DNA of 64,000 nucleotides from a virus (Duplodnaviria > Caudoviricetes), in the IMG/VR virus record IMGVR_UViG_3300031853_000013, positions 27,113 through 91,112 of that record; one strand, given 5' to 3'. Shown one piece after another: positions 1-64,000 of the stretch. The notes under the pieces were generated by a model. That model saw only the letters and a program-made list of their open reading frames with translations, did not search any database and was not told where the DNA came from. Made by a program: the position numbers and the translations under genes. How positions within the stretch are numbered: the stretch's first letter is position 1; every line of letters starts with the position of its first letter.

Positions 1-10
1 ATTACCTTCT

Positions 11-35
11 ATTATAGGAGTTGAAAAAGATGCGA
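11..35 (-). promoter_or_regulatory. phage promoter motif copy 1 (drives a gene left of the window)
   Basis: minus strand TCGCA-TCTTTTT-CA-ACTCC-TATAAT-AG. Confidence 0.75.
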
Positions 36-41
36 GTATAG

Positions 42-380
42 TTATTTCCACGGTAGATCTTTATCATCAGGTGGTCCAAGATAAGTCTTGACAATCGCCT
101 TCTTAACACTCTTGAGATACGCTACTGTATCACACGTATTCTCAGTAACTTTCATATTGGTAAGAAAGAAATCAAGACTTTCAATACGATCAGTTACCTC
201 GTCGATCATATCGAGGATTCGGTTTACCACCTCAGGATCGTCGAGCCAAAATCCTTGCTGGTAAGTTTCCTCATCAATCGGTATAAATTCTGAAAAATTA
301 TTACAGCAATTACAAGGAAAATCTTTCCCTAGCATTTGATTATACTTGCAAATACATTCGTTACACGTAACTTTAGCCAT
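42..380 (-). CDS. small Cys-rich (CxxC...CxxC) protein, paralog of 1196..1399
   Basis: start MAKVTC after GAGG SD; two CxxC pairs and WxxDP motif. Confidence 0.7.
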   Translation of the reverse strand: MAKVTCNECICKYNQMLGKDFPCNCCNNFSEFIPIDEETYQQGFWLDDPEVVNRILDMIDEVTDRIESLDFFLTNMKVTENTCDTVAYLKSVKKAIVKTYLGPPDDKDLPWK

Positions 381-391
381 AGTTATACCTC

Positions 392-1090
392 TCATGCATA
401 AGCAATATTCTTTGCTTTGTGCTTCCAGTTGTAAGCGCACTGAGTCGTTACTCCAAACATCTCTACCATCTTAGCATTGCCGAGCTTATCATACATGTTC
501 AGAAACGTAATAGCCTCCTGCTTGTTTCTAAACAGCGATTCACGTGTCTTAGCTTTACGATTCTGCAGTCTATATATGAGCTTAGCTTCGGCATCTTCAG
601 GAATCACTTTAGGCTCGACTTTACATGAGCTGGCACTCTTCTCGACGATCTCATTGTCGTTGTTGGTGATTTCTTTCTTTTCCATAGTCTCTCCTTTAAC
701 TTCTTCCGCCGTGTCATTACTGACGAAGCCAAAATATCTTTTTGTTTCCTGCATAATAACCTCGATAGATTCAGGCGAGAACGTATAATAATACTTCGCA
801 AAGAACTTAACATCCTTGGTCTGAATCTGACTGAGAATGATACGGGAAGTAATATCTCCTTTAACAAACACGATATCATGATCAGTGTACTCAGACTTAT
901 TAGCATTTGTTGTAAGCGGTGCACAAGTGATATGTCCACCGTAATGCTTAATAATTACGTACGGTCTGGTTCCATTGATTACCGTGGAGCCTTGATTTCT
1001 CAGTGCACTAGTAATTTCCTGCGGCTCCTCAACCAGCCATACCTGACCAGTAGCGAATGTAGATGTCCCAAGCTTCTTTTCAATACTCAT
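392..1090 (-). CDS. PemK/MazF-like domain protein with C-terminal HTH-like segment
   Basis: GQVWLV...GTRPYVII...CAPLTT...IILSQIQT matches the PemK/MazF pattern; C-terminal MVEMFGVTTQCAYNWK is HTH-like. Confidence 0.6.
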   Translation of the reverse strand: MSIEKKLGTSTFATGQVWLVEEPQEITSALRNQGSTVINGTRPYVIIKHYGGHITCAPLTTNANKSEYTDHDIVFVKGDITSRIILSQIQTKDVKFFAKYYYTFSPESIEVIMQETKRYFGFVSNDTAEEVKGETMEKKEITNNDNEIVEKSASSCKVEPKVIPEDAEAKLIYRLQNRKAKTRESLFRNKQEAITFLNMYDKLGNAKMVEMFGVTTQCAYNWKHKAKNIAYA

Positions 1091-1195
1091 AATAATTTAC
1101 CTCCAAATATAAAATTATTGACAATAGTTAACAATGGTTTCCAATAAAGTAAACAAATTTGAATACTGCTCTTCAATAGGCAACTCGGTAATCGC

Positions 1196-1399
1196 CTAAA
1201 TATTGAGCAATAGTTCCGTTGCGTCTTCACACAAAAGTCTTAATTGGCGTCTAATTTTAGGATCCTCGTGCCAGCTAGATCTTAATATCAATTCTGTCCC
1301 GATAACTGAGGGTGTGAATTTACTGCCGTTAAGGCATTTTTCACATAACACTCCGCCAGTATAAGATTGATATAGACAATCATCGCATAATACCTTCAC
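1196..1399 (-). CDS. small Cys-rich protein, possibly truncated by TAG (frame stays open to TAA at 1115)
   Basis: GTG start after AGGAGG; CDDC/CEKC and WHEDP motif like 42..380. Confidence 0.6.
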   Translation of the reverse strand: MKVLCDDCLYQSYTGGVLCEKCLNGSKFTPSVIGTELILRSSWHEDPKIRRQLRLLCEDATELLLNI

Positions 1400-1416
1400 G
1401 GCTTTGTCCCTCCTTT

Positions 1417-1447
1417 AAAAAGAAAAGAGGAAGGGGCATTACGCCCC
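1417..1447 (-). terminator. intrinsic terminator overlapping the stop codon
   Basis: GGGGCG-TAA-TGCCCC hairpin followed by pyrimidine/U tract; same hairpin at 10718..10732. Confidence 0.65.
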
Positions 1448-1711
1448 CATCTCCTCTATTTCGACTTCTACAGCCGGTTCTTCAACAATAGTCTCTGTCG
1501 GAGTGTCCTCCATGAACTCCGGGTTTGCTGCTGTCATGTCCGTCGGGATCTCCGGTGCAGCGTCAGGTGTCGGATCACCATCGGTCTTCCGGTTCATCAA
1601 GGCCTTAATGCCAGCCTTTGCACCTTCGGATCCGAGAATGGAACCTACTCCTGCAGCCATCGCGGTGATAGCACCAACGGCGACCTTCATAGCAACTTCG
1701 TTCATCTTCAT
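1439..1711 (-). CDS. hypothetical protein (hydrophobic Gly/Ala N-terminus, acidic tail)
   Basis: ORF with AGGAGG SD downstream of promoter copy 2. Confidence 0.75.
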   Translation of the reverse strand: MKMNEVAMKVAVGAITAMAAGVGSILGSEGAKAGIKALMNRKTDGDPTPDAAPEIPTDMTAANPEFMEDTPTETIVEEPAVEVEIEEMGA

Positions 1712-1765
1712 AACATATTCCTCCTTGAAATATTAAAATATTGCTGAGAACTTCCATAGTCCTCT

Positions 1766-1790
1766 ATTATGTAGGCTGTCTATTTTGCGA
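1766..1790 (-). promoter_or_regulatory. phage promoter motif copy 2
   Basis: TCGCA-AAATAGA-CA-GCCTA-CATAAT-AG. Confidence 0.75.
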
Positions 1791-1792
1791 GG

Positions 1793-2023
1793 TTATTCAG
1801 CCAAATCAACGCCACCCTCATAGCACTCGATTTTGTCGCCAAGAACGCTCGTAATGTGCTGCCATGCGCTTTTACCAGGCTGAGAATTGATATCCTCGAT
1901 GACATAGGTGCGGCTATTGAGCATGCCGTTATTGTAGTAGTCTGCCTCAACACCAATATTTCGAAGTCTCGTTGCTACCTCGACTCCTTGTTCAAAGTTT
2001 ACTGTTTTAATAAATCCTTTCAT
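1793..2023 (-). CDS. hypothetical protein
   Basis: ORF with GGAGG SD, operonic with thyX. Confidence 0.7.
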   Translation of the reverse strand: MKGFIKTVNFEQGVEVATRLRNIGVEADYYNNGMLNSRTYVIEDINSQPGKSAWQHITSVLGDKIECYEGGVDLAE

Positions 2024-2029
2024 TATGTA

Positions 2030-2746
2030 TTACCTCCAATTATAAAAGCAGTTAGGCACGTTCATGTATTTTTGTGCCTGCTTATCGTTTGTCATGGTTT
2101 CATAAATATCGTCAAATACCACGGGAATGAGCTCATGCATCTTGACCAACAACGGGCATGTCACTCTATTCATATCAGGATGAGCAGGACCCGTAGTATT
2201 AGCCGCTCTAAGTTTGAAGAAGTGTCGCCACTCTCTGTAATTACCGGTAACGACAATTTCTGTTTTCACACAGTTTGGAAGTACCGCTCTGCATTCTTGT
2301 GGCGTATGACCGCTATCTCTAAGATAATAGTATGCTGACGCCGCGCTCGTGAGATATTCATCAAACACCTTTTGGTCGTTAAAAGAGGCGTCGTTGTACC
2401 AGAAAGGTCTAATGAATATCAATCCTCCAGCTTTTCCGCCATCATTGTAATCCACGTATCTGGTGCTCTCCTGTGCATACGAGAAATGTCTATGTCGAAC
2501 AATCTCATGTGATACTCCTCTATCAGTTTCAAAGCGAACCGATAACATCGAGTGTTCGAGCATAGCTTCATGTCCACGTTTGATAAGACCTCTAACGAAT
2601 CTCTTTGAAATCTCAGGATCGTTATTCGGATTTGCAGCCTCAGACTTGTAGCAGGTTCTCGCAGCTTCCTCAATAAGTGAGTATTCGTTGCCCTTGATCG
2701 GGGTAAGAATGTCTGTATGTGGATCAATAATCATGTGTGCTCCCAT
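2030..2746 (-). CDS. thyX: FAD-dependent thymidylate synthase
   Basis: ThyX signature RHRxxSxxQESTRY, plus GHEAMLEH and NYREWRHF; start moved to MGAH after GGAGG. Confidence 0.95.
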   Translation of the reverse strand: MGAHMIIDPHTDILTPIKGNEYSLIEEAARTCYKSEAANPNNDPEISKRFVRGLIKRGHEAMLEHSMLSVRFETDRGVSHEIVRHRHFSYAQESTRYVDYNDGGKAGGLIFIRPFWYNDASFNDQKVFDEYLTSAASAYYYLRDSGHTPQECRAVLPNCVKTEIVVTGNYREWRHFFKLRAANTTGPAHPDMNRVTCPLLVKMHELIPVVFDDIYETMTNDKQAQKYMNVPNCFYNWR

Positions 2747-2747
2747 T

Positions 2748-3095
2748 TTAGTTTTCCTCCTTGAATTCAATATTAAGTCTACCACAATGAGGGCAGTATT
2801 TTGTAAATTCCTTTAAATCAGCACCACAAGCACAGCACTCGAACATGCCTGGTTCGTCAACATGATCTATAATGTGTGTAATTGCTACAGACTTGACACC
2901 AGTCTCAAACTCTTGAAATACAGCATCGCCGAGATTACGAAGATTAATATATCTATGAAACAGATTCCGAAGTGCCTCTACATGATCAGTAGTTAGACTC
3001 TCATTCGTAAGCTCATTTTCATAGAGTATTTTGTGAAGCTCTCCGGAAAATGTAGCCTCGATAGCCTGTTCATACAGTTCCTTGAAGTCTTTCAT
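2748..3095 (-). CDS. hypothetical protein with C-terminal zinc ribbon
   Basis: CCACG...YCPHCG. Confidence 0.7.
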   Translation of the reverse strand: MKDFKELYEQAIEATFSGELHKILYENELTNESLTTDHVEALRNLFHRYINLRNLGDAVFQEFETGVKSVAITHIIDHVDEPGMFECCACGADLKEFTKYCPHCGRLNIEFKEEN

Positions 3096-3111
3096 TTTAG
3101 GTTAACCTCCT

Positions 3112-3489
3112 TTAACCGTGCTGAACACATGAGCCTTTTGCAGCTTCCTTAGATATCTCGACCAACGCCTTCCGATCAGCGTTAATCTCATCTGCGGCTG
3201 CTCCAATCCATTCGTTAACCGCCTCTTCATTTTCGTTTATCACAAGATCAACCATCGAAATATCTCGGTTCTGACACTCGTCCCATTTCTCAATCATTCG
3301 GTCAAGATACCAACGAGCTTTCTCGAGATCCTCCTTTCCATTTTTGCGAGGCGCTCGGGAGACGTATTTAATTACGTTCCCAAAGTTAAATATCAATGCT
3401 TCGGGATAGTTTTTAGAGTATTCCTCGATATAGTCGATAACCTCGATCTTACCCTGATAGTGATTCGGATGGTTCACTTTCTCAGCCAT
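3112..3489 (-). CDS. DUF3310-family protein (T7 gp1.7-like nucleotide kinase domain)
   Basis: VNHPNHY...EVIDYI...GNVIKYVSRAPRKNGKEDLEKARWYL. Confidence 0.85.
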   Translation of the reverse strand: MAEKVNHPNHYQGKIEVIDYIEEYSKNYPEALIFNFGNVIKYVSRAPRKNGKEDLEKARWYLDRMIEKWDECQNRDISMVDLVINENEEAVNEWIGAAADEINADRKALVEISKEAAKGSCVQHG

Positions 3490-3709
3490 TGTTTTCTTCC
3501 TCCTTTAAGTGTTTTATGTAGCATTCAGGATGATAGAACATTTGATCGGTCGTACACACATAGTCATCATCCTTGAAATGAATAATTCCTCCGCATTCAT
3601 GACATGCAGCTTCATGGTTGCATTTAGCATCAAGTGTCCCAAGAATACCTATTAATATACTAAATATCAATAGGAATATGGCCGGTCCGATTACTTCGTT
3701 ATGTTTCAT
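3482..3709 (-). CDS. small membrane-anchored Cys/His protein
   Basis: N-terminal TM helix then CHEC...HPEC; GGAGG SD. Confidence 0.6.
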   Translation of the reverse strand: MKHNEVIGPAIFLLIFSILIGILGTLDAKCNHEAACHECGGIIHFKDDDYVCTTDQMFYHPECYIKHLKEEENNG

Positions 3710-3917
3710 TTGCTTCCTCCAGCCATTTGTTAAACTCTCTACAGCAGTCAATGCAGAGATCATATGTTTTCTTATAATAGTAGCCATCCTTCGAGTTATA
3801 ACTCCCTTGAACTACTGTATGAAAGCCGAGAACGTTGGTAAGTTCGCTGTTCCACGCCTTCACGTCATAATACTCAAACAACCGACCACATCGATCACAT
3901 TTTACAGCTTTAGCCAT
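3699..3917 (-). CDS. small zinc-binding protein
   Basis: KCDRCG...DLCIDC. Confidence 0.7.
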   Translation of the reverse strand: MAKAVKCDRCGRLFEYYDVKAWNSELTNVLGFHTVVQGSYNSKDGYYYKKTYDLCIDCCREFNKWLEEANET

Positions 3918-4203
3918 TAGTTGTTGTCCTCCTTTCTATCCTTGACATCTGACGATTCTGTTTGAGGTTAATCCAGGCCTGAATCTTAGTATCGTCAAGA
4001 TCATAAATATAATGAAGATTAGAGACCGCGATGAGTACATCAGCGATCTCTTCCTCCATATGTGAACGATTCTCGGTGCCCCGAAGTTGCTTCGACACAC
4101 ATTGAATTAACTCAGCACATTCCTCAGTAGCATTAGTTGCTGTATCTACCTCCCCGAAATAATCACAGGAGGTTTTGATGAGTTCTTTATTAACATTTAT
4201 CAT
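3910..4203 (-). CDS. MazG-like nucleotide pyrophosphohydrolase
   Basis: EECAEL...EEIADV motif. Confidence 0.8.
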   Translation of the reverse strand: MINVNKELIKTSCDYFGEVDTATNATEECAELIQCVSKQLRGTENRSHMEEEIADVLIAVSNLHYIYDLDDTKIQAWINLKQNRQMSRIERRTTTNG

Positions 4204-4208
4204 ACAGT

Positions 4209-5000
4209 TTACTCCTTGACCAAATCGTGAGGTGGCACGTTTGTGATGAACCAAGTATCTCCAAGCTTGTCGTTATCATAAGCCATATTGTAAGGTGCAA
4301 TATCGTCAACACTATCCCATCCGTAGTTGTCAGAAACCTTAAAATACTTGCTTCCGTTACCATGGATCATATGGTATACATCGTTCACGGTCAAACATCT
4401 TTTAGTTTCAAACGTCTTAATAGCTTCTCCGGCAATATGATAGGCGAGTGAACGCGATGGAATCTCAAGATACTGGCTGAAAGCTGTCGGTAAGATTCGA
4501 TCATTATCGCTTCGGAACTGTCTGAGATCTCTGGCTAACGGCAGACCCTCGATGTAATACTTATCTTCATCTGTTCGCACAACCAAATTACAAATATCCA
4601 TGTAATTATACCCGTAGTCAATCATACGATACGGAATGTTCGACATGATTGTTCCATCTTGATCATACTCGATAGCGTCGGACAGAATGTCATAAATATC
4701 AAGCTCGGTTACTACTCCAGAATCTTCAGCGACTTCAGTGATACGCTGCTGTACATACTTGGCCATCAGATACGAATTGAAATGAACGTCTGACAGGATA
4801 GATACCACCTTGATTTTACTGGTGTCGACCTCGGCAACGTTGCTAACATACTCTACGTCAGACGGTTTTGGTTCAGACTTAAACACGTTCTTAACCGATT
4901 CCTTGACATCGGTGATCTTCGATTTATCAACGTATTTGTCATATACGTGATAAGCGGCTACACCAAGGCCCAGTACTGCCAGTCCAATAAGTTTACTCAT
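4209..5000 (-). CDS. membrane-anchored protein with two copies of the 'VxDxY...(Y/W)GW...P' domain
   Basis: N-terminal TM; domain shared with 6845..7375, 7622..8158, 8239..8907. Confidence 0.7.
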   Translation of the reverse strand: MSKLIGLAVLGLGVAAYHVYDKYVDKSKITDVKESVKNVFKSEPKPSDVEYVSNVAEVDTSKIKVVSILSDVHFNSYLMAKYVQQRITEVAEDSGVVTELDIYDILSDAIEYDQDGTIMSNIPYRMIDYGYNYMDICNLVVRTDEDKYYIEGLPLARDLRQFRSDNDRILPTAFSQYLEIPSRSLAYHIAGEAIKTFETKRCLTVNDVYHMIHGNGSKYFKVSDNYGWDSVDDIAPYNMAYDNDKLGDTWFITNVPPHDLVKE

Positions 5001-5625
5001 AATTATTCTCCTTTAAATCAATATATTTCTGAACATCGAGGTTATAAAGTTTCAGAGCCTCGATTAATTCATCTAAGCATTTCGGTCCGAAACACCTAAT
5101 TTCCATGAGATGTTTGGGATCAGTCTCGTAAAGCTGCTTTAAATCCTCAATACCATCGCGAGTTAAGCAATGATACAGTCGAACAGATAGATTCATTTCT
5201 TTGACCGAAGGATTCTCAAATGCACTTTGCTTATGCTCAATGCAATCGTGGTAGCCGTTCAAGTAGCCCTCCCGATAAGCTACATTCGCACGTTCTCCGG
5301 ACCTTACTTCAAAGAACATCATAGGCCCTTTAAATACAATAGCACTATTACTAGGTCGTCTAAAAAATCTAGCCACATGTGATAAAATCTGCTGTACTCT
5401 AGCACTGCTGCGGTCGATTGCATCACCAACTTCTTTCTGGGTTTTGTTATCGCGGTAGTAAAGATTAATTACATCTTGACTACGGTCGTCCATCGTTGAC
5501 ATGACGTAATAAAACCCTGCCAAAGTGTTGACGCTCGTGTGTTCTTCAGCCTCCTTTTCAGTCCAAGCATACACAACCGACAAGAAATTATACGGATAAG
5601 GATAATCCGGTTTCTTAGTTCTCAT
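4993..5625 (-). CDS. sigma70 region-4 HTH fused to an RNA polymerase alpha-CTD-like domain
   Basis: KTQKEVGDAIDRSSARVQQI (region 4) and EMNLSVRLYHCL...IRCFGPKCLDEL (alpha-CTD HhH). Confidence 0.8.
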   Translation of the reverse strand: MRTKKPDYPYPYNFLSVVYAWTEKEAEEHTSVNTLAGFYYVMSTMDDRSQDVINLYYRDNKTQKEVGDAIDRSSARVQQILSHVARFFRRPSNSAIVFKGPMMFFEVRSGERANVAYREGYLNGYHDCIEHKQSAFENPSVKEMNLSVRLYHCLTRDGIEDLKQLYETDPKHLMEIRCFGPKCLDELIEALKLYNLDVQKYIDLKENNYE

Positions 5626-5647
5626 AGTCTTCGTCCTCCTTTAATTT

Positions 5648-5758
5648 TTACCATAAAAAGTGTCCCATTAAAATACCTATTACAAACGGCGCTCCAAAAA
5701 GAATAGCATAAGCAATAGCCGCGACTACGCAGCCTGGCCTGTCTTGATTGTTATTCAT
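5648..5758 (-). CDS. 36-aa hydrophobic peptide (not in ORF track)
   Basis: MNNNQDRPGCVVAAIAYAILFGAPFVIGILMGHFLW; ATGA overlap with upstream stop. Confidence 0.55.
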   Translation of the reverse strand: MNNNQDRPGCVVAAIAYAILFGAPFVIGILMGHFLW

Positions 5759-6054
5759 ATCTTGAGCACCTCGTAATCAACACCTTCCTTTAATTCAGAT
5801 AGCATCTTCTTAAATACAGGGTCAGAATAAGATGTGTGTTCTGACCAGTTGTACCATCGATGATCGAGAGTTCTTTCATACACATCAGAATGAAAAGTGT
5901 CGATCCTGATACGTACATTGAGAGCTCCCTTTAACAACTTATCTAGTTTACTAGAAGACTTATCATCCAGCGAATAGTCCTCACGCTCGATAATAGACTC
6001 GATTGTTCTTGTTACATTATCATCGTTGTAATCAGCGTATGTTCTAAAGCTCAT
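5755..6054 (-). CDS. hypothetical protein
   Basis: ORF with GGGGAG SD. Confidence 0.65.
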   Translation of the reverse strand: MSFRTYADYNDDNVTRTIESIIEREDYSLDDKSSSKLDKLLKGALNVRIRIDTFHSDVYERTLDHRWYNWSEHTSYSDPVFKKMLSELKEGVDYEVLKI

Positions 6055-6081
6055 TGGTTTCTCCCCTTGAAATTGCTGTTT

Positions 6082-6216
6082 TTATTTGCGAATTATAAGA
6101 GACGCGATCTGTACGCAGCCATTTACCACACAGCTAACCATAAGCAGGGCAATGATCGGATGGTCATCAACGAATCTGTACAGCTTATCATCGGTCTTTT
6201 CCGGAATAGTGGTCAT
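6082..6216 (-). CDS. 44-aa hydrophobic peptide (not in ORF track)
   Basis: MTTIPEKTDDKLYRFVDDHPIIALLMVSCVVNGCVQIASLIIRK; AAGGAGG SD. Confidence 0.6.
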   Translation of the reverse strand: MTTIPEKTDDKLYRFVDDHPIIALLMVSCVVNGCVQIASLIIRK

Positions 6217-6251
6217 AGTTATTTCCTCCTTTGAAAATATAAAAAGAAAAA

Positions 6252-6366
6252 ATGGAAACACAGCTTTGCGGTCTTCGAACCCGCGTCTCCTTCACAACAT
6301 AGTCGTAAAGGCGCATTACCTTTATGCTATTTTGTTACCCGTAATCTCGGGTCGCTGTGTCTCCAT
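6252..6366 (-). ncRNA. tRNA-like RNA 1 (no CCA, 13-bp closing stem, extended anticodon-type arm)
   Basis: D-like GCAT-AAAGGTA-ATGC, 10-bp arm CCTTTACGAC-TAT-GTTGTGAAGG, T-arm GCGG-GTTCGAAGA-CCGC, closing ATGGAGACACAGC/GCTGTGTTTCCAT then U-tract; directly after promoter copy 3. Confidence 0.7.
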
Positions 6367-6571
6367 CATTATAGGACTTGCATAGTTTGCGAATCACTAT
6401 TTGTACGGACAGCTCTTCAAGCTCAGCTACTCTACGTGCTTGTTCGATATTATAGTGCCCCACGATATCATAGACAGTCGTTTCGTTGACCGCCTTTAAC
6501 ATAGAGTCGTTAAGATTCTCCGCGACATCTCGAATATCATTCGAATTCAGTATCTTCATCGTCGCTATCAT
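6335..6571 (-). CDS. hypothetical protein (3' end overlaps promoter 3 and the ncRNA 5' end)
   Basis: ORF with GAGGAG SD. Confidence 0.5.
   Translation of the reverse strand: MIATMKILNSNDIRDVAENLNDSMLKAVNETTVYDIVGHYNIEQARRVAELEELSVQIVIRKLCKSYNDGDTATRDYG
6368..6392 (-). promoter_or_regulatory. phage promoter motif copy 3
   Basis: TCGCA-AACTATG-CA-AGTCC-TATAAT-GA. Confidence 0.75.
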
Positions 6572-6839
6572 GCTCCTCTCGGGTTAGATCCCATCTATCA
6601 GAGTAGTCAGTAACTCGGTCCAGATAATAGTCAACGGGAATGTAGTCATCACCATACTCATTAGCATCTTCAGCATTCCATCGCAAGCACAACGACACAT
6701 CATCGGGGTCGATGTCCTCTTCGTGACAGAATGTGTCAAATAATGCTACGGCTTCGTCAACGGTTTTAGCACAGAATTCGGTCTCATCTTGTTTATCATC
6801 ATCTATCCATTCGAAGTGATAGGTTTTAATGAATGCCAT
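6537..6839 (-). CDS. highly acidic hypothetical protein
   Basis: ORF with GGAGG SD; very D/E-rich. Confidence 0.7.
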   Translation of the reverse strand: MAFIKTYHFEWIDDDKQDETEFCAKTVDEAVALFDTFCHEEDIDPDDVSLCLRWNAEDANEYGDDYIPVDYYLDRVTDYSDRWDLTREEHDSDDEDTEFE

Positions 6840-6844
6840 TTTGA

Positions 6845-7375
6845 TTACGCCTCCGTTAAGTATTCTGGTGCTGGTAGTGTTAGCGTACAGAAATGGTTCG
6901 GTATGAATGTTTCCATTATAGAGCTATCATACGAGCCGTCTTCATCGATTAGGCATGACAAGTCAGTCCACCCGATTAAATGAGTGTCATCAGTGTCGTC
7001 AAACCTTATGGGTTTTCCAACTATAGTAGAACAAACATGGAATGCTTGATTTACGGTCACATGATTGGCACATCTAATGATCGTTCTAAGTTTGTCAATA
7101 AATTCTATTGTCTGATCTCGATTTCCAAAATAAAAAATCATTTTGTTTAACTCAGATTTATTTTCGCTCGGCTCATTTTTGTAAGCATCTGAAACGTCAC
7201 ATTCATATATGATAATAAACCCTTGCTTATTGTGTACGTTGTCGACTGTTGTCTCAATGACATTCTTTATAGAATATCCACAATCATTGATGGAATCTAT
7301 ACGGTCTCGTAATTCACTTCCAACCTCACGAGATGATACAATTTGCTGAACCAATTCAGTTCTCATAGTTTTCAT
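6845..7375 (-). CDS. hypothetical protein with a 'GWxDL...LP' family domain
   Basis: HVTVNQAF...IGWTDL...LTLPAP. Confidence 0.7.
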   Translation of the reverse strand: MKTMRTELVQQIVSSREVGSELRDRIDSINDCGYSIKNVIETTVDNVHNKQGFIIIYECDVSDAYKNEPSENKSELNKMIFYFGNRDQTIEFIDKLRTIIRCANHVTVNQAFHVCSTIVGKPIRFDDTDDTHLIGWTDLSCLIDEDGSYDSSIMETFIPNHFCTLTLPAPEYLTEA

Positions 7376-7399
7376 AATTAATTGCCTCCAAATATAAAA

Positions 7400-7600
7400 T
7401 TATTGTCTTATTCTTATGCCGTAATACTTATCATACATCGCGTCTAAGAATCCGTCATCAGGTTCCTTCCCGTCAATAATATCGAGAACTGTGTGGAGTT
7501 CTATAGGCATTGCTCCATTAAGTCTCATACTATATAGTAAGGTATTAACGGGGGAACCAGATAAATAAGATCTAATTACACCATCCGTCATTTCTTGCAT
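7400..7600 (-). CDS. hypothetical protein
   Basis: ORF in operon position. Confidence 0.55.
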   Translation of the reverse strand: MQEMTDGVIRSYLSGSPVNTLLYSMRLNGAMPIELHTVLDIIDGKEPDDGFLDAMYDKYYGIRIRQ

Positions 7601-7621
7601 TTTAATAACAATTTACCTCCT

Positions 7622-8158
7622 TTACTGAAGCACGGCGGGTTTTGGGAGAACTACCCTCCACGAACCGCTGTCTCTGACAATTACATCAGAAGGATTGTTA
7701 GGAAGACTCAACCATCCTAATTTGTAATCGTAGAAGGTGGGTGTATAGTCGATAGTATCATATGTCTTCTCATATTCGTCGACGACATCTCCTACAGCTA
7801 TTTCTCCGTATTCCGAAACACGATAAATAAGCGTATTACAAAAATTCGCGGCCTCTTCATATGTGTCAAATACCAAACTATGTAATACAGAAGCCGCCTT
7901 ATTGAGAGTCTTATAATCAACATATGGTGCTCTCTTTACATTCTCAGTAAATATCATGTCATAAACACGATCATACACTGCTCTATATCCGTCAGCTACT
8001 TCAGGCGCCAACTCACAATCATCCTTGATATACATCGATAAATTATGAAGAGCGGCTATGTCAGTCTTTTCAACATCAGGAGCCAGATTCACCAGCTCGA
8101 TAAAAGCATCCATATACTTAACCATAGCTTCTTTCTGTACATTACTAAACATACTCAT
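7622..8158 (-). CDS. hypothetical protein with a 'GW...W...LPKP' family domain
   Basis: YGEIAVGDVVD...DYKLGWLSL...WRVVLPKP. Confidence 0.75.
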   Translation of the reverse strand: MSMFSNVQKEAMVKYMDAFIELVNLAPDVEKTDIAALHNLSMYIKDDCELAPEVADGYRAVYDRVYDMIFTENVKRAPYVDYKTLNKAASVLHSLVFDTYEEAANFCNTLIYRVSEYGEIAVGDVVDEYEKTYDTIDYTPTFYDYKLGWLSLPNNPSDVIVRDSGSWRVVLPKPAVLQ

Positions 8159-8238
8159 AACTAATTACCTCCAAATTTTATTTAAATATAAAAATTCTGG
8201 GAAGTCCTATGCTTAGAACTCCCCAGACTCAGACTTAC

Positions 8239-8907
8239 TTAATCGACTCTCTGTACATCAGGGAAATTGATCTGCCATCCGCCTGCTACGTGGATGATAC
8301 CGACATTGGTGAGGTCTCTCCAACCCCAATTGTTGTCAGTAAACCTTGACTGTGGCGCACCCTCATCGAACAGATCATAGAAGTCAGCCACACTTACGTA
8401 TCCGTACTCCTCGACGTAATCGATAAGATATTGAAGAATGTTCTCGGCGTCTCTACGATTTGAGATTCTTACATTCTCGAATCTCCGTCCTACCTTGGAA
8501 TAATCCGTGCGAGAGCCATTACTGCCTCTTACGACGATACCGCCGCTACTGCTTCCGGGTCTTGATAAGCTTCCATAGTCTCGCTTGTTGTTGCCGTAGC
8601 TCGATGCTTTACCAGGCCTTGACTCGCCATACAGAAATCCATCAATAGCCGCCTTGGATGCATTGGCAATACCATCGATGATCGTAGGCATTACGATATC
8701 TACGAATACATAATGCGTTACATCGCCAAAGTTTCTGCCCTGAAAGAACGTGTCCTTGACTTTTGTGAAGATGCTAGGCTTTGATACCTTCGTTCCTTCA
8801 CTAAGTGTTGGCTTTGGAATAATCTTATGATCAGAGGAAACAGCCGTAGCCGCTTCCTCCTTTTTAGTCTGAGAGTTAGATCTTACATCAAGTCCGTCGA
8901 GTTTCAT
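8239..8907 (-). CDS. conserved phage protein ('YGYVSVADFYDL...WGWRDL' domain)
   Basis: motif typical of this group of siphoviruses. Confidence 0.8.
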   Translation of the reverse strand: MKLDGLDVRSNSQTKKEEAATAVSSDHKIIPKPTLSEGTKVSKPSIFTKVKDTFFQGRNFGDVTHYVFVDIVMPTIIDGIANASKAAIDGFLYGESRPGKASSYGNNKRDYGSLSRPGSSSGGIVVRGSNGSRTDYSKVGRRFENVRISNRRDAENILQYLIDYVEEYGYVSVADFYDLFDEGAPQSRFTDNNWGWRDLTNVGIIHVAGGWQINFPDVQRVD

Positions 8908-8921
8908 ATTTAGTTCCTCCT

Positions 8922-9785
8922 TTAATTAATAGTATAGTTGTTACTTTCATAGCAGCATCTCGGCTTTGTATCAAGTATGATCTCAAGACACGGGATCTCA
9001 GTATCAGGAATCTTCGCAGCCGAGAAGTGATACTTAATAAGTTCGCCATTTGCTTCCCAGTAGAAGATGTTACCAACGTCTGTTTCACTAACACCTCTAC
9101 CATGATTTGCGATATTAACTGCCACGGTATTAAAGTCGTACAGCAAATCGTTGAGCATTACCTCTTGGCAGTTATTAATAGCGTGATTAGCTCGGATGAA
9201 GCACTCCTTGACATCTTCAATTCTAGCACTAAAGATCTGTCCTGTCATTGGCGCCATAAATATCGTGTAACTGGTATTGTCTGAAGCAAAGCGCTTAACT
9301 TCATCATCTACCGGAGTGTTCTCAAGCTTCTTTCTTGTTACGGCAGCTTCGATCTCACCAGCCTTCTTCTCTCCGAACTTCTCAATAGTTTTCTTCTGAT
9401 ACTCCTTTAATGACATATCGGCAATCGTGTACGCTGCTGAAAGAGCTGTCTGACGCTTGTCGCTGATGTAGTCCGAGCCGATAACTGCTGCACTTGAGAG
9501 AATAAAAGATACAGCTGTCGGCCAGTATGCGGGCGTCACTGCCTTGAATGTCTCGAATGGTGTAAGCTTAATGCTACTACGTTCTTCCTGTGGAATACCT
9601 TCTTCGTCGGCCTTTAGTGCCTTAGCCTCATCGATCAGAAGATCAGCCTTAGGCTTAGCATTTACTGCAAATATCACAGTAGTGAAGAATCCTGCAATAC
9701 CTGCTGCCGTAAGAAGTTTTGGGGAGTGCTTAACCAGCGTCTTCACTCCACCATGTGTGATCTCAGTGATCTTCGTTGTGTCCAT
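8922..9785 (-). CDS. DUF6353-like membrane-associated phage protein
   Basis: KHSPKLLTAAGIAG N-terminus and ALSAAY...YQKKTIEKFGE segment. Confidence 0.65.
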   Translation of the reverse strand: MDTTKITEITHGGVKTLVKHSPKLLTAAGIAGFFTTVIFAVNAKPKADLLIDEAKALKADEEGIPQEERSSIKLTPFETFKAVTPAYWPTAVSFILSSAAVIGSDYISDKRQTALSAAYTIADMSLKEYQKKTIEKFGEKKAGEIEAAVTRKKLENTPVDDEVKRFASDNTSYTIFMAPMTGQIFSARIEDVKECFIRANHAINNCQEVMLNDLLYDFNTVAVNIANHGRGVSETDVGNIFYWEANGELIKYHFSAAKIPDTEIPCLEIILDTKPRCCYESNNYTIN

Positions 9786-9820
9786 AATAATGGCCCTCCT
9801 TAAAATATAAAAAATTAAAA

Positions 9821-9907
9821 GAGATGATAATGCCCCTGGGAATCGAACCCAGTCTATATAGCCATCTACTATATCGCGTCCCGTCCGCGAATCATTATCA
9901 TCACTCC
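9821..9907 (-). ncRNA. tRNA-like RNA 2 (no CCA, long closing stem)
   Basis: TCGCG-GACGGGA-CGCGA, TATAG-TAGATGG-CTATA, canonical T-arm CTGGG-TTCGATT-CCCAG, closing GATGATAATG/CATTATCATC then U-tract; directly after promoter copy 4. Confidence 0.75.
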
Positions 9908-9932
9908 ATTATGGAAGTTGCTTAGTTTGCGA
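9908..9932 (-). promoter_or_regulatory. phage promoter motif copy 4
   Basis: TCGCA-AACTAAG-CA-ACTTC-CATAAT-GG. Confidence 0.75.
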
Positions 9933-10274
9933 GGTCTCCCAGAATTTACGATCCTTTTCGAACTCCTTGCATACTCGGTCATAAATATCAACCAGAGTTT
10001 CCTCGCTGTTATGAGCATCTCGACCAGCATTATATTGGGCAAGAGCGTCAGTGTACCCAAACTCGAATCCTTTAGACCATGGCACTTTACGAAACTTTGT
10101 TCTCGGAGATTTTACAAACTGCTGGCCTAGCACAACGTCCGAAAACTTATAAGGAAGATATCTACCGTCGAGCGCATGAAATCTCTTGCACGCATGCTGA
10201 TACCCTTTATAGTACCCGTTAATATACGCCTTAAAACGGATCTTATTCATAATGCGTTTGAAAATATCAATCAT
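9909..10274 (-). CDS. hypothetical protein
   Basis: GGAGG SD before MIDIFK; stop codon lies inside promoter copy 4. Confidence 0.65.
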   Translation of the reverse strand: MIDIFKRIMNKIRFKAYINGYYKGYQHACKRFHALDGRYLPYKFSDVVLGQQFVKSPRTKFRKVPWSKGFEFGYTDALAQYNAGRDAHNSEETLVDIYDRVCKEFEKDRKFWETSQTKQLP

Positions 10275-10683
10275 TAGAGTCCTCCGATGTTGGCATACGT
10301 TCAAGAGCATCAAGATCGCGTGTAACAGACTCTATTCGATTGCGATGCACGTATGATGGGTAATCATATACCATGGATTTGTTGTATTTAAGAGCCGTGA
10401 CATATTCAGTCCAGCATCCTTTAGCCTTGAACCAATCACCTGCAAAATATACTATATCTGCGTCAGCCATCTTTTGGATTGACGATCCGAGATACCACAA
10501 GCGATCTGGATTTGCAGGCATATTATCGTGATGAATGGTATCAATAAGAGTGGCAGTTTCGTCTTCCTTTAACTCGCCATTTTCGATGAGATCTTTCTTA
10601 ATATCAGCGAAATACTTATCCATATCAGCTTTGATCTCATCATCTGATCGCCCATTCATGCTCATTGAAATAAAGATTTTCAT
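10267..10683 (-). CDS. DUF4406 / nucleoside deoxyribosyltransferase-like fold protein
   Basis: MKIFISMSMNG...ADIVYFAGDWFKAKGCWTEY. Confidence 0.7.
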   Translation of the reverse strand: MKIFISMSMNGRSDDEIKADMDKYFADIKKDLIENGELKEDETATLIDTIHHDNMPANPDRLWYLGSSIQKMADADIVYFAGDWFKAKGCWTEYVTALKYNKSMVYDYPSYVHRNRIESVTRDLDALERMPTSEDSND

Positions 10684-10723
10684 ATCCTAATTCCTCCTTA
10701 GAAAAATAAAAGAGAAAGGGGCA

Positions 10724-11005
10724 TTACGCCCCAGTCTCCTCTTCGGTTGTTTCGTCCTTCTCGTCGGATTTGTCATCCTCATACGTACTATCCGGCAGTA
10801 ATGCCTCAGTAACATCATGGGCGGTCTGCCCCGCAATGCCCGCCGCACCGACCATAAGTGCAATATAACCAATCGCCTCAATCGGGTTCTTGATTTTGTT
10901 GTCACCTACGATCTTGCAGCCAACTCTGTTTGCAAACATGCCTCCGCCAATCGCACTTACCCCGCTCACCACTGCAAGGATAGTTTCCTTCGTCTTCTTG
11001 TTCAT
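10724..11005 (-). CDS. small two-TM protein with acidic tail
   Basis: AGGAGG SD before MNKKTK; two hydrophobic segments. Confidence 0.7.
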   Translation of the reverse strand: MNKKTKETILAVVSGVSAIGGGMFANRVGCKIVGDNKIKNPIEAIGYIALMVGAAGIAGQTAHDVTEALLPDSTYEDDKSDEKDETTEEETGA

Positions 11006-11046
11006 AACAAAATTCCTCCTAAATATAAATTTGGACATTACATCCT

Positions 11047-11071
11047 ATTATAGACCCTGCGCCGTTTGCGA
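11047..11071 (-). promoter_or_regulatory. phage promoter motif copy 5
   Basis: TCGCA-AACGGCG-CA-GGGTC-TATAAT-AG. Confidence 0.75.
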
Positions 11072-11452
11072 GCTATTGAGTCTTTTAATCTTGCCGTGTT
11101 TATCTAAACGCATGATGAGGCGCAATATTGCGAGAACGTCTTCATCAGTGAGATTATACACAACGTCATTTGTTATCTCAGTATCGTATGTAAGATGACC
11201 CGATGAATCCATAACACCAAGCTCGAATAGATCTCGTCCTTGAACACTTAGATGCCATTTTGACTTAACCACGCTGGCTCCCCATAAATATCCAGGAAAT
11301 GTAATCTTGTATCGAAAGCCACCTTCGTCATGATTGGTTTTAATCACTCCGCCCATATCCTTGATTGTCTGCTTAGTAGATTCAGAAAACGGACTCAGCC
11401 ATACTTTCTCTCGTCTGGTCCACGATTCTACCAAGATAGGTTTCTCTTCCAT
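11048..11452 (-). CDS. hypothetical protein
   Basis: AAGGAG SD before MEEKP. Confidence 0.65.
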   Translation of the reverse strand: MEEKPILVESWTRREKVWLSPFSESTKQTIKDMGGVIKTNHDEGGFRYKITFPGYLWGASVVKSKWHLSVQGRDLFELGVMDSSGHLTYDTEITNDVVYNLTDEDVLAILRLIMRLDKHGKIKRLNSSQTAQGL

Positions 11453-11521
11453 ATCATATACTCCTTTAATTTCGAAAGGCAAAAGGGACCTGTTAAAGTC
11501 CCCTCGCCTCTGACCATAAAT

Positions 11522-11746
11522 TCAATCGTTCTTCCACGGCTGATACTCGTCATACATCTTCTGATACTTGGCTTCCAGCGTTGTCAAATACTTAGTCATT
11601 TTCTCAAGCGCGGACATCTCCTTAGCCGTAAGTGTGCTTTCGACATACTTGCTGTCGAGCATCTTACGAGCTCCATTAGCCGCGTCATGTGAATAATACT
11701 TAGCATCCACAAGTGCTTTCTTCTCCAGTTCATTTAACTTTTTCAT
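11522..11746 (-). CDS. cassette ORF, hypothetical
   Basis: AGGAGG SD, promoter 6 upstream. Confidence 0.75.
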   Translation of the reverse strand: MKKLNELEKKALVDAKYYSHDAANGARKMLDSKYVESTLTAKEMSALEKMTKYLTTLEAKYQKMYDEYQPWKND

Positions 11747-11790
11747 AACAAATTCCTCCTATAGAATATAAAGTTTGAACTTATCGTTCT

Positions 11791-11815
11791 ATTATGAGGG
11801 CTGTCTATTTTGCGA
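11791..11815 (-). promoter_or_regulatory. phage promoter motif copy 6
   Basis: TCGCA-AAATAGA-CA-GCCCT-CATAAT-AG. Confidence 0.75.
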
Positions 11816-11816
11816 G

Positions 11817-11844
11817 AAAAAGAGAGCGACATTGAGCCGCCCTC
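11817..11844 (-). terminator. intrinsic terminator abutting promoter 6
   Basis: GAGGGCGGC-TCAAT-GTCGCTCTC-TTTTT. Confidence 0.75.
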
Positions 11845-11851
11845 GAACTGC

Positions 11852-12301
11852 TTACCAGGTATCCCTGAGGCAGACACTGTCCTTGTAAATTTCCGTTCCA
11901 ATATAGGCCTTATCAAACGGTTCTTCACCGTTGATACCTGCCATAATATTGACAACGATATCTTTATCAGCACAAATGTCTCTGATTTCCTCAAGCTTAC
12001 CCATAATGGCAGCCTCGGTCTGATCAATATCGATCTCCTTTCTCAGCATTTCTGCAATTTCCTGATCGTCTACATTCAGCGTGTTCGGTCCAGCTACCTT
12101 TTCGCCGCCTGTGATAACTCCGCCAAGATTACCGAACTCATCGTCGACCGAAGAGCACGCCTTCTTAAAGAATACAAATCCGCCAACAGCTACTGCTGCG
12201 CCGATTGCTCCTTTAACAATCGTACCCTTGTGGTCGTGCCAGAATGATTCGGTTTTAACCTTAACCTCATTCACACGCTCCTTAAAAGTCTTCTTTTCCA
12301 T
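11852..12301 (-). CDS. cassette ORF, single-TM protein; paralog of 12877..13329
   Basis: KKTFKER...GAIGAAVAVGGFVFFKKA. Confidence 0.75.
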   Translation of the reverse strand: MEKKTFKERVNEVKVKTESFWHDHKGTIVKGAIGAAVAVGGFVFFKKACSSVDDEFGNLGGVITGGEKVAGPNTLNVDDQEIAEMLRKEIDIDQTEAAIMGKLEEIRDICADKDIVVNIMAGINGEEPFDKAYIGTEIYKDSVCLRDTW

Positions 12302-12351
12302 AATAATTACCTCCTATAAATATGAATTTCAGGATAGCTTTAATGCTACCT

Positions 12352-12376
12352 ATAAAGAGACCTGTCTAGATTGCGA
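12352..12376 (-). promoter_or_regulatory. phage promoter motif copy 7
   Basis: TCGCA-ATCTAGA-CA-GGTCT-CTTTAT-AG. Confidence 0.7.
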
Positions 12377-12423
12377 AAGACTAAAGAGGCCTGTATAGAC
12401 CCCTTTAAGTCGTCTGCGGTTTA

Positions 12424-12801
12424 TTACTTCAGGATCCGCATATCCCGCAAGATGTCCTCTGTGTATTCGCCAGCACGCTTACGCTGAACAAGTTCGGTTC
12501 TCTCAGCATTCGTCATGTTCCGCTTGAGCTCCCAATGAAGCCCGGTGGCTGGATCATAGTAGCATTTATCCATGCGATCTTCGTGTCTGTCTTGTGCACT
12601 ACCGCGTACGAGTTTAATTAATTTTACCGTACCAGTAGCCGCTCCAATAACGACAGGAAGAGCTCGAACAATCTCGCCACTATGATCAGCCGTCCATCTG
12701 AGAGCCTCATTAGCTCTATTGCTTACCGCGGTTTTGATCTCTGAGATTTTGTCTCGAATCTTATCCTTTGTACTGCGTGTGTCGTTTACAATAATTTCCA
12801 T
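12424..12801 (-). CDS. cassette ORF, hypothetical
   Basis: AAAGGAGG SD; YYDPATGLHWELKR motif. Confidence 0.75.
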   Translation of the reverse strand: MEIIVNDTRSTKDKIRDKISEIKTAVSNRANEALRWTADHSGEIVRALPVVIGAATGTVKLIKLVRGSAQDRHEDRMDKCYYDPATGLHWELKRNMTNAERTELVQRKRAGEYTEDILRDMRILK

Positions 12802-12819
12802 TTACGACACCTCCTTTCT

Positions 12820-12844
12820 ATTATAGAACCTGTCTAATTTACGA
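12820..12844 (-). promoter_or_regulatory. phage promoter motif copy 8 (TCGTA variant)
   Basis: TCGTA-AATTAGA-CA-GGTTC-TATAAT-AG. Confidence 0.7.
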
Positions 12845-12876
12845 GAAAAAGAAAGGGGACTTGTGCCCCTCTCTGA

Positions 12877-13329
12877 TCAAATATCACGATCAATACAATA
12901 TCCACTGTGCGTGTAATGTTCCAGATCGAAATACTCGGGATAATCACTGGATCCTCCCAGCATTGCTCCCAGAGAAATTTCGACTCCTTTATCCTTACAC
13001 GTTTCGTGAAGTGTCTGCATCTGATCGATAATCCGATCGTCCAGTTCTACAAGTCCTTTCTCTTCCCAAACCTTATCAGTCAGGAGTTCAATCTTGTCAG
13101 CCTTAGTGCCGCTCAAAGTATCAGGGTCGATCTTCGTGAGTTCCTTTAAATCACTCAGTCCTCGCTCCTGGATACTAGCTACCATGCCGTCTCCCGCCTT
13201 CTTCAAAGCAAAGATACCAGCAATACCAGCTCCAACGATAAGAGCTCCAGTGATAACCTGCTCATCATAATCGTCCCACCATTCCTTAAGTCTTTCCTTG
13301 AACGGCTTCTTTTCCTTAGCATTTTTCAT
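12877..13329 (-). CDS. cassette ORF, single-TM protein; paralog of 11852..12301
   Basis: start moved to MKNAKE after AAAGGA; KKPFKER...GALIVGAGIAGIFALKKA. Confidence 0.75.
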   Translation of the reverse strand: MKNAKEKKPFKERLKEWWDDYDEQVITGALIVGAGIAGIFALKKAGDGMVASIQERGLSDLKELTKIDPDTLSGTKADKIELLTDKVWEEKGLVELDDRIIDQMQTLHETCKDKGVEISLGAMLGGSSDYPEYFDLEHYTHSGYCIDRDI

Positions 13330-13362
13330 AAATATCATTCCTTTCCGAACCGTTTTTGGTTC

Positions 13363-13387
13363 ATTAAGTGAGTTGTCTAAATTGCGA
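13363..13387 (-). promoter_or_regulatory. phage promoter motif copy 9
   Basis: TCGCA-ATTTAGA-CA-ACTCA-CTTAAT-GA. Confidence 0.7.
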
Positions 13388-13423
13388 AAAAAAAAAACAA
13401 GGAGGAAGCTGTTACACTTCCTC
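13388..13423 (-). terminator. 'EEV-stop' terminator, copy 1 of 3 (others 14817..14848, 15669..15700)
   Basis: GAGGAAG-TGTAACAG-CTTCCTC-CTTGTTTTT. Confidence 0.75.
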
Positions 13424-13636
13424 GTTCTCGTAAAACCGCTGTTGTCTGGCAGCCTCTTCAAGTGCCTGTGATAAGTGGTCATACTCTTTGTAATCATGTC
13501 TCTCTGTGCACGGTCCTTCTTCTCGAATCGTGAAGAGATGATACTCAACAAAGTAGCCTTCCTGCCTATCAATCTTAACCTTGAAGAATCTACCATCGAT
13601 CTTAACCTCGTATTTTACAATATTCGTAATAGTCAT
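13412..13636 (-). CDS. cassette ORF, hypothetical (ends EEV)
   Basis: AAAGGAGG SD, promoter 10. Confidence 0.75.
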   Translation of the reverse strand: MTITNIVKYEVKIDGRFFKVKIDRQEGYFVEYHLFTIREEGPCTERHDYKEYDHLSQALEEAARQQRFYENEEV

Positions 13637-13683
13637 AATTTTCCTCCTTTAATTTCGGGGATCAGCCCTTTGCTTCTCCCTCT

Positions 13684-13708
13684 ATTAAGAGGATTGAAAA
13701 TCATGCGA
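13684..13708 (-). promoter_or_regulatory. phage promoter motif copy 10 (identical to copies 14 and 16)
   Basis: TCGCA-TGATTTT-CA-ATCCT-CTTAAT-AG. Confidence 0.75.
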
Positions 13709-13793
13709 GAGCAGAGTTTTGGAGTAACAAGTAGCATGCAAGAACGGCAAAAAACTAAAGAGACCTGTATAGATCCCTTTAGCTCATCAATAC

Positions 13794-13871
13794 TTACTTG
13801 CTATCCTTATTTCTCATGATGATTGAAACCAGGATAAGACATACTGCCACTATCAGGAGCATTTCACTCAT
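13794..13871 (-). CDS. 25-aa hydrophobic peptide (not in ORF track)
   Basis: MSEMLLIVAVCLILVSIIMRNKDSK; AGGAGG SD, ATGA overlap. Confidence 0.55.
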   Translation of the reverse strand: MSEMLLIVAVCLILVSIIMRNKDSK

Positions 13872-14017
13872 TTATTACCATCCTCCTTTCTGCGCTTCTC
13901 AGGCTTAGCTATAACTGCAATGATCAGTGAGATTACATCACGTATAATCGACACTGAGCCTACAATTATCAATGCTAGAAGCACTGCAAGCACAATCAGT
14001 ATTGTTTGAATAATCAT
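13868..14017 (-). CDS. 49-aa hydrophobic peptide (not in ORF track)
   Basis: MIIQTILIVLAVLLALIIVGSVSIIRDVISLIIAVIAKPEKRRKEDGNK; AAAGGAG SD, promoter 11. Confidence 0.6.
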   Translation of the reverse strand: MIIQTILIVLAVLLALIIVGSVSIIRDVISLIIAVIAKPEKRRKEDGNK

Positions 14018-14054
14018 AAGCTTACTCTCCTTTCTAGTAGTCAATAAGACTCCT

Positions 14055-14079
14055 ATAAAGAGAGCTGTCTAGATTGCGA
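14055..14079 (-). promoter_or_regulatory. phage promoter motif copy 11
   Basis: TCGCA-ATCTAGA-CA-GCTCT-CTTTAT-AG. Confidence 0.7.
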
Positions 14080-14113
14080 AAAAAAGAGAGGCGAGTTGCC
14101 ACTCCTGCAAATA

Positions 14114-14419
14114 TCAATCGACATACGTAAATCTAGTTGTCAGAATAAAGCCGGTCTTCAAGTCGTAATCATACTCAGTCTGCGTACAATTGCTCGGAGA
14201 TACGACAATAAACGTCTGAACTTCTTCAACGCTGTCGGGATCTTCCCAGTGGCCCTCGCCATACTTATTCGATATTTCCTCCTTCATGTCTATAATGCCT
14301 TGCTCATACCATTTAAGTTCTCTTGTCTCGGTGATTTGTTCTGCGTGACTAGTTGTGTTTCCACATCCTGTACATATAATAGCACATATCACCATAATCA
14401 TAACAAAAGTCTTTTTCAT
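14114..14419 (-). CDS. cassette ORF, putative lipoprotein
   Basis: MKK + hydrophobic stretch + lipobox-like CTGC. Confidence 0.65.
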   Translation of the reverse strand: MKKTFVMIMVICAIICTGCGNTTSHAEQITETRELKWYEQGIIDMKEEISNKYGEGHWEDPDSVEEVQTFIVVSPSNCTQTEYDYDLKTGFILTTRFTYVD

Positions 14420-14460
14420 AATGATCGCTCCTTTAATTATAGTAAGGCGTAATACCTTCT

Positions 14461-14485
14461 ATTAAGAGGATTGAACCATTTGCGA
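14461..14485 (-). promoter_or_regulatory. phage promoter motif copy 12
   Basis: TCGCA-AATGGTT-CA-ATCCT-CTTAAT-AG. Confidence 0.75.
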
Positions 14486-14527
14486 AAAAAGAAAGGGGCG
14501 TGTTTAGTTTACGCCCCTTTAATAACA

Positions 14528-14749
14528 TCAGTCCTCCTTTTTCGGCTCACCTGCCGGATGCATGATACCGATCTCCCTCTCTTCCTTAGCGTAGAAAAGC
14601 TCAAATTCGTTGATGTACTCCCTCACGTCTCTATCACTGAGCCACACACTTGTGTCAGTGCTGAAACGCTTTTTGTACGCCTCCTTTACAGCCTCTTCAA
14701 ACGCCTTGTCGAGAGCGTTCAGTCTCATTTCTTTTACATGCATATCCAT
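14528..14749 (-). CDS. cassette ORF, hypothetical
   Basis: GGAGG SD, promoter 13, terminator hairpin at ~14492..14520. Confidence 0.75.
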   Translation of the reverse strand: MDMHVKEMRLNALDKAFEEAVKEAYKKRFSTDTSVWLSDRDVREYINEFELFYAKEEREIGIMHPAGEPKKED

Positions 14750-14791
14750 TTAGCATACCTCCAATAAAATATAATTTGGACTTGGTGTCCT

Positions 14792-14816
14792 ATAATAGGA
14801 ATTGACCAGTTTGCGA
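14792..14816 (-). promoter_or_regulatory. phage promoter motif copy 13
   Basis: TCGCA-AACTGGT-CA-ATTCC-TATTAT-AG. Confidence 0.7.
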
Positions 14817-14836
14817 GAAAAACAAGGAGGAAGCTG

Positions 14837-15055
14837 TTACACTTCCTCGATTTGTACTTGGCAGAGATCAATAAGCCTCTTATCCAAGGTTCGGGTTTTT
14901 GCATCAAATTCTTCTCTGGTTAACTCACCACTCAAATACTGGATCCTCCAGTCGTTGAGTAGATCAGCTATCCGATCTATTAATTGATTATTAGCCTTCA
15001 CCTGCATCGGTCTTACAATCGTCTCTACATATTCCTTCTTAGTCATTATAATCAT
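14837..15055 (-). CDS. cassette ORF; paralog of 15689..15898 (ends EEV)
   Basis: VKANNQLIDRIADLLND. Confidence 0.75.
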   Translation of the reverse strand: MIIMTKKEYVETIVRPMQVKANNQLIDRIADLLNDWRIQYLSGELTREEFDAKTRTLDKRLIDLCQVQIEEV

Positions 15056-15099
15056 TTCCTCCTTTAGTTTGGGGAGTATAGCCCTTTGCTTCTCCCTCT

Positions 15100-15124
15100 A
15101 TTAAGAGGATTGAAAATCATGCGA
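15100..15124 (-). promoter_or_regulatory. phage promoter motif copy 14
   Basis: identical to copy 10. Confidence 0.75.
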
Positions 15125-15253
15125 GGAGCGGAGTTTTGGTGTAGCCAGTAGCATGCGAGAGAAGAGTTTTTGGTACGACCAGTGTTATGCGATAGGGCAA
15201 AAAAGAAAGAGACCTGAAGCCTTTACGACCCCAGGTTCTTCCTTTAGCGTGTC

Positions 15254-15628
15254 TTACTTGTCCGTCTTAAAGAAGTCGCGAACATCAGTGACCCTGTTCT
15301 TGAACCACTTCGGTACGACCTGATCTTGGTCATATACCATCATCAGGAACGTCGACCCGAGTCCAGCTAAAATAGTGGATCCGCCAGCAATTACAGCATT
15401 AGGATCAACTTTCTTCCGCTGGGGTACAGTCTGTGCTACATTTGCACGCTGTTCCGCCAAAACAGTAAGATTGTCAATCGCCCTGCTATATTCGCAAGAC
15501 TGACTCCCTTTCTCAGCCAGAATCTTCGCAGCGTCCTGCTGGGCAACCGCGATCTGTTCGTCCAGTACTTCAAGTACCGTCTTGGGTTTCTGTGTTTTAG
15601 TCTTCTTTTTGAACATTTTCTTGTTCAT
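15254..15628 (-). CDS. cassette ORF, hypothetical with C-terminal hydrophobic helix
   Basis: GAGGAGG SD 8 nt before MNKK. Confidence 0.7.
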   Translation of the reverse strand: MNKKMFKKKTKTQKPKTVLEVLDEQIAVAQQDAAKILAEKGSQSCEYSRAIDNLTVLAEQRANVAQTVPQRKKVDPNAVIAGGSTILAGLGSTFLMMVYDQDQVVPKWFKNRVTDVRDFFKTDK

Positions 15629-15643
15629 ATAAAACACCTCCTC

Positions 15644-15668
15644 ATTATAGTCCCTGTCCCGTTTGCGA
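15644..15668 (-). promoter_or_regulatory. phage promoter motif copy 15
   Basis: TCGCA-AACGGGA-CA-GGGAC-TATAAT followed immediately by the GAGGAGG SD. Confidence 0.75.
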
Positions 15669-15688
15669 GAAAAACAAGGAGGAAGCTG

Positions 15689-15898
15689 TTACACTTCCTC
15701 AGTTTCTACGTTCCACAATTCAGCGATCCGATCTTTAGTCATCTGCCACTTCTCTTCGAATTCCTTTCGTGATATCTTTCCGCTTATATATTCAATGCGA
15801 ATATCGTTAAGCAGGTCAGCTATACGATTAACTATCTGATCGTTAGCCTTGACAATCATCTGTCTACCGAATCTGTCGTCAAACTCTTTCATAGTCAT
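15689..15898 (-). CDS. cassette ORF; paralog of 14837..15055 (ends EEV)
   Basis: VKANDQIVNRIADLLND. Confidence 0.75.
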   Translation of the reverse strand: MTMKEFDDRFGRQMIVKANDQIVNRIADLLNDIRIEYISGKISRKEFEEKWQMTKDRIAELWNVETEEV

Positions 15899-15947
15899 AA
15901 TAATTCCTCCTTTGTTTTGTGGGGATCAGCCCTTTGCTTCTCCCTCT

Positions 15948-15972
15948 ATTAAGAGGATTGAAAATCATGCGA
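15948..15972 (-). promoter_or_regulatory. phage promoter motif copy 16
   Basis: identical to copy 10. Confidence 0.75.
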
Positions 15973-16016
15973 GGGAAGAGTTTTTGGTGTGACTATTATT
16001 ATGCAAGAGTATCAGG

Positions 16017-18518
16017 TTATGCGGTACCAGTCCAGTTGATCGTAAAGTTTGTAGCGCCCCATCCAGTAGCATATCCAGGAATAGCGTTGGCTTTGCGATT
16101 GATGTTGAATGTTACACCATCACATCCAGCGAACGCAGAAGAGTTGATTGTTGTCATTGTATTCGGAAGATTAACAGTGGTTAGACTTGTGCAATTGAGA
16201 AATGCATTGGTATTAATAGTTTTAAGCACCGGATTAGACGCTGATGATGGTGTAAAGGTTACCATATTACTACACCCTTCAAAAGCGTTCGCATTAATTG
16301 TCGTTACCTTCGGCGGTAATATAAAATCGACAAACCCAACACATCCTCTAAAGCAACCAGTACCAATAGACGTCCACAATGGCGCCGTTATAGAAGCGAG
16401 ACTTGTACAACCATCAAACATGTAAGACGAACTTCCAGTTTGCTTAGAGATCGTTGCTGATTGCAAAGCCGTACAATTCTCAAACGTACTAGCGCCTATC
16501 GAAGTTGGCATAGAAAGGATTATTGATGTAAGACTAGTACAACCGCTAAAGCACTTCTCTCCAACAGTGTAAGTCTTAGCATTTTCGGTAAACGTTGTCA
16601 AACCGGTACATCCAGCAAATGCTTGAATGCCTACGGATGTTACTGCTGTTGGAAGAGCGAAAGACGTTAATGAGGAGCAACCGTAAAATGCCGTCTTAGC
16701 GATAGTCTTTATTGTCGACTGGAGTTCGATCGATGTTAACGATCTACAACCAGAGAAGCAGCCTTCACCAATAGTCGTATACTTTTCACCGATAACCGTG
16801 GTCGACGGATTCTCAGTGTTGACGGTAACCGTTCGTAGATTATAGCAGTCTTGGAATCCGTATGCGGGCATGGTGGTAGTATTACGCGGAAGGGTAATCG
16901 TGACAAGACTTTCACATCCCCGACACATGCCACTACCCATGGACGTAACCGTTTTAGCAATTGGCAAATTCGCTAGATTAGTGCAATTAGAAAACGCATA
17001 GTTACCTATGGATGTTAATTTTACAGTTTGACCGTCTGGAATTACGTATTCAAATTTCTCCATCGCACTGCATTCAGTAAAAGCAAATTGACCAATAGAG
17101 GTAACAGTATAAGGAATGCGTACGGCAGTTCCTTCTGAAACGGTGGCCGTTATACTCGGATATCGAATGTCAATAAGACTTTTACAATTTTCAAATGCGT
17201 ATGCGTCGATAGAAGTAATTAACGAAGACGAATCATCGTAATCTATTATTACAACCGATATGAGCGATTCGCACCCGGAAAACGATGACGCCGGTATTTT
17301 TTTAGGCGTGTCGAACGTTAGCTTGATCGTTTCTAGACTTGTACAATTTTCAAAAGAACCAACATCAGGATTTATTACATCTTCTGATTGAAATGACTTT
17401 AATGATGTGCAATTAGCAAAACCGCTTTCATATACGCGAGTCGGTCTATCGGTCAAGAATACATTGGCGAGTTTTGTACAACCAAAAAACATTTGCGTGC
17501 CAACTGGATAGTACCAATCACTAGAGGCCGGCATTTTTACAGTTTCCAGATTCTCGCATCCCATGAACATAGAACTAATGCTATTTACGCCATTGCCGGT
17601 CAATGGCATGTTGTCATCGGAATAGTCTAAGTGCGTGAGATCAGCATATGTCAATTGCTTACAGTCTTTAAACGCGCTGTCATATATGTCTATAACGCAA
17701 TGTGACCCATATACCATCTCGTCTTTTTCTGGTAAAACCAACTGTGTAATAGCGCTACCTTCAAAAGCGCTTTCCCCGATGGTGTATATCGTTGGCGTTA
17801 TAATATTACTAACATTAGTTAAACCAGTACCTTTAAACATGCTGTCGGAAATAAACCACAAATTTTCGGGCATATCGACGGTCGTCAATGATTCACAGCC
17901 GTCGAACATAGATACGTACGTATCGCGAGCGTAATCGTCTGGCCATAACGAACCACCAGACATACGCTCTTGAACTATTTCTGAAGCCGTTCTAATATTC
18001 ACGTTAGTCGGCAGATCAATCTCGGTAATCGATTCACAACCCTTGAAGCAGTGTTTTCCGAATGTAACGTTATTATCTGGAATCTCGATCTCAAGAAGAC
18101 TGGAGCAATTTAAGAAAGCATCGTCCTGTATTTCAATTGTCCCTTCCGGAATAACGATCGACTCGATTGAAGTAATACCCTTGAACGCTTCGCTGCCGAT
18201 TACTGTACACTCGGTGGGAATAATCGCACTGATCGTGTTGGTGCTAAGTCTAAAAGTAGTCGGATCACTAATAAATATTGCACCGCTACTACTTCCGCCT
18301 TCTTGTTGAGAAAGCTTGTAAAGAGCGTCGTGAATAGCCATTCGAATATCTTTTCCGTACGTCCCTTCACGAATGACCGCTAACTCGCCTTTAATTGCTG
18401 ACCCAGGATACATGAGTTTTACCAGCTTCTCTAAAGCTGAGTCGACATTGCTTAGTACTTCTTCCCCGCCAGGTTTAGACTTTATAGCATCAAGTTGGGA
18501 ACTAATATCAACTGCCAT
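16017..18518 (-). CDS. BspA-type leucine-rich repeat (LRR_5) protein
   Basis: many IGxxAFxxCxSLxxI repeats; N-terminal GTYGKDIRMAIHDAL module. Confidence 0.9.
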   Translation of the reverse strand: MAVDISSQLDAIKSKPGGEEVLSNVDSALEKLVKLMYPGSAIKGELAVIREGTYGKDIRMAIHDALYKLSQQEGGSSSGAIFISDPTTFRLSTNTISAIIPTECTVIGSEAFKGITSIESIVIPEGTIEIQDDAFLNCSSLLEIEIPDNNVTFGKHCFKGCESITEIDLPTNVNIRTASEIVQERMSGGSLWPDDYARDTYVSMFDGCESLTTVDMPENLWFISDSMFKGTGLTNVSNIITPTIYTIGESAFEGSAITQLVLPEKDEMVYGSHCVIDIYDSAFKDCKQLTYADLTHLDYSDDNMPLTGNGVNSISSMFMGCENLETVKMPASSDWYYPVGTQMFFGCTKLANVFLTDRPTRVYESGFANCTSLKSFQSEDVINPDVGSFENCTSLETIKLTFDTPKKIPASSFSGCESLISVVIIDYDDSSSLITSIDAYAFENCKSLIDIRYPSITATVSEGTAVRIPYTVTSIGQFAFTECSAMEKFEYVIPDGQTVKLTSIGNYAFSNCTNLANLPIAKTVTSMGSGMCRGCESLVTITLPRNTTTMPAYGFQDCYNLRTVTVNTENPSTTVIGEKYTTIGEGCFSGCRSLTSIELQSTIKTIAKTAFYGCSSLTSFALPTAVTSVGIQAFAGCTGLTTFTENAKTYTVGEKCFSGCTSLTSIILSMPTSIGASTFENCTALQSATISKQTGSSSYMFDGCTSLASITAPLWTSIGTGCFRGCVGFVDFILPPKVTTINANAFEGCSNMVTFTPSSASNPVLKTINTNAFLNCTSLTTVNLPNTMTTINSSAFAGCDGVTFNINRKANAIPGYATGWGATNFTINWTGTA

Positions 18519-18538
18519 TTTGATTCATCTCCTTCTTA

Positions 18539-19312
18539 TTACGGATCCCACTCAACGGTGGCATTTGTAGCACCCCATGGAGCATAGGAAGAACCTGTTA
18601 CCTGATCGGCAGATTTACGAATAACAAGCCGACTGATTCCTGTACAGCCAAAGAAAGCCTGCTGCTGTATTTCCAATACTGATGACGGAATCTCTACAGT
18701 TCCACTTATAAGATCACAATTGGCGAAACATCCATTTAGAAACCGCTCGGCACCGTTTTCAAAAGCGAGTTCAGTTATTCTTGCGTTTTGCAAACACCCG
18801 CCTTCGAATGTTTTAATGTTACCGGGAATGGGTCCTCCTATATCCACCAAGCTAGATCCATCGATACTAGCATATACACCTGCTGCCATAGTCGCAATAC
18901 TTCTTGAGAAATTTGCTTTAGTTAGCATAGGACACAAAGACATAAAACCACTAGCCATGTCGGTTATTGCATCGCTAACATGACACACATAAACATTGCC
19001 AAACGATATATATTGAGCCGGTGTTATGCCAGTCGAAGTAATCTGAGACCCAAAATGTAACTCCAGTCTAGGATATGCTACTGGATTATTGAATTGTGAT
19101 CTTAAAGCCGTTGAAACTTCTGAATGATCGGTAGACGCTAATAAAATATCGATCGGCTCTAATTCCTCATTAAGAAGTAGAATGCTAACCTTTGTCTCGT
19201 CAATTGTTATTCCCGGACTTACAGGACTAAAACGCTGCCATAAAAGCTCGTTATCTTTGTAGATCTTCTTTAGGGGTATCTGACCGTAATAAATGTGTGG
19301 ATTATATATCAT
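18539..19312 (-). CDS. short BspA-type LRR protein
   Basis: IPSSVLEIQQQAFFGCTGI; C-terminal APWGATNATVEW; start moved to MIYNP. Confidence 0.75.
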   Translation of the reverse strand: MIYNPHIYYGQIPLKKIYKDNELLWQRFSPVSPGITIDETKVSILLLNEELEPIDILLASTDHSEVSTALRSQFNNPVAYPRLELHFGSQITSTGITPAQYISFGNVYVCHVSDAITDMASGFMSLCPMLTKANFSRSIATMAAGVYASIDGSSLVDIGGPIPGNIKTFEGGCLQNARITELAFENGAERFLNGCFANCDLISGTVEIPSSVLEIQQQAFFGCTGISRLVIRKSADQVTGSSYAPWGATNATVEWDP

Positions 19313-21101
19313 CTGGTAATGGTGCCCCCTTCCATATGATTTGGCAATCTTCCGGCAAGTAATCAGTAATGGTTGGCGCGTGACCTTCTTTATATAATTT
19401 AGGCGTCCATACATCGCCGTTGGCGTCCATAATACTGTCTTCTTCCCTATAAATAATAATCGTCTTCAATTTAGTACAGGCATGAAAAACGCCAAGCTCT
19501 GTAGAGAAACTTTGCATTTTAGCGGGATCATCCATAATCTGTGCTACATCTTTTCCTATTATAACGGTTTCTAACTCGTAACACCACCTGAATGCACCCT
19601 TTTGTATAACAGTTGGTCCATTGGGGATGATAATCGATGGTAGACTATAGCATCCCGAAAATGCTTCCTCACCAATTTCAGCGACTGTTGACGGTATACT
19701 AACATGTGCAAGCGAGGTACAGTGCTCGCATACCCCGTTTGATATAGTGCGTAGCCCCTTAGGGAAATCAAGGCTCTTTATAGAACGACAATTATAAAAA
19801 GCTCTTACACCAATGTTGGTAACGAATGGGGGTATTACAACATTATCCAACAAATAACATAGTGCAAACGCATTATCGCCTATAGTGCCTAAGTCTGAAG
19901 GTAAATCAATGGTCGTTAGAGATTCACAACCAGCGAAGGCCTCTTGCTTAATAATCAGTACGGCGTTTGGTATCTGAATCTCCGGCAATTCCCTACAATA
20001 ATAAAAAGCCCGTTCACCGATACTTTTGCAGTTAACTTCGTCCTGTAGCACAACGATTTTTAGTTTATAACAATATGCAAACGTGTAATCATTAATCGTA
20101 TATTGTGAGCCCGGGTGTGCTACGACCGTTTCAAGATTACCGCACGCCTCAAACGAATGTGCGCCTAGTGATGATGATAATGCGTCGAATTCTACACGCT
20201 CCAATTCTTCACAATAGCCAAAAGCGTACGGGCCGATATAATGAACCTGACTCAAATCAATATTCTTCAGCTTCGAGCACGTCATAAACGCCCGTTCGCC
20301 AATACTATTAACCTTATTGATATCAATCGTAATTAATCCGCTTCCATAAAATCCTTGATACTCGATTGTCGTTACGTTATCCGGAAGATGTACGTCATCT
20401 AATATAGTACAACCGTAAAACATGCTATAAGATATGACGCTCAATGAATTACCGATAGTAATGGATTCTAACCGATAATTAGATTTGAATTCCGATCCGC
20501 GTGACGACGAAATAACGCATCTATTGGGTATAGCCACCGAACGTAACTGAGTAGATTCGAACGCTCCGTTATAGATTTGCAGCTGTATATCTGATTCTGA
20601 AAACGTAAGATATTGCAAGGCACTACCGTTAAAAGCGGCGGATGAAATAACACGTACTGTGCCAGGAACATGAAAAGCTACCATATTAGGACATGATTGG
20701 AACGTTCTTTCTGACACGGCCACTACTCCACATTCCTCGCCAATCCAGATACGGTACATAGCGTCAGGATCGTTCTCGTAATACTCATCGAGCTTTGCAC
20801 GGGCTTCGGAGAGTGTCTTACAATAGAAAATATCATCGGTATCTGCGTCACCATCTAGCATAATTACGGAAATCCAATAGTCTTTCCATACCGGTTCTGT
20901 TGGATCATATATACAATATGCAACATTCTGATCCTTTACTTCTAAAGCATCATACTCCTCTTGTGTCATAAGCATTTTTGTGGTAGCTTGGAGACCGTGG
21001 TTGTAAAGTATCCAAAGAGCATCTGAAATAGGCCCCCGAATATCTTTACCATATGTACCCTTATGGATTTCTCGTCCTTGTCCCTCTATATGTACTGCCA
21101 T
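19302..21101 (-). CDS. BspA-type LRR protein
   Basis: LRR_5 repeats; GTYGKDIRGPISDAL and TQEEYDAL modules. Confidence 0.9.
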   Translation of the reverse strand: MAVHIEGQGREIHKGTYGKDIRGPISDALWILYNHGLQATTKMLMTQEEYDALEVKDQNVAYCIYDPTEPVWKDYWISVIMLDGDADTDDIFYCKTLSEARAKLDEYYENDPDAMYRIWIGEECGVVAVSERTFQSCPNMVAFHVPGTVRVISSAAFNGSALQYLTFSESDIQLQIYNGAFESTQLRSVAIPNRCVISSSRGSEFKSNYRLESITIGNSLSVISYSMFYGCTILDDVHLPDNVTTIEYQGFYGSGLITIDINKVNSIGERAFMTCSKLKNIDLSQVHYIGPYAFGYCEELERVEFDALSSSLGAHSFEACGNLETVVAHPGSQYTINDYTFAYCYKLKIVVLQDEVNCKSIGERAFYYCRELPEIQIPNAVLIIKQEAFAGCESLTTIDLPSDLGTIGDNAFALCYLLDNVVIPPFVTNIGVRAFYNCRSIKSLDFPKGLRTISNGVCEHCTSLAHVSIPSTVAEIGEEAFSGCYSLPSIIIPNGPTVIQKGAFRWCYELETVIIGKDVAQIMDDPAKMQSFSTELGVFHACTKLKTIIIYREEDSIMDANGDVWTPKLYKEGHAPTITDYLPEDCQIIWKGAPLPDDI

Positions 21102-21120
21102 TTTGAATTTTCACCTCCAA

Positions 21121-21939
21121 TTATCTAAGCCACACAATCTCAGCGTCTGGTGCTCCCCATGGCGCTCCTTCTATGGAGTCTGCTTCCTTATCGATAACGA
21201 TTGTTTTCAATGAGTCACATCTTTGAAAAGCATTTTGCCCGATGGCTGTCACAGAATTTGGGATCTCAATTCGTTCGAGATTTTCGCAATGAACAAACGC
21301 TCCGCCTCCAATGTAAAGTAAACCATCATTTAACTGTATCGACTCTAGTGTGGCTAGTCCCTGAAAAGCACTGTTATCGATATATCGGAGTAGGGGGTGG
21401 CATATGAATTCTTTTATCGCTACATCGTCATTGAATAACCCGAAGGAAATCGTGTCCTCAGTAATGTCATCAAATGCTCGAACATAATATTGAATATTCG
21501 TCGACACCCCTTCATCTTCGCTATAATTCTCTTTAAGATATCTACTAAGTGCAGTAAGATTCTGGAATTTATACGCATTACCAGTCCGTACTCCGGTATT
21601 ATTATCGTATTCTATCGCTACGATGGAATACGGTTCCACAATGCCGTACAAAGTATCTGGATCTGGAGCAGGAAGCCCGTCATAGGCCTCCTGTGTCTCC
21701 TCAACAATCTCCAGATTTGGATCCATAACAGACTCTGCCATCTTCAGGAGCGCGTCATGAATCGCCATTCGAAGCTTTCGACCCTCCGGAGAGGTGGCGA
21801 TTATAGACAACTCCTCATGAATATCTGCTTTGACGTACATTGTGGTGTTAAGAATCCTCATCGCCTCGATGATTGCGGCCGCTACAGGTTCTCCCAACGC
21901 CTGATTGTCCACGATATCGAGTTCATCTATAAATGCCAT
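21121..21939 (-). CDS. short BspA-type LRR protein
   Basis: LRMAIHDAL, TQEAYDGL, IPNSVTAIGQNAFQRC, APWGA. Confidence 0.85.
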   Translation of the reverse strand: MAFIDELDIVDNQALGEPVAAAIIEAMRILNTTMYVKADIHEELSIIATSPEGRKLRMAIHDALLKMAESVMDPNLEIVEETQEAYDGLPAPDPDTLYGIVEPYSIVAIEYDNNTGVRTGNAYKFQNLTALSRYLKENYSEDEGVSTNIQYYVRAFDDITEDTISFGLFNDDVAIKEFICHPLLRYIDNSAFQGLATLESIQLNDGLLYIGGGAFVHCENLERIEIPNSVTAIGQNAFQRCDSLKTIVIDKEADSIEGAPWGAPDAEIVWLR

Positions 21940-21959
21940 TTATACCCCTCCCTCATAAA

Positions 21960-22223
21960 TTAAACGGTATGCTTAACTCTATCGGCTTCTTCGGCTCGCT
22001 TACCGTCGTTCCAGCGGCCCATATCGCCTACGAGATATCCGGTGATGCGACGAATGCGCTCGAACGGAATATCCTTGAGTGTCCATTCCAGATCAACGTA
22101 CTCGCCGTCAACCTTGATAGTAACACTCTCGAGTTCTCTCTTGCCGACCTTCTCCTTGACATAGTCGACGTAAATCTTCTTTTCATCAGGGTGAATAGCT
22201 TCACCAATAACTTTTACTTCCAT
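21960..22223 (-). CDS. stand-alone NrdD C-terminal glycyl-radical domain protein
   Basis: FERIRRITGYLVG...WNDGKRAEEADRVKH matches the class III RNR C-terminus (RxxGY). Confidence 0.8.
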   Translation of the reverse strand: MEVKVIGEAIHPDEKKIYVDYVKEKVGKRELESVTIKVDGEYVDLEWTLKDIPFERIRRITGYLVGDMGRWNDGKRAEEADRVKHTV

Positions 22224-22247
22224 TTTGATGACCTCCTTTGGGATACT

Positions 22248-22719
22248 TTAAGCGAATACGCCTATTATTGAGACCTTAGCTGCAGCCCCTTTTGTACTGA
22301 TAGTCATTGATCCAGTGCTCGGCGTAAAGCTATAATATTGACCGTTGACGTTGGGACTACTAGCTCTAAAGCTTACTATTAGATAGCCACTGATATTGCT
22401 AGTAACACCCATGTCTGATAACGGACACGGAAAAGCAATGTAATGCTCAGAATAAACACTGTTATATGCCATTTGACCAAAAATATAAAGTGTGTGAATC
22501 TGATTGTAATATACAGCATGCAAATCGGCACTTGAAACATTGTAGCTAGACGTTAGGTCATAAATTTCTATACCACTCGGAATCCCAAGAATATCATTTG
22601 GAAACTCCTCAAAGCCATCGTTCTCGCCAACGACCCCCCATTGTGGTGATGGCATTAGCGATATCAGTTTTGGCTGTAATGAGCCTGGAAAGGTTTTCTG
22701 CTATTGTGTGTTCAGGCAT
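22248..22719 (-). pseudogene. tail-associated protein gene frameshifted at a G6 run
   Basis: GGAGG SD and ATG at 22719 give MPEHTIAENLSRLITAKTDIANAITTMG; the rest continues in the +1 frame after G6 (22634..22639). Confidence 0.65.
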
Positions 22720-22734
22720 TTTTAAGACCTCCTT

Positions 22735-25700
22735 TTAAGATATACTGATGAATAATCCGTTATTAAAATGTAGTGTACTTGTGGTACCGTCAGGGTTAGC
22801 AACGGGTATATCACCTGTAGCGCCATATGCACCACCCCATCCAGCAGGATAAACAAGACCGTTTAACACTATAGGACCATCGAGTATTATAGGACCGTTA
22901 CCAGTCGCAACTATTCGAATACCGGTGGCTCCTCCTTGATATACGTCACCCATGTAAATTCTTCCGGCTACTGTCCACGGACGCTGAGTGTCTGGTGGAT
23001 CATTATATACGCTTCCTTCTATGATACCATCATTGATCATAATTTGACGCGTCTGGCCACCATAGTCTGCCGCTATACCCTGCTGCAATATACCTTTATC
23101 CTTGTTTATTTCGACCATGTTTCCATGATCTTCATCTGATCCCCAAGGCAGTTTTGTTGGACTCTTGATGATTATCTGACCATCTGGATGGTCCTGGTCA
23201 CCACCAACGCCAAGAGTCAGCGTGCCACCCAGAATTTTATCGGCGTACATGGTGCCAAACAATGCAGAGTTTGCAAGAATCTGGCCGGTACCGTTAGCGA
23301 GTGTAATTGTTGACGGATTTCCGACACCGTTGCCATAGAATACTTGACCATTTGCGTTAATGAGCAAGCATGCAACGTCTTTCATTGGTCCGTTCGGATC
23401 GCTAATATCACTCCAACGAGCACTTGGATAGTCGCCAGTATAATCAACATAGTATCCTTCGGGTTCTGGATGGAGTTCATCCGGGGCATGCCATACCTTG
23501 AAAAATCCTATACCAGTCGGTTGATCAGCGTCGTTTGTTACTGTGACAACTGCACCAGTCGCAAAGCCATCAATAATAGCGGCTTCAGCATTCTTCCTGG
23601 CCTCGCTTAAAATATAACTCTGACTAGATCCAGCATTAATCTTTGCTAGAAGTTCACTATTGGTGTTATTGTTAATTGAGGTAAGCGTCTGTACCGTTTC
23701 AGAACCGAGATCAAACTGCATATTCTCGGGCTTGTTGAGCGGAATATCAAGAGAGCTAATCTCGAAGAATCGTGCTAGACCATGCGGACGAGAAGATACA
23801 TAGATATACGAGTTAACGTCCAGAGCATCTGTGTCAACGCCAAGGATACTCAGATCAAGCGCCTTTACGGACAGGGTCATCTTATCAAACTGACCGGATG
23901 CAAGATACGTCTTTGCCTTGTAGTAAAGCTCGTCGGGATTCTCGCACTCATTGAACGTAACGACCTTCTCAATCCAACCGTATTCCTGAAGAGAGGAGTT
24001 AGCGGGTTCGTACATCGACGGAATGCTCGCACCTTGCTCAAACATAAGCTCTGATACTGCACTGATGGCTGTTACTTCATCCGCCACATCGTCGTGAGAC
24101 GAATAGAACATGAACTTAACCTTGGATCTGATTTTCTTGCCAGCATCGTCGCCTTCTTCATATTCGCCTCTATCGGGGATTGTGATTTTAGCTCCTGAAT
24201 TATCTGTCATTTTAATCCAATCGGTACTATCAGCATAAGTTCCGTCCTCGTTATAGAAGAACGCCTTAACGTTAATCACACGAGTATCGTCAGCGGAGGT
24301 TTTTGTAGTTCTACCATGAATGAGATAATCACCGGGCTCGAAACCAATTACCTTACTATCGCGATTAAGCGTGTACACGAAGTCTGCCGTGCGAATTTTA
24401 CTCATATCGGTAACTTGATTCGGTTTACCAATGAGATCACCAGACTCGAACAATCCACCCTGCTCCATTGACGAATTGAACAGGTTCTTAGACTCAGCTG
24501 TTACGTACAAGCTGCCGTGTTTTTCACCCTTGGTAACCACGAGCTTCGTGACATACTTAAGACCGGTCTCTGGATCGACAACTGTGGGGTCTGGGAATTC
24601 TGCAGTAGACGTAGCGTATTTGAGCATTACCTTTATCTTATACGTAGTGTTACCATCCTCGGGAAGTGTAAATCGAGCAGGTAACGTAAGCCACTCAGTA
24701 TTTCCCTTAAATAGTCCTGCATAAGTATACCACAAAACTCTAGCCTGCAATATCTTATCCTCGGTAGTAGCGACATTTATAGAGTACTGCCCGTTTTCGA
24801 AAAATGGATATGTGCTACCATTTTGAATGAAATTGGCCGATCTAATAAAGTGCCTATCTACTTCGCCAGTTTCTCCAGGATTATCCTCACCTTTCACGTT
24901 GAGCTTGCCGTATTCGAATCCTGGCAAATCTCCTTCTCCAGGCACACCGTCAGTCAAATTTATCGTAGAAACAAGTGCATCCTCAGCGGTATAGTATTCG
25001 TCAAGCTGATCGGTAACTTGTGCTGATACATTTACTCGAAGCTGAATATCGCCACCGAACGAGCCGACGGTCAGTACATAATATTGATCAGTCGTGCTCA
25101 CTGGCACCTCGACAGCTTCTTCGACCATATCGGAAAAACCGAGAGGAACCGACGAATATTTACCTGATGTATACTGAAGTGCAGGATCCATGGTCTGCCA
25201 AGTATACATACCCCATCCGGCGTGCATACGAGAACTGATGTAAATTGTGTTTCTTACTTCGTTTGTAGATGCTTTGATCTTCAGAACGGCGGTAGAATAG
25301 CCTTCCCACCCAGGTTCTCCCTCATGTTCTCTGTTGATGATGTCGCCGCCAGCCTTAATATCGGCTTCTGTATTAATATACGTGCCAAGGGTTTTTACCT
25401 GTACAATTCCCCAACCGCGATCGCTATCATACCTACCAGCGCCCTCCGGATCGAGAGTCAGATCAATCGCATCGCCAATTTGTGTAGTATTTGCGCGTGT
25501 CTTTACTGCACCAAGGGGTACAATGACAGTAGCGAGTTCAGACATATCGAAATTCGAAGTATAATCGAGAAGGTTCTTGCCGAATTCGACAGACTGGGTA
25601 GACGAGCTGATAACGCCAGTAAAGAACTTAATGTAATTACCGTATACTCCGTCTATTGTTTTCTTCTCGATCTTCATATGACAATTGTAATCCGTACATA

Positions 25701-26178
25701 CCTGATTGAGAACCTCGAGTGTCTGTTCAAACTGTGTTGCTCTATATTCGATGACACCACCTTCAACCGCCTGGTATTCAAAGTAGATTTTACGGTTGTC
25801 TGGTACTTTTGAGTTATGAATATCAATAACTGACTTGATGAACTGTTCCAAAGTCACGTTACGGTATTCTCTCTGGGGCTGACAGGTATCATTGAAGTAA
25901 GCAAGAGCGCCCTCGCAATAGATGTGACGGTTCTTCAGAAAATCATAGCTATCCTCAATGATTCTGCCTTCCCAGATTTCTTTATCGTTTCGCTTAACAG
26001 TAAGCGTTGATTTCATTCGTTTAAGTGTGTCATATCCAACATTGACAGGAGGCAGGACCGCGTCTAACGATCCTGCTGCACTGTCTGCTATTTTGAGCAC
26101 TGGGGAGTCCATCTTGTACTCAGGTGTTGGATATCGATCATTGTATATGCATACTCCATCAGCGTATATACTATACAT
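22735..26178 (-). CDS. tail tip / Tal-like minor tail protein (prophage tail family)
   Basis: position after Dit; IWEGRI...CEGALAYFND, EFGKNLLDY motifs. Confidence 0.85.
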   Translation of the reverse strand: MYSIYADGVCIYNDRYPTPEYKMDSPVLKIADSAAGSLDAVLPPVNVGYDTLKRMKSTLTVKRNDKEIWEGRIIEDSYDFLKNRHIYCEGALAYFNDTCQPQREYRNVTLEQFIKSVIDIHNSKVPDNRKIYFEYQAVEGGVIEYRATQFEQTLEVLNQVCTDYNCHMKIEKKTIDGVYGNYIKFFTGVISSSTQSVEFGKNLLDYTSNFDMSELATVIVPLGAVKTRANTTQIGDAIDLTLDPEGAGRYDSDRGWGIVQVKTLGTYINTEADIKAGGDIINREHEGEPGWEGYSTAVLKIKASTNEVRNTIYISSRMHAGWGMYTWQTMDPALQYTSGKYSSVPLGFSDMVEEAVEVPVSTTDQYYVLTVGSFGGDIQLRVNVSAQVTDQLDEYYTAEDALVSTINLTDGVPGEGDLPGFEYGKLNVKGEDNPGETGEVDRHFIRSANFIQNGSTYPFFENGQYSINVATTEDKILQARVLWYTYAGLFKGNTEWLTLPARFTLPEDGNTTYKIKVMLKYATSTAEFPDPTVVDPETGLKYVTKLVVTKGEKHGSLYVTAESKNLFNSSMEQGGLFESGDLIGKPNQVTDMSKIRTADFVYTLNRDSKVIGFEPGDYLIHGRTTKTSADDTRVINVKAFFYNEDGTYADSTDWIKMTDNSGAKITIPDRGEYEEGDDAGKKIRSKVKFMFYSSHDDVADEVTAISAVSELMFEQGASIPSMYEPANSSLQEYGWIEKVVTFNECENPDELYYKAKTYLASGQFDKMTLSVKALDLSILGVDTDALDVNSYIYVSSRPHGLARFFEISSLDIPLNKPENMQFDLGSETVQTLTSINNNTNSELLAKINAGSSQSYILSEARKNAEAAIIDGFATGAVVTVTNDADQPTGIGFFKVWHAPDELHPEPEGYYVDYTGDYPSARWSDISDPNGPMKDVACLLINANGQVFYGNGVGNPSTITLANGTGQILANSALFGTMYADKILGGTLTLGVGGDQDHPDGQIIIKSPTKLPWGSDEDHGNMVEINKDKGILQQGIAADYGGQTRQIMINDGIIEGSVYNDPPDTQRPWTVAGRIYMGDVYQGGATGIRIVATGNGPIILDGPIVLNGLVYPAGWGGAYGATGDIPVANPDGTTSTLHFNNGLFISIS

Positions 26179-26180
26179 GA

Positions 26181-27167
26181 TTAAATCCTCCCAGGTTTAA
26201 AGTTTATCGAAATAAATCCCTTGCCTCGAACTTGTAACTCGAGCTCGTTCGTTCCGGTAAAATTACTAACGATGTACCTCGGAATCGGTTTGCCATTAAC
26301 ATTTCCAGTATACGAGTCATAGTCACCGCTTCCACCGATGTCAATTCCTAGCTCTTTGTTGTAGAACCTAATCTGCATTTCTTCATAACTTCCATCTTGT
26401 TTTTTGTCAGGATGCAGACTTAGAATGATCGTAACCGGCATATTACCAATCACGTTGGTCAGTATATCACGTCGATCTTTATAGCCATGATAGGTTCCGT
26501 CGTCTTCAGTCTCATCACCGTCAAACCGCTGGTAGTTCGTTCGAATTATCCATTCCCAATCATTTACCGTTAGATCGTCCGCGGTTACCCGATGATAGTA
26601 TGGGTTCCAGCATTCAGTCGGCATTCGCTGAGCGATTGTTCCGGATCGGAAATTGAACGGATCCCAAAGCCAATCGCCAAGGATGTCATACAGCCGATAC
26701 TTGTATGGTTCAAGATTGTAGTTAAGTGTTATCGTGGATCTCGTTTTCCCAGTAGACCATGACCCTACACTCCATCTACCGGCATAATACCACTCGGGAT
26801 CTTCTTCGTAAACGCAAAACAATCGCTTTCCGTGAACCGATCCGAGAATATCTGAGTATGCCTCTTGCCAATTTCGAAAATCGTTAACGACCGCAAAATC
26901 GAACGAGCCAGTTCTATTACCAAACGTAGGATATCCAGTAATCGCCTGAGACAGGTCAATTACGCCATTCATTCCATCAATTTTGACTTCGGTTTTATGC
27001 AATTCGGGAGGAGCGAAGGCGGGCCGCTCGGTTGGAACGATCCGCCAATGATCCCACGTGTTTCTAGTGATTTCCAAGTCGTAAGATTTACGTACATCGC
27101 TACCAGGATCGGGCTGGTAAACGCCTTTAACGTAATTAGGATCTATAAATGTTAACGAATAATACAT
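26181..27167 (-). CDS. distal tail (Dit-like) protein
   Basis: follows TMP; IDGMNGVIDLS...FGNRTGSF...DPEWYYAGRW. Confidence 0.8.
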   Translation of the reverse strand: MYYSLTFIDPNYVKGVYQPDPGSDVRKSYDLEITRNTWDHWRIVPTERPAFAPPELHKTEVKIDGMNGVIDLSQAITGYPTFGNRTGSFDFAVVNDFRNWQEAYSDILGSVHGKRLFCVYEEDPEWYYAGRWSVGSWSTGKTRSTITLNYNLEPYKYRLYDILGDWLWDPFNFRSGTIAQRMPTECWNPYYHRVTADDLTVNDWEWIIRTNYQRFDGDETEDDGTYHGYKDRRDILTNVIGNMPVTIILSLHPDKKQDGSYEEMQIRFYNKELGIDIGGSGDYDSYTGNVNGKPIPRYIVSNFTGTNELELQVRGKGFISINFKPGRI

Positions 27168-27172
27168 TACCT

Positions 27173-30100
27173 TTAACCCCCTCTCCTTGTTCTAGTAGCT
27201 CTCTGTCCAAGCGCCTGATCCATTGGACCGACAAGTTCGCCGACAAGTACACCGGTGTCAAGTCGTACGTCAGTGTCTGCGAATCCTTGTGCCATCTCGT
27301 TCAATCGCTCGTTAAGTTGTGTGATAGCGTTAATTACGTTAGTGTCGTCATACGGTTCAGGCTGGTTTTCAGCCATCATAGATTCGAAGTCATACGCATC
27401 CATGTTAGCAAGAGAATTAGTAGTATCCAGTGAGAACGCCGATGCGCCATCACCGAACATACTGCCAAAGTCGAAACCACCCGCATAATCCTCGTACTGG
27501 AGATTATCCATATCGAGAACCGGGGTGATAGTCATAGTCGGGTTTTCTTCCGCCTCATACTGTGAAAGTACGTCGGCAAAGTTGTACATATTAGAGGTGT
27601 CGATCTCGGGCTGCGGGATCTGCGCCATAGACTCGGTGAAAGCACTAGTGTCTATTTCGGGCATCTTAAATTTCTGATCGAACAAAGATTGAGTGTTATT
27701 ACGCATATCCTCAACCTGTGCCTTCATGTTGTCCTTTACATTAGACACGCTTGCTTCAGCTTCCGGTCCGGATTCCTCAACGCCGTTCTTGAATCCTTCC
27801 ATAACCAGCTGACCTTGCTCTTCAGCCCAGTGAGACGGAGAACCCATGATGAATCCAAGAGGACCAACGATGATGTTCTTTATGCCATCGACAAAACCAG
27901 TAACCGCGTCTGTCATTTTGCTAGCTTCATCTTCATCGGTAAAACCAAGGAAGAATCCATGGATAAGATCCTTGCCGGCTTTCTTGAAGTCTTCGATCTT
28001 TCCTTTAATGTCAGTAACCAGATTATCAATCTTTTCGATGATGTAATCGCGTATTTCTTGCTGACCCAGTTTAATACTATCCCATAGATCAAGGATCCAC
28101 GCCCATACAGACATCAAGATACCCCAGAGCCATTTACCGAGATCAGTTACTAAACAAGTAAAGAATTCAGCAATAAGGTTTCCGAGTTCCTCAGGCCAAT
28201 GGAACAGCCAATAAAGTCCCGTTTCAATCCATCCGTCAAATGTCTCAAGTGCCTTCTGTAACCAGGTGCCAGCGGATTCAAAAGCATCGTATAACCACGC
28301 CCCGAAGTTCTCGAGGGCCTTATAAGCATCGCTCTCTTCCCACTTCATCCAGAGTTTGCCGAGCGTCGCTATAAGTAATCCCCATAAAGCTTCCAAGAGA
28401 TGAACTATACCTTCAGCCAGTGATTCCTGATTATTTTCTATTGCTACGGCCAACGCCTCGATGATCGCGGCAATAAGTTTAACGAGCTCTTCAACTACGG
28501 GACCTATATTAGCTGCTGTTACTCTAAGAATATCTGCTAAACTCTGAAGTAAAAATGCTATAAACGGTCCCAGCATAGTTAATGTTGAAGCAGCGATGAC
28601 CCCTAAGAAAGCGCCTATCTTTGCTGTAATAAATGGTACATTGATGATCATCCAGTCCATGAAATTCAGGAATGCATTCATAGCAGAATTCAAAACCTGT
28701 GGATCAAATATACTATCAAAGAAATTAGCAAGCACATCACCACCATTACTACCTATCTGCTGTATAAGACTATAAAGTCTCTTAGCCGCGTCTACAAACA
28801 CCCATACAGCAGCTGCAGTGGCTAACAGAGCTCCAGCAAATATCAAGAAGTTTAGTGCGAAGGAGGAAATATTGAACTTTGCAACTACGTTAAGTCCCTT
28901 TGGCGCAGCTATCGCTGACATGAAACCAAATACCACAATCAAAGCAGCCACGATGCTACCGATCGTCTTAATCGCTGATAGACCTCTCTCTAGAGAAGTA
29001 TCATCAAGTTGGCCTAACGTCGCTACTAGTCCAGCGAACGCATACATAGTAGTAGTTATGATAGCCATCGCACCACCGAGAACGATCAGACCGCCAATAC
29101 GTCCACCAAGACTAGTACACAATGTAGCCAGCAGCATAAACGCGCCAACGATTCCTGACAATTGAATAATATCAAGTATTGCCTCGTCCATAGCATCTTC
29201 GCCATATCGATTATGCAATATTACTAAGCCAGCTAGAGCACCGACCATAGCGTCAATAGTAGCGCCGATAGCCATCATAATAAGTCCAATAGATCCTATT
29301 TTGGTAGTTTTAGCGAGTGCAGTAATACCTATCATTGTAGCCAGCATAAGTATTACACCAGACATAATTGTGATCATGGCGCCTATAGCTGCTTTCATAG
29401 AGCCTTCTTTTGCCATATCAGCAGCCGCTACAAGACCTACGAATCCACCAATCATAATATCAATAGCTACAGCAATAAGCATCATGGTAGCTCCGACACC
29501 TTGCAACTGTACAATAGGGAATTTAGACAGCACAACGACAAGTCCAGCTATCAACGATACCATAGCGGTAACAACTGCCATAGCTGGGAAGAAATCGCTG
29601 AGGCTTTTTCCGTCTTTAGACAGCATACCTATAGCAAGAATGAGGCCACCTATAGCTAGCGATATTTTGAAAATGTTATTACCAACGTTCTCCATGTTCT
29701 GAAGCGGCATACTAGCCATACCTTTGAACAAAAGTTTAAACGCACCGATAATAACATACATTGCCGCCAATCCTGGTCCAAGCTCATCAGTTTTCATAGA
29801 GCCCAGAAGTGCTATAGCTCCAGCGATCATGAGCACCGACGCCGCAATAGCAAACATAGTGCCGGCAACAGTCTTACCAGCAACGGCCGCCATAGCTTTA
29901 GTCATACCAGACATAACCGAATTAAGAGTAACCATAAGCATAATGACTGAACCGAGAGCACGACCGAGCTGATCTTCTGGTACATAAGCAAGCGCTGTAA
30001 GTGCAAGGGCCAAAATGCCAATAGCTAGAGCCACGTTGATAATCATCTGAGACTTCATAAACTTTCTGAAGTCACCAAAAGCCGCACCAACTGTCTCTAG

Positions 30101-32842
30101 TGTGTCTACGATTCCATCTTTAATTTCGAAAATTACATCGGTAACTTTCTTAACGTTTTGGATGGCCTTGAAACCCTCAATAACGCTTAATGTCAAGCCA
30201 AGTGCTGAAACAATGCCAGTTACATCTCCAAGGCTGAGATTACTGAATATCTTACTGATACCATCTCCGACCTTCTGTAAAACACCTTCAGCGTCAGAGG
30301 GAATATTTTTGATCGTGGTTGACAGTTCTCCTACTGCATCGGACGTGTCTTTGACATTGGTTGCTGCCGTTTTAAGATTACTAAATACGGTAGTTATGTT
30401 TTCGAATATTGACTTAGATTTGTCAGTTCCTTTAAACAAATTTGTTACATTACTGATGTCTGTATTACTAAGATCGGTAATCGCTGTTTTGACGGTATTT
30501 ATGGTGTTAACTAATTGATCCCACATCGTATACAGATCAATGCCGGTGGTATCCTTTAGCCAATCCGCAAACGTATTCATCGCTTTTCTAAAATTCTCAC
30601 CGAAATTATCAATGAAGTTATTGATCGAATCTGCGGCGCCATCGATCCAGCCGATAATAGTCTCGACGTCCATGGTATTCTTGACGAAGTCCATAGCACC
30701 TTCAGCAGCATCGCCAAACGCACTGCCGGCAGGAAGGATCTTCTCAATAAGATGACCGAAGACTTTACCTACAGCCTCAAAAATGGCGAGACCTATTCTG
30801 AAACCACCGACGAGGCCATCCCACAAACCTTTAACAATATTGATTACGGTTTCAGATGCTTCAAATTTATCAGCAAGATTCTCAACAAACCCGGCTACCT
30901 TATCAAATATACCTCCAATGGTATCCATAACCACACTGAGCTGATCGGTCTCATCTTCTGTGCCGACCATAGCGTCAGTCACGGTGAATAATTTGTCGGC
31001 GATTGTGATAACAGCTTTAATAACCGATCCAGCCACTTTAGCAAAGCCTTTAAACACGGTAAGACCGATTTTTACTACCTTAAATATAGCAGTGAACGCG
31101 GCTTTAATGGTGGGGAGATGTTTGTCGGAAATATAAAGCTGAGTCGTCATGTCTTTGACTTTCAACGTAAAGTCTAAAAGCGACTTACGGAGATTCATAG
31201 GAAATACCTCGTTGAAAGCCTCCTTGATAGGTTCCACGATTTCAGCCAGACTATCCCATATATCTACAAGTATACCAGAATACTCGGTAACCTTCTCGGT
31301 TTCATACACGATGTTACCATAGGTATCCTTTAATACCTCACCGTCTTCGTTAACCTTAGCAATCTTTTCGCCGTTCTCATCAAGAACGAAGTTAGTTTTC
31401 TCGATAGCATCAAACCAGGTACTTCTACCACCGATCTTCGCGCTATAGCTATACCAGAACTTCAAAGCCTCGTTTCTTGCATTATTGAACGGCTCGATGA
31501 TACCAGTAATCGCATTATTGACCGCCGTCCAGAGTTTGGGAGCATCAGTAAAACCGCCTACAATATACTGCCATGTTTCAGTCCATCCAGACTGTGCGGC
31601 TTCCTTGAGAGCATCCCACATCTGTGTGAACGTACGAACCTTCGTAGCAGCATCAGTAGCTACCGTACCGAGATCCATAATCTCTTTAACCGCTTCGTCA
31701 GAATATCCAAGATCTTTCCAGTAAGCCTCATCGAAGTCACCGGCAAACTTAGCCAAGGTTTCGCTAAGTACATCGGTTGTTAACCAGTTTTGTGCGAGAG
31801 ATTCACGGAAGCTTCCTTCACCCGTTATAAGTTCATCGATACTTCCGTATCCAGTATCTTCAATCACTGCTCGATAACTATCATCGACTTCCATGAGGTG
31901 TTCAGCAGTAGCCTTTAACGCATCCTGGAATGTCTTACCACCCATACCAGCAGTATGCTCTAAGCTCATCCAGTCCTGAAGTCTAACACGTCCAGTAGCA
32001 AGAGCCTGAGACAACTGGAACATCGATCGAGAAGCATCCGAAGCCGGAGCGCCTACGTATGCGGCAAGGTTAGCGATACCCTTTACAGAACGAGCAGAAG
32101 TATCAACATCAATACCGGCCGTGGTAAACTGACCAATAGCCTGAGTCATCTGAGTAAAGTTGTAGATAGTCTTATCTGCGTACAGATTCAAATTATCAAG
32201 AACTTCCTCGATATGTTCAACGGTTGTACCACTGGATTTAGCTATCTCATCGTTAAAATCGTCCATGGATTTCGCAGTGCCATTAGCAAGTTTATTAACC
32301 ATGGACTGAACGGTGCCATAATCAAGTCCTGCGGCAGCAAGAGCATCCACTCGAGCCTTACCATTACCGTAAATGTTCGGACCGAACCAAATCTTGTTAA
32401 CAGCCTCAAGCGACTCGGCCATGGACTTAGCAGAGTCAGCAGCGTCCTGGTTTAAGGCACCTGTATTAGCTGCAATAACCTGGATCGAGTTCATCTTGGT
32501 CTCATACTCTTGGAAGCCGGTTGTAATCGGATCTACAGCGAGAGCCTTTACAATATTTTTGCCGAGATTGATAGCACTATCGGCGATTCGGTCAAAGATT
32601 TTCAGAACGGTCACATCGAGTAACGAGAAATTAGCATGAACTTGAGAGATGCCGTCGTTAAGTCCCTTGAAACTTATATGATTAGCCGCTTTTTCAATAG
32701 AATCGAAACCCTCTGCAGCCTTTTCAAGTTTTAGAGCCTTCTTAAGTTTGTCGATAGTAGAGAGTGACTCTTTAACGTTTTTCTCAAACCTTGAGTTGTC
32801 GAATTGCATTCGAACAATTCTTTCATCAACGTTGTTTGACAT
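27173..32842 (-). CDS. tape measure protein
   Basis: 1889 aa, helical/hydrophobic, LNLYADKTIYNF tape-measure domain. Confidence 0.95.
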   Translation of the reverse strand: MSNNVDERIVRMQFDNSRFEKNVKESLSTIDKLKKALKLEKAAEGFDSIEKAANHISFKGLNDGISQVHANFSLLDVTVLKIFDRIADSAINLGKNIVKALAVDPITTGFQEYETKMNSIQVIAANTGALNQDAADSAKSMAESLEAVNKIWFGPNIYGNGKARVDALAAAGLDYGTVQSMVNKLANGTAKSMDDFNDEIAKSSGTTVEHIEEVLDNLNLYADKTIYNFTQMTQAIGQFTTAGIDVDTSARSVKGIANLAAYVGAPASDASRSMFQLSQALATGRVRLQDWMSLEHTAGMGGKTFQDALKATAEHLMEVDDSYRAVIEDTGYGSIDELITGEGSFRESLAQNWLTTDVLSETLAKFAGDFDEAYWKDLGYSDEAVKEIMDLGTVATDAATKVRTFTQMWDALKEAAQSGWTETWQYIVGGFTDAPKLWTAVNNAITGIIEPFNNARNEALKFWYSYSAKIGGRSTWFDAIEKTNFVLDENGEKIAKVNEDGEVLKDTYGNIVYETEKVTEYSGILVDIWDSLAEIVEPIKEAFNEVFPMNLRKSLLDFTLKVKDMTTQLYISDKHLPTIKAAFTAIFKVVKIGLTVFKGFAKVAGSVIKAVITIADKLFTVTDAMVGTEDETDQLSVVMDTIGGIFDKVAGFVENLADKFEASETVINIVKGLWDGLVGGFRIGLAIFEAVGKVFGHLIEKILPAGSAFGDAAEGAMDFVKNTMDVETIIGWIDGAADSINNFIDNFGENFRKAMNTFADWLKDTTGIDLYTMWDQLVNTINTVKTAITDLSNTDISNVTNLFKGTDKSKSIFENITTVFSNLKTAATNVKDTSDAVGELSTTIKNIPSDAEGVLQKVGDGISKIFSNLSLGDVTGIVSALGLTLSVIEGFKAIQNVKKVTDVIFEIKDGIVDTLETVGAAFGDFRKFMKSQMIINVALAIGILALALTALAYVPEDQLGRALGSVIMLMVTLNSVMSGMTKAMAAVAGKTVAGTMFAIAASVLMIAGAIALLGSMKTDELGPGLAAMYVIIGAFKLLFKGMASMPLQNMENVGNNIFKISLAIGGLILAIGMLSKDGKSLSDFFPAMAVVTAMVSLIAGLVVVLSKFPIVQLQGVGATMMLIAVAIDIMIGGFVGLVAAADMAKEGSMKAAIGAMITIMSGVILMLATMIGITALAKTTKIGSIGLIMMAIGATIDAMVGALAGLVILHNRYGEDAMDEAILDIIQLSGIVGAFMLLATLCTSLGGRIGGLIVLGGAMAIITTTMYAFAGLVATLGQLDDTSLERGLSAIKTIGSIVAALIVVFGFMSAIAAPKGLNVVAKFNISSFALNFLIFAGALLATAAAVWVFVDAAKRLYSLIQQIGSNGGDVLANFFDSIFDPQVLNSAMNAFLNFMDWMIINVPFITAKIGAFLGVIAASTLTMLGPFIAFLLQSLADILRVTAANIGPVVEELVKLIAAIIEALAVAIENNQESLAEGIVHLLEALWGLLIATLGKLWMKWEESDAYKALENFGAWLYDAFESAGTWLQKALETFDGWIETGLYWLFHWPEELGNLIAEFFTCLVTDLGKWLWGILMSVWAWILDLWDSIKLGQQEIRDYIIEKIDNLVTDIKGKIEDFKKAGKDLIHGFFLGFTDEDEASKMTDAVTGFVDGIKNIIVGPLGFIMGSPSHWAEEQGQLVMEGFKNGVEESGPEAEASVSNVKDNMKAQVEDMRNNTQSLFDQKFKMPEIDTSAFTESMAQIPQPEIDTSNMYNFADVLSQYEAEENPTMTITPVLDMDNLQYEDYAGGFDFGSMFGDGASAFSLDTTNSLANMDAYDFESMMAENQPEPYDDTNVINAITQLNERLNEMAQGFADTDVRLDTGVLVGELVGPMDQALGQRATRTRRGG

Positions 32843-32843
32843 G

Positions 32844-33224
32844 TTACGACGTTACCTCCTTCCAAGCGTCTTTGGCAATTTTATCGAACACCGGTTTAAG
32901 CGCCGGATTAATGTAATCGATGCCTTGAATGTAATATCCATTACCAGTAGCATGACCGTACTGAATAAGTAAGGCTATCGATATGCGTTCGCGAGCCATA
33001 TTTGAGTTTTTCCAGTAAATGTTATACTTACCGCCAGATTTCTCAATCTCATAGCTCCACGAGGCGGCGGTTTTACCAGTTCGTTTTGGGGTGGCTTCTT
33101 CTAGTGCTTTTACACCCATTTCGCCATATTTAGCAAGCTTCTTCAAAAATTTGCCTTGTCTCATATTTGTAAGATAAGACGTAGTTTTCTGGAAGTCGCC
33201 TTTATGCATAAAACTTACTCCCAT
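32844..33224 (-). CDS. HK97 gp10-like neck/tail completion protein
   Basis: ATPKRTGKTAASW...LIQYGH...DYINPA. Confidence 0.75.
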   Translation of the reverse strand: MGVSFMHKGDFQKTTSYLTNMRQGKFLKKLAKYGEMGVKALEEATPKRTGKTAASWSYEIEKSGGKYNIYWKNSNMARERISIALLIQYGHATGNGYYIQGIDYINPALKPVFDKIAKDAWKEVTS

Positions 33225-33279
33225 TTTGAATTATTTGCACCTCCGCCCTAAAGAGCTAAAAAAATAAGACTTGTAAATT

Positions 33280-33819
33280 TTAATGTTTACGTCGTGCAGC
33301 ATTAGCCGCAGCGTTTTGTTTTAGAATATCACTCTTGGACATCTTCTTACTGCCCTGACTCTTAATATTGCATATACGTATAAGAGTAAGTAGCCGATTC
33401 AAATGCCATTTCTGACATTCAAATGGTATTCCATGCTCTACCATCCAGTAGTATATCAGCTCTGAGGTTATAGCCGAAGATCGACCGGTAGCGTGAACAT
33501 TAACACCATTAGGACGTTTGCTGAACCACGTAGCCGTCATTTCGTCGTTAATGTAATCATTGATCGATTTTAATAACGCTGGCGGCATATTATCGTATAT
33601 GATTTTATCAGCTTCTTGTCCTAATGTCATACAGCGTATATAGTCTGCCATCTCGGCCTTCGTATGAGACTTTGCTATAAATGGTTTCTTCCATTTAGCT
33701 TCCCATTTAGACACAGATAGCAGACTATGCTCCAGCGACAGAGATACAGGTTTCGTATAGACAAACTCGTTCGTCTTCGAAATGTATAACTCCATCGCTG
33801 GTACATATATCTTAAGCAT
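33280..33819 (-). CDS. tail assembly-associated protein
   Basis: LEHSLLSVSKWEAKWKKPF...WHLNRLLTLI; position upstream of TMP. Confidence 0.65.
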   Translation of the reverse strand: MLKIYVPAMELYISKTNEFVYTKPVSLSLEHSLLSVSKWEAKWKKPFIAKSHTKAEMADYIRCMTLGQEADKIIYDNMPPALLKSINDYINDEMTATWFSKRPNGVNVHATGRSSAITSELIYYWMVEHGIPFECQKWHLNRLLTLIRICNIKSQGSKKMSKSDILKQNAAANAARRKH

Positions 33820-33831
33820 ACCCGTCTCGCA

Positions 33832-34275
33832 TTAGTGATTCTGAGTGATAGCGGGATGGTTCTGCTTGTCTTCGATAGCCTTCTGCTCAGCCATAGCAGC
33901 CTTGAGACTCTCCGGCATAATACCGTTCATGAACTCCGCGGCCTTATCGGGGTCAGTGATAAGCTCCATATAAAGCTTGGAGAACGCCTCAGTCTGTATA
34001 AAGTCATTAACCAAATTATAGCCGTCCTTATCAGTCTTTCTGAAGAACTTGCCGTCGGTAGACTTCTCGCCGTAGCTGAGCGTGATGATATCCTTGAAGA
34101 TTTTTGCCAGTGTCTTGTTATCACGAGCATTAGCGATGGACTTTACCCACTCGGTATAGCCGCCGTTCTCGGACAGCTGGAGCTGAGTGATTTCAGCCTC
34201 TGTAAGATTGAAGAAAAAGTCCTCCGTACAGGACACTCCATTGAAATCATCGTAAGTGATTGTCTTCTTAAGCAT
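33832..34275 (-). CDS. tail assembly chaperone
   Basis: MLKKTITYDDFNG...FFFNL; position. Confidence 0.65.
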   Translation of the reverse strand: MLKKTITYDDFNGVSCTEDFFFNLTEAEITQLQLSENGGYTEWVKSIANARDNKTLAKIFKDIITLSYGEKSTDGKFFRKTDKDGYNLVNDFIQTEAFSKLYMELITDPDKAAEFMNGIMPESLKAAMAEQKAIEDKQNHPAITQNH

Positions 34276-34312
34276 AACTAATTACCTCCATTTTGATTTG
34301 TTTTAAGATTTA

Positions 34313-34639
34313 TCAGACTCTGGTAACGTGTTTATCAGAGATCTTGATCCACTGATTAGGTCCAATGCATCCGAAACCATTCTCTTCTGCGATGATAGTG
34401 AGCGGCGGATCTTTCGGCCACCCGAAAGTAGAGTTAACTATCTTAGAATCGGGTCTCGGCTCAGTGTAGATACAAAGAACTACCCCTTCGTTGATAACTA
34501 CGTGAAAATCAGAAAACGGTTTCTCTACCGGAGTATCAATGATCTCCTCGATAGATTCAGCCGCCTCTTCAACGTCGGTACTTTCATTAACCAGGTCTGC
34601 ATCTGGTTTGTTAGAAAGATCATCAATGATCAATGCCAT
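34313..34639 (-). CDS. acidic protein with a degenerate SH3b-like C-terminus
   Basis: IIAEENGFG...WI. Confidence 0.55.
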   Translation of the reverse strand: MALIIDDLSNKPDADLVNESTDVEEAAESIEEIIDTPVEKPFSDFHVVINEGVVLCIYTEPRPDSKIVNSTFGWPKDPPLTIIAEENGFGCIGPNQWIKISDKHVTRV

Positions 34640-34663
34640 TATTAGTCCCTCCTTATAATTAAA

Positions 34664-35554
34664 TTAGATACGCTTAACGTATGCAGAGCTAAGAGAAATC
34701 CATCCGGCGCCAGAGATAAGTCTTCCCCAGCCGTTTTTCTCCTCAACGATCGAATAGATCTGGTTCTTATATACAACCGTCGTAGCCTTATACTTAACAC
34801 CAGGTCCCGAACGAACATTCAATGCATGACAAATAACCTTTACGTTATACAGCTTTGTATTAGTCGGAGTTGTGGATTTTGCAGCGGGTGCCGGGGTGGG
34901 AGTAGGAGTCGGCTGTGTTGTAGGAGCGTTGGTCTTCGCAAAGCCATTCTTACCAGACGCCTTGATGATCGTCGGGAAGTCCTGATAACACTCATCGAGG
35001 TCTACATGACCGTTAATGCCACTGATGGAACCTTTATCGGACTTCTGCCAGATAGCATATGGATCGGGATAATTGGTCTTGTTGACACCATAATGGGCAA
35101 TCCACATGGTGTATTTCTGTCTCGTAACAGTAGAAATGTTATCTACCAGCGGATAACGAGAACCGTAGATACCCACAAAATATCCAGCGGCCTCGAGTTC
35201 CGAGCAGAACACCTCAACAATCTCGGTAACGGCAGTCTTACTGAGAGCAAGCTGCTTATTATCCTCGACATCCATATAGATCGGATACTCAAACTGTTTA
35301 CCGGAGAGGGCCTTGATGCAAGCCTTTGCCTCAGACCGTGCCGCAGCAGGAGTGAGAGCTTTGGAATACCAGTAAGCACCACAGGGGATGTCGTGTGCCT
35401 TACACTCTCGGTAGTTTCTCTCATACTTGACATCTGTCGCAGTACCGATACCAGCTCGCATGATAATAAACTGTGCCTTGGGATCAGTCTTTACCTTGCT
35501 GAAATCCGGTTCGCCCTGCCATTTTGAAATGTCAATGCCATAAACAGTAGCCAT
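34664..35554 (-). CDS. endolysin, GH25 muramidase + SH3b
   Basis: GIDISKWQG, DVE, IWQKS...VDLD; PT linker; LNVRSGPG SH3b. Confidence 0.92.
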   Translation of the reverse strand: MATVYGIDISKWQGEPDFSKVKTDPKAQFIIMRAGIGTATDVKYERNYRECKAHDIPCGAYWYSKALTPAAARSEAKACIKALSGKQFEYPIYMDVEDNKQLALSKTAVTEIVEVFCSELEAAGYFVGIYGSRYPLVDNISTVTRQKYTMWIAHYGVNKTNYPDPYAIWQKSDKGSISGINGHVDLDECYQDFPTIIKASGKNGFAKTNAPTTQPTPTPTPAPAAKSTTPTNTKLYNVKVICHALNVRSGPGVKYKATTVVYKNQIYSIVEEKNGWGRLISGAGWISLSSAYVKRI

Positions 35555-35904
35555 TAGTCGTTACCTCCTCCCATGAGATACAGAAGAATAAAAAGTAAAA
35601 GCATGTCCCGCGAATCAGACTTAAAAGCGTCCGGGATACGAGTCTCCTCGATTCGGTTCTCGAAGCTGGGGAGATTGTACTTGATGTCGAACGTTGTTGC
35701 TCGTGCGATAAGGACGGACAGGTACTTACCCATGGCATCGTATTGTTCCTGAAGCAAAGAATACTCGGGAGAATCCTCGCCGATCTTCTTCAGATGCTTC
35801 TCGAGACCATACATACGCAGGTCGCACTGTTCGATCTCTGCGACGAGCCGCTCCTTCCAGTCGTCTGACATCATTCCGTCAATGGTGTCCCTTAAAGTCT
35901 TCAT
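35554..35904 (-). CDS. small coiled-coil phage protein
   Basis: MMSDDWKERLVAE...LLQEQYDAMGKYL. Confidence 0.65.
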   Translation of the reverse strand: MKTLRDTIDGMMSDDWKERLVAEIEQCDLRMYGLEKHLKKIGEDSPEYSLLQEQYDAMGKYLSVLIARATTFDIKYNLPSFENRIEETRIPDAFKSDSRDMLLLFILLYLMGGGND

Positions 35905-36057
35905 TTTTATTTACCTCCTTAGAATTTTGTTTACGATTTCGCGTTCCAGTTGCTCTCATAATATTTATTTCTAATTACGAGAGCAACGGTGTGTCCTTCT
36001 GGCTGATTGTCTAGCCATACCATGCACAGATGACATCAAACTCCACGTCGGACGCCT

Positions 36058-37373
36058 TTAATATTCTTCATAAATATATTCTGATGGGTCGGGGTAGTTT
36101 GATGCTGATAATCTTCCTTGTGGCACTTTGATTATACAAGATGTTTCTATTCCTAATTCACCACTTAAGGGAAGCATATGGTAGGTATTGTTATTGATGG
36201 TAACGCAGAACAATCGTAGAAAGCTGCAGATCCAATGCTTGTTACACTACTTGGAATTGTTATTGAAGATAATGCAGAACAGCTACAGAAAGCATTACTT
36301 TCAATTGAAGTAACACTACTTGGAATACTTATTGATGATAATGCAGAACTCCACGAGAAAGCATCATCTTCAATTGTAGTAACACCATTAGGAAGCGTTA
36401 CTGAAGATAATGCATTGCAATAGGATAAAGCATTCGTTCCCATTTCAGTAACACCATTAGGAATTGTTATTGACGTCAGTTCGACAAAGTAATACATAGA
36501 ACCTATGTTTGTAATACCCGTACCCAGTTCAATTTTTCGAGGAAAGTATGTTTCACTGTCATGACCAGGTGAAAATTCAAAACTACCACTAACAACAGTA
36601 ATAGAAATAGTATAACTACCAGCGTCAGAATAATCATGTGATTCACTATCAGCACCGTCTCCACTTGTCCATGTAGTATGGTCTGAATTATCTCCCCAAT
36701 CAATATCTAATTCTGTATCATCATTAAGATTAAGATATAAGATAGGGGAAAGGTCATCCTCTGTAATTACGCAATAGATTCGTGTCTTACCGTCAGAAGT
36801 AATATACATCTGACCGATATTGAGCTTACCGTAGCTTGCAACATAAGCCTTAGCATCACTCAAAGACCAGTTCCAGCCTTGTGCTGTAAGCCCCGTATGA
36901 GTTGGATTTGCGGGCATGGCTGAAAGATTTGCAAAATCAGCAGCTGAATACGAAGCCACAACAGTTCCATCATAATCATAAAAGATTACATCAGAACCGC
37001 CTGACCCGCCGCCACCTGATACATTGACAGTGATGCTATTATAGTTGGTAGTATCATAAGTATCATTCTCAGTAATAGTAGTAGGATATGCAGTCTGAGA
37101 TACAAGCTGCTGGTTGCTAACTACCTTGCCATTATCAGACTGGGAATATGAGTTAGCAACATCGACAATGACTTCGTTGTTTGTTGTTGTATTATATGTG
37201 CCGTTTGCCGTCTTAGTAGTAGATGTCTGTGCTGTAAGTTCTCCGTTTACAACTACCTTGCCATTATCTGCCGCAGATACTGGCTTTAGAGAATCAAGCT
37301 TAGTTGCGATGATATTCAGCCCAGTTATAATACTTTCGCCCTGAGTGCTGTTAATAAGTCTATCATTAGCCAT
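36058..37373 (-). CDS. PKD-like + BspA LRR protein; C-terminal cap in the -1 frame
   Basis: IDWGD...HDYSDAGSY; IPSSVTSI repeats; stop at 36165, but the -1 frame gives LSGELGIETSCIIKVPQG...NYPDPSEYIYEEY to 36058. Confidence 0.75.
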
Positions 37374-37387
37374 AATAATTAACCTCC

Positions 37388-40300
37388 TTAATTTTCGTTA
37401 CCGTAATCAACGGCAATATATCCACTATCATCAACGTATAAATTCGGCTGTGTCAGAATGTTTGAGATGACGCTGTTGATCGCAACACCACTCTGCGGAT
37501 TCGCAGATGTCCCGTCATAGGTTTGGTCCACCGTCACAGGAGCGGGGATTATAGGTTTGTTGAGAATCTGCGCCACACCGGATACAGCGTTCCAATCGGC
37601 ATTTACCTGAGCCGCCGGGATAGTCGGCTTATCAGTCAGGTCATTATACGAACCGCTGAAATCAGACTTTGCATTCCACGCCGCCTTATCCGCCGCCGTG
37701 ACAAACTTATGCGCCGATGTGGTATCATCCACGAGGTCGGCATCGAGCTTGTTTGTGGACGTGATTTCCGTCTGCAATCCAGATACAAGATCGGCTACGG
37801 AGAAGTCTACCGTCGTACCGTTATTCAGCGTCAGGATAATCTTATGAGTAGTGTCATCATAAGAACCACCGACAACCATAGTCTCAAGCGGAAGGTCTAC
37901 CACCTGAGCGGTACCAAGAGTGTTACCGTCCTGATCCTTGAGAGTGGTCGTCATGACGTAAGTTGTATTATTAATACTTACATCGATCGAGGAAGCGTAT
38001 TTCGTTGTATCAGGAAGAGCATTTACGTCGCTTGCATTAACGGGCACTGTAATATTCACAGTAACGTCACTTGATGCATCTGAAGAGAACTCGCCGACCT
38101 TTGTGCCGTTCTTCTGAATCTCCAGTGTAGCATCGTTAACCGTAGGAATAGTAGGCTTATTACTAAGGTCATTGTAAGAACCGGAAGTTGCAACAGTAGC
38201 AAGAGTCGGCTTATTGAGAATCTGAGCTACGCCGGAAACTGCATCCCAATCAGAATTAACCTGAGCTGCGGGAATGGTAGGCTTATCGCTAAGGTCGTCA
38301 TATGAGCCAGAAGTTGCGACAGTAGCAAGAGTCGGCTTATTGAGAATTTGAGCAACACCGGAAGCTGCTTCCCAGTCAGAATTGACCTGAGCCGACGGAA
38401 TAGTAGGCTTATTCTTAATGAAATCGTCTGCTGTGCTGTCATTTTGATTCCAATCAGACTGAACATTAGCCTGTGCCCCAGACTCAATGGCCGAGAGCTT
38501 CGTTTTTTCTGCAGTCGTAAAGTCTTCAGTAGAAAGACCCTTACCAGTAACCTTATCAACTTTATCGGCAATAGCCTCAGCGACCGCTACACCCGCCTGT
38601 GCATTGGTAGACGTCGCATCATAAGTCTGGTCTACCGTTGCCGGAGTGAGCTGTGACACATCTACGCCAGTAGCCGCACCATTTACGTAAATCAAACCAT
38701 TCCAGTCAATGGCGAAGGCATTATGACGGGCGATATCGGACATTCCGTTGCCAATGATAAAAGCATAAGTATCATTAGTGTCTTCAAAATTGTATTTGCC
38801 TTGAACGTGCTGACCTTCTGAGGAGGCTTTTGTTCCGAGACCTTCTGCATGGCTAGCAACGCCTGATGCTGTTGTGCCACCACCTTCTGCGTGGCTACCG
38901 TAACCAGAAGCAGTTGTGCCACCACCTTCTGCATGGCTATTATCGCCTGATGCTGTTGTGCCACCACCTTCTGCGTGGCTACCGTAACCAGAAGCAGTTG
39001 TACGGGTGTTTTCAGCATGACTATACTGTCCAGAAGCTTTATTATATGTCAAGTTATTAAACGCCTCTGCGCCAGTACCAGCAGTCACGGTCTGTCCGTC
39101 AATGGTATACTGCTTTCCAGTTGTGATTTCACCTGGTTTTTTGGCGATTGCCTGAGCCACCGCAGTACCAGACTGAGGATTCGTAGACGTAGAATCATAA
39201 GTCTGATCAACGGTTACTGCTGCCGGAATGGTAGGTTTGTCTGTTAGATCGTTGTAAGATCCACTAAAGTCAGACTTAGCGTTCCAAGCGGTTTTATCAG
39301 CAGCGGTTACAAACTTATTAGTAGATGTAGAATCATCTACCAGATCCGCGTCAAGTTTATTAGTAGTTGTGATTTCAGTCTGAAGTCCAGACACAAGATC
39401 AGCCACAGAGAACTCAACAGTATTTCCGTTGTTCAGTGTCAGGATAATCTTATGAGTAGTGTCGTCGTAAGAACCATTAACAACTACTGACTCGAGAGGC
39501 AGATCGATAGTCTGAGCCATCCCAAGAGTGTTACCATCTTGGTCGTTAAGTGCTGCTGTGATGACATAAGTGGTATTGTCAATGCTCAGAGACAGCGAAG
39601 CGCCATACTTTGTAGAAGCAGGCAGAGCATTAACGTCAACTGCGTTCACCGGCACGGTAATATTTACTACAGCATCGGTAGATGCATTAGCTGTAAACTC
39701 GCCAATCTTAGCGCCGTTCTTCTGGATCTCAAGAACTGCGTCGTTCGCAGTAGTGATCGTGGGTTTGTTCTTAATGAAATCATCAGCTGTACTGTCATTT
39801 TGATTCCAGTCAGACTGTACGTTAGCCTCAGCGCCAGTCTCAATATTGTCGAGTTTGGTCTTGTCGTTATCGGTAAAGTCATTAGTAGACAGTCCCTTAC
39901 CGTTAACCTTATCGACCTTATTTGTGATCGCCTCAGCAACTGCTACGCCAGCCTGGGCATGCTCGGAAGTTGGATCATAAACCAGATCGACAATTACACC
40001 CTCGGGAATGTTGGGCTTATTAAGAATCTGAGCAACACCGCTTGTAGCATTCCAGTCAGCATTGACCTGAACGAAAGTAATGTCCGGCTTATTCTTAATG
40101 AAATCATCAGCGGAAGTATCGGTCTGATTCCAATCTGCCTGAACATTGGTCTGTGCACCAGACTCGATGTTATAGAGTTTTGCCTTTTCAGCGGTTGTAA
40201 AGTCCTCGGTCGACAATCCCTTGCCCGCGACTTTGTCGACTTTATCATCAAGCGCTCCAGCAACGGCGGTACCAGACTGCGCGTTAGCCGAGAACGCATT

Positions 40301-40885
40301 GTAAGTCTGATCTACAATAACCGGATCAGGAATTGTAGGCTTGTTCTTAATGAAATCGTCTGCGCTGTTGTCAGTCTGATTCCAATCAACTTGTACATTG
40401 GCATTGGCCCCCGTCTCAATCGAGGAAAGCTTAGCCTTTTCTTCGGTAGTAAAATCCTCAGTAGAAAGTCCTTTACCGGCTACCTTATCCACCTTATTGC
40501 TAAGCGTCTGGTTGATAAGATTAATAGCTTCGGTAATTACTCGGTTCTCTACGGGATTGGTGGATGTAGTACTAAGGGCTGTATCAATTGCGTAATTCGA
40601 GGTACCTGTATACTGCCATTCACCACTATCCAGATAAACATACTCTGCAAACTCGCTTGCGTTAGGCAGGCCTACATAATACATCCATCCGGGCTCTGCA
40701 TTAGACGGAAGATCTGCTACGGTGTCAACACGACCTTTAATTTTAATAGGACTGGACACTGCACCACTAGAAATGAGCTCCCCAAGTGCAATGAGTAACT
40801 CTTCAACACGAGAGAGTGGATGAGGCAGAGTATCCGCCTCACCTAAAAAATATTTAAGAATGTCTTCAACTCTGCTCATATCCAT
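37388..40885 (-). CDS. repetitive tail fibre protein with YadA/Hep-Hag-like head repeats
   Basis: KVDKVxGKGLST, QSDWNQ...FIKNKP, GSYNDL and SHAEGGGTTASG repeats. Confidence 0.85.
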   Translation of the reverse strand: MDMSRVEDILKYFLGEADTLPHPLSRVEELLIALGELISSGAVSSPIKIKGRVDTVADLPSNAEPGWMYYVGLPNASEFAEYVYLDSGEWQYTGTSNYAIDTALSTTSTNPVENRVITEAINLINQTLSNKVDKVAGKGLSTEDFTTEEKAKLSSIETGANANVQVDWNQTDNSADDFIKNKPTIPDPVIVDQTYNAFSANAQSGTAVAGALDDKVDKVAGKGLSTEDFTTAEKAKLYNIESGAQTNVQADWNQTDTSADDFIKNKPDITFVQVNADWNATSGVAQILNKPNIPEGVIVDLVYDPTSEHAQAGVAVAEAITNKVDKVNGKGLSTNDFTDNDKTKLDNIETGAEANVQSDWNQNDSTADDFIKNKPTITTANDAVLEIQKNGAKIGEFTANASTDAVVNITVPVNAVDVNALPASTKYGASLSLSIDNTTYVITAALNDQDGNTLGMAQTIDLPLESVVVNGSYDDTTHKIILTLNNGNTVEFSVADLVSGLQTEITTTNKLDADLVDDSTSTNKFVTAADKTAWNAKSDFSGSYNDLTDKPTIPAAVTVDQTYDSTSTNPQSGTAVAQAIAKKPGEITTGKQYTIDGQTVTAGTGAEAFNNLTYNKASGQYSHAENTRTTASGYGSHAEGGGTTASGDNSHAEGGGTTASGYGSHAEGGGTTASGVASHAEGLGTKASSEGQHVQGKYNFEDTNDTYAFIIGNGMSDIARHNAFAIDWNGLIYVNGAATGVDVSQLTPATVDQTYDATSTNAQAGVAVAEAIADKVDKVTGKGLSTEDFTTAEKTKLSAIESGAQANVQSDWNQNDSTADDFIKNKPTIPSAQVNSDWEAASGVAQILNKPTLATVATSGSYDDLSDKPTIPAAQVNSDWDAVSGVAQILNKPTLATVATSGSYNDLSNKPTIPTVNDATLEIQKNGTKVGEFSSDASSDVTVNITVPVNASDVNALPDTTKYASSIDVSINNTTYVMTTTLKDQDGNTLGTAQVVDLPLETMVVGGSYDDTTHKIILTLNNGTTVDFSVADLVSGLQTEITSTNKLDADLVDDTTSAHKFVTAADKAAWNAKSDFSGSYNDLTDKPTIPAAQVNADWNAVSGVAQILNKPIIPAPVTVDQTYDGTSANPQSGVAINSVISNILTQPNLYVDDSGYIAVDYGNEN

Positions 40886-40922
40886 TAGTAATCTCTCCTT
40901 TGTTTATGCCATTTTGATTTGT

Positions 40923-41657
40923 TTACTGGGCGTTAATGATAGCCAGAATCTCGTCCGGCGTCAGAAGTGTCGGATCCGAGATAAACTGAGTACCGCCCTG
41001 CGGCTGAACCTGAGATTCGCCCCACAGCTTATTCTCGATAAGAGTAAGCTTGGCCCTAAGTTGATCAGTGTTAAAATCAGTAGATCTGATCTTAGCAATA
41101 GAGGTGTTCTTATATCCTGTAACGGGAATCGGAGTAGTGGTAAAGTCGAAGCTAAGCTCGTTAGGCTCCGGACTATCGTTAATAGTCTGATACTCGCGCT
41201 CAGACGGCGAAGCAGTAGCGTTGTAAATGATGTGAATTTCGTAGCCAAGATCAGAACCAGCTACATCGTTACCGATCTGAGTAGTGTAGCACAGGCAGAA
41301 CGGCTTTCTGGACTGCTGACCGATACGAAGCAGACCGCCTTCAGCCAGCGAAGCAGTACCATCACACTCGTCGAACTCCTTAGGAGTCTGATAGCAAGTG
41401 ATCGAACCACCGAAGTCCTCCACACCTCTCAGAGACAGATACTTAATGTTATCAGCATAGAAAGCCTCTTCGTCAGCACCTTCAGGAGACTCGGAGACCG
41501 AAATAAGGCCATTCCAAGCGACACCATTGTTCCATACGATGATGCCGGAGCTAGGATTTACTGTACCGGTGTAAAGTACACCCTTGGAAATACCGGTTTC
41601 ATAGAAGTGTTCACCGGTCTTATCCCATATAAGTCTACCAGTAGTAGGAGTAGGCAT
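40923..41657 (-). CDS. major tail protein
   Basis: WDKTGEHFYETG...GVAWNGL...YADNIKY. Confidence 0.88.
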   Translation of the reverse strand: MPTPTTGRLIWDKTGEHFYETGISKGVLYTGTVNPSSGIIVWNNGVAWNGLISVSESPEGADEEAFYADNIKYLSLRGVEDFGGSITCYQTPKEFDECDGTASLAEGGLLRIGQQSRKPFCLCYTTQIGNDVAGSDLGYEIHIIYNATASPSEREYQTINDSPEPNELSFDFTTTPIPVTGYKNTSIAKIRSTDFNTDQLRAKLTLIENKLWGESQVQPQGGTQFISDPTLLTPDEILAIINAQ

Positions 41658-41670
41658 AATGTATTCCTCC

Positions 41671-41979
41671 TTAATAGTATAAATCGTAGTTATAGTGATT
41701 AAGATTGTCACTAGTGAAAAACGTACTGAGCGAACAATACTTAAAATGTTTAGGTATAAGATCGACTAGTGAATCGTCAGGATCTTTAGTTACATAAGTT
41801 AGCTGATATCGTCTGGTATAGAGATAACTCTCGTCATCAGCTCGAAGATTTTGTGCATTAGATAACTTGTAAATAAAGCACGGAAACTTAATTTTCATAG
41901 TCTCAGGGGGCTGAAAATAGCAATTCGTGCTTCCCAAGAGAGTTCTAAGCTCTCGATCCAGATTCGGTCTGGTGCCCAT
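41671..41979 (-). CDS. tail terminator/completion protein
   Basis: YFQPPE...PCFIY; position before major tail gene. Confidence 0.7.
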   Translation of the reverse strand: MGTRPNLDRELRTLLGSTNCYFQPPETMKIKFPCFIYKLSNAQNLRADDESYLYTRRYQLTYVTKDPDDSLVDLIPKHFKYCSLSTFFTSDNLNHYNYDLYY

Positions 41980-42091
41980 TCTACTTCATCCTCCATTCTT
42001 GACATGAAAAGAGAACGCAACCGTAACACTGTAAGGCAGTCGAGAGTGAGTGTTTTGTACCTTTAGTATTACAGATTACGATGATCCGACA

Positions 42092-42421
42092 TTATTTATT
42101 ATACACGTCTCCAATAGACAAAATAAGTCGAGGGTACTGGACTTCAACGGAACTTACTTCCCACAAAGTTCCTAACCATTCAACATATCTGATCTTATGG
42201 AAATTATTAGAAGCATATGGATCGGCTAATATACTGATCCGAGTAGTAATATTTACATCGTCGTTAAGCTTATTAGCCTGTTTCCATCGACTTGTAAAAG
42301 TATTGAGGTGTTCTCCATAATACTCTTTCTCAACCCAAGTTTCCTCAAAGACACTTGGGTGATTTACGGGATCAGTCTCTACGGTGTCGAGAAACCCAAC
42401 CTTGCCATAGAACTTAGCCAT
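42092..42421 (-). CDS. head closure protein
   Basis: MAKFYGKVGF...ISILADPYA...VQYPRLIL; position after capsid gene. Confidence 0.7.
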   Translation of the reverse strand: MAKFYGKVGFLDTVETDPVNHPSVFEETWVEKEYYGEHLNTFTSRWKQANKLNDDVNITTRISILADPYASNNFHKIRYVEWLGTLWEVSSVEVQYPRLILSIGDVYNK

Positions 42422-42555
42422 AGTCGCACATCCTTCCATTTTGATTAAAAAAGAATGCTCAAAGCCGGTCTTATGGACTGGACCGGCCTCAAGCACCAAA
42501 ACAAGAGAGGAAGCAATTAGTTCTCCCCGATTCTTGTGAAATTAGGGAGCGTTAA

Positions 42556-44463
42556 TTAGCCCTGTGCTGGAACGTACTCGATAACCATTGCAGAGTACGG
42601 CTTAGTCAGAGCACCAGAGCATCTGGTCTCCATCAGGTACTTCATCTGGTTGTAGTCGATGTCGAAATCATCGAAGGTGTTGATCTCACCGCCACGGTCA
42701 GTACCAATTACATAGTCTACCGGGTTAACGATGATACCTGCCAGAGTGTGAACAACAGCCGAAGCGCCCTCACCAACGGTACGAGTTCTGCCGATCATAG
42801 GCTCTACAGTTACAACATCGCGAACGAGCATTGCGGTAGCCAGCTCTTCCTTGGTTCTGTAGAGACGACGGCCGATACCGTCCTCAACCAGCAGCAGGTC
42901 TGCCAGAGTCTCAGCAGTGGTGTAGAATACCGGGTTACCGGAGCCCTTGTAGTCCTTACGAGCACGGATAACGGCCTCGATGAGGTTCTTAGCCTTGGCC
43001 TCAGATGTATCAGATGCTGCAACCGGTACAGCTACCTTGATAGAGAACAGATCTCTATCGGTGTAGATCGGAACGATGCAGTCCTCGTTGATCTTGTCGT
43101 TAGCCTGAGTTACCGGGTCACGACCATCACCGATAAGAGCTGCAACAGCGATCTCCTCATTCAGCATTACACGCATCTCACGACGGATGTATGCAACAAC
43201 GTCGAAGCTGGTGATATCCAGAACATCGTCGCGATCGAGCTTCTGCTTCTTGTATACAGTAGTAGGAGTGATAACTCTACGCAGGAGCTTGAATACTTCC
43301 TCAACCTTCAGATTGCCAGTGATGTAACCTCTAGCGCGAGCCTCCTCAGCAGTGATATCAGCAAAGAGCATCTTGATTCTGGTGAACGGGGACTTCTTTA
43401 CGCCGTTCAGGAAAGAGGTAACCCAAGCCATGTCACGGGAGACGAACTCCGGCTCAGCGGTCATGGTTCTAGCATCCGGGAACAGCCAGTCGATATCCTT
43501 GATACCATAAGTATCAGCGTGTGCCAGGATAGTCTCACGAAGGGAGCCCTTCTTAGGAGCTTCTGCGAAGATAGCGGCGGTCTCACCTCTCAGCTCCTCT
43601 CCATGCATCAGTGCATTTGCATCAGTGGAGTTGATGGTGTTGTAAGTAGCGGTGTCCTGATCGAATACGTTGTGCTTCATAGTGTTTTCATCCTCCTCAT
43701 AGTTATCATCGGAATGTTTAGCAGTAGACTTGTTGTTCTTCAGAGCTTCACCAATCAGGAAATACATAGCCTGCTTCTGCTCTTCGGTCATAGAATTGAT
43801 TACGTCAGCGACGGTCTTATTGGAGTCATCCTTGTCAGCATGCTCAAACTCATCGTCTTCGTCATCATCGTTATCATCTTCATCCAGATCAGCATCGCTG
43901 TCCAGATACTCGTCTTCATCGTCTTCCTCAGGCTCGAAGTCCTCGTCCTTATCAGACAGGAAGAGATTACCCTCCTCATCATGGCAGAGGAACAGCTGAG
44001 TCTCGGTATCGATGATTTCGTCATTGTAAACGAAACCCTGCTCGCCGTATGCTTCCGAACCGTCAGAATGAGCGATGATGTTGTCAATGTATGCGCCAGG
44101 GTTAGCACCGTGCATTACGAGGCTTACCTCACGGATGTTGCCATGGATAACGTCAGAACCATTCTGAGTAAGGCCGTTAGCGTAAATAGAAAGCGCCTCG
44201 ATATCACCGTGCTTTACGGCTTCCTTTGCGGCAAGACCATTCTCAGAGCTATTGAGAGCGCAATAAGCATACACACCCTCTGCTCTGTTCTCAAGCAGTG
44301 CATGGCCTACAACGCTTGCCGGAGAACTATGATCGTGATTCCACATAAGCGGAACTACGTCACAGTCATTGTCCTTGAATGCGTCACGCTTGATGACACG
44401 GCCGTCAGAGCATTTGATGTTGTTTCTAGTGGCCCAACCACTAAAGTCAAACTGATGTGCCAT
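42556..44463 (-). CDS. prohead protease - acidic scaffold - major capsid polyprotein
   Basis: HK97-type protease (WNHDH, ALSIYA, EVSLV..GANPGA), D/E-rich linker, capsid domain ending FDIDYNQMKYLMETRCSG. Confidence 0.9.
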   Translation of the reverse strand: MAHQFDFSGWATRNNIKCSDGRVIKRDAFKDNDCDVVPLMWNHDHSSPASVVGHALLENRAEGVYAYCALNSSENGLAAKEAVKHGDIEALSIYANGLTQNGSDVIHGNIREVSLVMHGANPGAYIDNIIAHSDGSEAYGEQGFVYNDEIIDTETQLFLCHDEEGNLFLSDKDEDFEPEEDDEDEYLDSDADLDEDDNDDDEDDEFEHADKDDSNKTVADVINSMTEEQKQAMYFLIGEALKNNKSTAKHSDDNYEEDENTMKHNVFDQDTATYNTINSTDANALMHGEELRGETAAIFAEAPKKGSLRETILAHADTYGIKDIDWLFPDARTMTAEPEFVSRDMAWVTSFLNGVKKSPFTRIKMLFADITAEEARARGYITGNLKVEEVFKLLRRVITPTTVYKKQKLDRDDVLDITSFDVVAYIRREMRVMLNEEIAVAALIGDGRDPVTQANDKINEDCIVPIYTDRDLFSIKVAVPVAASDTSEAKAKNLIEAVIRARKDYKGSGNPVFYTTAETLADLLLVEDGIGRRLYRTKEELATAMLVRDVVTVEPMIGRTRTVGEGASAVVHTLAGIIVNPVDYVIGTDRGGEINTFDDFDIDYNQMKYLMETRCSGALTKPYSAMVIEYVPAQG

Positions 44464-44469
44464 TTTGAT

Positions 44470-45726
44470 TTATTCCTCCTCTGTATATTGTTCAGAATCA
44501 TCTTCTGTAACGACTGGTGCAGGTTGTGCTTCGTCGGCAGATTGATTAAGATTCTTATTTCTAAGCTCGTTTGCTGCGGGATCATTAACCGGCTTGTAAC
44601 CGACGATCGCTCTAACTTCATTAGACGAGAGAATCTCATTTCTAGTGAATTTATCAGCGATATCCGCTACCTTGTCTACCGGAACGAGCTTAAACGGATC
44701 CCGGAAGAACCATATGCTATGTCTTCGAGTTCGCTGATTTTGTGATAAGAATTTTCTCTTAAACTCATCAGCGATAGCTGCAAGGACTGGCTCTACGGTT
44801 CTGGTATAATAGTTCAGCAACTCTTGTTCGGAAGCACTTCCGTCTAATATCGCCTGCGTGATACCGAGTTGGCTATACAAGTCTGCTCTTAGGTCTTTAA
44901 CTTGCGATGCCAATGTGTTTTCAACAGGTCGGTTCAACTGAATGATCTTCTCCGTACCGTCTGTGTATGCAATGCCATACTTTGAGCCGGTAAGTTGCTG
45001 CTCTATATCTTTTCGTCGATGTTCCGCTTGCTGACGTCTAGCGTCGGTCTTAATTACATACGGAAGCTGAACGATAAGATCAAGTTTGTTACTACTATTC
45101 TGTTCATCCATAATATCAATAAGATTGAGCTTACGAACTAACCGCTTAGCAGTAGAGTTAGGCTCATTCATTACTGAATAGAACGGATTCTCAATAATAG
45201 CTATGGACGTCTTGGGACATGTGATTTCCTTATACTGCCCGTCGCGTTCATCGTATAGACGCACCCGAACCCGATCAGGAAACCACTCGACAATTTTACC
45301 GGTGCGCATAGAGAGAATATCGTACGTGTCAGTAAAATCCGGATTATTGTCTGTAGAAACCGGAACAACTGCTACTACCCCTTCGTCAAACATTGAAAGT
45401 ACTATGTCCAATATAAAAGCACGTCCAGTTTGATCGATGTTGGCTTCGAGAGTCATCCTTTTATTGAGTTCGTCGTCAATGGTTTCCACATACTTGCCGT
45501 TTTCGTCAAGTTTAGCATGTAAGAGATTAATCTGTGCTACATCGTTAGCGATACGGTTATATACAGCGTTCACAACCGATCGGTCATTACCTAATGATAA
45601 AACCGTTCTGTCAGGTCTTACGCTATGCCCGCCATACCAGCTGTAGTCATAATTGTTTCGTTCCTTCGTAGGGTCACGTCCTATAAACGCATTCCACCCA
45701 TGTTGTAATCTAGTTAGAATAGACAT
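44470..45726 (-). CDS. portal protein
   Basis: 418 aa between TerL and protease; VYNRIANDVA, ILSSNEVR. Confidence 0.88.
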   Translation of the reverse strand: MSILTRLQHGWNAFIGRDPTKERNNYDYSWYGGHSVRPDRTVLSLGNDRSVVNAVYNRIANDVAQINLLHAKLDENGKYVETIDDELNKRMTLEANIDQTGRAFILDIVLSMFDEGVVAVVPVSTDNNPDFTDTYDILSMRTGKIVEWFPDRVRVRLYDERDGQYKEITCPKTSIAIIENPFYSVMNEPNSTAKRLVRKLNLIDIMDEQNSSNKLDLIVQLPYVIKTDARRQQAEHRRKDIEQQLTGSKYGIAYTDGTEKIIQLNRPVENTLASQVKDLRADLYSQLGITQAILDGSASEQELLNYYTRTVEPVLAAIADEFKRKFLSQNQRTRRHSIWFFRDPFKLVPVDKVADIADKFTRNEILSSNEVRAIVGYKPVNDPAANELRNKNLNQSADEAQPAPVVTEDDSEQYTEEE

Positions 45727-45734
45727 TGTGTGTA

Positions 45735-46082
45735 TTATTCTCCCTTTAAAAGTTGATCAACGAAAGCAGAACCTAAATCGACTGTCACTTTACCTGTGAT
45801 ATCTCCCATTCGTTCATCATGTAATTTCCACCAGTTGTCATTATATGCTTTTTCGGCTTTGGCGGCTTCGTTTCTAGCAGTTCCGGAGGCGCCTTTATTT
45901 TTCATGAGGTTGGTTTTAAATAACTTATAATCGCTCGCGTCTTGGCTAGCTTTTCTAAGTTTATCCATGCGCTTCTCGCGTATCTCGACCTTATGCTCCT
46001 GGTAGTACTGTTTATTGTACTCCTTTTCAGCGGCCTTTTGTTCAGGGTTTTTGCCCCAGGAATGGTATAAATATTTGGACAT
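45735..46082 (-). CDS. basic 'HSWGK' family protein
   Basis: YLYHSWGKNPEQKAAEKEYNKQYY. Confidence 0.75.
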   Translation of the reverse strand: MSKYLYHSWGKNPEQKAAEKEYNKQYYQEHKVEIREKRMDKLRKASQDASDYKLFKTNLMKNKGASGTARNEAAKAEKAYNDNWWKLHDERMGDITGKVTVDLGSAFVDQLLKGE

Positions 46083-46095
46083 TTATTCACCACCT

Positions 46096-47841
46096 TTAAT
46101 AGAACAAATCCTTATTAGCCTTCCACGCTACATATGCGTCCATCATTGCTGAGACGTTATCGATCTTCTGGTCATTGCGTTTCTTAAGAAGCTTTCGGTT
46201 ACCATTGGTGTCCTCCAAAGTAATGCAGTTACCCATGCAGAACTTCATAAGCTCCTGATCGAACCTAAGCATCCTATCTTCAGACAGAATCTTGAGTTCG
46301 CCAAGAGGTACCGACTCTGTACGTGCACCCTGTATTACTTTTTCGATACCATAGGCTCCATTCTCAGTTTCCCACCGTGTAACAAATTCCTTTGCATTGT
46401 ATGGGTCAAATCCGAAAGACACTATTTCGTAACCGCAGTCTGCGATATACTTATCAACGTCATCGTAGACTTCGTTGATGTCTAGAACAGAACCATCCAT
46501 GACAATCAAACTACCCTCTTGCATAAAGATGTCATAGGTGGCTCTCATAGCAAGAGGAAGTTTGGCGAGAGTTCTGGCGGTTATATAGGATCGAACCTTG
46601 ATACCAAAAGAACCATCTCTAAGTGGGAACATGAATGTAAATGCACAGAAGTCGTCGCCTTGAGACAGGTCAGCACCCATACTACAAGGAAGACCCCAGT
46701 AATCACGTCTTGGATGACAGAGAGTCTCACCATACGTGAAGAAGTATGTGTAACCCTCCATCGGTATTCCGAAACGTTTAGCCAGAATATCATTTCTAGC
46801 AGCGGGTGCTTTCTCGGCTCTGTCAACATCTAGCTGATATGTTTCATATGTGACAGTCTTACCCAGATTAGGATTAGCCTTAAGCCACATGTTAGGATCA
46901 GCAACTTCTTTGATGTCATCAAGTCGATACCACCATATGGATACGTGAGGATTGATGTACTCGCCCTTCAGTATGTCCATAAGTTCCATTTTGATTGTAT
47001 CACCACTTCCATTACGGACAGTACCCTCAGAAGAAATAGCAACAATCAAATAGTCATCAAGCTTAGAAGCTCCCTGCTCAATAGCACCGATAACATCTTC
47101 ACGTACATCGCCAGAAAGCCACTCATCAATGGTGGCAATCTTACAACGCATACCCTGAAGCTTATCGATACTCATCGGACGGATCTCGATAATGGAGCCG
47201 GTTAAGAAATTCTCAATTCCTTTCTTGGTGGATGCTAGTTTACATCGATTGGCTTTGGCGCCTGTAGTATTCTGCAAACTACCTTCGGTTAAGAATTGGA
47301 ATAGCGGACCTCGTGCGCGAGTAATGGACGTTCGAATAGGTGACAAAACCTCTTCCGCTTGGTGCATGGTAGGAGCGGTAGTTATCTGTTGTGTTGTGAA
47401 AGGGTCTATGTTCAAATGATAGCTTTGTATACAGGAAGCATACATGGATTTCGCAGCACCTCTGGCCACAATCAGGTATTGCTTATTGATTAGTCGTTTC
47501 TTTATACGCTTCTTTTCGTAATGTCCTTCAACACCATCCTGTGGAGGTACAAAGACACTACGCTCAATGAAGTAATACCAGCCATAGATTTGCTCAGCCC
47601 ATAATTTAAAGCTATCCAAAAGATGTAAATCTGAGCCATCAGTTAGGGTTAGCTCTGATTCACAATATTTGATAAAGCCTTCAACCGCCTCGTCATCGTA
47701 GTAGATCGAAGGATTATCAATTAGGTCGTCTATGCGGTTCATCTCCATGGAAATTTCCTGATTAACTGGTATTTCTCGTCGAAGTACCGCATCACGAAAC
47801 TTTCCATAATAGATCGGGACCGCCGTGTTACTTAAACTCAT
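46096..47841 (-). CDS. terL: terminase large subunit
   Basis: Walker A VARGAAKS, Walker B ATIDE, nuclease GADLS and KIDNVSA. Confidence 0.95.
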   Translation of the reverse strand: MSLSNTAVPIYYGKFRDAVLRREIPVNQEISMEMNRIDDLIDNPSIYYDDEAVEGFIKYCESELTLTDGSDLHLLDSFKLWAEQIYGWYYFIERSVFVPPQDGVEGHYEKKRIKKRLINKQYLIVARGAAKSMYASCIQSYHLNIDPFTTQQITTAPTMHQAEEVLSPIRTSITRARGPLFQFLTEGSLQNTTGAKANRCKLASTKKGIENFLTGSIIEIRPMSIDKLQGMRCKIATIDEWLSGDVREDVIGAIEQGASKLDDYLIVAISSEGTVRNGSGDTIKMELMDILKGEYINPHVSIWWYRLDDIKEVADPNMWLKANPNLGKTVTYETYQLDVDRAEKAPAARNDILAKRFGIPMEGYTYFFTYGETLCHPRRDYWGLPCSMGADLSQGDDFCAFTFMFPLRDGSFGIKVRSYITARTLAKLPLAMRATYDIFMQEGSLIVMDGSVLDINEVYDDVDKYIADCGYEIVSFGFDPYNAKEFVTRWETENGAYGIEKVIQGARTESVPLGELKILSEDRMLRFDQELMKFCMGNCITLEDTNGNRKLLKKRNDQKIDNVSAMMDAYVAWKANKDLFY

Positions 47842-47862
47842 ACACTAATTGCTTCTTTCATT

Positions 47863-49290
47863 TCATACGTCTTCACGCCAACCTCCGCCAGGACGTTTGG
47901 TGTATCTAAACGTTCCTTTATCAGAATCGGTGCGTCCTATACTGCCATCAAATGATGCTATACCAAGGGTATATGGTGACGATGATAATTTAGTAGTATT
48001 CAAGATAAGATCTCCTGATGAGTTAGTAGACACATTAGGTGTATGCCACTCGGTAGGCATAGCCAAATCAGCAAAGGAGGTTTTAGCAGCTTTTTCCATT
48101 CCTGAATAATAACTTAAATATGTGGCAGCAGATTGTGCAGCCTCTCCTTTACCCTTAGCGATTTGTTTTAATTCTTTAGCCGATTGTAATCCAGTGTTAA
48201 CATCAAAAACGTCAGGAGCTTTAGTCTTATTAAATATACCCTGTTTTCCCGTAGTAGTTGTAGCATTAGACGCCCAATCATCAGAAGTTATCGTATCTGA
48301 TTTACCGCCAGGCCCAGATTTAGGACCGTTAGGATTGTTATTATTGCCACCGGTATTATCGGAATCGTTGCCTTTATTTTTCTTGTTTTTGCCGTCACTG
48401 CTATTATCATTATTGTTTTTATTTTGTGCATTAATAGCATCAACAATCTTGTCCGAGTCAGACTTACCCTTCTTAGGCATAAGCGATTCCCAAGGCTGAA
48501 TCTTAAATACGGGAAGTTTCTCATAGCCGGCGATCTCGTTTACATTGGCAGCGATCTTATTATAGGCTTCATATGCCCCTACGGCAGTACCGGCAATGCC
48601 GACAAGAGTTTTGCCAGTAGAAGCAATCTTGTCAAGAGTGATCTTACCATCCTTAGCAGTCTGGCGATTTTCTTTCGTCTGCTTGAGACTCTCGAGAGCC
48701 TTCTTATCTTCTGGCTTGATCTTTTCGAGTTTGCTAATCCGATTAAGTGCCCGATCGAGCTCATCGTCATTGAGCATGGCACGATTCTTATAGACCTCTT
48801 TTGGAGTAGCGCGATTAATAAGATGTTCAACCTGCTTAGAAGACTTTTCGGTCTTAAACTGGTTCACCTTATTAATGCGAGCCATAGCCTTATCGAGCTC
48901 TTCATCGCTAAAGAGTTCTCGATTCTTATAGATAGCATCCTTATCGCCTTTAGCAATAAGCTTAGCCTTCTTATCTTCGATAGCCTTTTCGCGCTTTTGT
49001 CTAACTTCCTCAGCCTTTTGAAGTTTAAGTTTCTTATTCTCTTCCTTCTTTTCAGCCTTGAGCTTAAGACGCTTACGTTTTTCAGAATCTGTTTCCAATC
49101 TAAAAGATTTACGGGTCTTAAGCTTATTGGACACTGCATTTCTAGCCTGTCCAATGCCCCAGTGAATTCGTCCGAGCGGAGTTAGAGAACCATCCTTATT
49201 CTGATACCGTCTCTCGCCCCACTTTTGTCCAGTAACTCCGTAATGGGCCAGAAAGTTAACTTCAATTTTCTGGTTTTCCATCTCCATCAT
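47863..49290 (-). CDS. basic protein with an N-terminal 'HYGxxGQKWGxRRYQNxDGSLT' module
   Basis: module shared with 54785..55603; internal YKNRxxxxDxELDxAxxRI duplication. Confidence 0.8.
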   Translation of the reverse strand: MMEMENQKIEVNFLAHYGVTGQKWGERRYQNKDGSLTPLGRIHWGIGQARNAVSNKLKTRKSFRLETDSEKRKRLKLKAEKKEENKKLKLQKAEEVRQKREKAIEDKKAKLIAKGDKDAIYKNRELFSDEELDKAMARINKVNQFKTEKSSKQVEHLINRATPKEVYKNRAMLNDDELDRALNRISKLEKIKPEDKKALESLKQTKENRQTAKDGKITLDKIASTGKTLVGIAGTAVGAYEAYNKIAANVNEIAGYEKLPVFKIQPWESLMPKKGKSDSDKIVDAINAQNKNNNDNSSDGKNKKNKGNDSDNTGGNNNNPNGPKSGPGGKSDTITSDDWASNATTTTGKQGIFNKTKAPDVFDVNTGLQSAKELKQIAKGKGEAAQSAATYLSYYSGMEKAAKTSFADLAMPTEWHTPNVSTNSSGDLILNTTKLSSSPYTLGIASFDGSIGRTDSDKGTFRYTKRPGGGWREDV

Positions 49291-49687
49291 TCTTCACCTC
49301 CGTCATATCATCTCTGCCATTTTGAATTATTTCATTCATACTTTCGAGAGCCTTATCAATAAACTTCGGTATCGGAACTCCGAGCTTTTTCAGATTCTCG
49401 CAAATACTCACGACTTCCATAAACATTATGTATATGGAAAACGCTTTAAGAATGTAAGACGGAAAGTTTAGGCCGGCAGTAAAAATCTCACCAATAAATA
49501 AGATCATTATTTCCCCAAACTTTCTTCCTAGGCCTTCTCGCATTCTGTATGATTTAAGATGACCCGTAACCCAGGCATGCACAACTCCAGTAAGCACATC
49601 GATAGCCATTAAAGCCGCAGGAATAAGCATTATCCAACTAGGATTCCGAAAGTCAACATTAGTAAGTAACGTTTCAATCTCGTTCAT
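49262..49687 (-). CDS. holin (phage holin family 4-like)
   Basis: IDVLTGV...SYRMREGL.RK...EVVSICENLKKLGVPIP. Confidence 0.85.
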   Translation of the reverse strand: MNEIETLLTNVDFRNPSWIMLIPAALMAIDVLTGVVHAWVTGHLKSYRMREGLGRKFGEIMILFIGEIFTAGLNFPSYILKAFSIYIMFMEVVSICENLKKLGVPIPKFIDKALESMNEIIQNGRDDMTEVKNDGDGKPEN

Positions 49688-49763
49688 TGGTCAAATCCTT
49701 TCTAATTTCTAATTGCTAGCGGAGACCAGTCATAAACCAATCTCCGCCGACAACTTGTAATGC

Positions 49764-50303
49764 TTACTCGCCCTTCATGGACTCTACGACTCTGATGATC
49801 TGATTGATCTTGCGGATCTCGTACTCACTCTGAGCAGAATCCATCATCTGCTCGAGTTTGTCGATAATACGGTCATCGATACTGTGACCGCTATACCCGC
49901 CGTCATAAGACATCCTTGATCTCATACGACGTCCAGAAGTATCCATGTCACGTCCATCATAAGACATAGGTCTCATTTCTCGGCTAACATAGCTCCCAGT
50001 CATGGCATCTCTACCGCGAGCCTCAGAAGTATCCATGTAGCGATCATTTCCGTGAGAATACACTCTACCAGGTCCCATATCCCAACCATAAGAATAGGTA
50101 GTTTCCGGATAATAGGGCATCATGCGGTGACCCTCTGAAGTATCTTCATCATACTTGTCGCCGCGCATAAGCTTATCGATCTTTTCGATAAGGCACACAG
50201 CTTCTGTAGCGGTCTTAACCTCGTTGGGCGTAAGATCGGTCTTCTTAGCGAGGTCCTCGAGATTAGACTCGACGTTATCTCTGAGCTTCATAAGTGTTTT
50301 CAT
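49764..50303 (-). CDS. hypothetical protein of the Firmicutes-phage Gly/Asn/Gln-rich cluster
   Basis: RGRDAMTGSYVSR, GYSGH motifs. Confidence 0.75.
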   Translation of the reverse strand: MKTLMKLRDNVESNLEDLAKKTDLTPNEVKTATEAVCLIEKIDKLMRGDKYDEDTSEGHRMMPYYPETTYSYGWDMGPGRVYSHGNDRYMDTSEARGRDAMTGSYVSREMRPMSYDGRDMDTSGRRMRSRMSYDGGYSGHSIDDRIIDKLEQMMDSAQSEYEIRKINQIIRVVESMKGE

Positions 50304-50324
50304 TTTGATTCCCTCCTTCTAAAT

Positions 50325-50795
50325 TTAATACGTTACAGCGAGATCCGGTCTAGAGAACAGCAATGTAGGACTGTCAACAAGAACCGGAATGTCGCTAGTA
50401 TTACGAATAGAGAGGGATTCACAGCAGCCGTTCCAAATGTCGATGTTACGAGAACGACCAACATTGAAAAACTGCTCAACAGCGGCTGGAGTAGCTCGCA
50501 TGATGCTGAACGGTACAGTGGCACCATCGAGAGTAAATGCCAGAGAAATCTCGCCGACAGTCTCGCCTTCGGGCACTGCGATGTTGGCACCGAATGTAGC
50601 AAGATAAAGAGCACTAGAAGGCCCCTGACAACAGCATCTGTTATTTCTCCTCGGAACCCATCCGGACAGCAGGAAGTTACCGGTACCACTACGCCAACGT
50701 ACAAGACCTCTTGTGCAAGGAACCGGTGCAAGTGTAAACACAACTGCCTCGCCAGGATTAACCGTCTGTTGAGTGTTATTGGTGTATTCAGCCAT
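50325..50795 (-). CDS. beta-rich protein of the same cluster
   Basis: QTVNPGEAVVF...FGANIAVP. Confidence 0.75.
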   Translation of the reverse strand: MAEYTNNTQQTVNPGEAVVFTLAPVPCTRGLVRWRSGTGNFLLSGWVPRRNNRCCCQGPSSALYLATFGANIAVPEGETVGEISLAFTLDGATVPFSIMRATPAAVEQFFNVGRSRNIDIWNGCCESLSIRNTSDIPVLVDSPTLLFSRPDLAVTY

Positions 50796-50811
50796 TTGCT
50801 GTCACCTCCAA

Positions 50812-51732
50812 TCACGCATTGCAGCCACAGCCGGTGTAGAAATTCTGATTAGCGCAGCAGTTAGGATTCTGGACAACATATGCCGGAATGGGAGCCGGAT
50901 TCAGATACTGCTCAAGTGCCTGGGTCTGAGCCTGATTGTCAGCCAGGATAGCAGCACGGTTAGCCAGGCCCTCAGCGCGAATATTCTGTGCAGTAATCTG
51001 ATTCTGCAGGGATGCGTTCTGAGCCTTGAGAGCATCGATTTCCTGCTGACACAGCTTGTCCTGAATACTCTGAATACCGCTGTTAATGGTATTAAGCAGC
51101 ATCTGAGTGTTTGCAGTATTGTTCGTGATGATGTCACGAGTGTTGTTAGCTGCCTCGTAACGATCCTGACAATGCTCCTGAGCATTAGCGTACTTAGAAT
51201 CCAGAACAGCAGCACGATTCTCACAGCAACAATTCTGCTGAGCCATAGAAATGGTATTGAGCTGGTTAGACAGGCCAGTCTGAAGATTGAACATCTGGTT
51301 CATGTTAGCCATCTGGCGGGCGTTATCGGATGCCTCTGCAGCAGAGAAACCAGAATTTACAGCAGCAGTAACGCCGTTAAAGCCGTTGCACAGAGCCTGG
51401 TTAACGCCAGCGAAGCCAGAGCACATGCCCTGATTAACGCCAGAGAAACCATTAGTAACAGCACTGGTCAGACCATTGATACCAGACATTACTGCCTGCT
51501 GATCAAAGCCTCTCTGTACATCGTTGTTGGTGGAGTTGTTCATGATGTACGGCATAGCACCGTTACCATAACCGCCGCCCCAGCCATTGCCGTTGAAAGC
51601 GAACAGGAACAGAACCAACAGCCACCAAGCGCCATCGCCTCCGAAGTTTCCGAATCCGCCGTTGCCGTTACCATTGTAACCGGTAGGTGTTACGAGCATC
51701 GTTGTGTTTGTACCGTTTTCTGTGAGTGCCAT
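50812..51732 (-). CDS. Gly/Asn/Gln-rich coiled-coil protein with a hydrophobic WW segment
   Basis: GFGNFGGDGAWWLLVLFLF, QNCCCE, PIPAYVVQNP. Confidence 0.8.
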   Translation of the reverse strand: MALTENGTNTTMLVTPTGYNGNGNGGFGNFGGDGAWWLLVLFLFAFNGNGWGGGYGNGAMPYIMNNSTNNDVQRGFDQQAVMSGINGLTSAVTNGFSGVNQGMCSGFAGVNQALCNGFNGVTAAVNSGFSAAEASDNARQMANMNQMFNLQTGLSNQLNTISMAQQNCCCENRAAVLDSKYANAQEHCQDRYEAANNTRDIITNNTANTQMLLNTINSGIQSIQDKLCQQEIDALKAQNASLQNQITAQNIRAEGLANRAAILADNQAQTQALEQYLNPAPIPAYVVQNPNCCANQNFYTGCGCNA

Positions 51733-51798
51733 AGTGATTCCTCCTTAAATTAGTGAGATGTAAGAGTGAAATGAATAGTGAGAATATTGCTTATCGGA

Positions 51799-52137
51799 TC
51801 AATACTTATGTCCCGATTGTAGCCAACGGTCGAGGAAATTAAGACCCGATTCTATAAGATTAGCCGCGTTAGCAATATTAAACTTACGAGCATATTTCTT
51901 ATATACTTTTCTAGATTGTGCGATGGACTTAGCCATTTCATTATGTGCCATCTGCTGAGCACGTCGGGTCTTAATGTCTCCTTCTTTTTTGGAGGTCTTA
52001 ATGTTACGTCGAAGCTTCTTAGAACTAGATTGCTGTTCTTTTAGTGTCTTTTTCCATTTGTCTTTATGAGTCTTATAATACTCAATGTTGTATTCTTTCT
52101 TAGCAGACCCTTTGAATGCGTGCTCGAGAAAATCCAT
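51799..52137 (-). CDS. basic 'HSWGK'-related protein
   Basis: MDFLEHA...KEYNIEYYKTHKDKW. Confidence 0.75.
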   Translation of the reverse strand: MDFLEHAFKGSAKKEYNIEYYKTHKDKWKKTLKEQQSSSKKLRRNIKTSKKEGDIKTRRAQQMAHNEMAKSIAQSRKVYKKYARKFNIANAANLIESGLNFLDRWLQSGHKY

Positions 52138-52161
52138 TTTGAATTTACCTCTCTGGGACGG

Positions 52162-53046
52162 TTACACCAGCTTGCTCTTCTTTTCGTTGAGCTCTTTGAT
52201 CTTGTCGTTCAGTGCGCGAACCTTTTCAGCATTATTCTGAATGTTCTTAGCCAGCAGAGCAGCACCGGACTTATTAACGCCTTTCTCATTCAGTTCCTTA
52301 AGTCTCTTGGTGTCCTCATCCATTTCCTTCTTGATCACGGCCCGCTTGTTAGTAGCATTCATGATCTCGCCACTGATCTTCTGGAATTCCTGCTTCTGCT
52401 TCTCCTTAAACGCAGCGTTCTTGTTCTTAGCTGCCTGCTGTTGTGCGGCCATATTATCAGCATTTGCGTTAGCTCGTGTCTTTTCGCGTCTTGCCTTTGT
52501 ACCGCGTACTTCCTGTCGTGCGGCCTTTGCAGCTTCATTAGCAGCGGCAGCGTTAGCACGCTTAGCAGCTCTCTTAGCAAACGGGTCGTTTTTCACGGTC
52601 TTATCATAGTTGCTCTGTGCCTTTGTTCGACTAGCCTTCTGGGTATCGAGATTTGCTTTAGTCTTATTATAGTTGGATTCAGCGACCTCGAGTTCTTTAG
52701 CAGCCTTTTCAATATCCTTCTGATAAGCAGTACGCTGTTTTGCAATTTCCTTATCGTTAGCGCCTACATTACCGGCGCCTTCGAGGAATTTCTGATACTG
52801 ATTGCGGAGAGTATTCAGCTTATGCTTAGCGGCACCATAATCACGAACGGCGCTATCATGACGGGTCTGAGCACCCTCAATATTCTTATCGAGCTGGCTC
52901 ATGTTGTCCTTGGCGTTCTCACGATACTTCTTCCACTTGTCTTTGTTGCGTCTGTAATACTCAGCATTGTAGCGCTTCTCAGCAGCTTTCTGCTTAGGAC
53001 TCTTACCCCAGGAATGCATGAGAGCATCTTCGAGAAAATCTGTCAT
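52162..53046 (-). CDS. basic coiled-coil 'HSWGK' family protein
   Basis: ALMHSWGKSPKQKAAEKRYNAEYY. Confidence 0.8.
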   Translation of the reverse strand: MTDFLEDALMHSWGKSPKQKAAEKRYNAEYYRRNKDKWKKYRENAKDNMSQLDKNIEGAQTRHDSAVRDYGAAKHKLNTLRNQYQKFLEGAGNVGANDKEIAKQRTAYQKDIEKAAKELEVAESNYNKTKANLDTQKASRTKAQSNYDKTVKNDPFAKRAAKRANAAAANEAAKAARQEVRGTKARREKTRANANADNMAAQQQAAKNKNAAFKEKQKQEFQKISGEIMNATNKRAVIKKEMDEDTKRLKELNEKGVNKSGAALLAKNIQNNAEKVRALNDKIKELNEKKSKLV

Positions 53047-53060
53047 TGTGTTGTCCTCCT

Positions 53061-53669
53061 TTATTTGAATAGGTTCTTAACGAAATCGGTGCCTTTCTTA
53101 GCTGAATCAGAGATCATAGCAGCGCCCATCTTCCAGTTGGATTTGAATTCCTTGGCAGCTTTTTTCGCTTTGGCTTTCGCTAATTTAACATCATTAGCTC
53201 TAGTGTATGTCCGCTCATTAGCCTCGTACTGTTTAATGAGCTTATCGCGTTCGTTATCTGCCATTTGTCTAGCACTGGTATATCGCTTCATGTACTTCTT
53301 TTCGTCATCCCAGCTCATGCCAGATTCTTTGATCTTTAGTCGGCGATTATCTTCGCCAATCTCACGCTGATAACGAATATTGTCATCAACATATTTACCA
53401 ACATCCTGATAGCCCGGCGTCTTTTTAGTTTTCTTTGGCGCAATCGCCCATTTTCCCTGTGAATCTTTAGAGTTGTAATATCGCTTATTATATGTGTCCT
53501 CGTTTTCGTACTGGGATTGAGAAACGCCATTAATAGGCTTGGGTCCGTACTTGGTAGACCACCAGTCCTTATGCTTCCGATAATACTCAGCATTATACTC
53601 TTTTTCTCTAGCTTTCTGCTTAGGGCTCTTACCCCAAGAGTGCTGGAGAGATTCTAAAAAATCCGCCAT
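53061..53669 (-). CDS. basic 'HSWGK' family protein
   Basis: SLQHSWGKSPKQKAREKEYNAEYY. Confidence 0.8.
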   Translation of the reverse strand: MADFLESLQHSWGKSPKQKAREKEYNAEYYRKHKDWWSTKYGPKPINGVSQSQYENEDTYNKRYYNSKDSQGKWAIAPKKTKKTPGYQDVGKYVDDNIRYQREIGEDNRRLKIKESGMSWDDEKKYMKRYTSARQMADNERDKLIKQYEANERTYTRANDVKLAKAKAKKAAKEFKSNWKMGAAMISDSAKKGTDFVKNLFK

Positions 53670-53672
53670 ACC

Positions 53673-53900
53673 TTATCCTTTCCCCATAAGTTGGTTTGCC
53701 ATCTGAGCAACAGCGTTGAACTGTTCCTGTGAGATTTCCCCATTTTGAATTTTCTGCTGAATAATCTGCTGAGGAGACATCTGAGCTTGCTGCAAAAACT
53801 GTTGCTGGAACGTGTTGAACTGATTCATGAAATTGTTGAAGCCACCAAACTGCTGACCAAAGATCGGATTGTTTGGATTGAAATTAAACGGACCACCCAT
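53673..53900 (-). CDS. small Q/N/F-rich protein
   Basis: PQQIIQQKIQNGEISQEQFN. Confidence 0.75.
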   Translation of the reverse strand: MGGPFNFNPNNPIFGQQFGGFNNFMNQFNTFQQQFLQQAQMSPQQIIQQKIQNGEISQEQFNAVAQMANQLMGKG

Positions 53901-54394
53901 TACTGTTCTCCTTTCAATTCGTTGTATAGCGCGTTAATCTTTTCGCTCAGTTTGTCGAACTCCTCTTTACTAACCAGTGGCTCAGAACTGCTCAGTGTCG
54001 ATACTTGCTGAGATTGAGCAGGTTGCGGAACAGGAATAGGCTGAGTAAGTGTAGTGGTCGTTTCAGTGAGCGACCATGTACGAATCGGCAAATCTACTCC
54101 CCACATATCGCGGGCCTTCAGACAAAGTTCTCCCTCTGGAAAGTTGAAAAGAGCGATTGACTGTCCCGACGGTGCCGAGTAGTATCCATATTCAGCTCTG
54201 GAGTTAACCATGAAAACTGAGGTAATACCGCGCTGTTCGGTAGCCATCTGAGTAGCCGATGGTGTAGGATTAATCCACTGAGAGTAATTCGGTTGAGTCT
54301 GTGTAGATTGATTGGGTGTTGCAGTTGGTTGTGGTGTAGGTCTCGCAGTATTTGCTTGGTTGACCACACCAGGTACCCCTCCATAGTTTACCAT
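53900..54394 (-). CDS. Pro/Gln-rich hypothetical protein
   Basis: start MVNYGG after AAGGAG; VSKEEFDKL tail. Confidence 0.7.
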   Translation of the reverse strand: MVNYGGVPGVVNQANTARPTPQPTATPNQSTQTQPNYSQWINPTPSATQMATEQRGITSVFMVNSRAEYGYYSAPSGQSIALFNFPEGELCLKARDMWGVDLPIRTWSLTETTTTLTQPIPVPQPAQSQQVSTLSSSEPLVSKEEFDKLSEKINALYNELKGEQ

Positions 54395-54396
54395 TG

Positions 54397-54777
54397 TTAG
54401 TACTCCTTTCGCCAATAGTATATAGGTTCTTTGTCCCCGCTATCAAAAGAGTCGTAATAGTCCCCATTAACGACCGCTACAACATGCCCTGAGGTCTTAA
54501 GACAATGTTTGCCAATAGGATGATCTCTACAAAAGTCACGCACTGTGTAGATGTCGTATAGATCGTCCGGAAGCAAGTATTTAGTATACCCTCTACGTTT
54601 TAACATAAGACTCCACATCTTATCGTTGGAGGGCATGCTAAATTCTCGCCGACAAATATCCGTTAGTTCATCAAATGCCTCGAGCCATGTTAGATTCTCT
54701 AAGCGGCATAGCATCCGAATCACGCAATCAGTAACATGCTTACCTTTTGGATTGGGGTTGTAGTAGATGTAGGACAT
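54397..54777 (-). CDS. putative papain-like fold protein
   Basis: YNPNP...DCVIR...GHVVAV..GDYYDSFDS (Cys/His/Asp). Confidence 0.65.
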   Translation of the reverse strand: MSYIYYNPNPKGKHVTDCVIRMLCRLENLTWLEAFDELTDICRREFSMPSNDKMWSLMLKRRGYTKYLLPDDLYDIYTVRDFCRDHPIGKHCLKTSGHVVAVVNGDYYDSFDSGDKEPIYYWRKEY

Positions 54778-54784
54778 TTCGAGA

Positions 54785-55603
54785 TTAACCGTCCATTCTT
54801 ACGCCACGTTCAATAATAGGTTTAAGATTATTTAAATCATACTCAACACTAAGAATGTGCGATCCGTGTTCAGGATGGCTAAAATCGATATCCAATGTAT
54901 CCCAATCAGTAATATATGCGCCGGTGGCTTTCAACGCCTTTCTATATTCTTGGAGGGTCATCTTGTCTTTGACATCGTCTACGTTATCATTATATAAGTC
55001 ATCGGCTATGAACTTAGAAGTCTGTTTATATATAGTGTCACTGTTAGATTCCAATTTCTTAATCTTCGAATCCAACGTTTTAATGTGCTCATTTATATAT
55101 CCAGACTTATCACCGGGATCAACAACGGTGTATACTTTTATGTTATCCGGCCCGAGTTTAGATGACTTTTCAGCATAAATATCGCCGCCGAAATCGCCGG
55201 AGTCATCGACTTTCCAACCAGACTTCTTAAACGCATCTGATACCGTATTGTATTCGTCAGTGGCTGACTCTGGGCGTTTGATAGTTTTAGTTTTTGTTGA
55301 CACGCTAGAATTATGTGTCTTATTCTCCTTAGCAAGTCTACCGAGGTCAATAGCCGCTCCGACTAATCCCAACTTTCTGGAGTATTTAGTAACGTCGTAA
55401 TAGGTGCCATCTCCGCGTTCCCTTAAACGCTTGGCACCAGATTTATTCAGAGTTCCGTCAGAATTAAGATACCTCTTTTTACCGGCCTCTGTAAGAGATC
55501 CATCTTTATTCTGATACCGCCTTACGCCCCATTTCTGACCAAGAATGCCATGATGACAAAGAGTGTCCTGTTCGATAAGCGCTTCATACAAAAAATCTTG
55601 CAT
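54785..55603 (-). CDS. protein with an N-terminal 'HHGILGQKWGVRRYQNKDGSLT' module
   Basis: start MQDFLY coupled (TAATG) to upstream stop. Confidence 0.8.
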   Translation of the reverse strand: MQDFLYEALIEQDTLCHHGILGQKWGVRRYQNKDGSLTEAGKKRYLNSDGTLNKSGAKRLRERGDGTYYDVTKYSRKLGLVGAAIDLGRLAKENKTHNSSVSTKTKTIKRPESATDEYNTVSDAFKKSGWKVDDSGDFGGDIYAEKSSKLGPDNIKVYTVVDPGDKSGYINEHIKTLDSKIKKLESNSDTIYKQTSKFIADDLYNDNVDDVKDKMTLQEYRKALKATGAYITDWDTLDIDFSHPEHGSHILSVEYDLNNLKPIIERGVRMDG

Positions 55604-55980
55604 TAATCTTCCACCTCCAGTTTGTTCATTCCAGGGTCGACCTCGACATTGAGACGCCATTCTATTTCCTTAGCCTCTTCTTTCAATGTTGACATATGTG
55701 CAGAACTCTGAGGCGGATCGAATACCAATCGGACTTTGATGTAAATGTAGGTCTTAACTTGCGAAAGTCTCTCTGGTGGATAGTTATCGCCGAGAAAATC
55801 ACGCCAGGTTTGTGTATCGTCTTGCAGCATGAAGCCCGGAGTGCCGACACCGAGCTGCGTGAGATTAGCAAAATATGTATTGGCGTGCATCATGAGATCC
55901 ATATCGAAGTGAGTTATCTCACCAGGAGACGTGGACCCGCCAACTACTTTTCGAAGTTCATTAAGAATAGACGAATCCAT
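55603..55980 (-). CDS. head-tail adaptor-like protein
   Basis: SIL...LTQLGVG...VKTYIYIKVRLVFDPP...EWRL. Confidence 0.65.
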   Translation of the reverse strand: MDSSILNELRKVVGGSTSPGEITHFDMDLMMHANTYFANLTQLGVGTPGFMLQDDTQTWRDFLGDNYPPERLSQVKTYIYIKVRLVFDPPQSSAHMSTLKEEAKEIEWRLNVEVDPGMNKLEVED

Positions 55981-55986
55981 TTTGAA

Positions 55987-56220
55987 TTAGCCTCCTTGCG
56001 AAATTAGTGGATCAACAAGATCGGTCCTGATGTATCCAGTACCAATAGCAGACGTGCATCTATAGAACGACTTGCCCGTCCAATCGTAATATTTTCGTTT
56101 AGTAGATACATCGATGGAATCGCCCTTATGGAGCTCTCCGATCAGCTCCTCGTAAACAGGGGTGATAGACGGCGATCGTCTGATGCCGACAGTTTTCAGA
56201 GGAATTGTTATAGTGGTCAT
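55987..56220 (-). CDS. small SH3b-like protein
   Basis: IRRSPS...IGELHKGD...TGYIRTDLV. Confidence 0.6.
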   Translation of the reverse strand: MTTITIPLKTVGIRRSPSITPVYEELIGELHKGDSIDVSTKRKYYDWTGKSFYRCTSAIGTGYIRTDLVDPLISQGG

Positions 56221-56229
56221 TATATAGAT

Positions 56230-56649
56230 TCACCTCCATGGAATAGTATCGTTTGGTGTACGTTCGGCTGGGCGCGAGGTCTTAATCAGATCCATGTCGC
56301 CAAAGTGTATCGCCTCGTGTGTTAGGAATGATACGAGGACAACATTATTCGGATCAAGAACACACGGCCGATGCTCGATGATGTCGTCGATAGTAATAGG
56401 GTTTATGTGATGAATGAGATACTTGGTGCCGTCAGGAATTGGAAAGTCGGGATGAGCCAAGTCGCAACCTTCATCACGAAGTATGATACGTCTACGGAAT
56501 TGTCTCCACTCATATGATTGGTAGAATTGTTGATTGACATATCGGCGAGATCCAAATGTAGGATCACCAACTCGAGACTTTAGCAGTAGGTATTCGAGAC
56601 GCTCATCGAATGTCGGGAGATTGATCATCTCGAGATATGTGAGGGTCAT
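56230..56649 (-). CDS. HNH endonuclease (packaging-associated)
   Basis: FYQSYEW...RDEGC...IHHINP...N...HEAIH next to TerS. Confidence 0.8.
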   Translation of the reverse strand: MTLTYLEMINLPTFDERLEYLLLKSRVGDPTFGSRRYVNQQFYQSYEWRQFRRRIILRDEGCDLAHPDFPIPDGTKYLIHHINPITIDDIIEHRPCVLDPNNVVLVSFLTHEAIHFGDMDLIKTSRPAERTPNDTIPWR

Positions 56650-56652
56650 AAG

Positions 56653-56994
56653 TTACTCCTCGTATTCGTCTTCATCATTATACGGATTCTGTCCAGAATA
56701 TAATCGCATAGCGTCGAGAGCTTTTGCATACATTTCCTCGACACGCTTAGATGACTCGATAGACTCCGTTTGGGCATCCAGCTTTTTCATTTGCTTCTCC
56801 ATGAGCTCTTTTTCGAGTCGTTCTTTTGTAGTGCCAAGTTTCAGATAATGCACGATTAGCGAATTACTAGCAGACCCATCCATCAATTTCTCCTCGGCTA
56901 GATCCATTGCTAATGCGATTAACTGGTTTTCTCTTGCTTCCGGAGTTCTTGCTGGAGGTCGTTTCTTTCTGTTTGTTTCGTTGGGCTTTGCCAC
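56653..56994 (-). CDS. probable terminase small subunit
   Basis: first gene of the packaging operon; helical PARTPEARENQLIALA. Confidence 0.55.
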   Translation of the reverse strand: MAKPNETNRKKRPPARTPEARENQLIALAMDLAEEKLMDGSASNSLIVHYLKLGTTKERLEKELMEKQMKKLDAQTESIESSKRVEEMYAKALDAMRLYSGQNPYNDEDEYEE

Positions 56995-57042
56995 GATTAC
57001 TTCCTCCTTTTCTAATCTTTCTAATTTCTTTTTCTTTGTTTA

Positions 57043-57160
57043 GGTATTCTTTCTAAAGTGTTTGGGAGTCTTTTTCTCGAGACGAAAGGAGCTACATCTG
57101 GAGGGACGAAGACATGCTGGGACTGATGGAGGTGCCCCCAAACACTTTAGAAAGAATACC
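57043..57160. repeat. 24-bp perfect inverted repeat
   Basis: GGTATTCTTTCTAAAGTGTTTGGG at 57043..57066 and its reverse complement at 57137..57160. Confidence 0.9.
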
Positions 57161-57351
57161 CGCAAAACTACCGGAGGAAAATATAAAAAATATCCCTCCG
57201 GAGAATTTTAGGGGAGAGCGCCGATGCAGAGGGGGTGGGTTGTTTTATATACCCCCTCCCGGGTGCCTTTTATATTTTGGCACGTGGTCCCGGCACTCAA
57301 AAATTTTTTGAATCGAAATCTCAAAACCAAAACAAATAATTTTTCAGAAAA

Positions 57352-57609
57352 TTATTGTTCAAGTTTGTAAGTTTTTGTAATCTTTTTGTACAAACCATTT
57401 AAATTCCATTTAGCAAGTTTGTCACAAACTCTTTCGATTTCTTTGTTGTAATTGTAACTGCTTTCTTCATTCGAAGTGTTCGCAACTCGATCAATCAAAC
57501 CACAAGTGTTGTAACCCATAGAGGTATCGTAGGAGTACCACCTATCAAAGTCATCAAAGAAATCGTAAGGGTTGTCAATGGTTGTCAGCCATGTTTCGGT
57601 GACTTCCAT
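57352..57609 (-). CDS. small conserved protein coupled to the RNA polymerase gene
   Basis: WLTTIDNPYDFFDDFDRWY; starts 3 nt after the polymerase stop. Confidence 0.75.
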   Translation of the reverse strand: MEVTETWLTTIDNPYDFFDDFDRWYSYDTSMGYNTCGLIDRVANTSNEESSYNYNKEIERVCDKLAKWNLNGLYKKITKTYKLEQ

Positions 57610-57611
57610 GA

Positions 57612-60329
57612 TTAAGCACCTTCTTTCTTAACAGCACTAATAGTTGATGTAGAAACATCGAACTTCTCGGCAATGTCGCTAGTTGTCCATCCAGCGTCAA
57701 GCATTGCCATAATTCGTGCTTTGTTAGCAGTTGTTAATCCATTTGACGTTCTAGGCATAGCCCGTTCTTTAAGGGCGTCGTCGTCACAGTTTTTGAATAT
57801 AGCTTCCTGCTTGGTAGCGGATATAGCTCCAGCTTGGATTGCTTCCCATTCACGGTCTGACAGTACAATAGCCTGTCTCTTAGCACCTACGACCTCTCTA
57901 GCGTCTCGGAGAGCATTGTTTTTTACCTTCTTCAGGGCCTCCTTATCGTCTTTCAGCTCAGGGTTATCCTGCTTCTTAGTACGAACCGTCTGATTGGCAA
58001 TAAGCTGGGCCTTACGTTCGAGGGGGGCATTACGTCTAGCATCGTCAAGCTTCTTATCGAGGGATGCTATCTCGTCCTTATATGCCAGGGTGGTAGCCCC
58101 TCTGTTCCACTGGGCGGGTTCCACGCTAAGTGATGCCTTACGTGCACGATTACCAAGGGCCTTCATATAGTTGGCATAGTCGGCATATACCTCTTCCATC
58201 TCGTGTCCAGAGGACAGACTATAGGCATCCTTGGTCTCGTACATTTTAGTACTCTCAACTGGCTTATAGGGTTTGGTGCTAGTTCTGACTTCACCGTTCT
58301 TAAGTACCTTAGTCTTGGTGACAGTCTCAGGATGCTCAGTCCATTTGATTTCGCCAGTTTCCTCGTCAATCCATTGTCCTTTTCTTTCCCGACGATAGAC
58401 ATACTCAGGAGACTTGGCTTTTGACAGAAGTGTAGCAGCGCCACCACGAGCAGATCCCTGGTATTTAGTCTTAAGTTCAGCAATACCGTTATCGATATAC
58501 GACTGTTCGTAGTCTAACCGGTGTTTGTTAGCATCAATTACGACCATCGAATGTCTTGTAGCTCGAGCCAACTCGTTATCATCGGCTCCCTGAAGCGTCA
58601 TATCGGTAATCAGGTTTGTGATCATACCCATCTGTTTACCAGTATCAGCCTTTGTCATGACTCTCATGCCTTCATGGTATCCATATGTGGCCTTAGGATC
58701 AAAGTTCTTCAGTCCTTCGAGCGGGGCAGAGGTCTTTATCTTAACGTTCTTAGTGGGAATAACGAGAGCTGTATCACCGTCAAAGTCCGCACCAGACAAC
58801 TGTTCAGCAGTCTTGCTGTTGATACCGACTGCGTCAATAGCATTAGCGCCCATAACATTAGCGCCCTCTTTGTTCTTGTTATTAACCCTCAGTCTGGGCA
58901 TCTCAAACCGTCCGCCATGAGGGAATCTAACAAGTACAACTTCTTCGCCGTCTTTGTAATTGGGTGCATAAATCTCATTGTCTTTGAGCGTAGTAAGAGG
59001 CAGTAACACATGTGAAGCCTGTCTAGGCAAAGCGGCGGCCTTAAGATCGACTGCATCAGCATCACATCCATCAGCGAACTCAAGAAGCATCTTCTTCTTA
59101 AGAACGGGATTAGTGAGATTCATGATTGTCTCGAACTCTTCATCAGACTCGGCCTTTGCCAGATTGAGCTGTTTTTTAGCAAGCTCGATAGGCTGCTTAG
59201 ACAGAACCTGTGACGCAAGCGTCTTAGCCCATTCGCCCCATTTACCTTCTTCACGAACGATGTTAAGAGCACCTTGAACTTTTTCGCCTTTTTCATTCTT
59301 GTAAGAATTCTGGCGTTCCAAATATGCACCAAACGGGTTGTCCTTGTCGCCGGACTGAAGTTTTAGTACAGTATTATCTTTTTCGCCCATCATGGGAGTG
59401 CCGCGATGCTTATTTGTGTTGAATCGGATGTCCACGCCGTCAGGCAGATCGTCAGCATACACAGCCATGCCTTTAATATAGTGAGTTCCACCAACAGCGA
59501 TACGAACCTGTGCGTACCTTGAATTACCCATATCAAGATCAGCAACACCACGTCTAAGCTCCATAACGCCATCTTTAGCAAGTCCGCCGTCTTCAGCGTA
59601 AACTACACTGACTCGTTTAGGATCTACCTGAACAGGAGGCTTGATAGTACGCCGTTCCTTAGGATCTCCATCAACCATATACTCAACAGGAAGCGCAATC
59701 TTGTCCATATTGTCATATACTTCCTTTTGAGTGACGCCGGCCTTTACTAATACATCCATATTAGTCTTCTGGAGAGGATTCGAAATCTGAGGAATGTGAA
59801 GCTGGACTTTGTCATAGTCTCCGCTATCAACAAGCATCTTAACGGCACTCTTCATGGTATTCTCACTAATACCCATAAAGCGATTAACCTCAGCACCGAC
59901 ATCGACATAGTCCTTCTTGTCAACGGAGTCCTTTAAAATATCGGCGGTGGCATTAATACGGTTAGCCTTGACTTCAGCGCCATCCTTAAGAAGAGTACGA
60001 ACATAAGATTCATTACGATTCATGCGCTTACCGATAGCGACATTGGACATACCCTTTTCCTTTAATTTCTGGGCCATTGCAATATCGGCACGCTTGGATT
60101 CATTAGCGGCGATGCTAAGTCTCTTACGAAACTCTGTGGTGCTAATACCTTCCATACGAGCGATTTCGGTATCACCTTTGCCCTGGGCACGCCAGTAGTC
60201 GACCCTTGAAACGAAGTTCTTACTTCTCTGAGGCTTCTTACCAGATCCCCACGGATAGCGGCCTGAATGTCTGGGTGTGCCATAATGCATTAAAAAGTCT
60301 TCCTTGAATTCGTCAGACATCGGTATCAC
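57612..60329 (-). CDS. putative single-chain two-barrel (DPBB) DNA-directed RNA polymerase
   Basis: GADFDGD (DFDGD codons at 58773..58787) preceded by VRFP; HTH-like segments at both termini. Confidence 0.75.
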   Translation of the reverse strand: MIPMSDEFKEDFLMHYGTPRHSGRYPWGSGKKPQRSKNFVSRVDYWRAQGKGDTEIARMEGISTTEFRKRLSIAANESKRADIAMAQKLKEKGMSNVAIGKRMNRNESYVRTLLKDGAEVKANRINATADILKDSVDKKDYVDVGAEVNRFMGISENTMKSAVKMLVDSGDYDKVQLHIPQISNPLQKTNMDVLVKAGVTQKEVYDNMDKIALPVEYMVDGDPKERRTIKPPVQVDPKRVSVVYAEDGGLAKDGVMELRRGVADLDMGNSRYAQVRIAVGGTHYIKGMAVYADDLPDGVDIRFNTNKHRGTPMMGEKDNTVLKLQSGDKDNPFGAYLERQNSYKNEKGEKVQGALNIVREEGKWGEWAKTLASQVLSKQPIELAKKQLNLAKAESDEEFETIMNLTNPVLKKKMLLEFADGCDADAVDLKAAALPRQASHVLLPLTTLKDNEIYAPNYKDGEEVVLVRFPHGGRFEMPRLRVNNKNKEGANVMGANAIDAVGINSKTAEQLSGADFDGDTALVIPTKNVKIKTSAPLEGLKNFDPKATYGYHEGMRVMTKADTGKQMGMITNLITDMTLQGADDNELARATRHSMVVIDANKHRLDYEQSYIDNGIAELKTKYQGSARGGAATLLSKAKSPEYVYRRERKGQWIDEETGEIKWTEHPETVTKTKVLKNGEVRTSTKPYKPVESTKMYETKDAYSLSSGHEMEEVYADYANYMKALGNRARKASLSVEPAQWNRGATTLAYKDEIASLDKKLDDARRNAPLERKAQLIANQTVRTKKQDNPELKDDKEALKKVKNNALRDAREVVGAKRQAIVLSDREWEAIQAGAISATKQEAIFKNCDDDALKERAMPRTSNGLTTANKARIMAMLDAGWTTSDIAEKFDVSTSTISAVKKEGA

Positions 60330-60880
60330 TCCTCTTCTTTCCTCATTTGCAGTAATTCGTTAAAGTGTCGCATCTTATTCATAATTCCTTTAACATCTTC
60401 TGGATCTGGTATTTCAATCCGGACGTCTTTGTTCTGATAGATGCGCAATTCCATGTTTATGTCTTTTGGTCGTACGTCATACTCGCTACAAAAGATGGCT
60501 GCATAAATATAAAGCTGATCGAATTTTGCTTCGTGAGTCCCTGTCTTAAGATCGTGTATTCTAAGCATGTCATCACGGAAGCAGATAGCATCAGCAGTGC
60601 CATAGCAAAAATCGCTGAAATATAAAACGACTTCAGGACTCATCTTAAATCCAATAGCGTCGTTGATATACATGTTCAGCGTGTCTTTTGTTCTGGGCTG
60701 CTTTCGTCCGAGTGTGATAGCTTCTGCAGCAAATGCATGGAGTCGAGTACCCATAGCAGCCGCTTGTGCGTTTTCATAAATCTCGAGCAGTCGTTCGTCA
60801 TCATAGTTTAGCCAGGAATATTTACTCGCACTCAGGAAGGCGTGCATCCCGACTAGCCTTGAATGATTGTTCCATTTCAT
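60326..60880 (-). CDS. PD-(D/E)XK / Cas4-like nuclease (DUF2800-like)
   Basis: HAFLSAS...GTRLH...YGTADAI...IHDLKTG...QLYIYA. Confidence 0.75.
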   Translation of the reverse strand: MKWNNHSRLVGMHAFLSASKYSWLNYDDERLLEIYENAQAAAMGTRLHAFAAEAITLGRKQPRTKDTLNMYINDAIGFKMSPEVVLYFSDFCYGTADAICFRDDMLRIHDLKTGTHEAKFDQLYIYAAIFCSEYDVRPKDINMELRIYQNKDVRIEIPDPEDVKGIMNKMRHFNELLQMRKEEE

Positions 60881-61145
60881 CTAATACTTCCTCCATGTTC
60901 TCTGGATAGACAAAAGAAGAAAAGGACATCTTATTCATCGCATCTACATAGTAGTCCTGATTCGGCCGATGTGATTCTTTAGCAGAACGCTTGCATTCGA
61001 GTGTAGCCCATCTGTCTTTGTAAAATATTGTTAGATCGGGAATACCTTGAATGCATGTAGGATCGTTCTTAATCACAATACAACCAGGAAAGCGATTTGA
61101 AAGAGTGTCCTTTAATTTCTTTTGGAAATCAGATTCTTTAGCCAT
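60822..61145 (-). CDS. VRR-NUC-like nuclease / resolvase
   Basis: ESDFQ...GIPDL...LECK...RPNQ. Confidence 0.8.
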   Translation of the reverse strand: MAKESDFQKKLKDTLSNRFPGCIVIKNDPTCIQGIPDLTIFYKDRWATLECKRSAKESHRPNQDYYVDAMNKMSFSSFVYPENMEEVLDEMEQSFKASRDARLPECE

Positions 61146-61206
61146 TTGGCTCAGCTCCTTGTGTCGTCTGAATTTTGCAAAGCCGTGGAGGGCCTTGTTT
61201 ATTTTC

Positions 61207-61381
61207 CTATCATTAAGGGAGCTGTAAACTAGACGTCAACATATTGCCCCTGTAATGTTAGACCTTGCAAAATATAAAAGGCATACGCCATGGTTCTTGT
61301 TCTTCTAAAAACGCAAAGCCGTGGCGTAAGTTGTCTATTTCTATCATTAAGGGAGCTGTAAACTAGACGTCAACATATTGC
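61207..61381 (-). repeat. 41-bp direct repeat x2 containing promoter-like elements
   Basis: identical copies at 61207..61247 and 61341..61381; minus strand TTGACG-N16-CTTAAT. Confidence 0.85.
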
Positions 61382-61383
61382 AC

Positions 61384-61641
61384 TTATCTATATCCGCGAC
61401 CTTTCCTTTGGCGACAGTGTAGAGGGTTCTTAGGCACTGGGGTACCATCTACCCATTCAAACGTATAGCCTTTATGTGAATGCCGTTCTCCACACATGCA
61501 TTTAAATATAGCACTGCGATCGCCATTTATTCGGTTAGCAACAGCCTCAAATGTTGGATAGACTTCGTCTAGTTCGATTATCCTAACCATAGGATGATTC
61601 GGCGGTCTCCCAACTCGATCATATTTCTTTTTTCGCGGCAT
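61384..61641 (-). CDS. small NUMOD1-like DNA-binding protein
   Basis: VRIIELDEVYPT...SAIFKC...HKGYTFEW. Confidence 0.65.
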   Translation of the reverse strand: MPRKKKYDRVGRPPNHPMVRIIELDEVYPTFEAVANRINGDRSAIFKCMCGERHSHKGYTFEWVDGTPVPKNPLHCRQRKGRGYR

Positions 61642-61877
61642 TAGTTGGTCTCCTCAGAGCAGGCTCCTATCAAAAGCTCTAAGCTCATTCGGTATGTCTC
61701 GAGCATATCAGTTGAGTAATATGCTCTAACAGTACCGTCAGTTTCCTGTCTGGTGATACAATCCTCCTTGCTATCCATAAGCTTAGTGATAAGATCATGG
61801 CATTCCTTGAATGCGTCGGCTCTACCAGCCATATACATTTTTCCTGTATGCATAAATATAAAACCTCCTATTACCAT
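61641..61877 (-). CDS. hypothetical protein
   Basis: coupled to flanking genes. Confidence 0.55.
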   Translation of the reverse strand: MVIGGFIFMHTGKMYMAGRADAFKECHDLITKLMDSKEDCITRQETDGTVRAYYSTDMLETYRMSLELLIGACSEETN

Positions 61878-63130
61878 TTGAGAAAAGCTTTCTCATTAAA
61901 AGTCTTCTTACGATGTATTGCCATTTCGATGGCTCGGTCTATTGACGAGTTGGTCCGCATATGATAATAATGCAAAACCTTGAATGGTGTGTTCGCACGA
62001 TCAATCCGTCCTCTAGCTTGTTCCATGGTCTTGTAGGAATAAGTTTGAGAATAGAAGATCATAGTGTCTGTTGTGATACAATTCCAGCCTTCAGCACCAG
62101 CATTGTATTGTACTAAGTACGCCCAGTGATCTTCATTTGGTACTGGCTCATGCTTGTGACCGTTCCATTCAGCATATAAAAGTCCTATATCGTCGCACGC
62201 TTTTCTAAGCAACTCCAGCTCAACGTTAAAATTGTAGAATACTACGGCCTTAGCGTGTTCTCGCATAAGACTTTTAAACTTCATGATCTTGTCAGGATCT
62301 GTATTGACTAATTTACGTAGTGCTATGCACACCTCATTAGCATCCTTGAACGGTTCGTTGGTATCGGGATTCCATCGGTCTTTCATGATGATCTTGTATT
62401 TGTCTTTATCATACAAACTAACAACGGTTTCCTTTAAACATACCGTATCGCGTTTAAAGTCCATCTCAACCAGGATCTGTCGTCTCAGTCGTTCTAGCCG
62501 TTGCTCTTCTACATACCGTTCGATCTTGGGGTATTTAGAAAACCTTGAATACACGGCGTGTCGACTAACAAACTCGGTTTTGTTTTTATAGAAGCCGTTA
62601 GCTATGAACACTGGTATGTAATCAGACCAGTTGTCGCCAGGTGTAGCAGATAACAAAATCCATTTATTATTCTTTGTGATTTTTATGAACGACTTGGTCC
62701 ACATACCATAGCCTACCACGCGCTGTTCATCAAATATAAAAAACGCGTTATCGACATTCACATACTTCTTGATGTTATTCCAAGAGTCCACATGAATCTC
62801 GACATTGTCAAACTTATACCCAAACAAACCAAAAGGTATAGCTTCTTGCTCCCAGTCACACGTATCCCGTTTTCGAGCAGTGGTGATAATGTACAGTTTA
62901 ACAGGCTCCTTTAATTCTCGCATGTCAACATTGTACTCGTATACGTATTGACCATTTTTAACGTTAACATCTATACGCCCTAGTCCAACCACATTCTTAG
63001 TGAAATATAAAAGCGCTGTACGTGACTTACCAGAGCCAACACCGCCAACTAAGATACAGCCATTATGCATTTTATCAACAGCCAAATACTGATGTCGATA
63101 CAACGGTACTTTGAATTCTCCCACTTCCAT
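61871..63130 (-). CDS. SF2 (SNF2-like) helicase
   Basis: GVGSGKS, IFDEQ, LSATPG, AEGWN, QARGRIDR. Confidence 0.9.
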   Translation of the reverse strand: MEVGEFKVPLYRHQYLAVDKMHNGCILVGGVGSGKSRTALLYFTKNVVGLGRIDVNVKNGQYVYEYNVDMRELKEPVKLYIITTARKRDTCDWEQEAIPFGLFGYKFDNVEIHVDSWNNIKKYVNVDNAFFIFDEQRVVGYGMWTKSFIKITKNNKWILLSATPGDNWSDYIPVFIANGFYKNKTEFVSRHAVYSRFSKYPKIERYVEEQRLERLRRQILVEMDFKRDTVCLKETVVSLYDKDKYKIIMKDRWNPDTNEPFKDANEVCIALRKLVNTDPDKIMKFKSLMREHAKAVVFYNFNVELELLRKACDDIGLLYAEWNGHKHEPVPNEDHWAYLVQYNAGAEGWNCITTDTMIFYSQTYSYKTMEQARGRIDRANTPFKVLHYYHMRTNSSIDRAIEMAIHRKKTFNEKAFLKW

Positions 63131-63217
63131 ACTATTTCACCTCCTATCAAAGCAAAAAAGAAAGAGAGCTGACCAGTTATTATGTCAGCCCTGTTTCTTT
63201 TTGATTCGGCATAATGC

Positions 63218-63319
63218 TCAATCTTTCATAAGCATTATGATCAAGACTATAGGCACTAATGTTTCAATTATTTCTTCTACTATCTTTAGTGCCTTTATCT
63301 TGTATTCTCTTTCGTTCAT
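63218..63319 (-). CDS. 33-aa peptide with hydrophobic C-terminus (not in ORF track)
   Basis: MNEREYKIKALKIVEEIIETLVPIVLIIMLMKD; GAGGAGG SD right after promoter 17; terminator at ~63154..63192. Confidence 0.6.
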   Translation of the reverse strand: MNEREYKIKALKIVEEIIETLVPIVLIIMLMKD

Positions 63320-63338
63320 GAGCCTATCACCTCCTCTC

Positions 63339-63363
63339 ATAAAGGGAGATGACCAGTTTGCGA
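63339..63363 (-). promoter_or_regulatory. phage promoter motif copy 17
   Basis: TCGCA-AACTGGT-CA-TCTCC-CTTTAT-GA. Confidence 0.7.
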
Positions 63364-63388
63364 ACCCCTTTAACAGAATATAAAAGGA

Positions 63389-63865
63389 TTAGAACGGCTC
63401 AGTTTCATCGACCAGATCCATGTCAGCATACTTCTCTTCGAATCGGTCCTGAACGATAGTAAACCACGCCTTCTTCAGATATGCCTTGATGCCGCTGCGG
63501 CCATTCATCTCCCACTGATACGGAGAAATGATAATATCAGCACACTCGATTTCAGCATAGTCAAGAAGACCTATAGAGTCCTCATCAAGCTTTGTGCTCT
63601 TCTTACCGCTAATCATGCGGACCGTCGGCGGAACATGATCAAACTTAACCTCAACATTGAGATACGGCTGCGGATCGTCACCTTCTTCAAGCGGCTTGAG
63701 ATACTTAACGTTCCAGCCCTCTTCCTCCAGACTAACTGCCTGCTCATGAGACAGAAGTACCGCGAAGGTTCTCTTACCAGTAGTATTATACCGGTCGCAC
63801 TCACCTCTGAAGTTTCTGAACTTGATTACTGCGTTCTCGATCTGAATATTGTTTACCTTAGCCAT
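63389..63865 (-). CDS. single-stranded DNA-binding protein
   Basis: FRNFRG...GKRTF...GIKAYLK; acidic C-terminus ending EPF. Confidence 0.75.
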   Translation of the reverse strand: MAKVNNIQIENAVIKFRNFRGECDRYNTTGKRTFAVLLSHEQAVSLEEEGWNVKYLKPLEEGDDPQPYLNVEVKFDHVPPTVRMISGKKSTKLDEDSIGLLDYAEIECADIIISPYQWEMNGRSGIKAYLKKAWFTIVQDRFEEKYADMDLVDETEPF

Positions 63866-63944
63866 AATATAGGCCCTCCTTAAAATATAAAAATTTATTT
63901 ATAACTGCTCAATTAGAACAGTTATTGATAGAAAAAAAAAGAAA

Positions 63945-64000
63945 GAATAGTATAGACGGAATTGAACCGCCAATCTTCCGCGGGTAAGCGGACGTGTTCA
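63945..64000 (-). ncRNA. tRNA-like RNA 3 (5' part outside the window)
   Basis: GAACAC, TCCGC-TTACCC-GCGGA, AGATT, T-arm GGCGG-TTCAATT-CCGTC, then TATACTATTC and U-tract with no CCA. Confidence 0.6.

Follow-up and report, generated by a model that had tools for sequence, protein, structure and literature searches.

The window analyzed here, a stretch of 64,000 nucleotides from a 91-kb phage genome (Caudoviricetes; IMG/VR record IMGVR_UViG_3300031853_000013), encodes a predicted single-chain RNA polymerase of the two-barrel (DPBB) superfamily, and the genome carries a discrete class of promoter-like sites that accompanies the polymerase gene in phages infecting Firmicutes and Actinobacteria. 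The best explanation, in which we have moderate confidence, is that the polymerase, a ~100-kDa single-chain member of PHROG 4291, is carried in the virion and reads its own promoter class.

The polymerase open reading frame lies on the minus strand at 57612-60329 and, as listed, starts at GTG 60329, which gives the 905 aa described in the earlier note. The reading frame itself stands, whereas the start is most likely ATG 60320, because a GAGGAG Shine-Dalgarno sequence is located 8 nt upstream of this codon, a database protein 99% identical to the polymerase begins at the same position (902 aa), and the corresponding Met is invariant in 52 homologues. Residue numbers of polymerase features follow the 905-aa numbering. 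The conserved neighbourhood, consisting of a helicase, a nuclease, a RecB-type exonuclease, the polymerase, a small conserved ORF and the adjoining packaging module, is present, and replication genes, not head genes, are joined to the polymerase gene in this genome. The gene is also situated directly upstream of the structural module. In a megablast comparison with the phage collection, 14 kb of the window gave no match. The gene, its neighbours and the protein features discussed below are located as follows.

57612-60320, minus strand: single-chain two-barrel RNA polymerase gene (902 aa from ATG 60320; phrog_4291, 1127 bits, full length)
60326-63130, minus strand: upstream genes of the polymerase's transcription unit (helicase 61871-63130, two small ORFs, endonuclease 60822-61145, RecB-like exonuclease 60326-60880)
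57352-57609, minus strand: conserved 85-aa ORF (phrog_4303), invariably after the polymerase gene
60222-60329, minus strand: N-terminal disordered peptide, residues 1-36 (invariant L-x-H-Y-G...S-G-R-Y-P-W-G-S-G motif; pLDDT <50)
59982-60098, minus strand: N-terminal helix-turn-helix (HTH), residues 78-116 (Pfam HTH_23/HTH_38 at E 2e-4, under the cut-off; the model shows helices here; Koert et al.)
59697-59984, minus strand: winged-helix-like domain, residues 116-211 (weak VIA match to TFIIIC tau138 eWH, 5aim_B, with Z 8.2 over 87 aligned residues)
58110-59645, minus strand: predicted catalytic two-barrel core, residues 229-740 (Q274-x-R276...K286-G287, R468-F-P470, D515-F-D-G-D519)
58773-58787, minus strand: DFDGD metal-binding loop
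57627-57728, minus strand: C-terminal HTH, sigma-region-4-like, residues 868-901 (HTH_23, E 1.3e-10; Sigma70_r4, E 1.8e-4, below cut-off)

The motifs named in the earlier note are all found in the ORF: GADFDGD, RFP, an HTH at either end, and the N-terminal EDFLMHYG, which contains L-x-H-Y-G. GADFDGD occupies residues 513-519 and RFP residues 468-470; D515, D517, D519, R468, P470, R276, K286 and G287 are invariant in the 52 homologues, and D253 is conserved in at least 90% of them. The R-x-P and DxDGD motifs are those of the beta-prime-like barrel, and the spacing from the arginine to the aspartate is 47 residues compared with 45 in QDE-1 (PMC2919709). D253, R276 and K286 are candidate counterparts of the aspartate and two basic residues conserved in the beta-like barrel (D709, R738 and K743 in QDE-1). 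The N-terminal HTH corresponds to the segment GMSNVAIGKRMNRNESYVRTLL, which gave only a sub-threshold Pfam match. Searching solved structures with the single polymerase sequence returned no matches, and the profile search returned HTH matches only, with the DFDGD loop reaching E ~0.7-0.9 against P23-45 gp96 and AR9 beta-prime; fold comparison was used because these sequence searches were uninformative. The AF2 model (pLDDT 84.6) matched QDE-1 (E 5.9e-10) and P74-26 gp62 (E 4.1e-6) in Foldseek with a probability of 1.00. In VIA, model residues 229-745 aligned with RDR2 at Z 15.8 (364 aa aligned, rmsd 4.1), QDE-1 at Z 14.2 and P74-26 gp62 at Z 11.8, and residues 435-527 aligned with isolated DPBB domains at Z 9-10, which bears out the two DPBB domains anticipated for this protein. 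A BFVD fold search added just further predicted phage "RdRP" proteins and crAss-like pieces. By modeled fold and catalytic motifs, the protein belongs to the two-barrel RNA polymerase superfamily, and its activity is predicted.

The motif TCGCA-N7-CA-N5-YWTWAT has 16 exact matches in the window, with none expected from 100 shuffles, and one TCGTA variant (12820-12844) completes the 17 sites that had been counted from the sequence. The whole 91-kb genome contains 31 sites (30 exact and 1 variant), all on the coding strand and nearly all intergenic, and they score at least 27 bits with a position weight matrix (PWM) compared with 14.3 bits for the next-best position genome-wide. The window sites are the following.

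63339-63363, minus strand: promoter-class site preceding the operon of helicase, nuclease, exonuclease and polymerase (equivalent position occupied in relatives)
15948-15972, minus strand: promoter-class site
15644-15668, minus strand: promoter-class site (GAGGAGG Shine-Dalgarno begins 1 nt past the hexamer)
15100-15124, minus strand: promoter-class site
14792-14816, minus strand: promoter-class site
14461-14485, minus strand: promoter-class site
14055-14079, minus strand: promoter-class site
13684-13708, minus strand: promoter-class site
13363-13387, minus strand: promoter-class site
12820-12844, minus strand: promoter-class site, TCGTA variant (29.5 bits)
12352-12376, minus strand: promoter-class site
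11791-11815, minus strand: promoter-class site
11047-11071, minus strand: promoter-class site
9908-9932, minus strand: promoter-class site
6368-6392, minus strand: promoter-class site
1766-1790, minus strand: promoter-class site
11-35, minus strand: promoter-class site

The six bases 3' of the hexamer are conserved, the first being always a purine, and no conservation was found upstream of position 0. Perfect or near-perfect TATAAT hexamers occur at 10 of 30 sites, a -35 element and a TG extension are absent from the sites, and T occupies the would-be A-11 of a sigma-A promoter in 16 of 30. The sites form a genuine, discrete promoter class whose geometry differs from that of sigma-A promoters. 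In several cassettes here and in six cassettes of Lactococcus phage 1706, the Shine-Dalgarno sequence starts 1-4 nt past the hexamer. No sites of this class lie between 16 and 57 kb in the window, and the PWM picked up no lower-scoring TCGCA sites, either across the 41-kb structural module or inside the gap at 56995-57351; the structural module still needs some polymerase. Scans of the window for tRNA and Rfam families, meant to anchor transcript starts on known RNAs, gave no matches.

A CGC-N8-CA-N5-TATAAT-purine geometry is common to 1706 (13 sites), Mudcat (7 sites), ReqiPepy6 and many metagenomic (IMG/VR) relatives, and a typical relative has one site ~0.9-1 kb upstream of the polymerase gene. 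Variants of the 5' element include TCGCA, GCGCT, CCACA and TACCC. In the reverse scan, the polymerase was encoded in 32 of 49 motif-bearing viral records and in 18 of the 20 that were at least 90% complete, so that the co-occurrence proposed from the sequence extends to distant relatives. The promoter class is therefore tightly associated with the polymerase gene across Firmicutes and Actinobacteria phages, and part of this association could be accounted for by shared descent alone because the co-occurrence falls inside one phage lineage. The record of a close relative (G024; TerL 73% identical) has no polymerase, helicase or exonuclease and is probably an incomplete record rather than a relative that has lost these genes.

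The N-terminal peptide of the polymerase contains FLMHYG, and H15, G17, S22, G23, R24, G28 and G30 are invariant in the 52 homologues. Related hydrophobic-x-His tags occur in head-module ORFs, and the tagged proteins cluster around the terminase and portal.

44470-55660, minus strand: head-module ORFs with a related hydrophobic-x-His tag (DUF7211: 54785-55660 and 47863-49290)
53061-53669, 52162-53046, 51799-52137 and 45735-46082, minus strand: head-module ORFs with an LxHSWGK-type tag
44470-45726, minus strand: portal with an RLQHGW tag

DUF7211 matches two of the head-module ORFs at E 1e-6 to 3e-5, one of 475 aa (28.2 bits, passing the cut-off) and one of 291 aa (23.8 bits, just under it). 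Against the first 36 residues of the polymerase, the match covers profile positions 5-12 only and lies below the threshold (E 0.034; 14 bits against a cut-off of 27), and this peptide would at best be an expanded DUF7211 variant. In the depositors' record of 1706 (EU081845), the orthologue ORF75 is called a "structural protein", where homology-based calls read "putative", and ORF7, which bears a DUF7211-type tag, is likewise labeled structural. The ReqiPepy6 gp106 record also carries the label "structural protein". The ORF75 label in the 1706 record reportedly comes from virion mass spectrometry; co-purification of DNA-binding proteins with phage would be an alternative source of it. As to the earlier claim of packaging, the orthologue's label and the DUF7211-like peptide lend it indirect support, and the DUF7211 match itself did not hold at threshold. 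Judged from orthologue annotation and the shared tag, the polymerase is probably carried in the virion. Literature searches found no mention of DUF7211 or a GMKWG motif, and an Arthrobacter phage paper contains no mention of promoters or virion proteomics.

Based on these results, a possible mechanism was proposed. The enzyme would consist of a floppy N-terminal tag, an HTH with a winged-helix module, an RDR/QDE-1-like core in which DFDGD forms the magnesium loop, and a helical C-terminal part that closes with the sigma-4-like HTH. It is most likely a DNA-dependent transcriptase of the phage's own promoters; we infer polymerase activity and DNA templating by analogy with YonO, and likewise infer that the fused HTHs recognize the promoter. 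The element read would be TCGCA-N7-CA-N5-YWTWAT followed by A-G-R-R-G, one copy of which lies ahead of the polymerase's operon, and initiation may occur at or beside the purine just 3' of the AT-rich hexamer. These putative promoters stand in front of every transcription unit in the two-thirds of the genome given to accessory and replication functions, and the 41-kb structural module has none. Because the polymerase operon lies behind its own promoter type, an initial dose of enzyme would be needed, and the enzyme probably enters the cell together with the phage DNA; delivered in this way, it could switch on accessory and replication genes without a host sigma factor. Trimming by the prohead protease, suggested earlier and placed here after His15, is the weakest step of this scheme.

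It is also conceivable, though we consider it unlikely, that the polymerase is absent from virions and is made after infection, with the host polymerase firing the TATAAT-like sites weakly or using an unrecognized promoter, after which the enzyme would boost its own operon along with the 30 remaining units; the 1706 label would then reflect co-purification. The sole phage homologue to have been characterized, YonO, is produced from the phage genome, with no word on virions in its paper (PMC5467207), and the gene here overlaps the end of the exonuclease gene inside the replication block. The perfect or near-perfect TATAAT at a third of the sites would permit weak use by the host polymerase, whereas the missing -35 and TG elements and the frequent T at A-11 argue against it, and sigma-70-type promoters are not enriched around the operon (29 in the 53-64 kb scan, compared with 23.7 +/- 4.9 in shuffles). 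This explanation also leaves the invariant disordered N-terminal tag unaccounted for and runs counter to the depositors' structural assignment of ORF75.

Redirection of the host polymerase by a phage factor that would let it read the promoters is distinctly improbable. The two-barrel enzyme would then have another job, either the synthesis of replication primers or transcription of the 41-kb structural operon, comparable to the role of YonO at the SPbeta late genes. TCGCA sites are absent from the structural module, which requires some polymerase, the polymerase gene lies immediately upstream of this module, and the genome encodes a sigma4-alphaCTD fusion, its only other transcription-type protein. 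This fusion is missing in 21 of 22 motif-bearing relative records, in which the polymerase is conserved, and it was rejected as a general reader of the motif because of this absence. Furthermore, the motif is kept across hosts of two phyla with differing promoters of their own, the promoter reaches into the first transcribed bases, and in the gap at 56995-57351 no separate motif that could mark a conserved late promoter was found. That the protein is a true RNA-dependent RNA polymerase copying or amplifying phage or host RNA, the name it bears in many database records, is extremely improbable. The best structural matches are cellular RdRPs (RDR2 and QDE-1) and there is a weak Pfam RdRP match (E 5.4e-4), but the core carries three fused modules of DNA-binding type, its homologue YonO depends on DNA (PMC5467207), QDE-1 itself also uses DNA templates according to structure entry titles, and the gene is accompanied by a class of DNA promoters.

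The virion-carried, promoter-reading polymerase preferred here invites comparison with other injected enzymes. The N4 virion polymerase has 3500 aa and a T7-like fold, and gp66 of the crAss-like phage phi14:2 is a two-barrel enzyme of 2180 aa. An injected polymerase reading phage-specific early promoters is the same logic as proposed here, and the fold of gp66 matches at Z 8.5; in contrast, the N4 and phi14:2 enzymes exceed the present one 2.4- to 4-fold in size and lack fused sigma-like HTHs, and their packaging is demonstrated, whereas that of the present enzyme is predicted. The promoter described here (~31 bp) resembles T7-type promoters in being one discrete element, with an upstream specificity part, an AT-rich part adjoining the presumed start, and conserved bases that continue into the first purines of the transcript, but the T7 polymerase fold is unrelated to the two-barrel fold and the start site here is predicted rather than mapped. 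The Thermus phages P23-45 and P74-26 possess non-virion enzymes (gp64/gp62) and a tape-measure-fused virion enzyme, gp96, which starts early transcription (PMC10770324). These are minimal phage two-barrel polymerases like the present one (Z 11.8 for gp62 and 8.4 for gp96); in those phages, the virion enzyme resides within a tape measure of 5002 residues and later gives way to a second enzyme, whereas one free-standing enzyme of ~900 aa with HTHs would do both here. YonO of the B. subtilis prophage SPbeta uses one promoter of undefined sequence to transcribe the late operon, and no virion role has been reported for it (Forrest et al. 2017, PMC5467207). It is also a single-chain phage polymerase of the two-barrel superfamily and has been grouped with the 1706 protein as "YonO-like" (PMC2919709), a published grouping that is followed here. 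QDE-1 (Neurospora) and RDR2 (plant), both PF05183, match the core at Z 14.2 and 15.8 over 364-374 residues with 13-16% identity and, unlike the enzyme here, are eukaryotic RNA-silencing enzymes without HTH modules or promoters.

It is plausible but unproven that the enzyme represents a new variation on virion RNA polymerases. With a little less than even confidence, it could be regarded as the smallest virion-delivered RNA polymerase known, a free-standing ~100-kDa two-barrel enzyme with built-in sigma-like HTHs, a short N-terminal address peptide for head loading and one portable ~31-bp promoter in thousands of Firmicutes and Actinobacteria phages, that is, a host-independent single-protein system. 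All cellular transcription is done by two-barrel polymerases, and minimal single-chain versions reveal the capability of the core itself. If the enzyme alone reads the TCGCA-type promoter, it would explain the expression of two-thirds of these phages' genes and provide a compact transcription tool for Gram-positive bacteria that is independent of host machinery. If it rides in the virion, it would represent a fourth, far smaller design among injected polymerases and give DUF7211-type tags a function.

The PHROG 4291 profile matches residues 7-903 of the polymerase over profile positions 6-907 of 909 (1126.8 bits), and the family comprises at least 846 clusters at 50% identity (E<=1e-30) and more than 8000 at 90% identity; cultivable phages infecting Lactococcus, Arthrobacter, Streptomyces, Gordonia and Rhodococcus are among its carriers. 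Papers of 2010 (PMC2919709) and 2021 (bioRxiv 10.1101/842583) already predicted the family to be a YonO-like two-barrel polymerase and described its DxDGD loop and two terminal HTHs, the latter also reported by Koert et al.; the novelty implied in the earlier note was overstated to this extent. The enzyme is a new member of an already predicted family, and the promoter link and the structural label go beyond those papers. Literature searches found no biochemical data for any PHROG 4291 member. Orthologues by full-length homology include 1706 ORF75 (39% identity over 998 columns; predicted mass ~117 kDa), the actinophage "HTH protein" (~50% identity for actinophage orthologues), gp94 of Arthrobacter phage Mudcat, gp106 of Rhodococcus phage ReqiPepy6 and the "putative RNA polymerase" of Faecalibacterium phage Oengus. 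They share the N-terminal peptide, terminal HTHs and DFDGD loop, and their loci are alike, with the exonuclease upstream, the 85-aa ORF downstream and the genome end adjoining. The present genome is larger (91 kb) than those of the orthologue-bearing phages (43-77 kb). The 1706 ORF75 protein contains an extra insert of ~120 aa, and its gene follows the endolysin gene rather than directly following the exonuclease gene.

Based on fold matches and invariant residues, the reading of the ORF product at 57612-60329 as a predicted two-barrel RNA polymerase is well supported. The window forms the right-hand end (64 kb) of an IMG/VR virus record of 91,112 bp, and nearly all its genes are on the minus strand. 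The features first needed are as follows (window coordinates).

57612-60329, minus strand: polymerase ORF as listed, start GTG 60329, 905 aa
63339-63363: TCGCA-type site (candidate phage promoter) preceding the operon of helicase, nuclease, exonuclease and polymerase
4993-5625, minus strand: fusion of sigma-70 region 4 and RNA polymerase alpha-CTD, 210 aa (E 6.5e-8 and E 5.7e-15)

Residue numbers follow the 905-aa form; ATG 60320 (902 aa) is the better start, because it has a GAGGAG Shine-Dalgarno 8 nt before it, a database protein of 902 aa with 99% identity begins at this Met, and the Met is invariant in an alignment of 52 diverse homologues. The motifs claimed in the earlier note are present, namely GADFDGD (residues 513-519), RFP (468-470) and an N-terminal hydrophobic-x-His peptide (FLMHYG), together with HTHs at both ends, of which the C-terminal one (868-901) matches Pfam HTH_23 at E 1.3e-10 and the N-terminal one reaches only E 2e-4. 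R276, K286, G287, R468, P470, D515, D517 and D519 are invariant across the 52 homologues. The AlphaFold2 model built from this alignment (mean pLDDT 84.6, pTM 0.75; residues 1-36 disordered) was compared with the PDB by Foldseek and with 48,161 chains by VIA-align. The top Foldseek matches included QDE-1 (E 5.9e-10) and maize/Arabidopsis RDR2, with P74-26 gp62 (E 4.1e-6), P23-45 gp64 (E 1.4e-5) and, more weakly, P23-45 gp96 and then beta-prime/Rpb1 chains behind them. VIA-align gave RDR2 (Z 15.8, 364 residues, rmsd 4.1, model residues 229-738), QDE-1 (Z 14.2, 374 residues), P74-26 gp62 (Z 11.8, 341 residues), crAss-like phi14:2 gp66 (Z 8.5) and isolated DPBB domains (Z 9-10, residues 435-527), so that the two-barrel fold proposed earlier is recovered in the predicted structure; residues 116-211 weakly match a winged-helix-like domain (Z 8.2).

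The gene adds a new member to a family already known from computational work. PHROG 4291 ("RNA-dependent RNA polymerase") matches its whole length at 1127 bits. The label "RNA-dependent", which goes back to the nearest relatives in structure, is probably a misnomer, since YonO of Bacillus subtilis prophage SPbeta, a characterised phage homologue, is DNA-dependent (PMC5467207) and the polymerase carries three DNA-binding-type modules, the two HTHs and the weakly matched winged-helix-like domain. About 250 related records in the phage collection, the best at 48-50% identity, come from phages of Arthrobacter, Gordonia, Streptomyces, Rhodococcus, Lactococcus and Faecalibacterium, and the orthologue in Lactococcus phage 1706, ORF75, is 39% identical over 998 columns. 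The metagenomic family is very large: at least 8000 clusters at 90% identity were matched, 846 clusters at 50% identity match at E<=1e-30, and at least 448 of ~2.9 million viral contigs in IMG/VR encode a relative. Ruprich-Robert and Thuriaux placed the 1706 protein among five "YonO-like" families and drew attention to eight residues near the catalytic magnesium that are invariant (PMC2919709). In the work of Koert et al., the actinophage/Lactococcus/Faecalibacterium protein is a putative RNA polymerase, noted for DxDGD, for an HHpred match to Pfam RdRP and for an HTH domain at each end (bioRxiv 10.1101/842583). No biochemical work on ORF75 or PHROG 4291 was found in the literature searched.

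The 17 promoter-like sites claimed for the window were all accounted for, with 16 exact matches to TCGCA-N7-CA-N5-YWTWAT (0 in 100 shuffles) and one TCGTA variant; the whole genome (91,112 bp) holds 30 exact sites and one variant. All lie on the coding strand, and almost all are intergenic and precede a ribosome-binding site by 35-55 nt. A weight matrix sets them cleanly apart (at least 27 bits, with everything else at 14.3 bits or below), and neither it nor the exact pattern finds a site in the 41-kb structural module. Sigma-A promoter geometry was rejected for these sites: the distance from TCGCA to the hexamer is only 14 nt, a TG extension is absent, and T occupies the A-11-equivalent position in 16 of 30. 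No bases upstream of TCGCA are conserved across sites. Conservation extends over the six bases that follow the hexamer (A-G-R-R-g-G), the first being a purine in all, and transcription would start at or beside this purine, as in T7-type promoters, because with a start 6-8 nt downstream the transcript would lose the Shine-Dalgarno, which begins 1-4 nt past the hexamer in several cassettes here and in six of phage 1706. Several promoter cassettes at window 13363-15972 (minus strand) are near-duplicates; the same terminator hairpin, GAGGAAGTGTAACAGCTTCCTC plus T-run, lies ahead of three promoters, and an identical promoter and leader, TCGCATGATTTTCAATCCTCTTAAT AGAGGGAGAAGCAAAGGGCT, stands at the front of three units whose small ORFs are paralogous. 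The site at genome 214-238 points across the record end, through window 63866-64000, toward a single-strand annealing protein gene (window 63389-63865), so the record appears to be circularly permuted relative to the true ends.

The TCGCA-type motif travels with the polymerase gene. Co-occurrence across relatives, named as a check in the earlier note, was examined by a reverse scan of IMG/VR for the exact motif: of 49 motif-bearing records, 32 encode the polymerase, and among those with a completeness of 90% or more the figure is 18 of 20 (E<1e-85 throughout). In phage 1706 the motif reads yCrCA-N7-CA-N5-TATAGT-AGAAAG, and its 13 sites all fall within 24-46.5 kb, with none in the structural genes. 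Arthrobacter phage Mudcat has seven (CGCG-N7-CA-N5-TATAAT-R), one of them directly preceding the endonuclease, exonuclease and polymerase genes, and Rhodococcus phage ReqiPepy6 has a site at the equivalent position ahead of the same genes. In a set of 80 IMG/VR loci with the polymerase gene at the centre (G+C 31-53%), at least 12 carry a site of the strict pattern ~0.9-1 kb upstream of it. All these phages belong to one lineage, and shared descent therefore contributes to the association; among the about ten genes conserved across this lineage, only the polymerase was described with HTH (DNA-binding) domains (bioRxiv 10.1101/842583). The sigma4-alphaCTD fusion, the genome's only other transcription-type protein, lacks sigma region 2 and is ruled out as the general reader of the motif because it is absent from 21 of 22 related records, 1706 and Mudcat included (the other gave one weak match); it may redirect the host polymerase. 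In a close relative, IMG/VR record G024 (88,655 bp; TerL 73% identical), TCGCA-type sites are present and no polymerase, helicase or exonuclease is detectable; this record is probably truncated at the polymerase end.

Packaging of the polymerase in the virion is favoured over its absence, if not strongly. The evidence is indirect and of three kinds: promoter arrangement, the annotation of orthologues, and the N-terminal peptide described further below. The operon sits behind a TCGCA-type promoter here and in relatives, and if the host enzyme cannot use this promoter, the first dose has to be brought in together with the genome. The 1706 entry as deposited (EU081845) gives ORF75 the label "structural protein", an unqualified term also given to ORF6, 7, 11, 12, 17, 20, 21 and 71, with ORF13 as "major structural protein", while homology-based calls carry wording such as "putative terminase" or "putative portal". 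In RefSeq, ORF75 later became "RNA-dependent RNA polymerase", and ReqiPepy6 gp106 bears the note "similar to 1706_gp75, structural protein". Reportedly, purified 1706 particles were analysed by gel electrophoresis and mass spectrometry to identify the structural proteins. Against packaging, a large DNA-binding protein might be carried along with the particles during purification, and the gene is joined to the replication block in this genome, whereas in 1706 it lies among lysis genes adjoining the genome end. YonO, moreover, has no known virion role and transcribes late genes (PMC5467207).

Trimming of the polymerase by the prohead protease is rather doubtful. Features of the head module and of the gap beside it are listed here (window coordinates).

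42556-44463, minus strand: prohead protease and major capsid fusion, 635 aa, very acidic linker
44470-45726: portal, opening with RLQHGW
53061-53669, 52162-53046, 51799-52137 and 45735-46082, minus strand: four ORFs sharing a second leader, DFLE..L.H-SWGK.P.QKA.EK.YN.EYY
56995-57351: 357-bp gap from the polymerase block to the first packaging-module gene, with G+C-rich blocks
57043-57066 and 57137-57160: perfect 24-bp inverted repeat, 70 nt apart, within this gap

As to the N-terminal peptide and packaging, despite the disorder of residues 1-36, H15, G17, S22, G23, R24, G28 and G30 of the polymerase are as invariant as the catalytic residues. The peptide opens like DUF7211 (L-x-H-Y/H-G...K-W-G), a Pfam N-terminal tag of head-module proteins, and matches the profile at only E 0.034. 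DUF7211 heads two ORFs adjoining the terminase gene here and up to six, from connector to portal, in relatives. In 1706 ORF7 (2501-3889, labelled structural protein), two motifs at ~residues 28-46 and 171-192 suggest that it could be cut into pieces or bear two tags. Fourteen ORFs of this genome carry hydrophobic-x-His-[YHSGAR]-[GWF] within their first 60 residues (shuffles: 2.2 +/- 1.5), and nine of these are found between the portal and polymerase genes, with the portal itself included. The second leader differs from DUF7211 yet contains hydrophobic-x-His. In the protease-capsid linker, most histidines stand in this context, ILAH lies right before the capsid domain, and K263-H264-N265 and L285/H287, two linker histidines among them, are invariant in eight relatives; judged from sequence, these hydrophobic-x-His histidines fit a candidate cleavage site.

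No paper found in the literature searched proposes the system considered here, in which a free-standing ~100-kDa enzyme carrying its own HTHs is combined with a promoter shared across phyla and probable virion delivery; if true, it would be a further variety of virion polymerase, beside those of N4, crAss-like gp66, phiKZ and the P23-45 tape-measure fusion. Ahead of the structural genes, neither a TCGCA site nor another repeated motif was found. The physical genome ends (cos) of relatives fall in the gap equivalent to 56995-57351; many of their contigs end 300-500 bp past the polymerase gene, and the 3' cos overhang of ReqiPepy6 lies 540 bp past it. As one possibility, transcripts begun at the last promoter could continue over the joined ends into the structural genes, much as late transcription does in lambda. 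In phage 1706, a 450-bp gap ahead of the polymerase gene (record 51640-52050) contains four copies of a ~35-bp repeat (TATCACGAAAAAACTTCGGG...), which could be iterons or operator sites.
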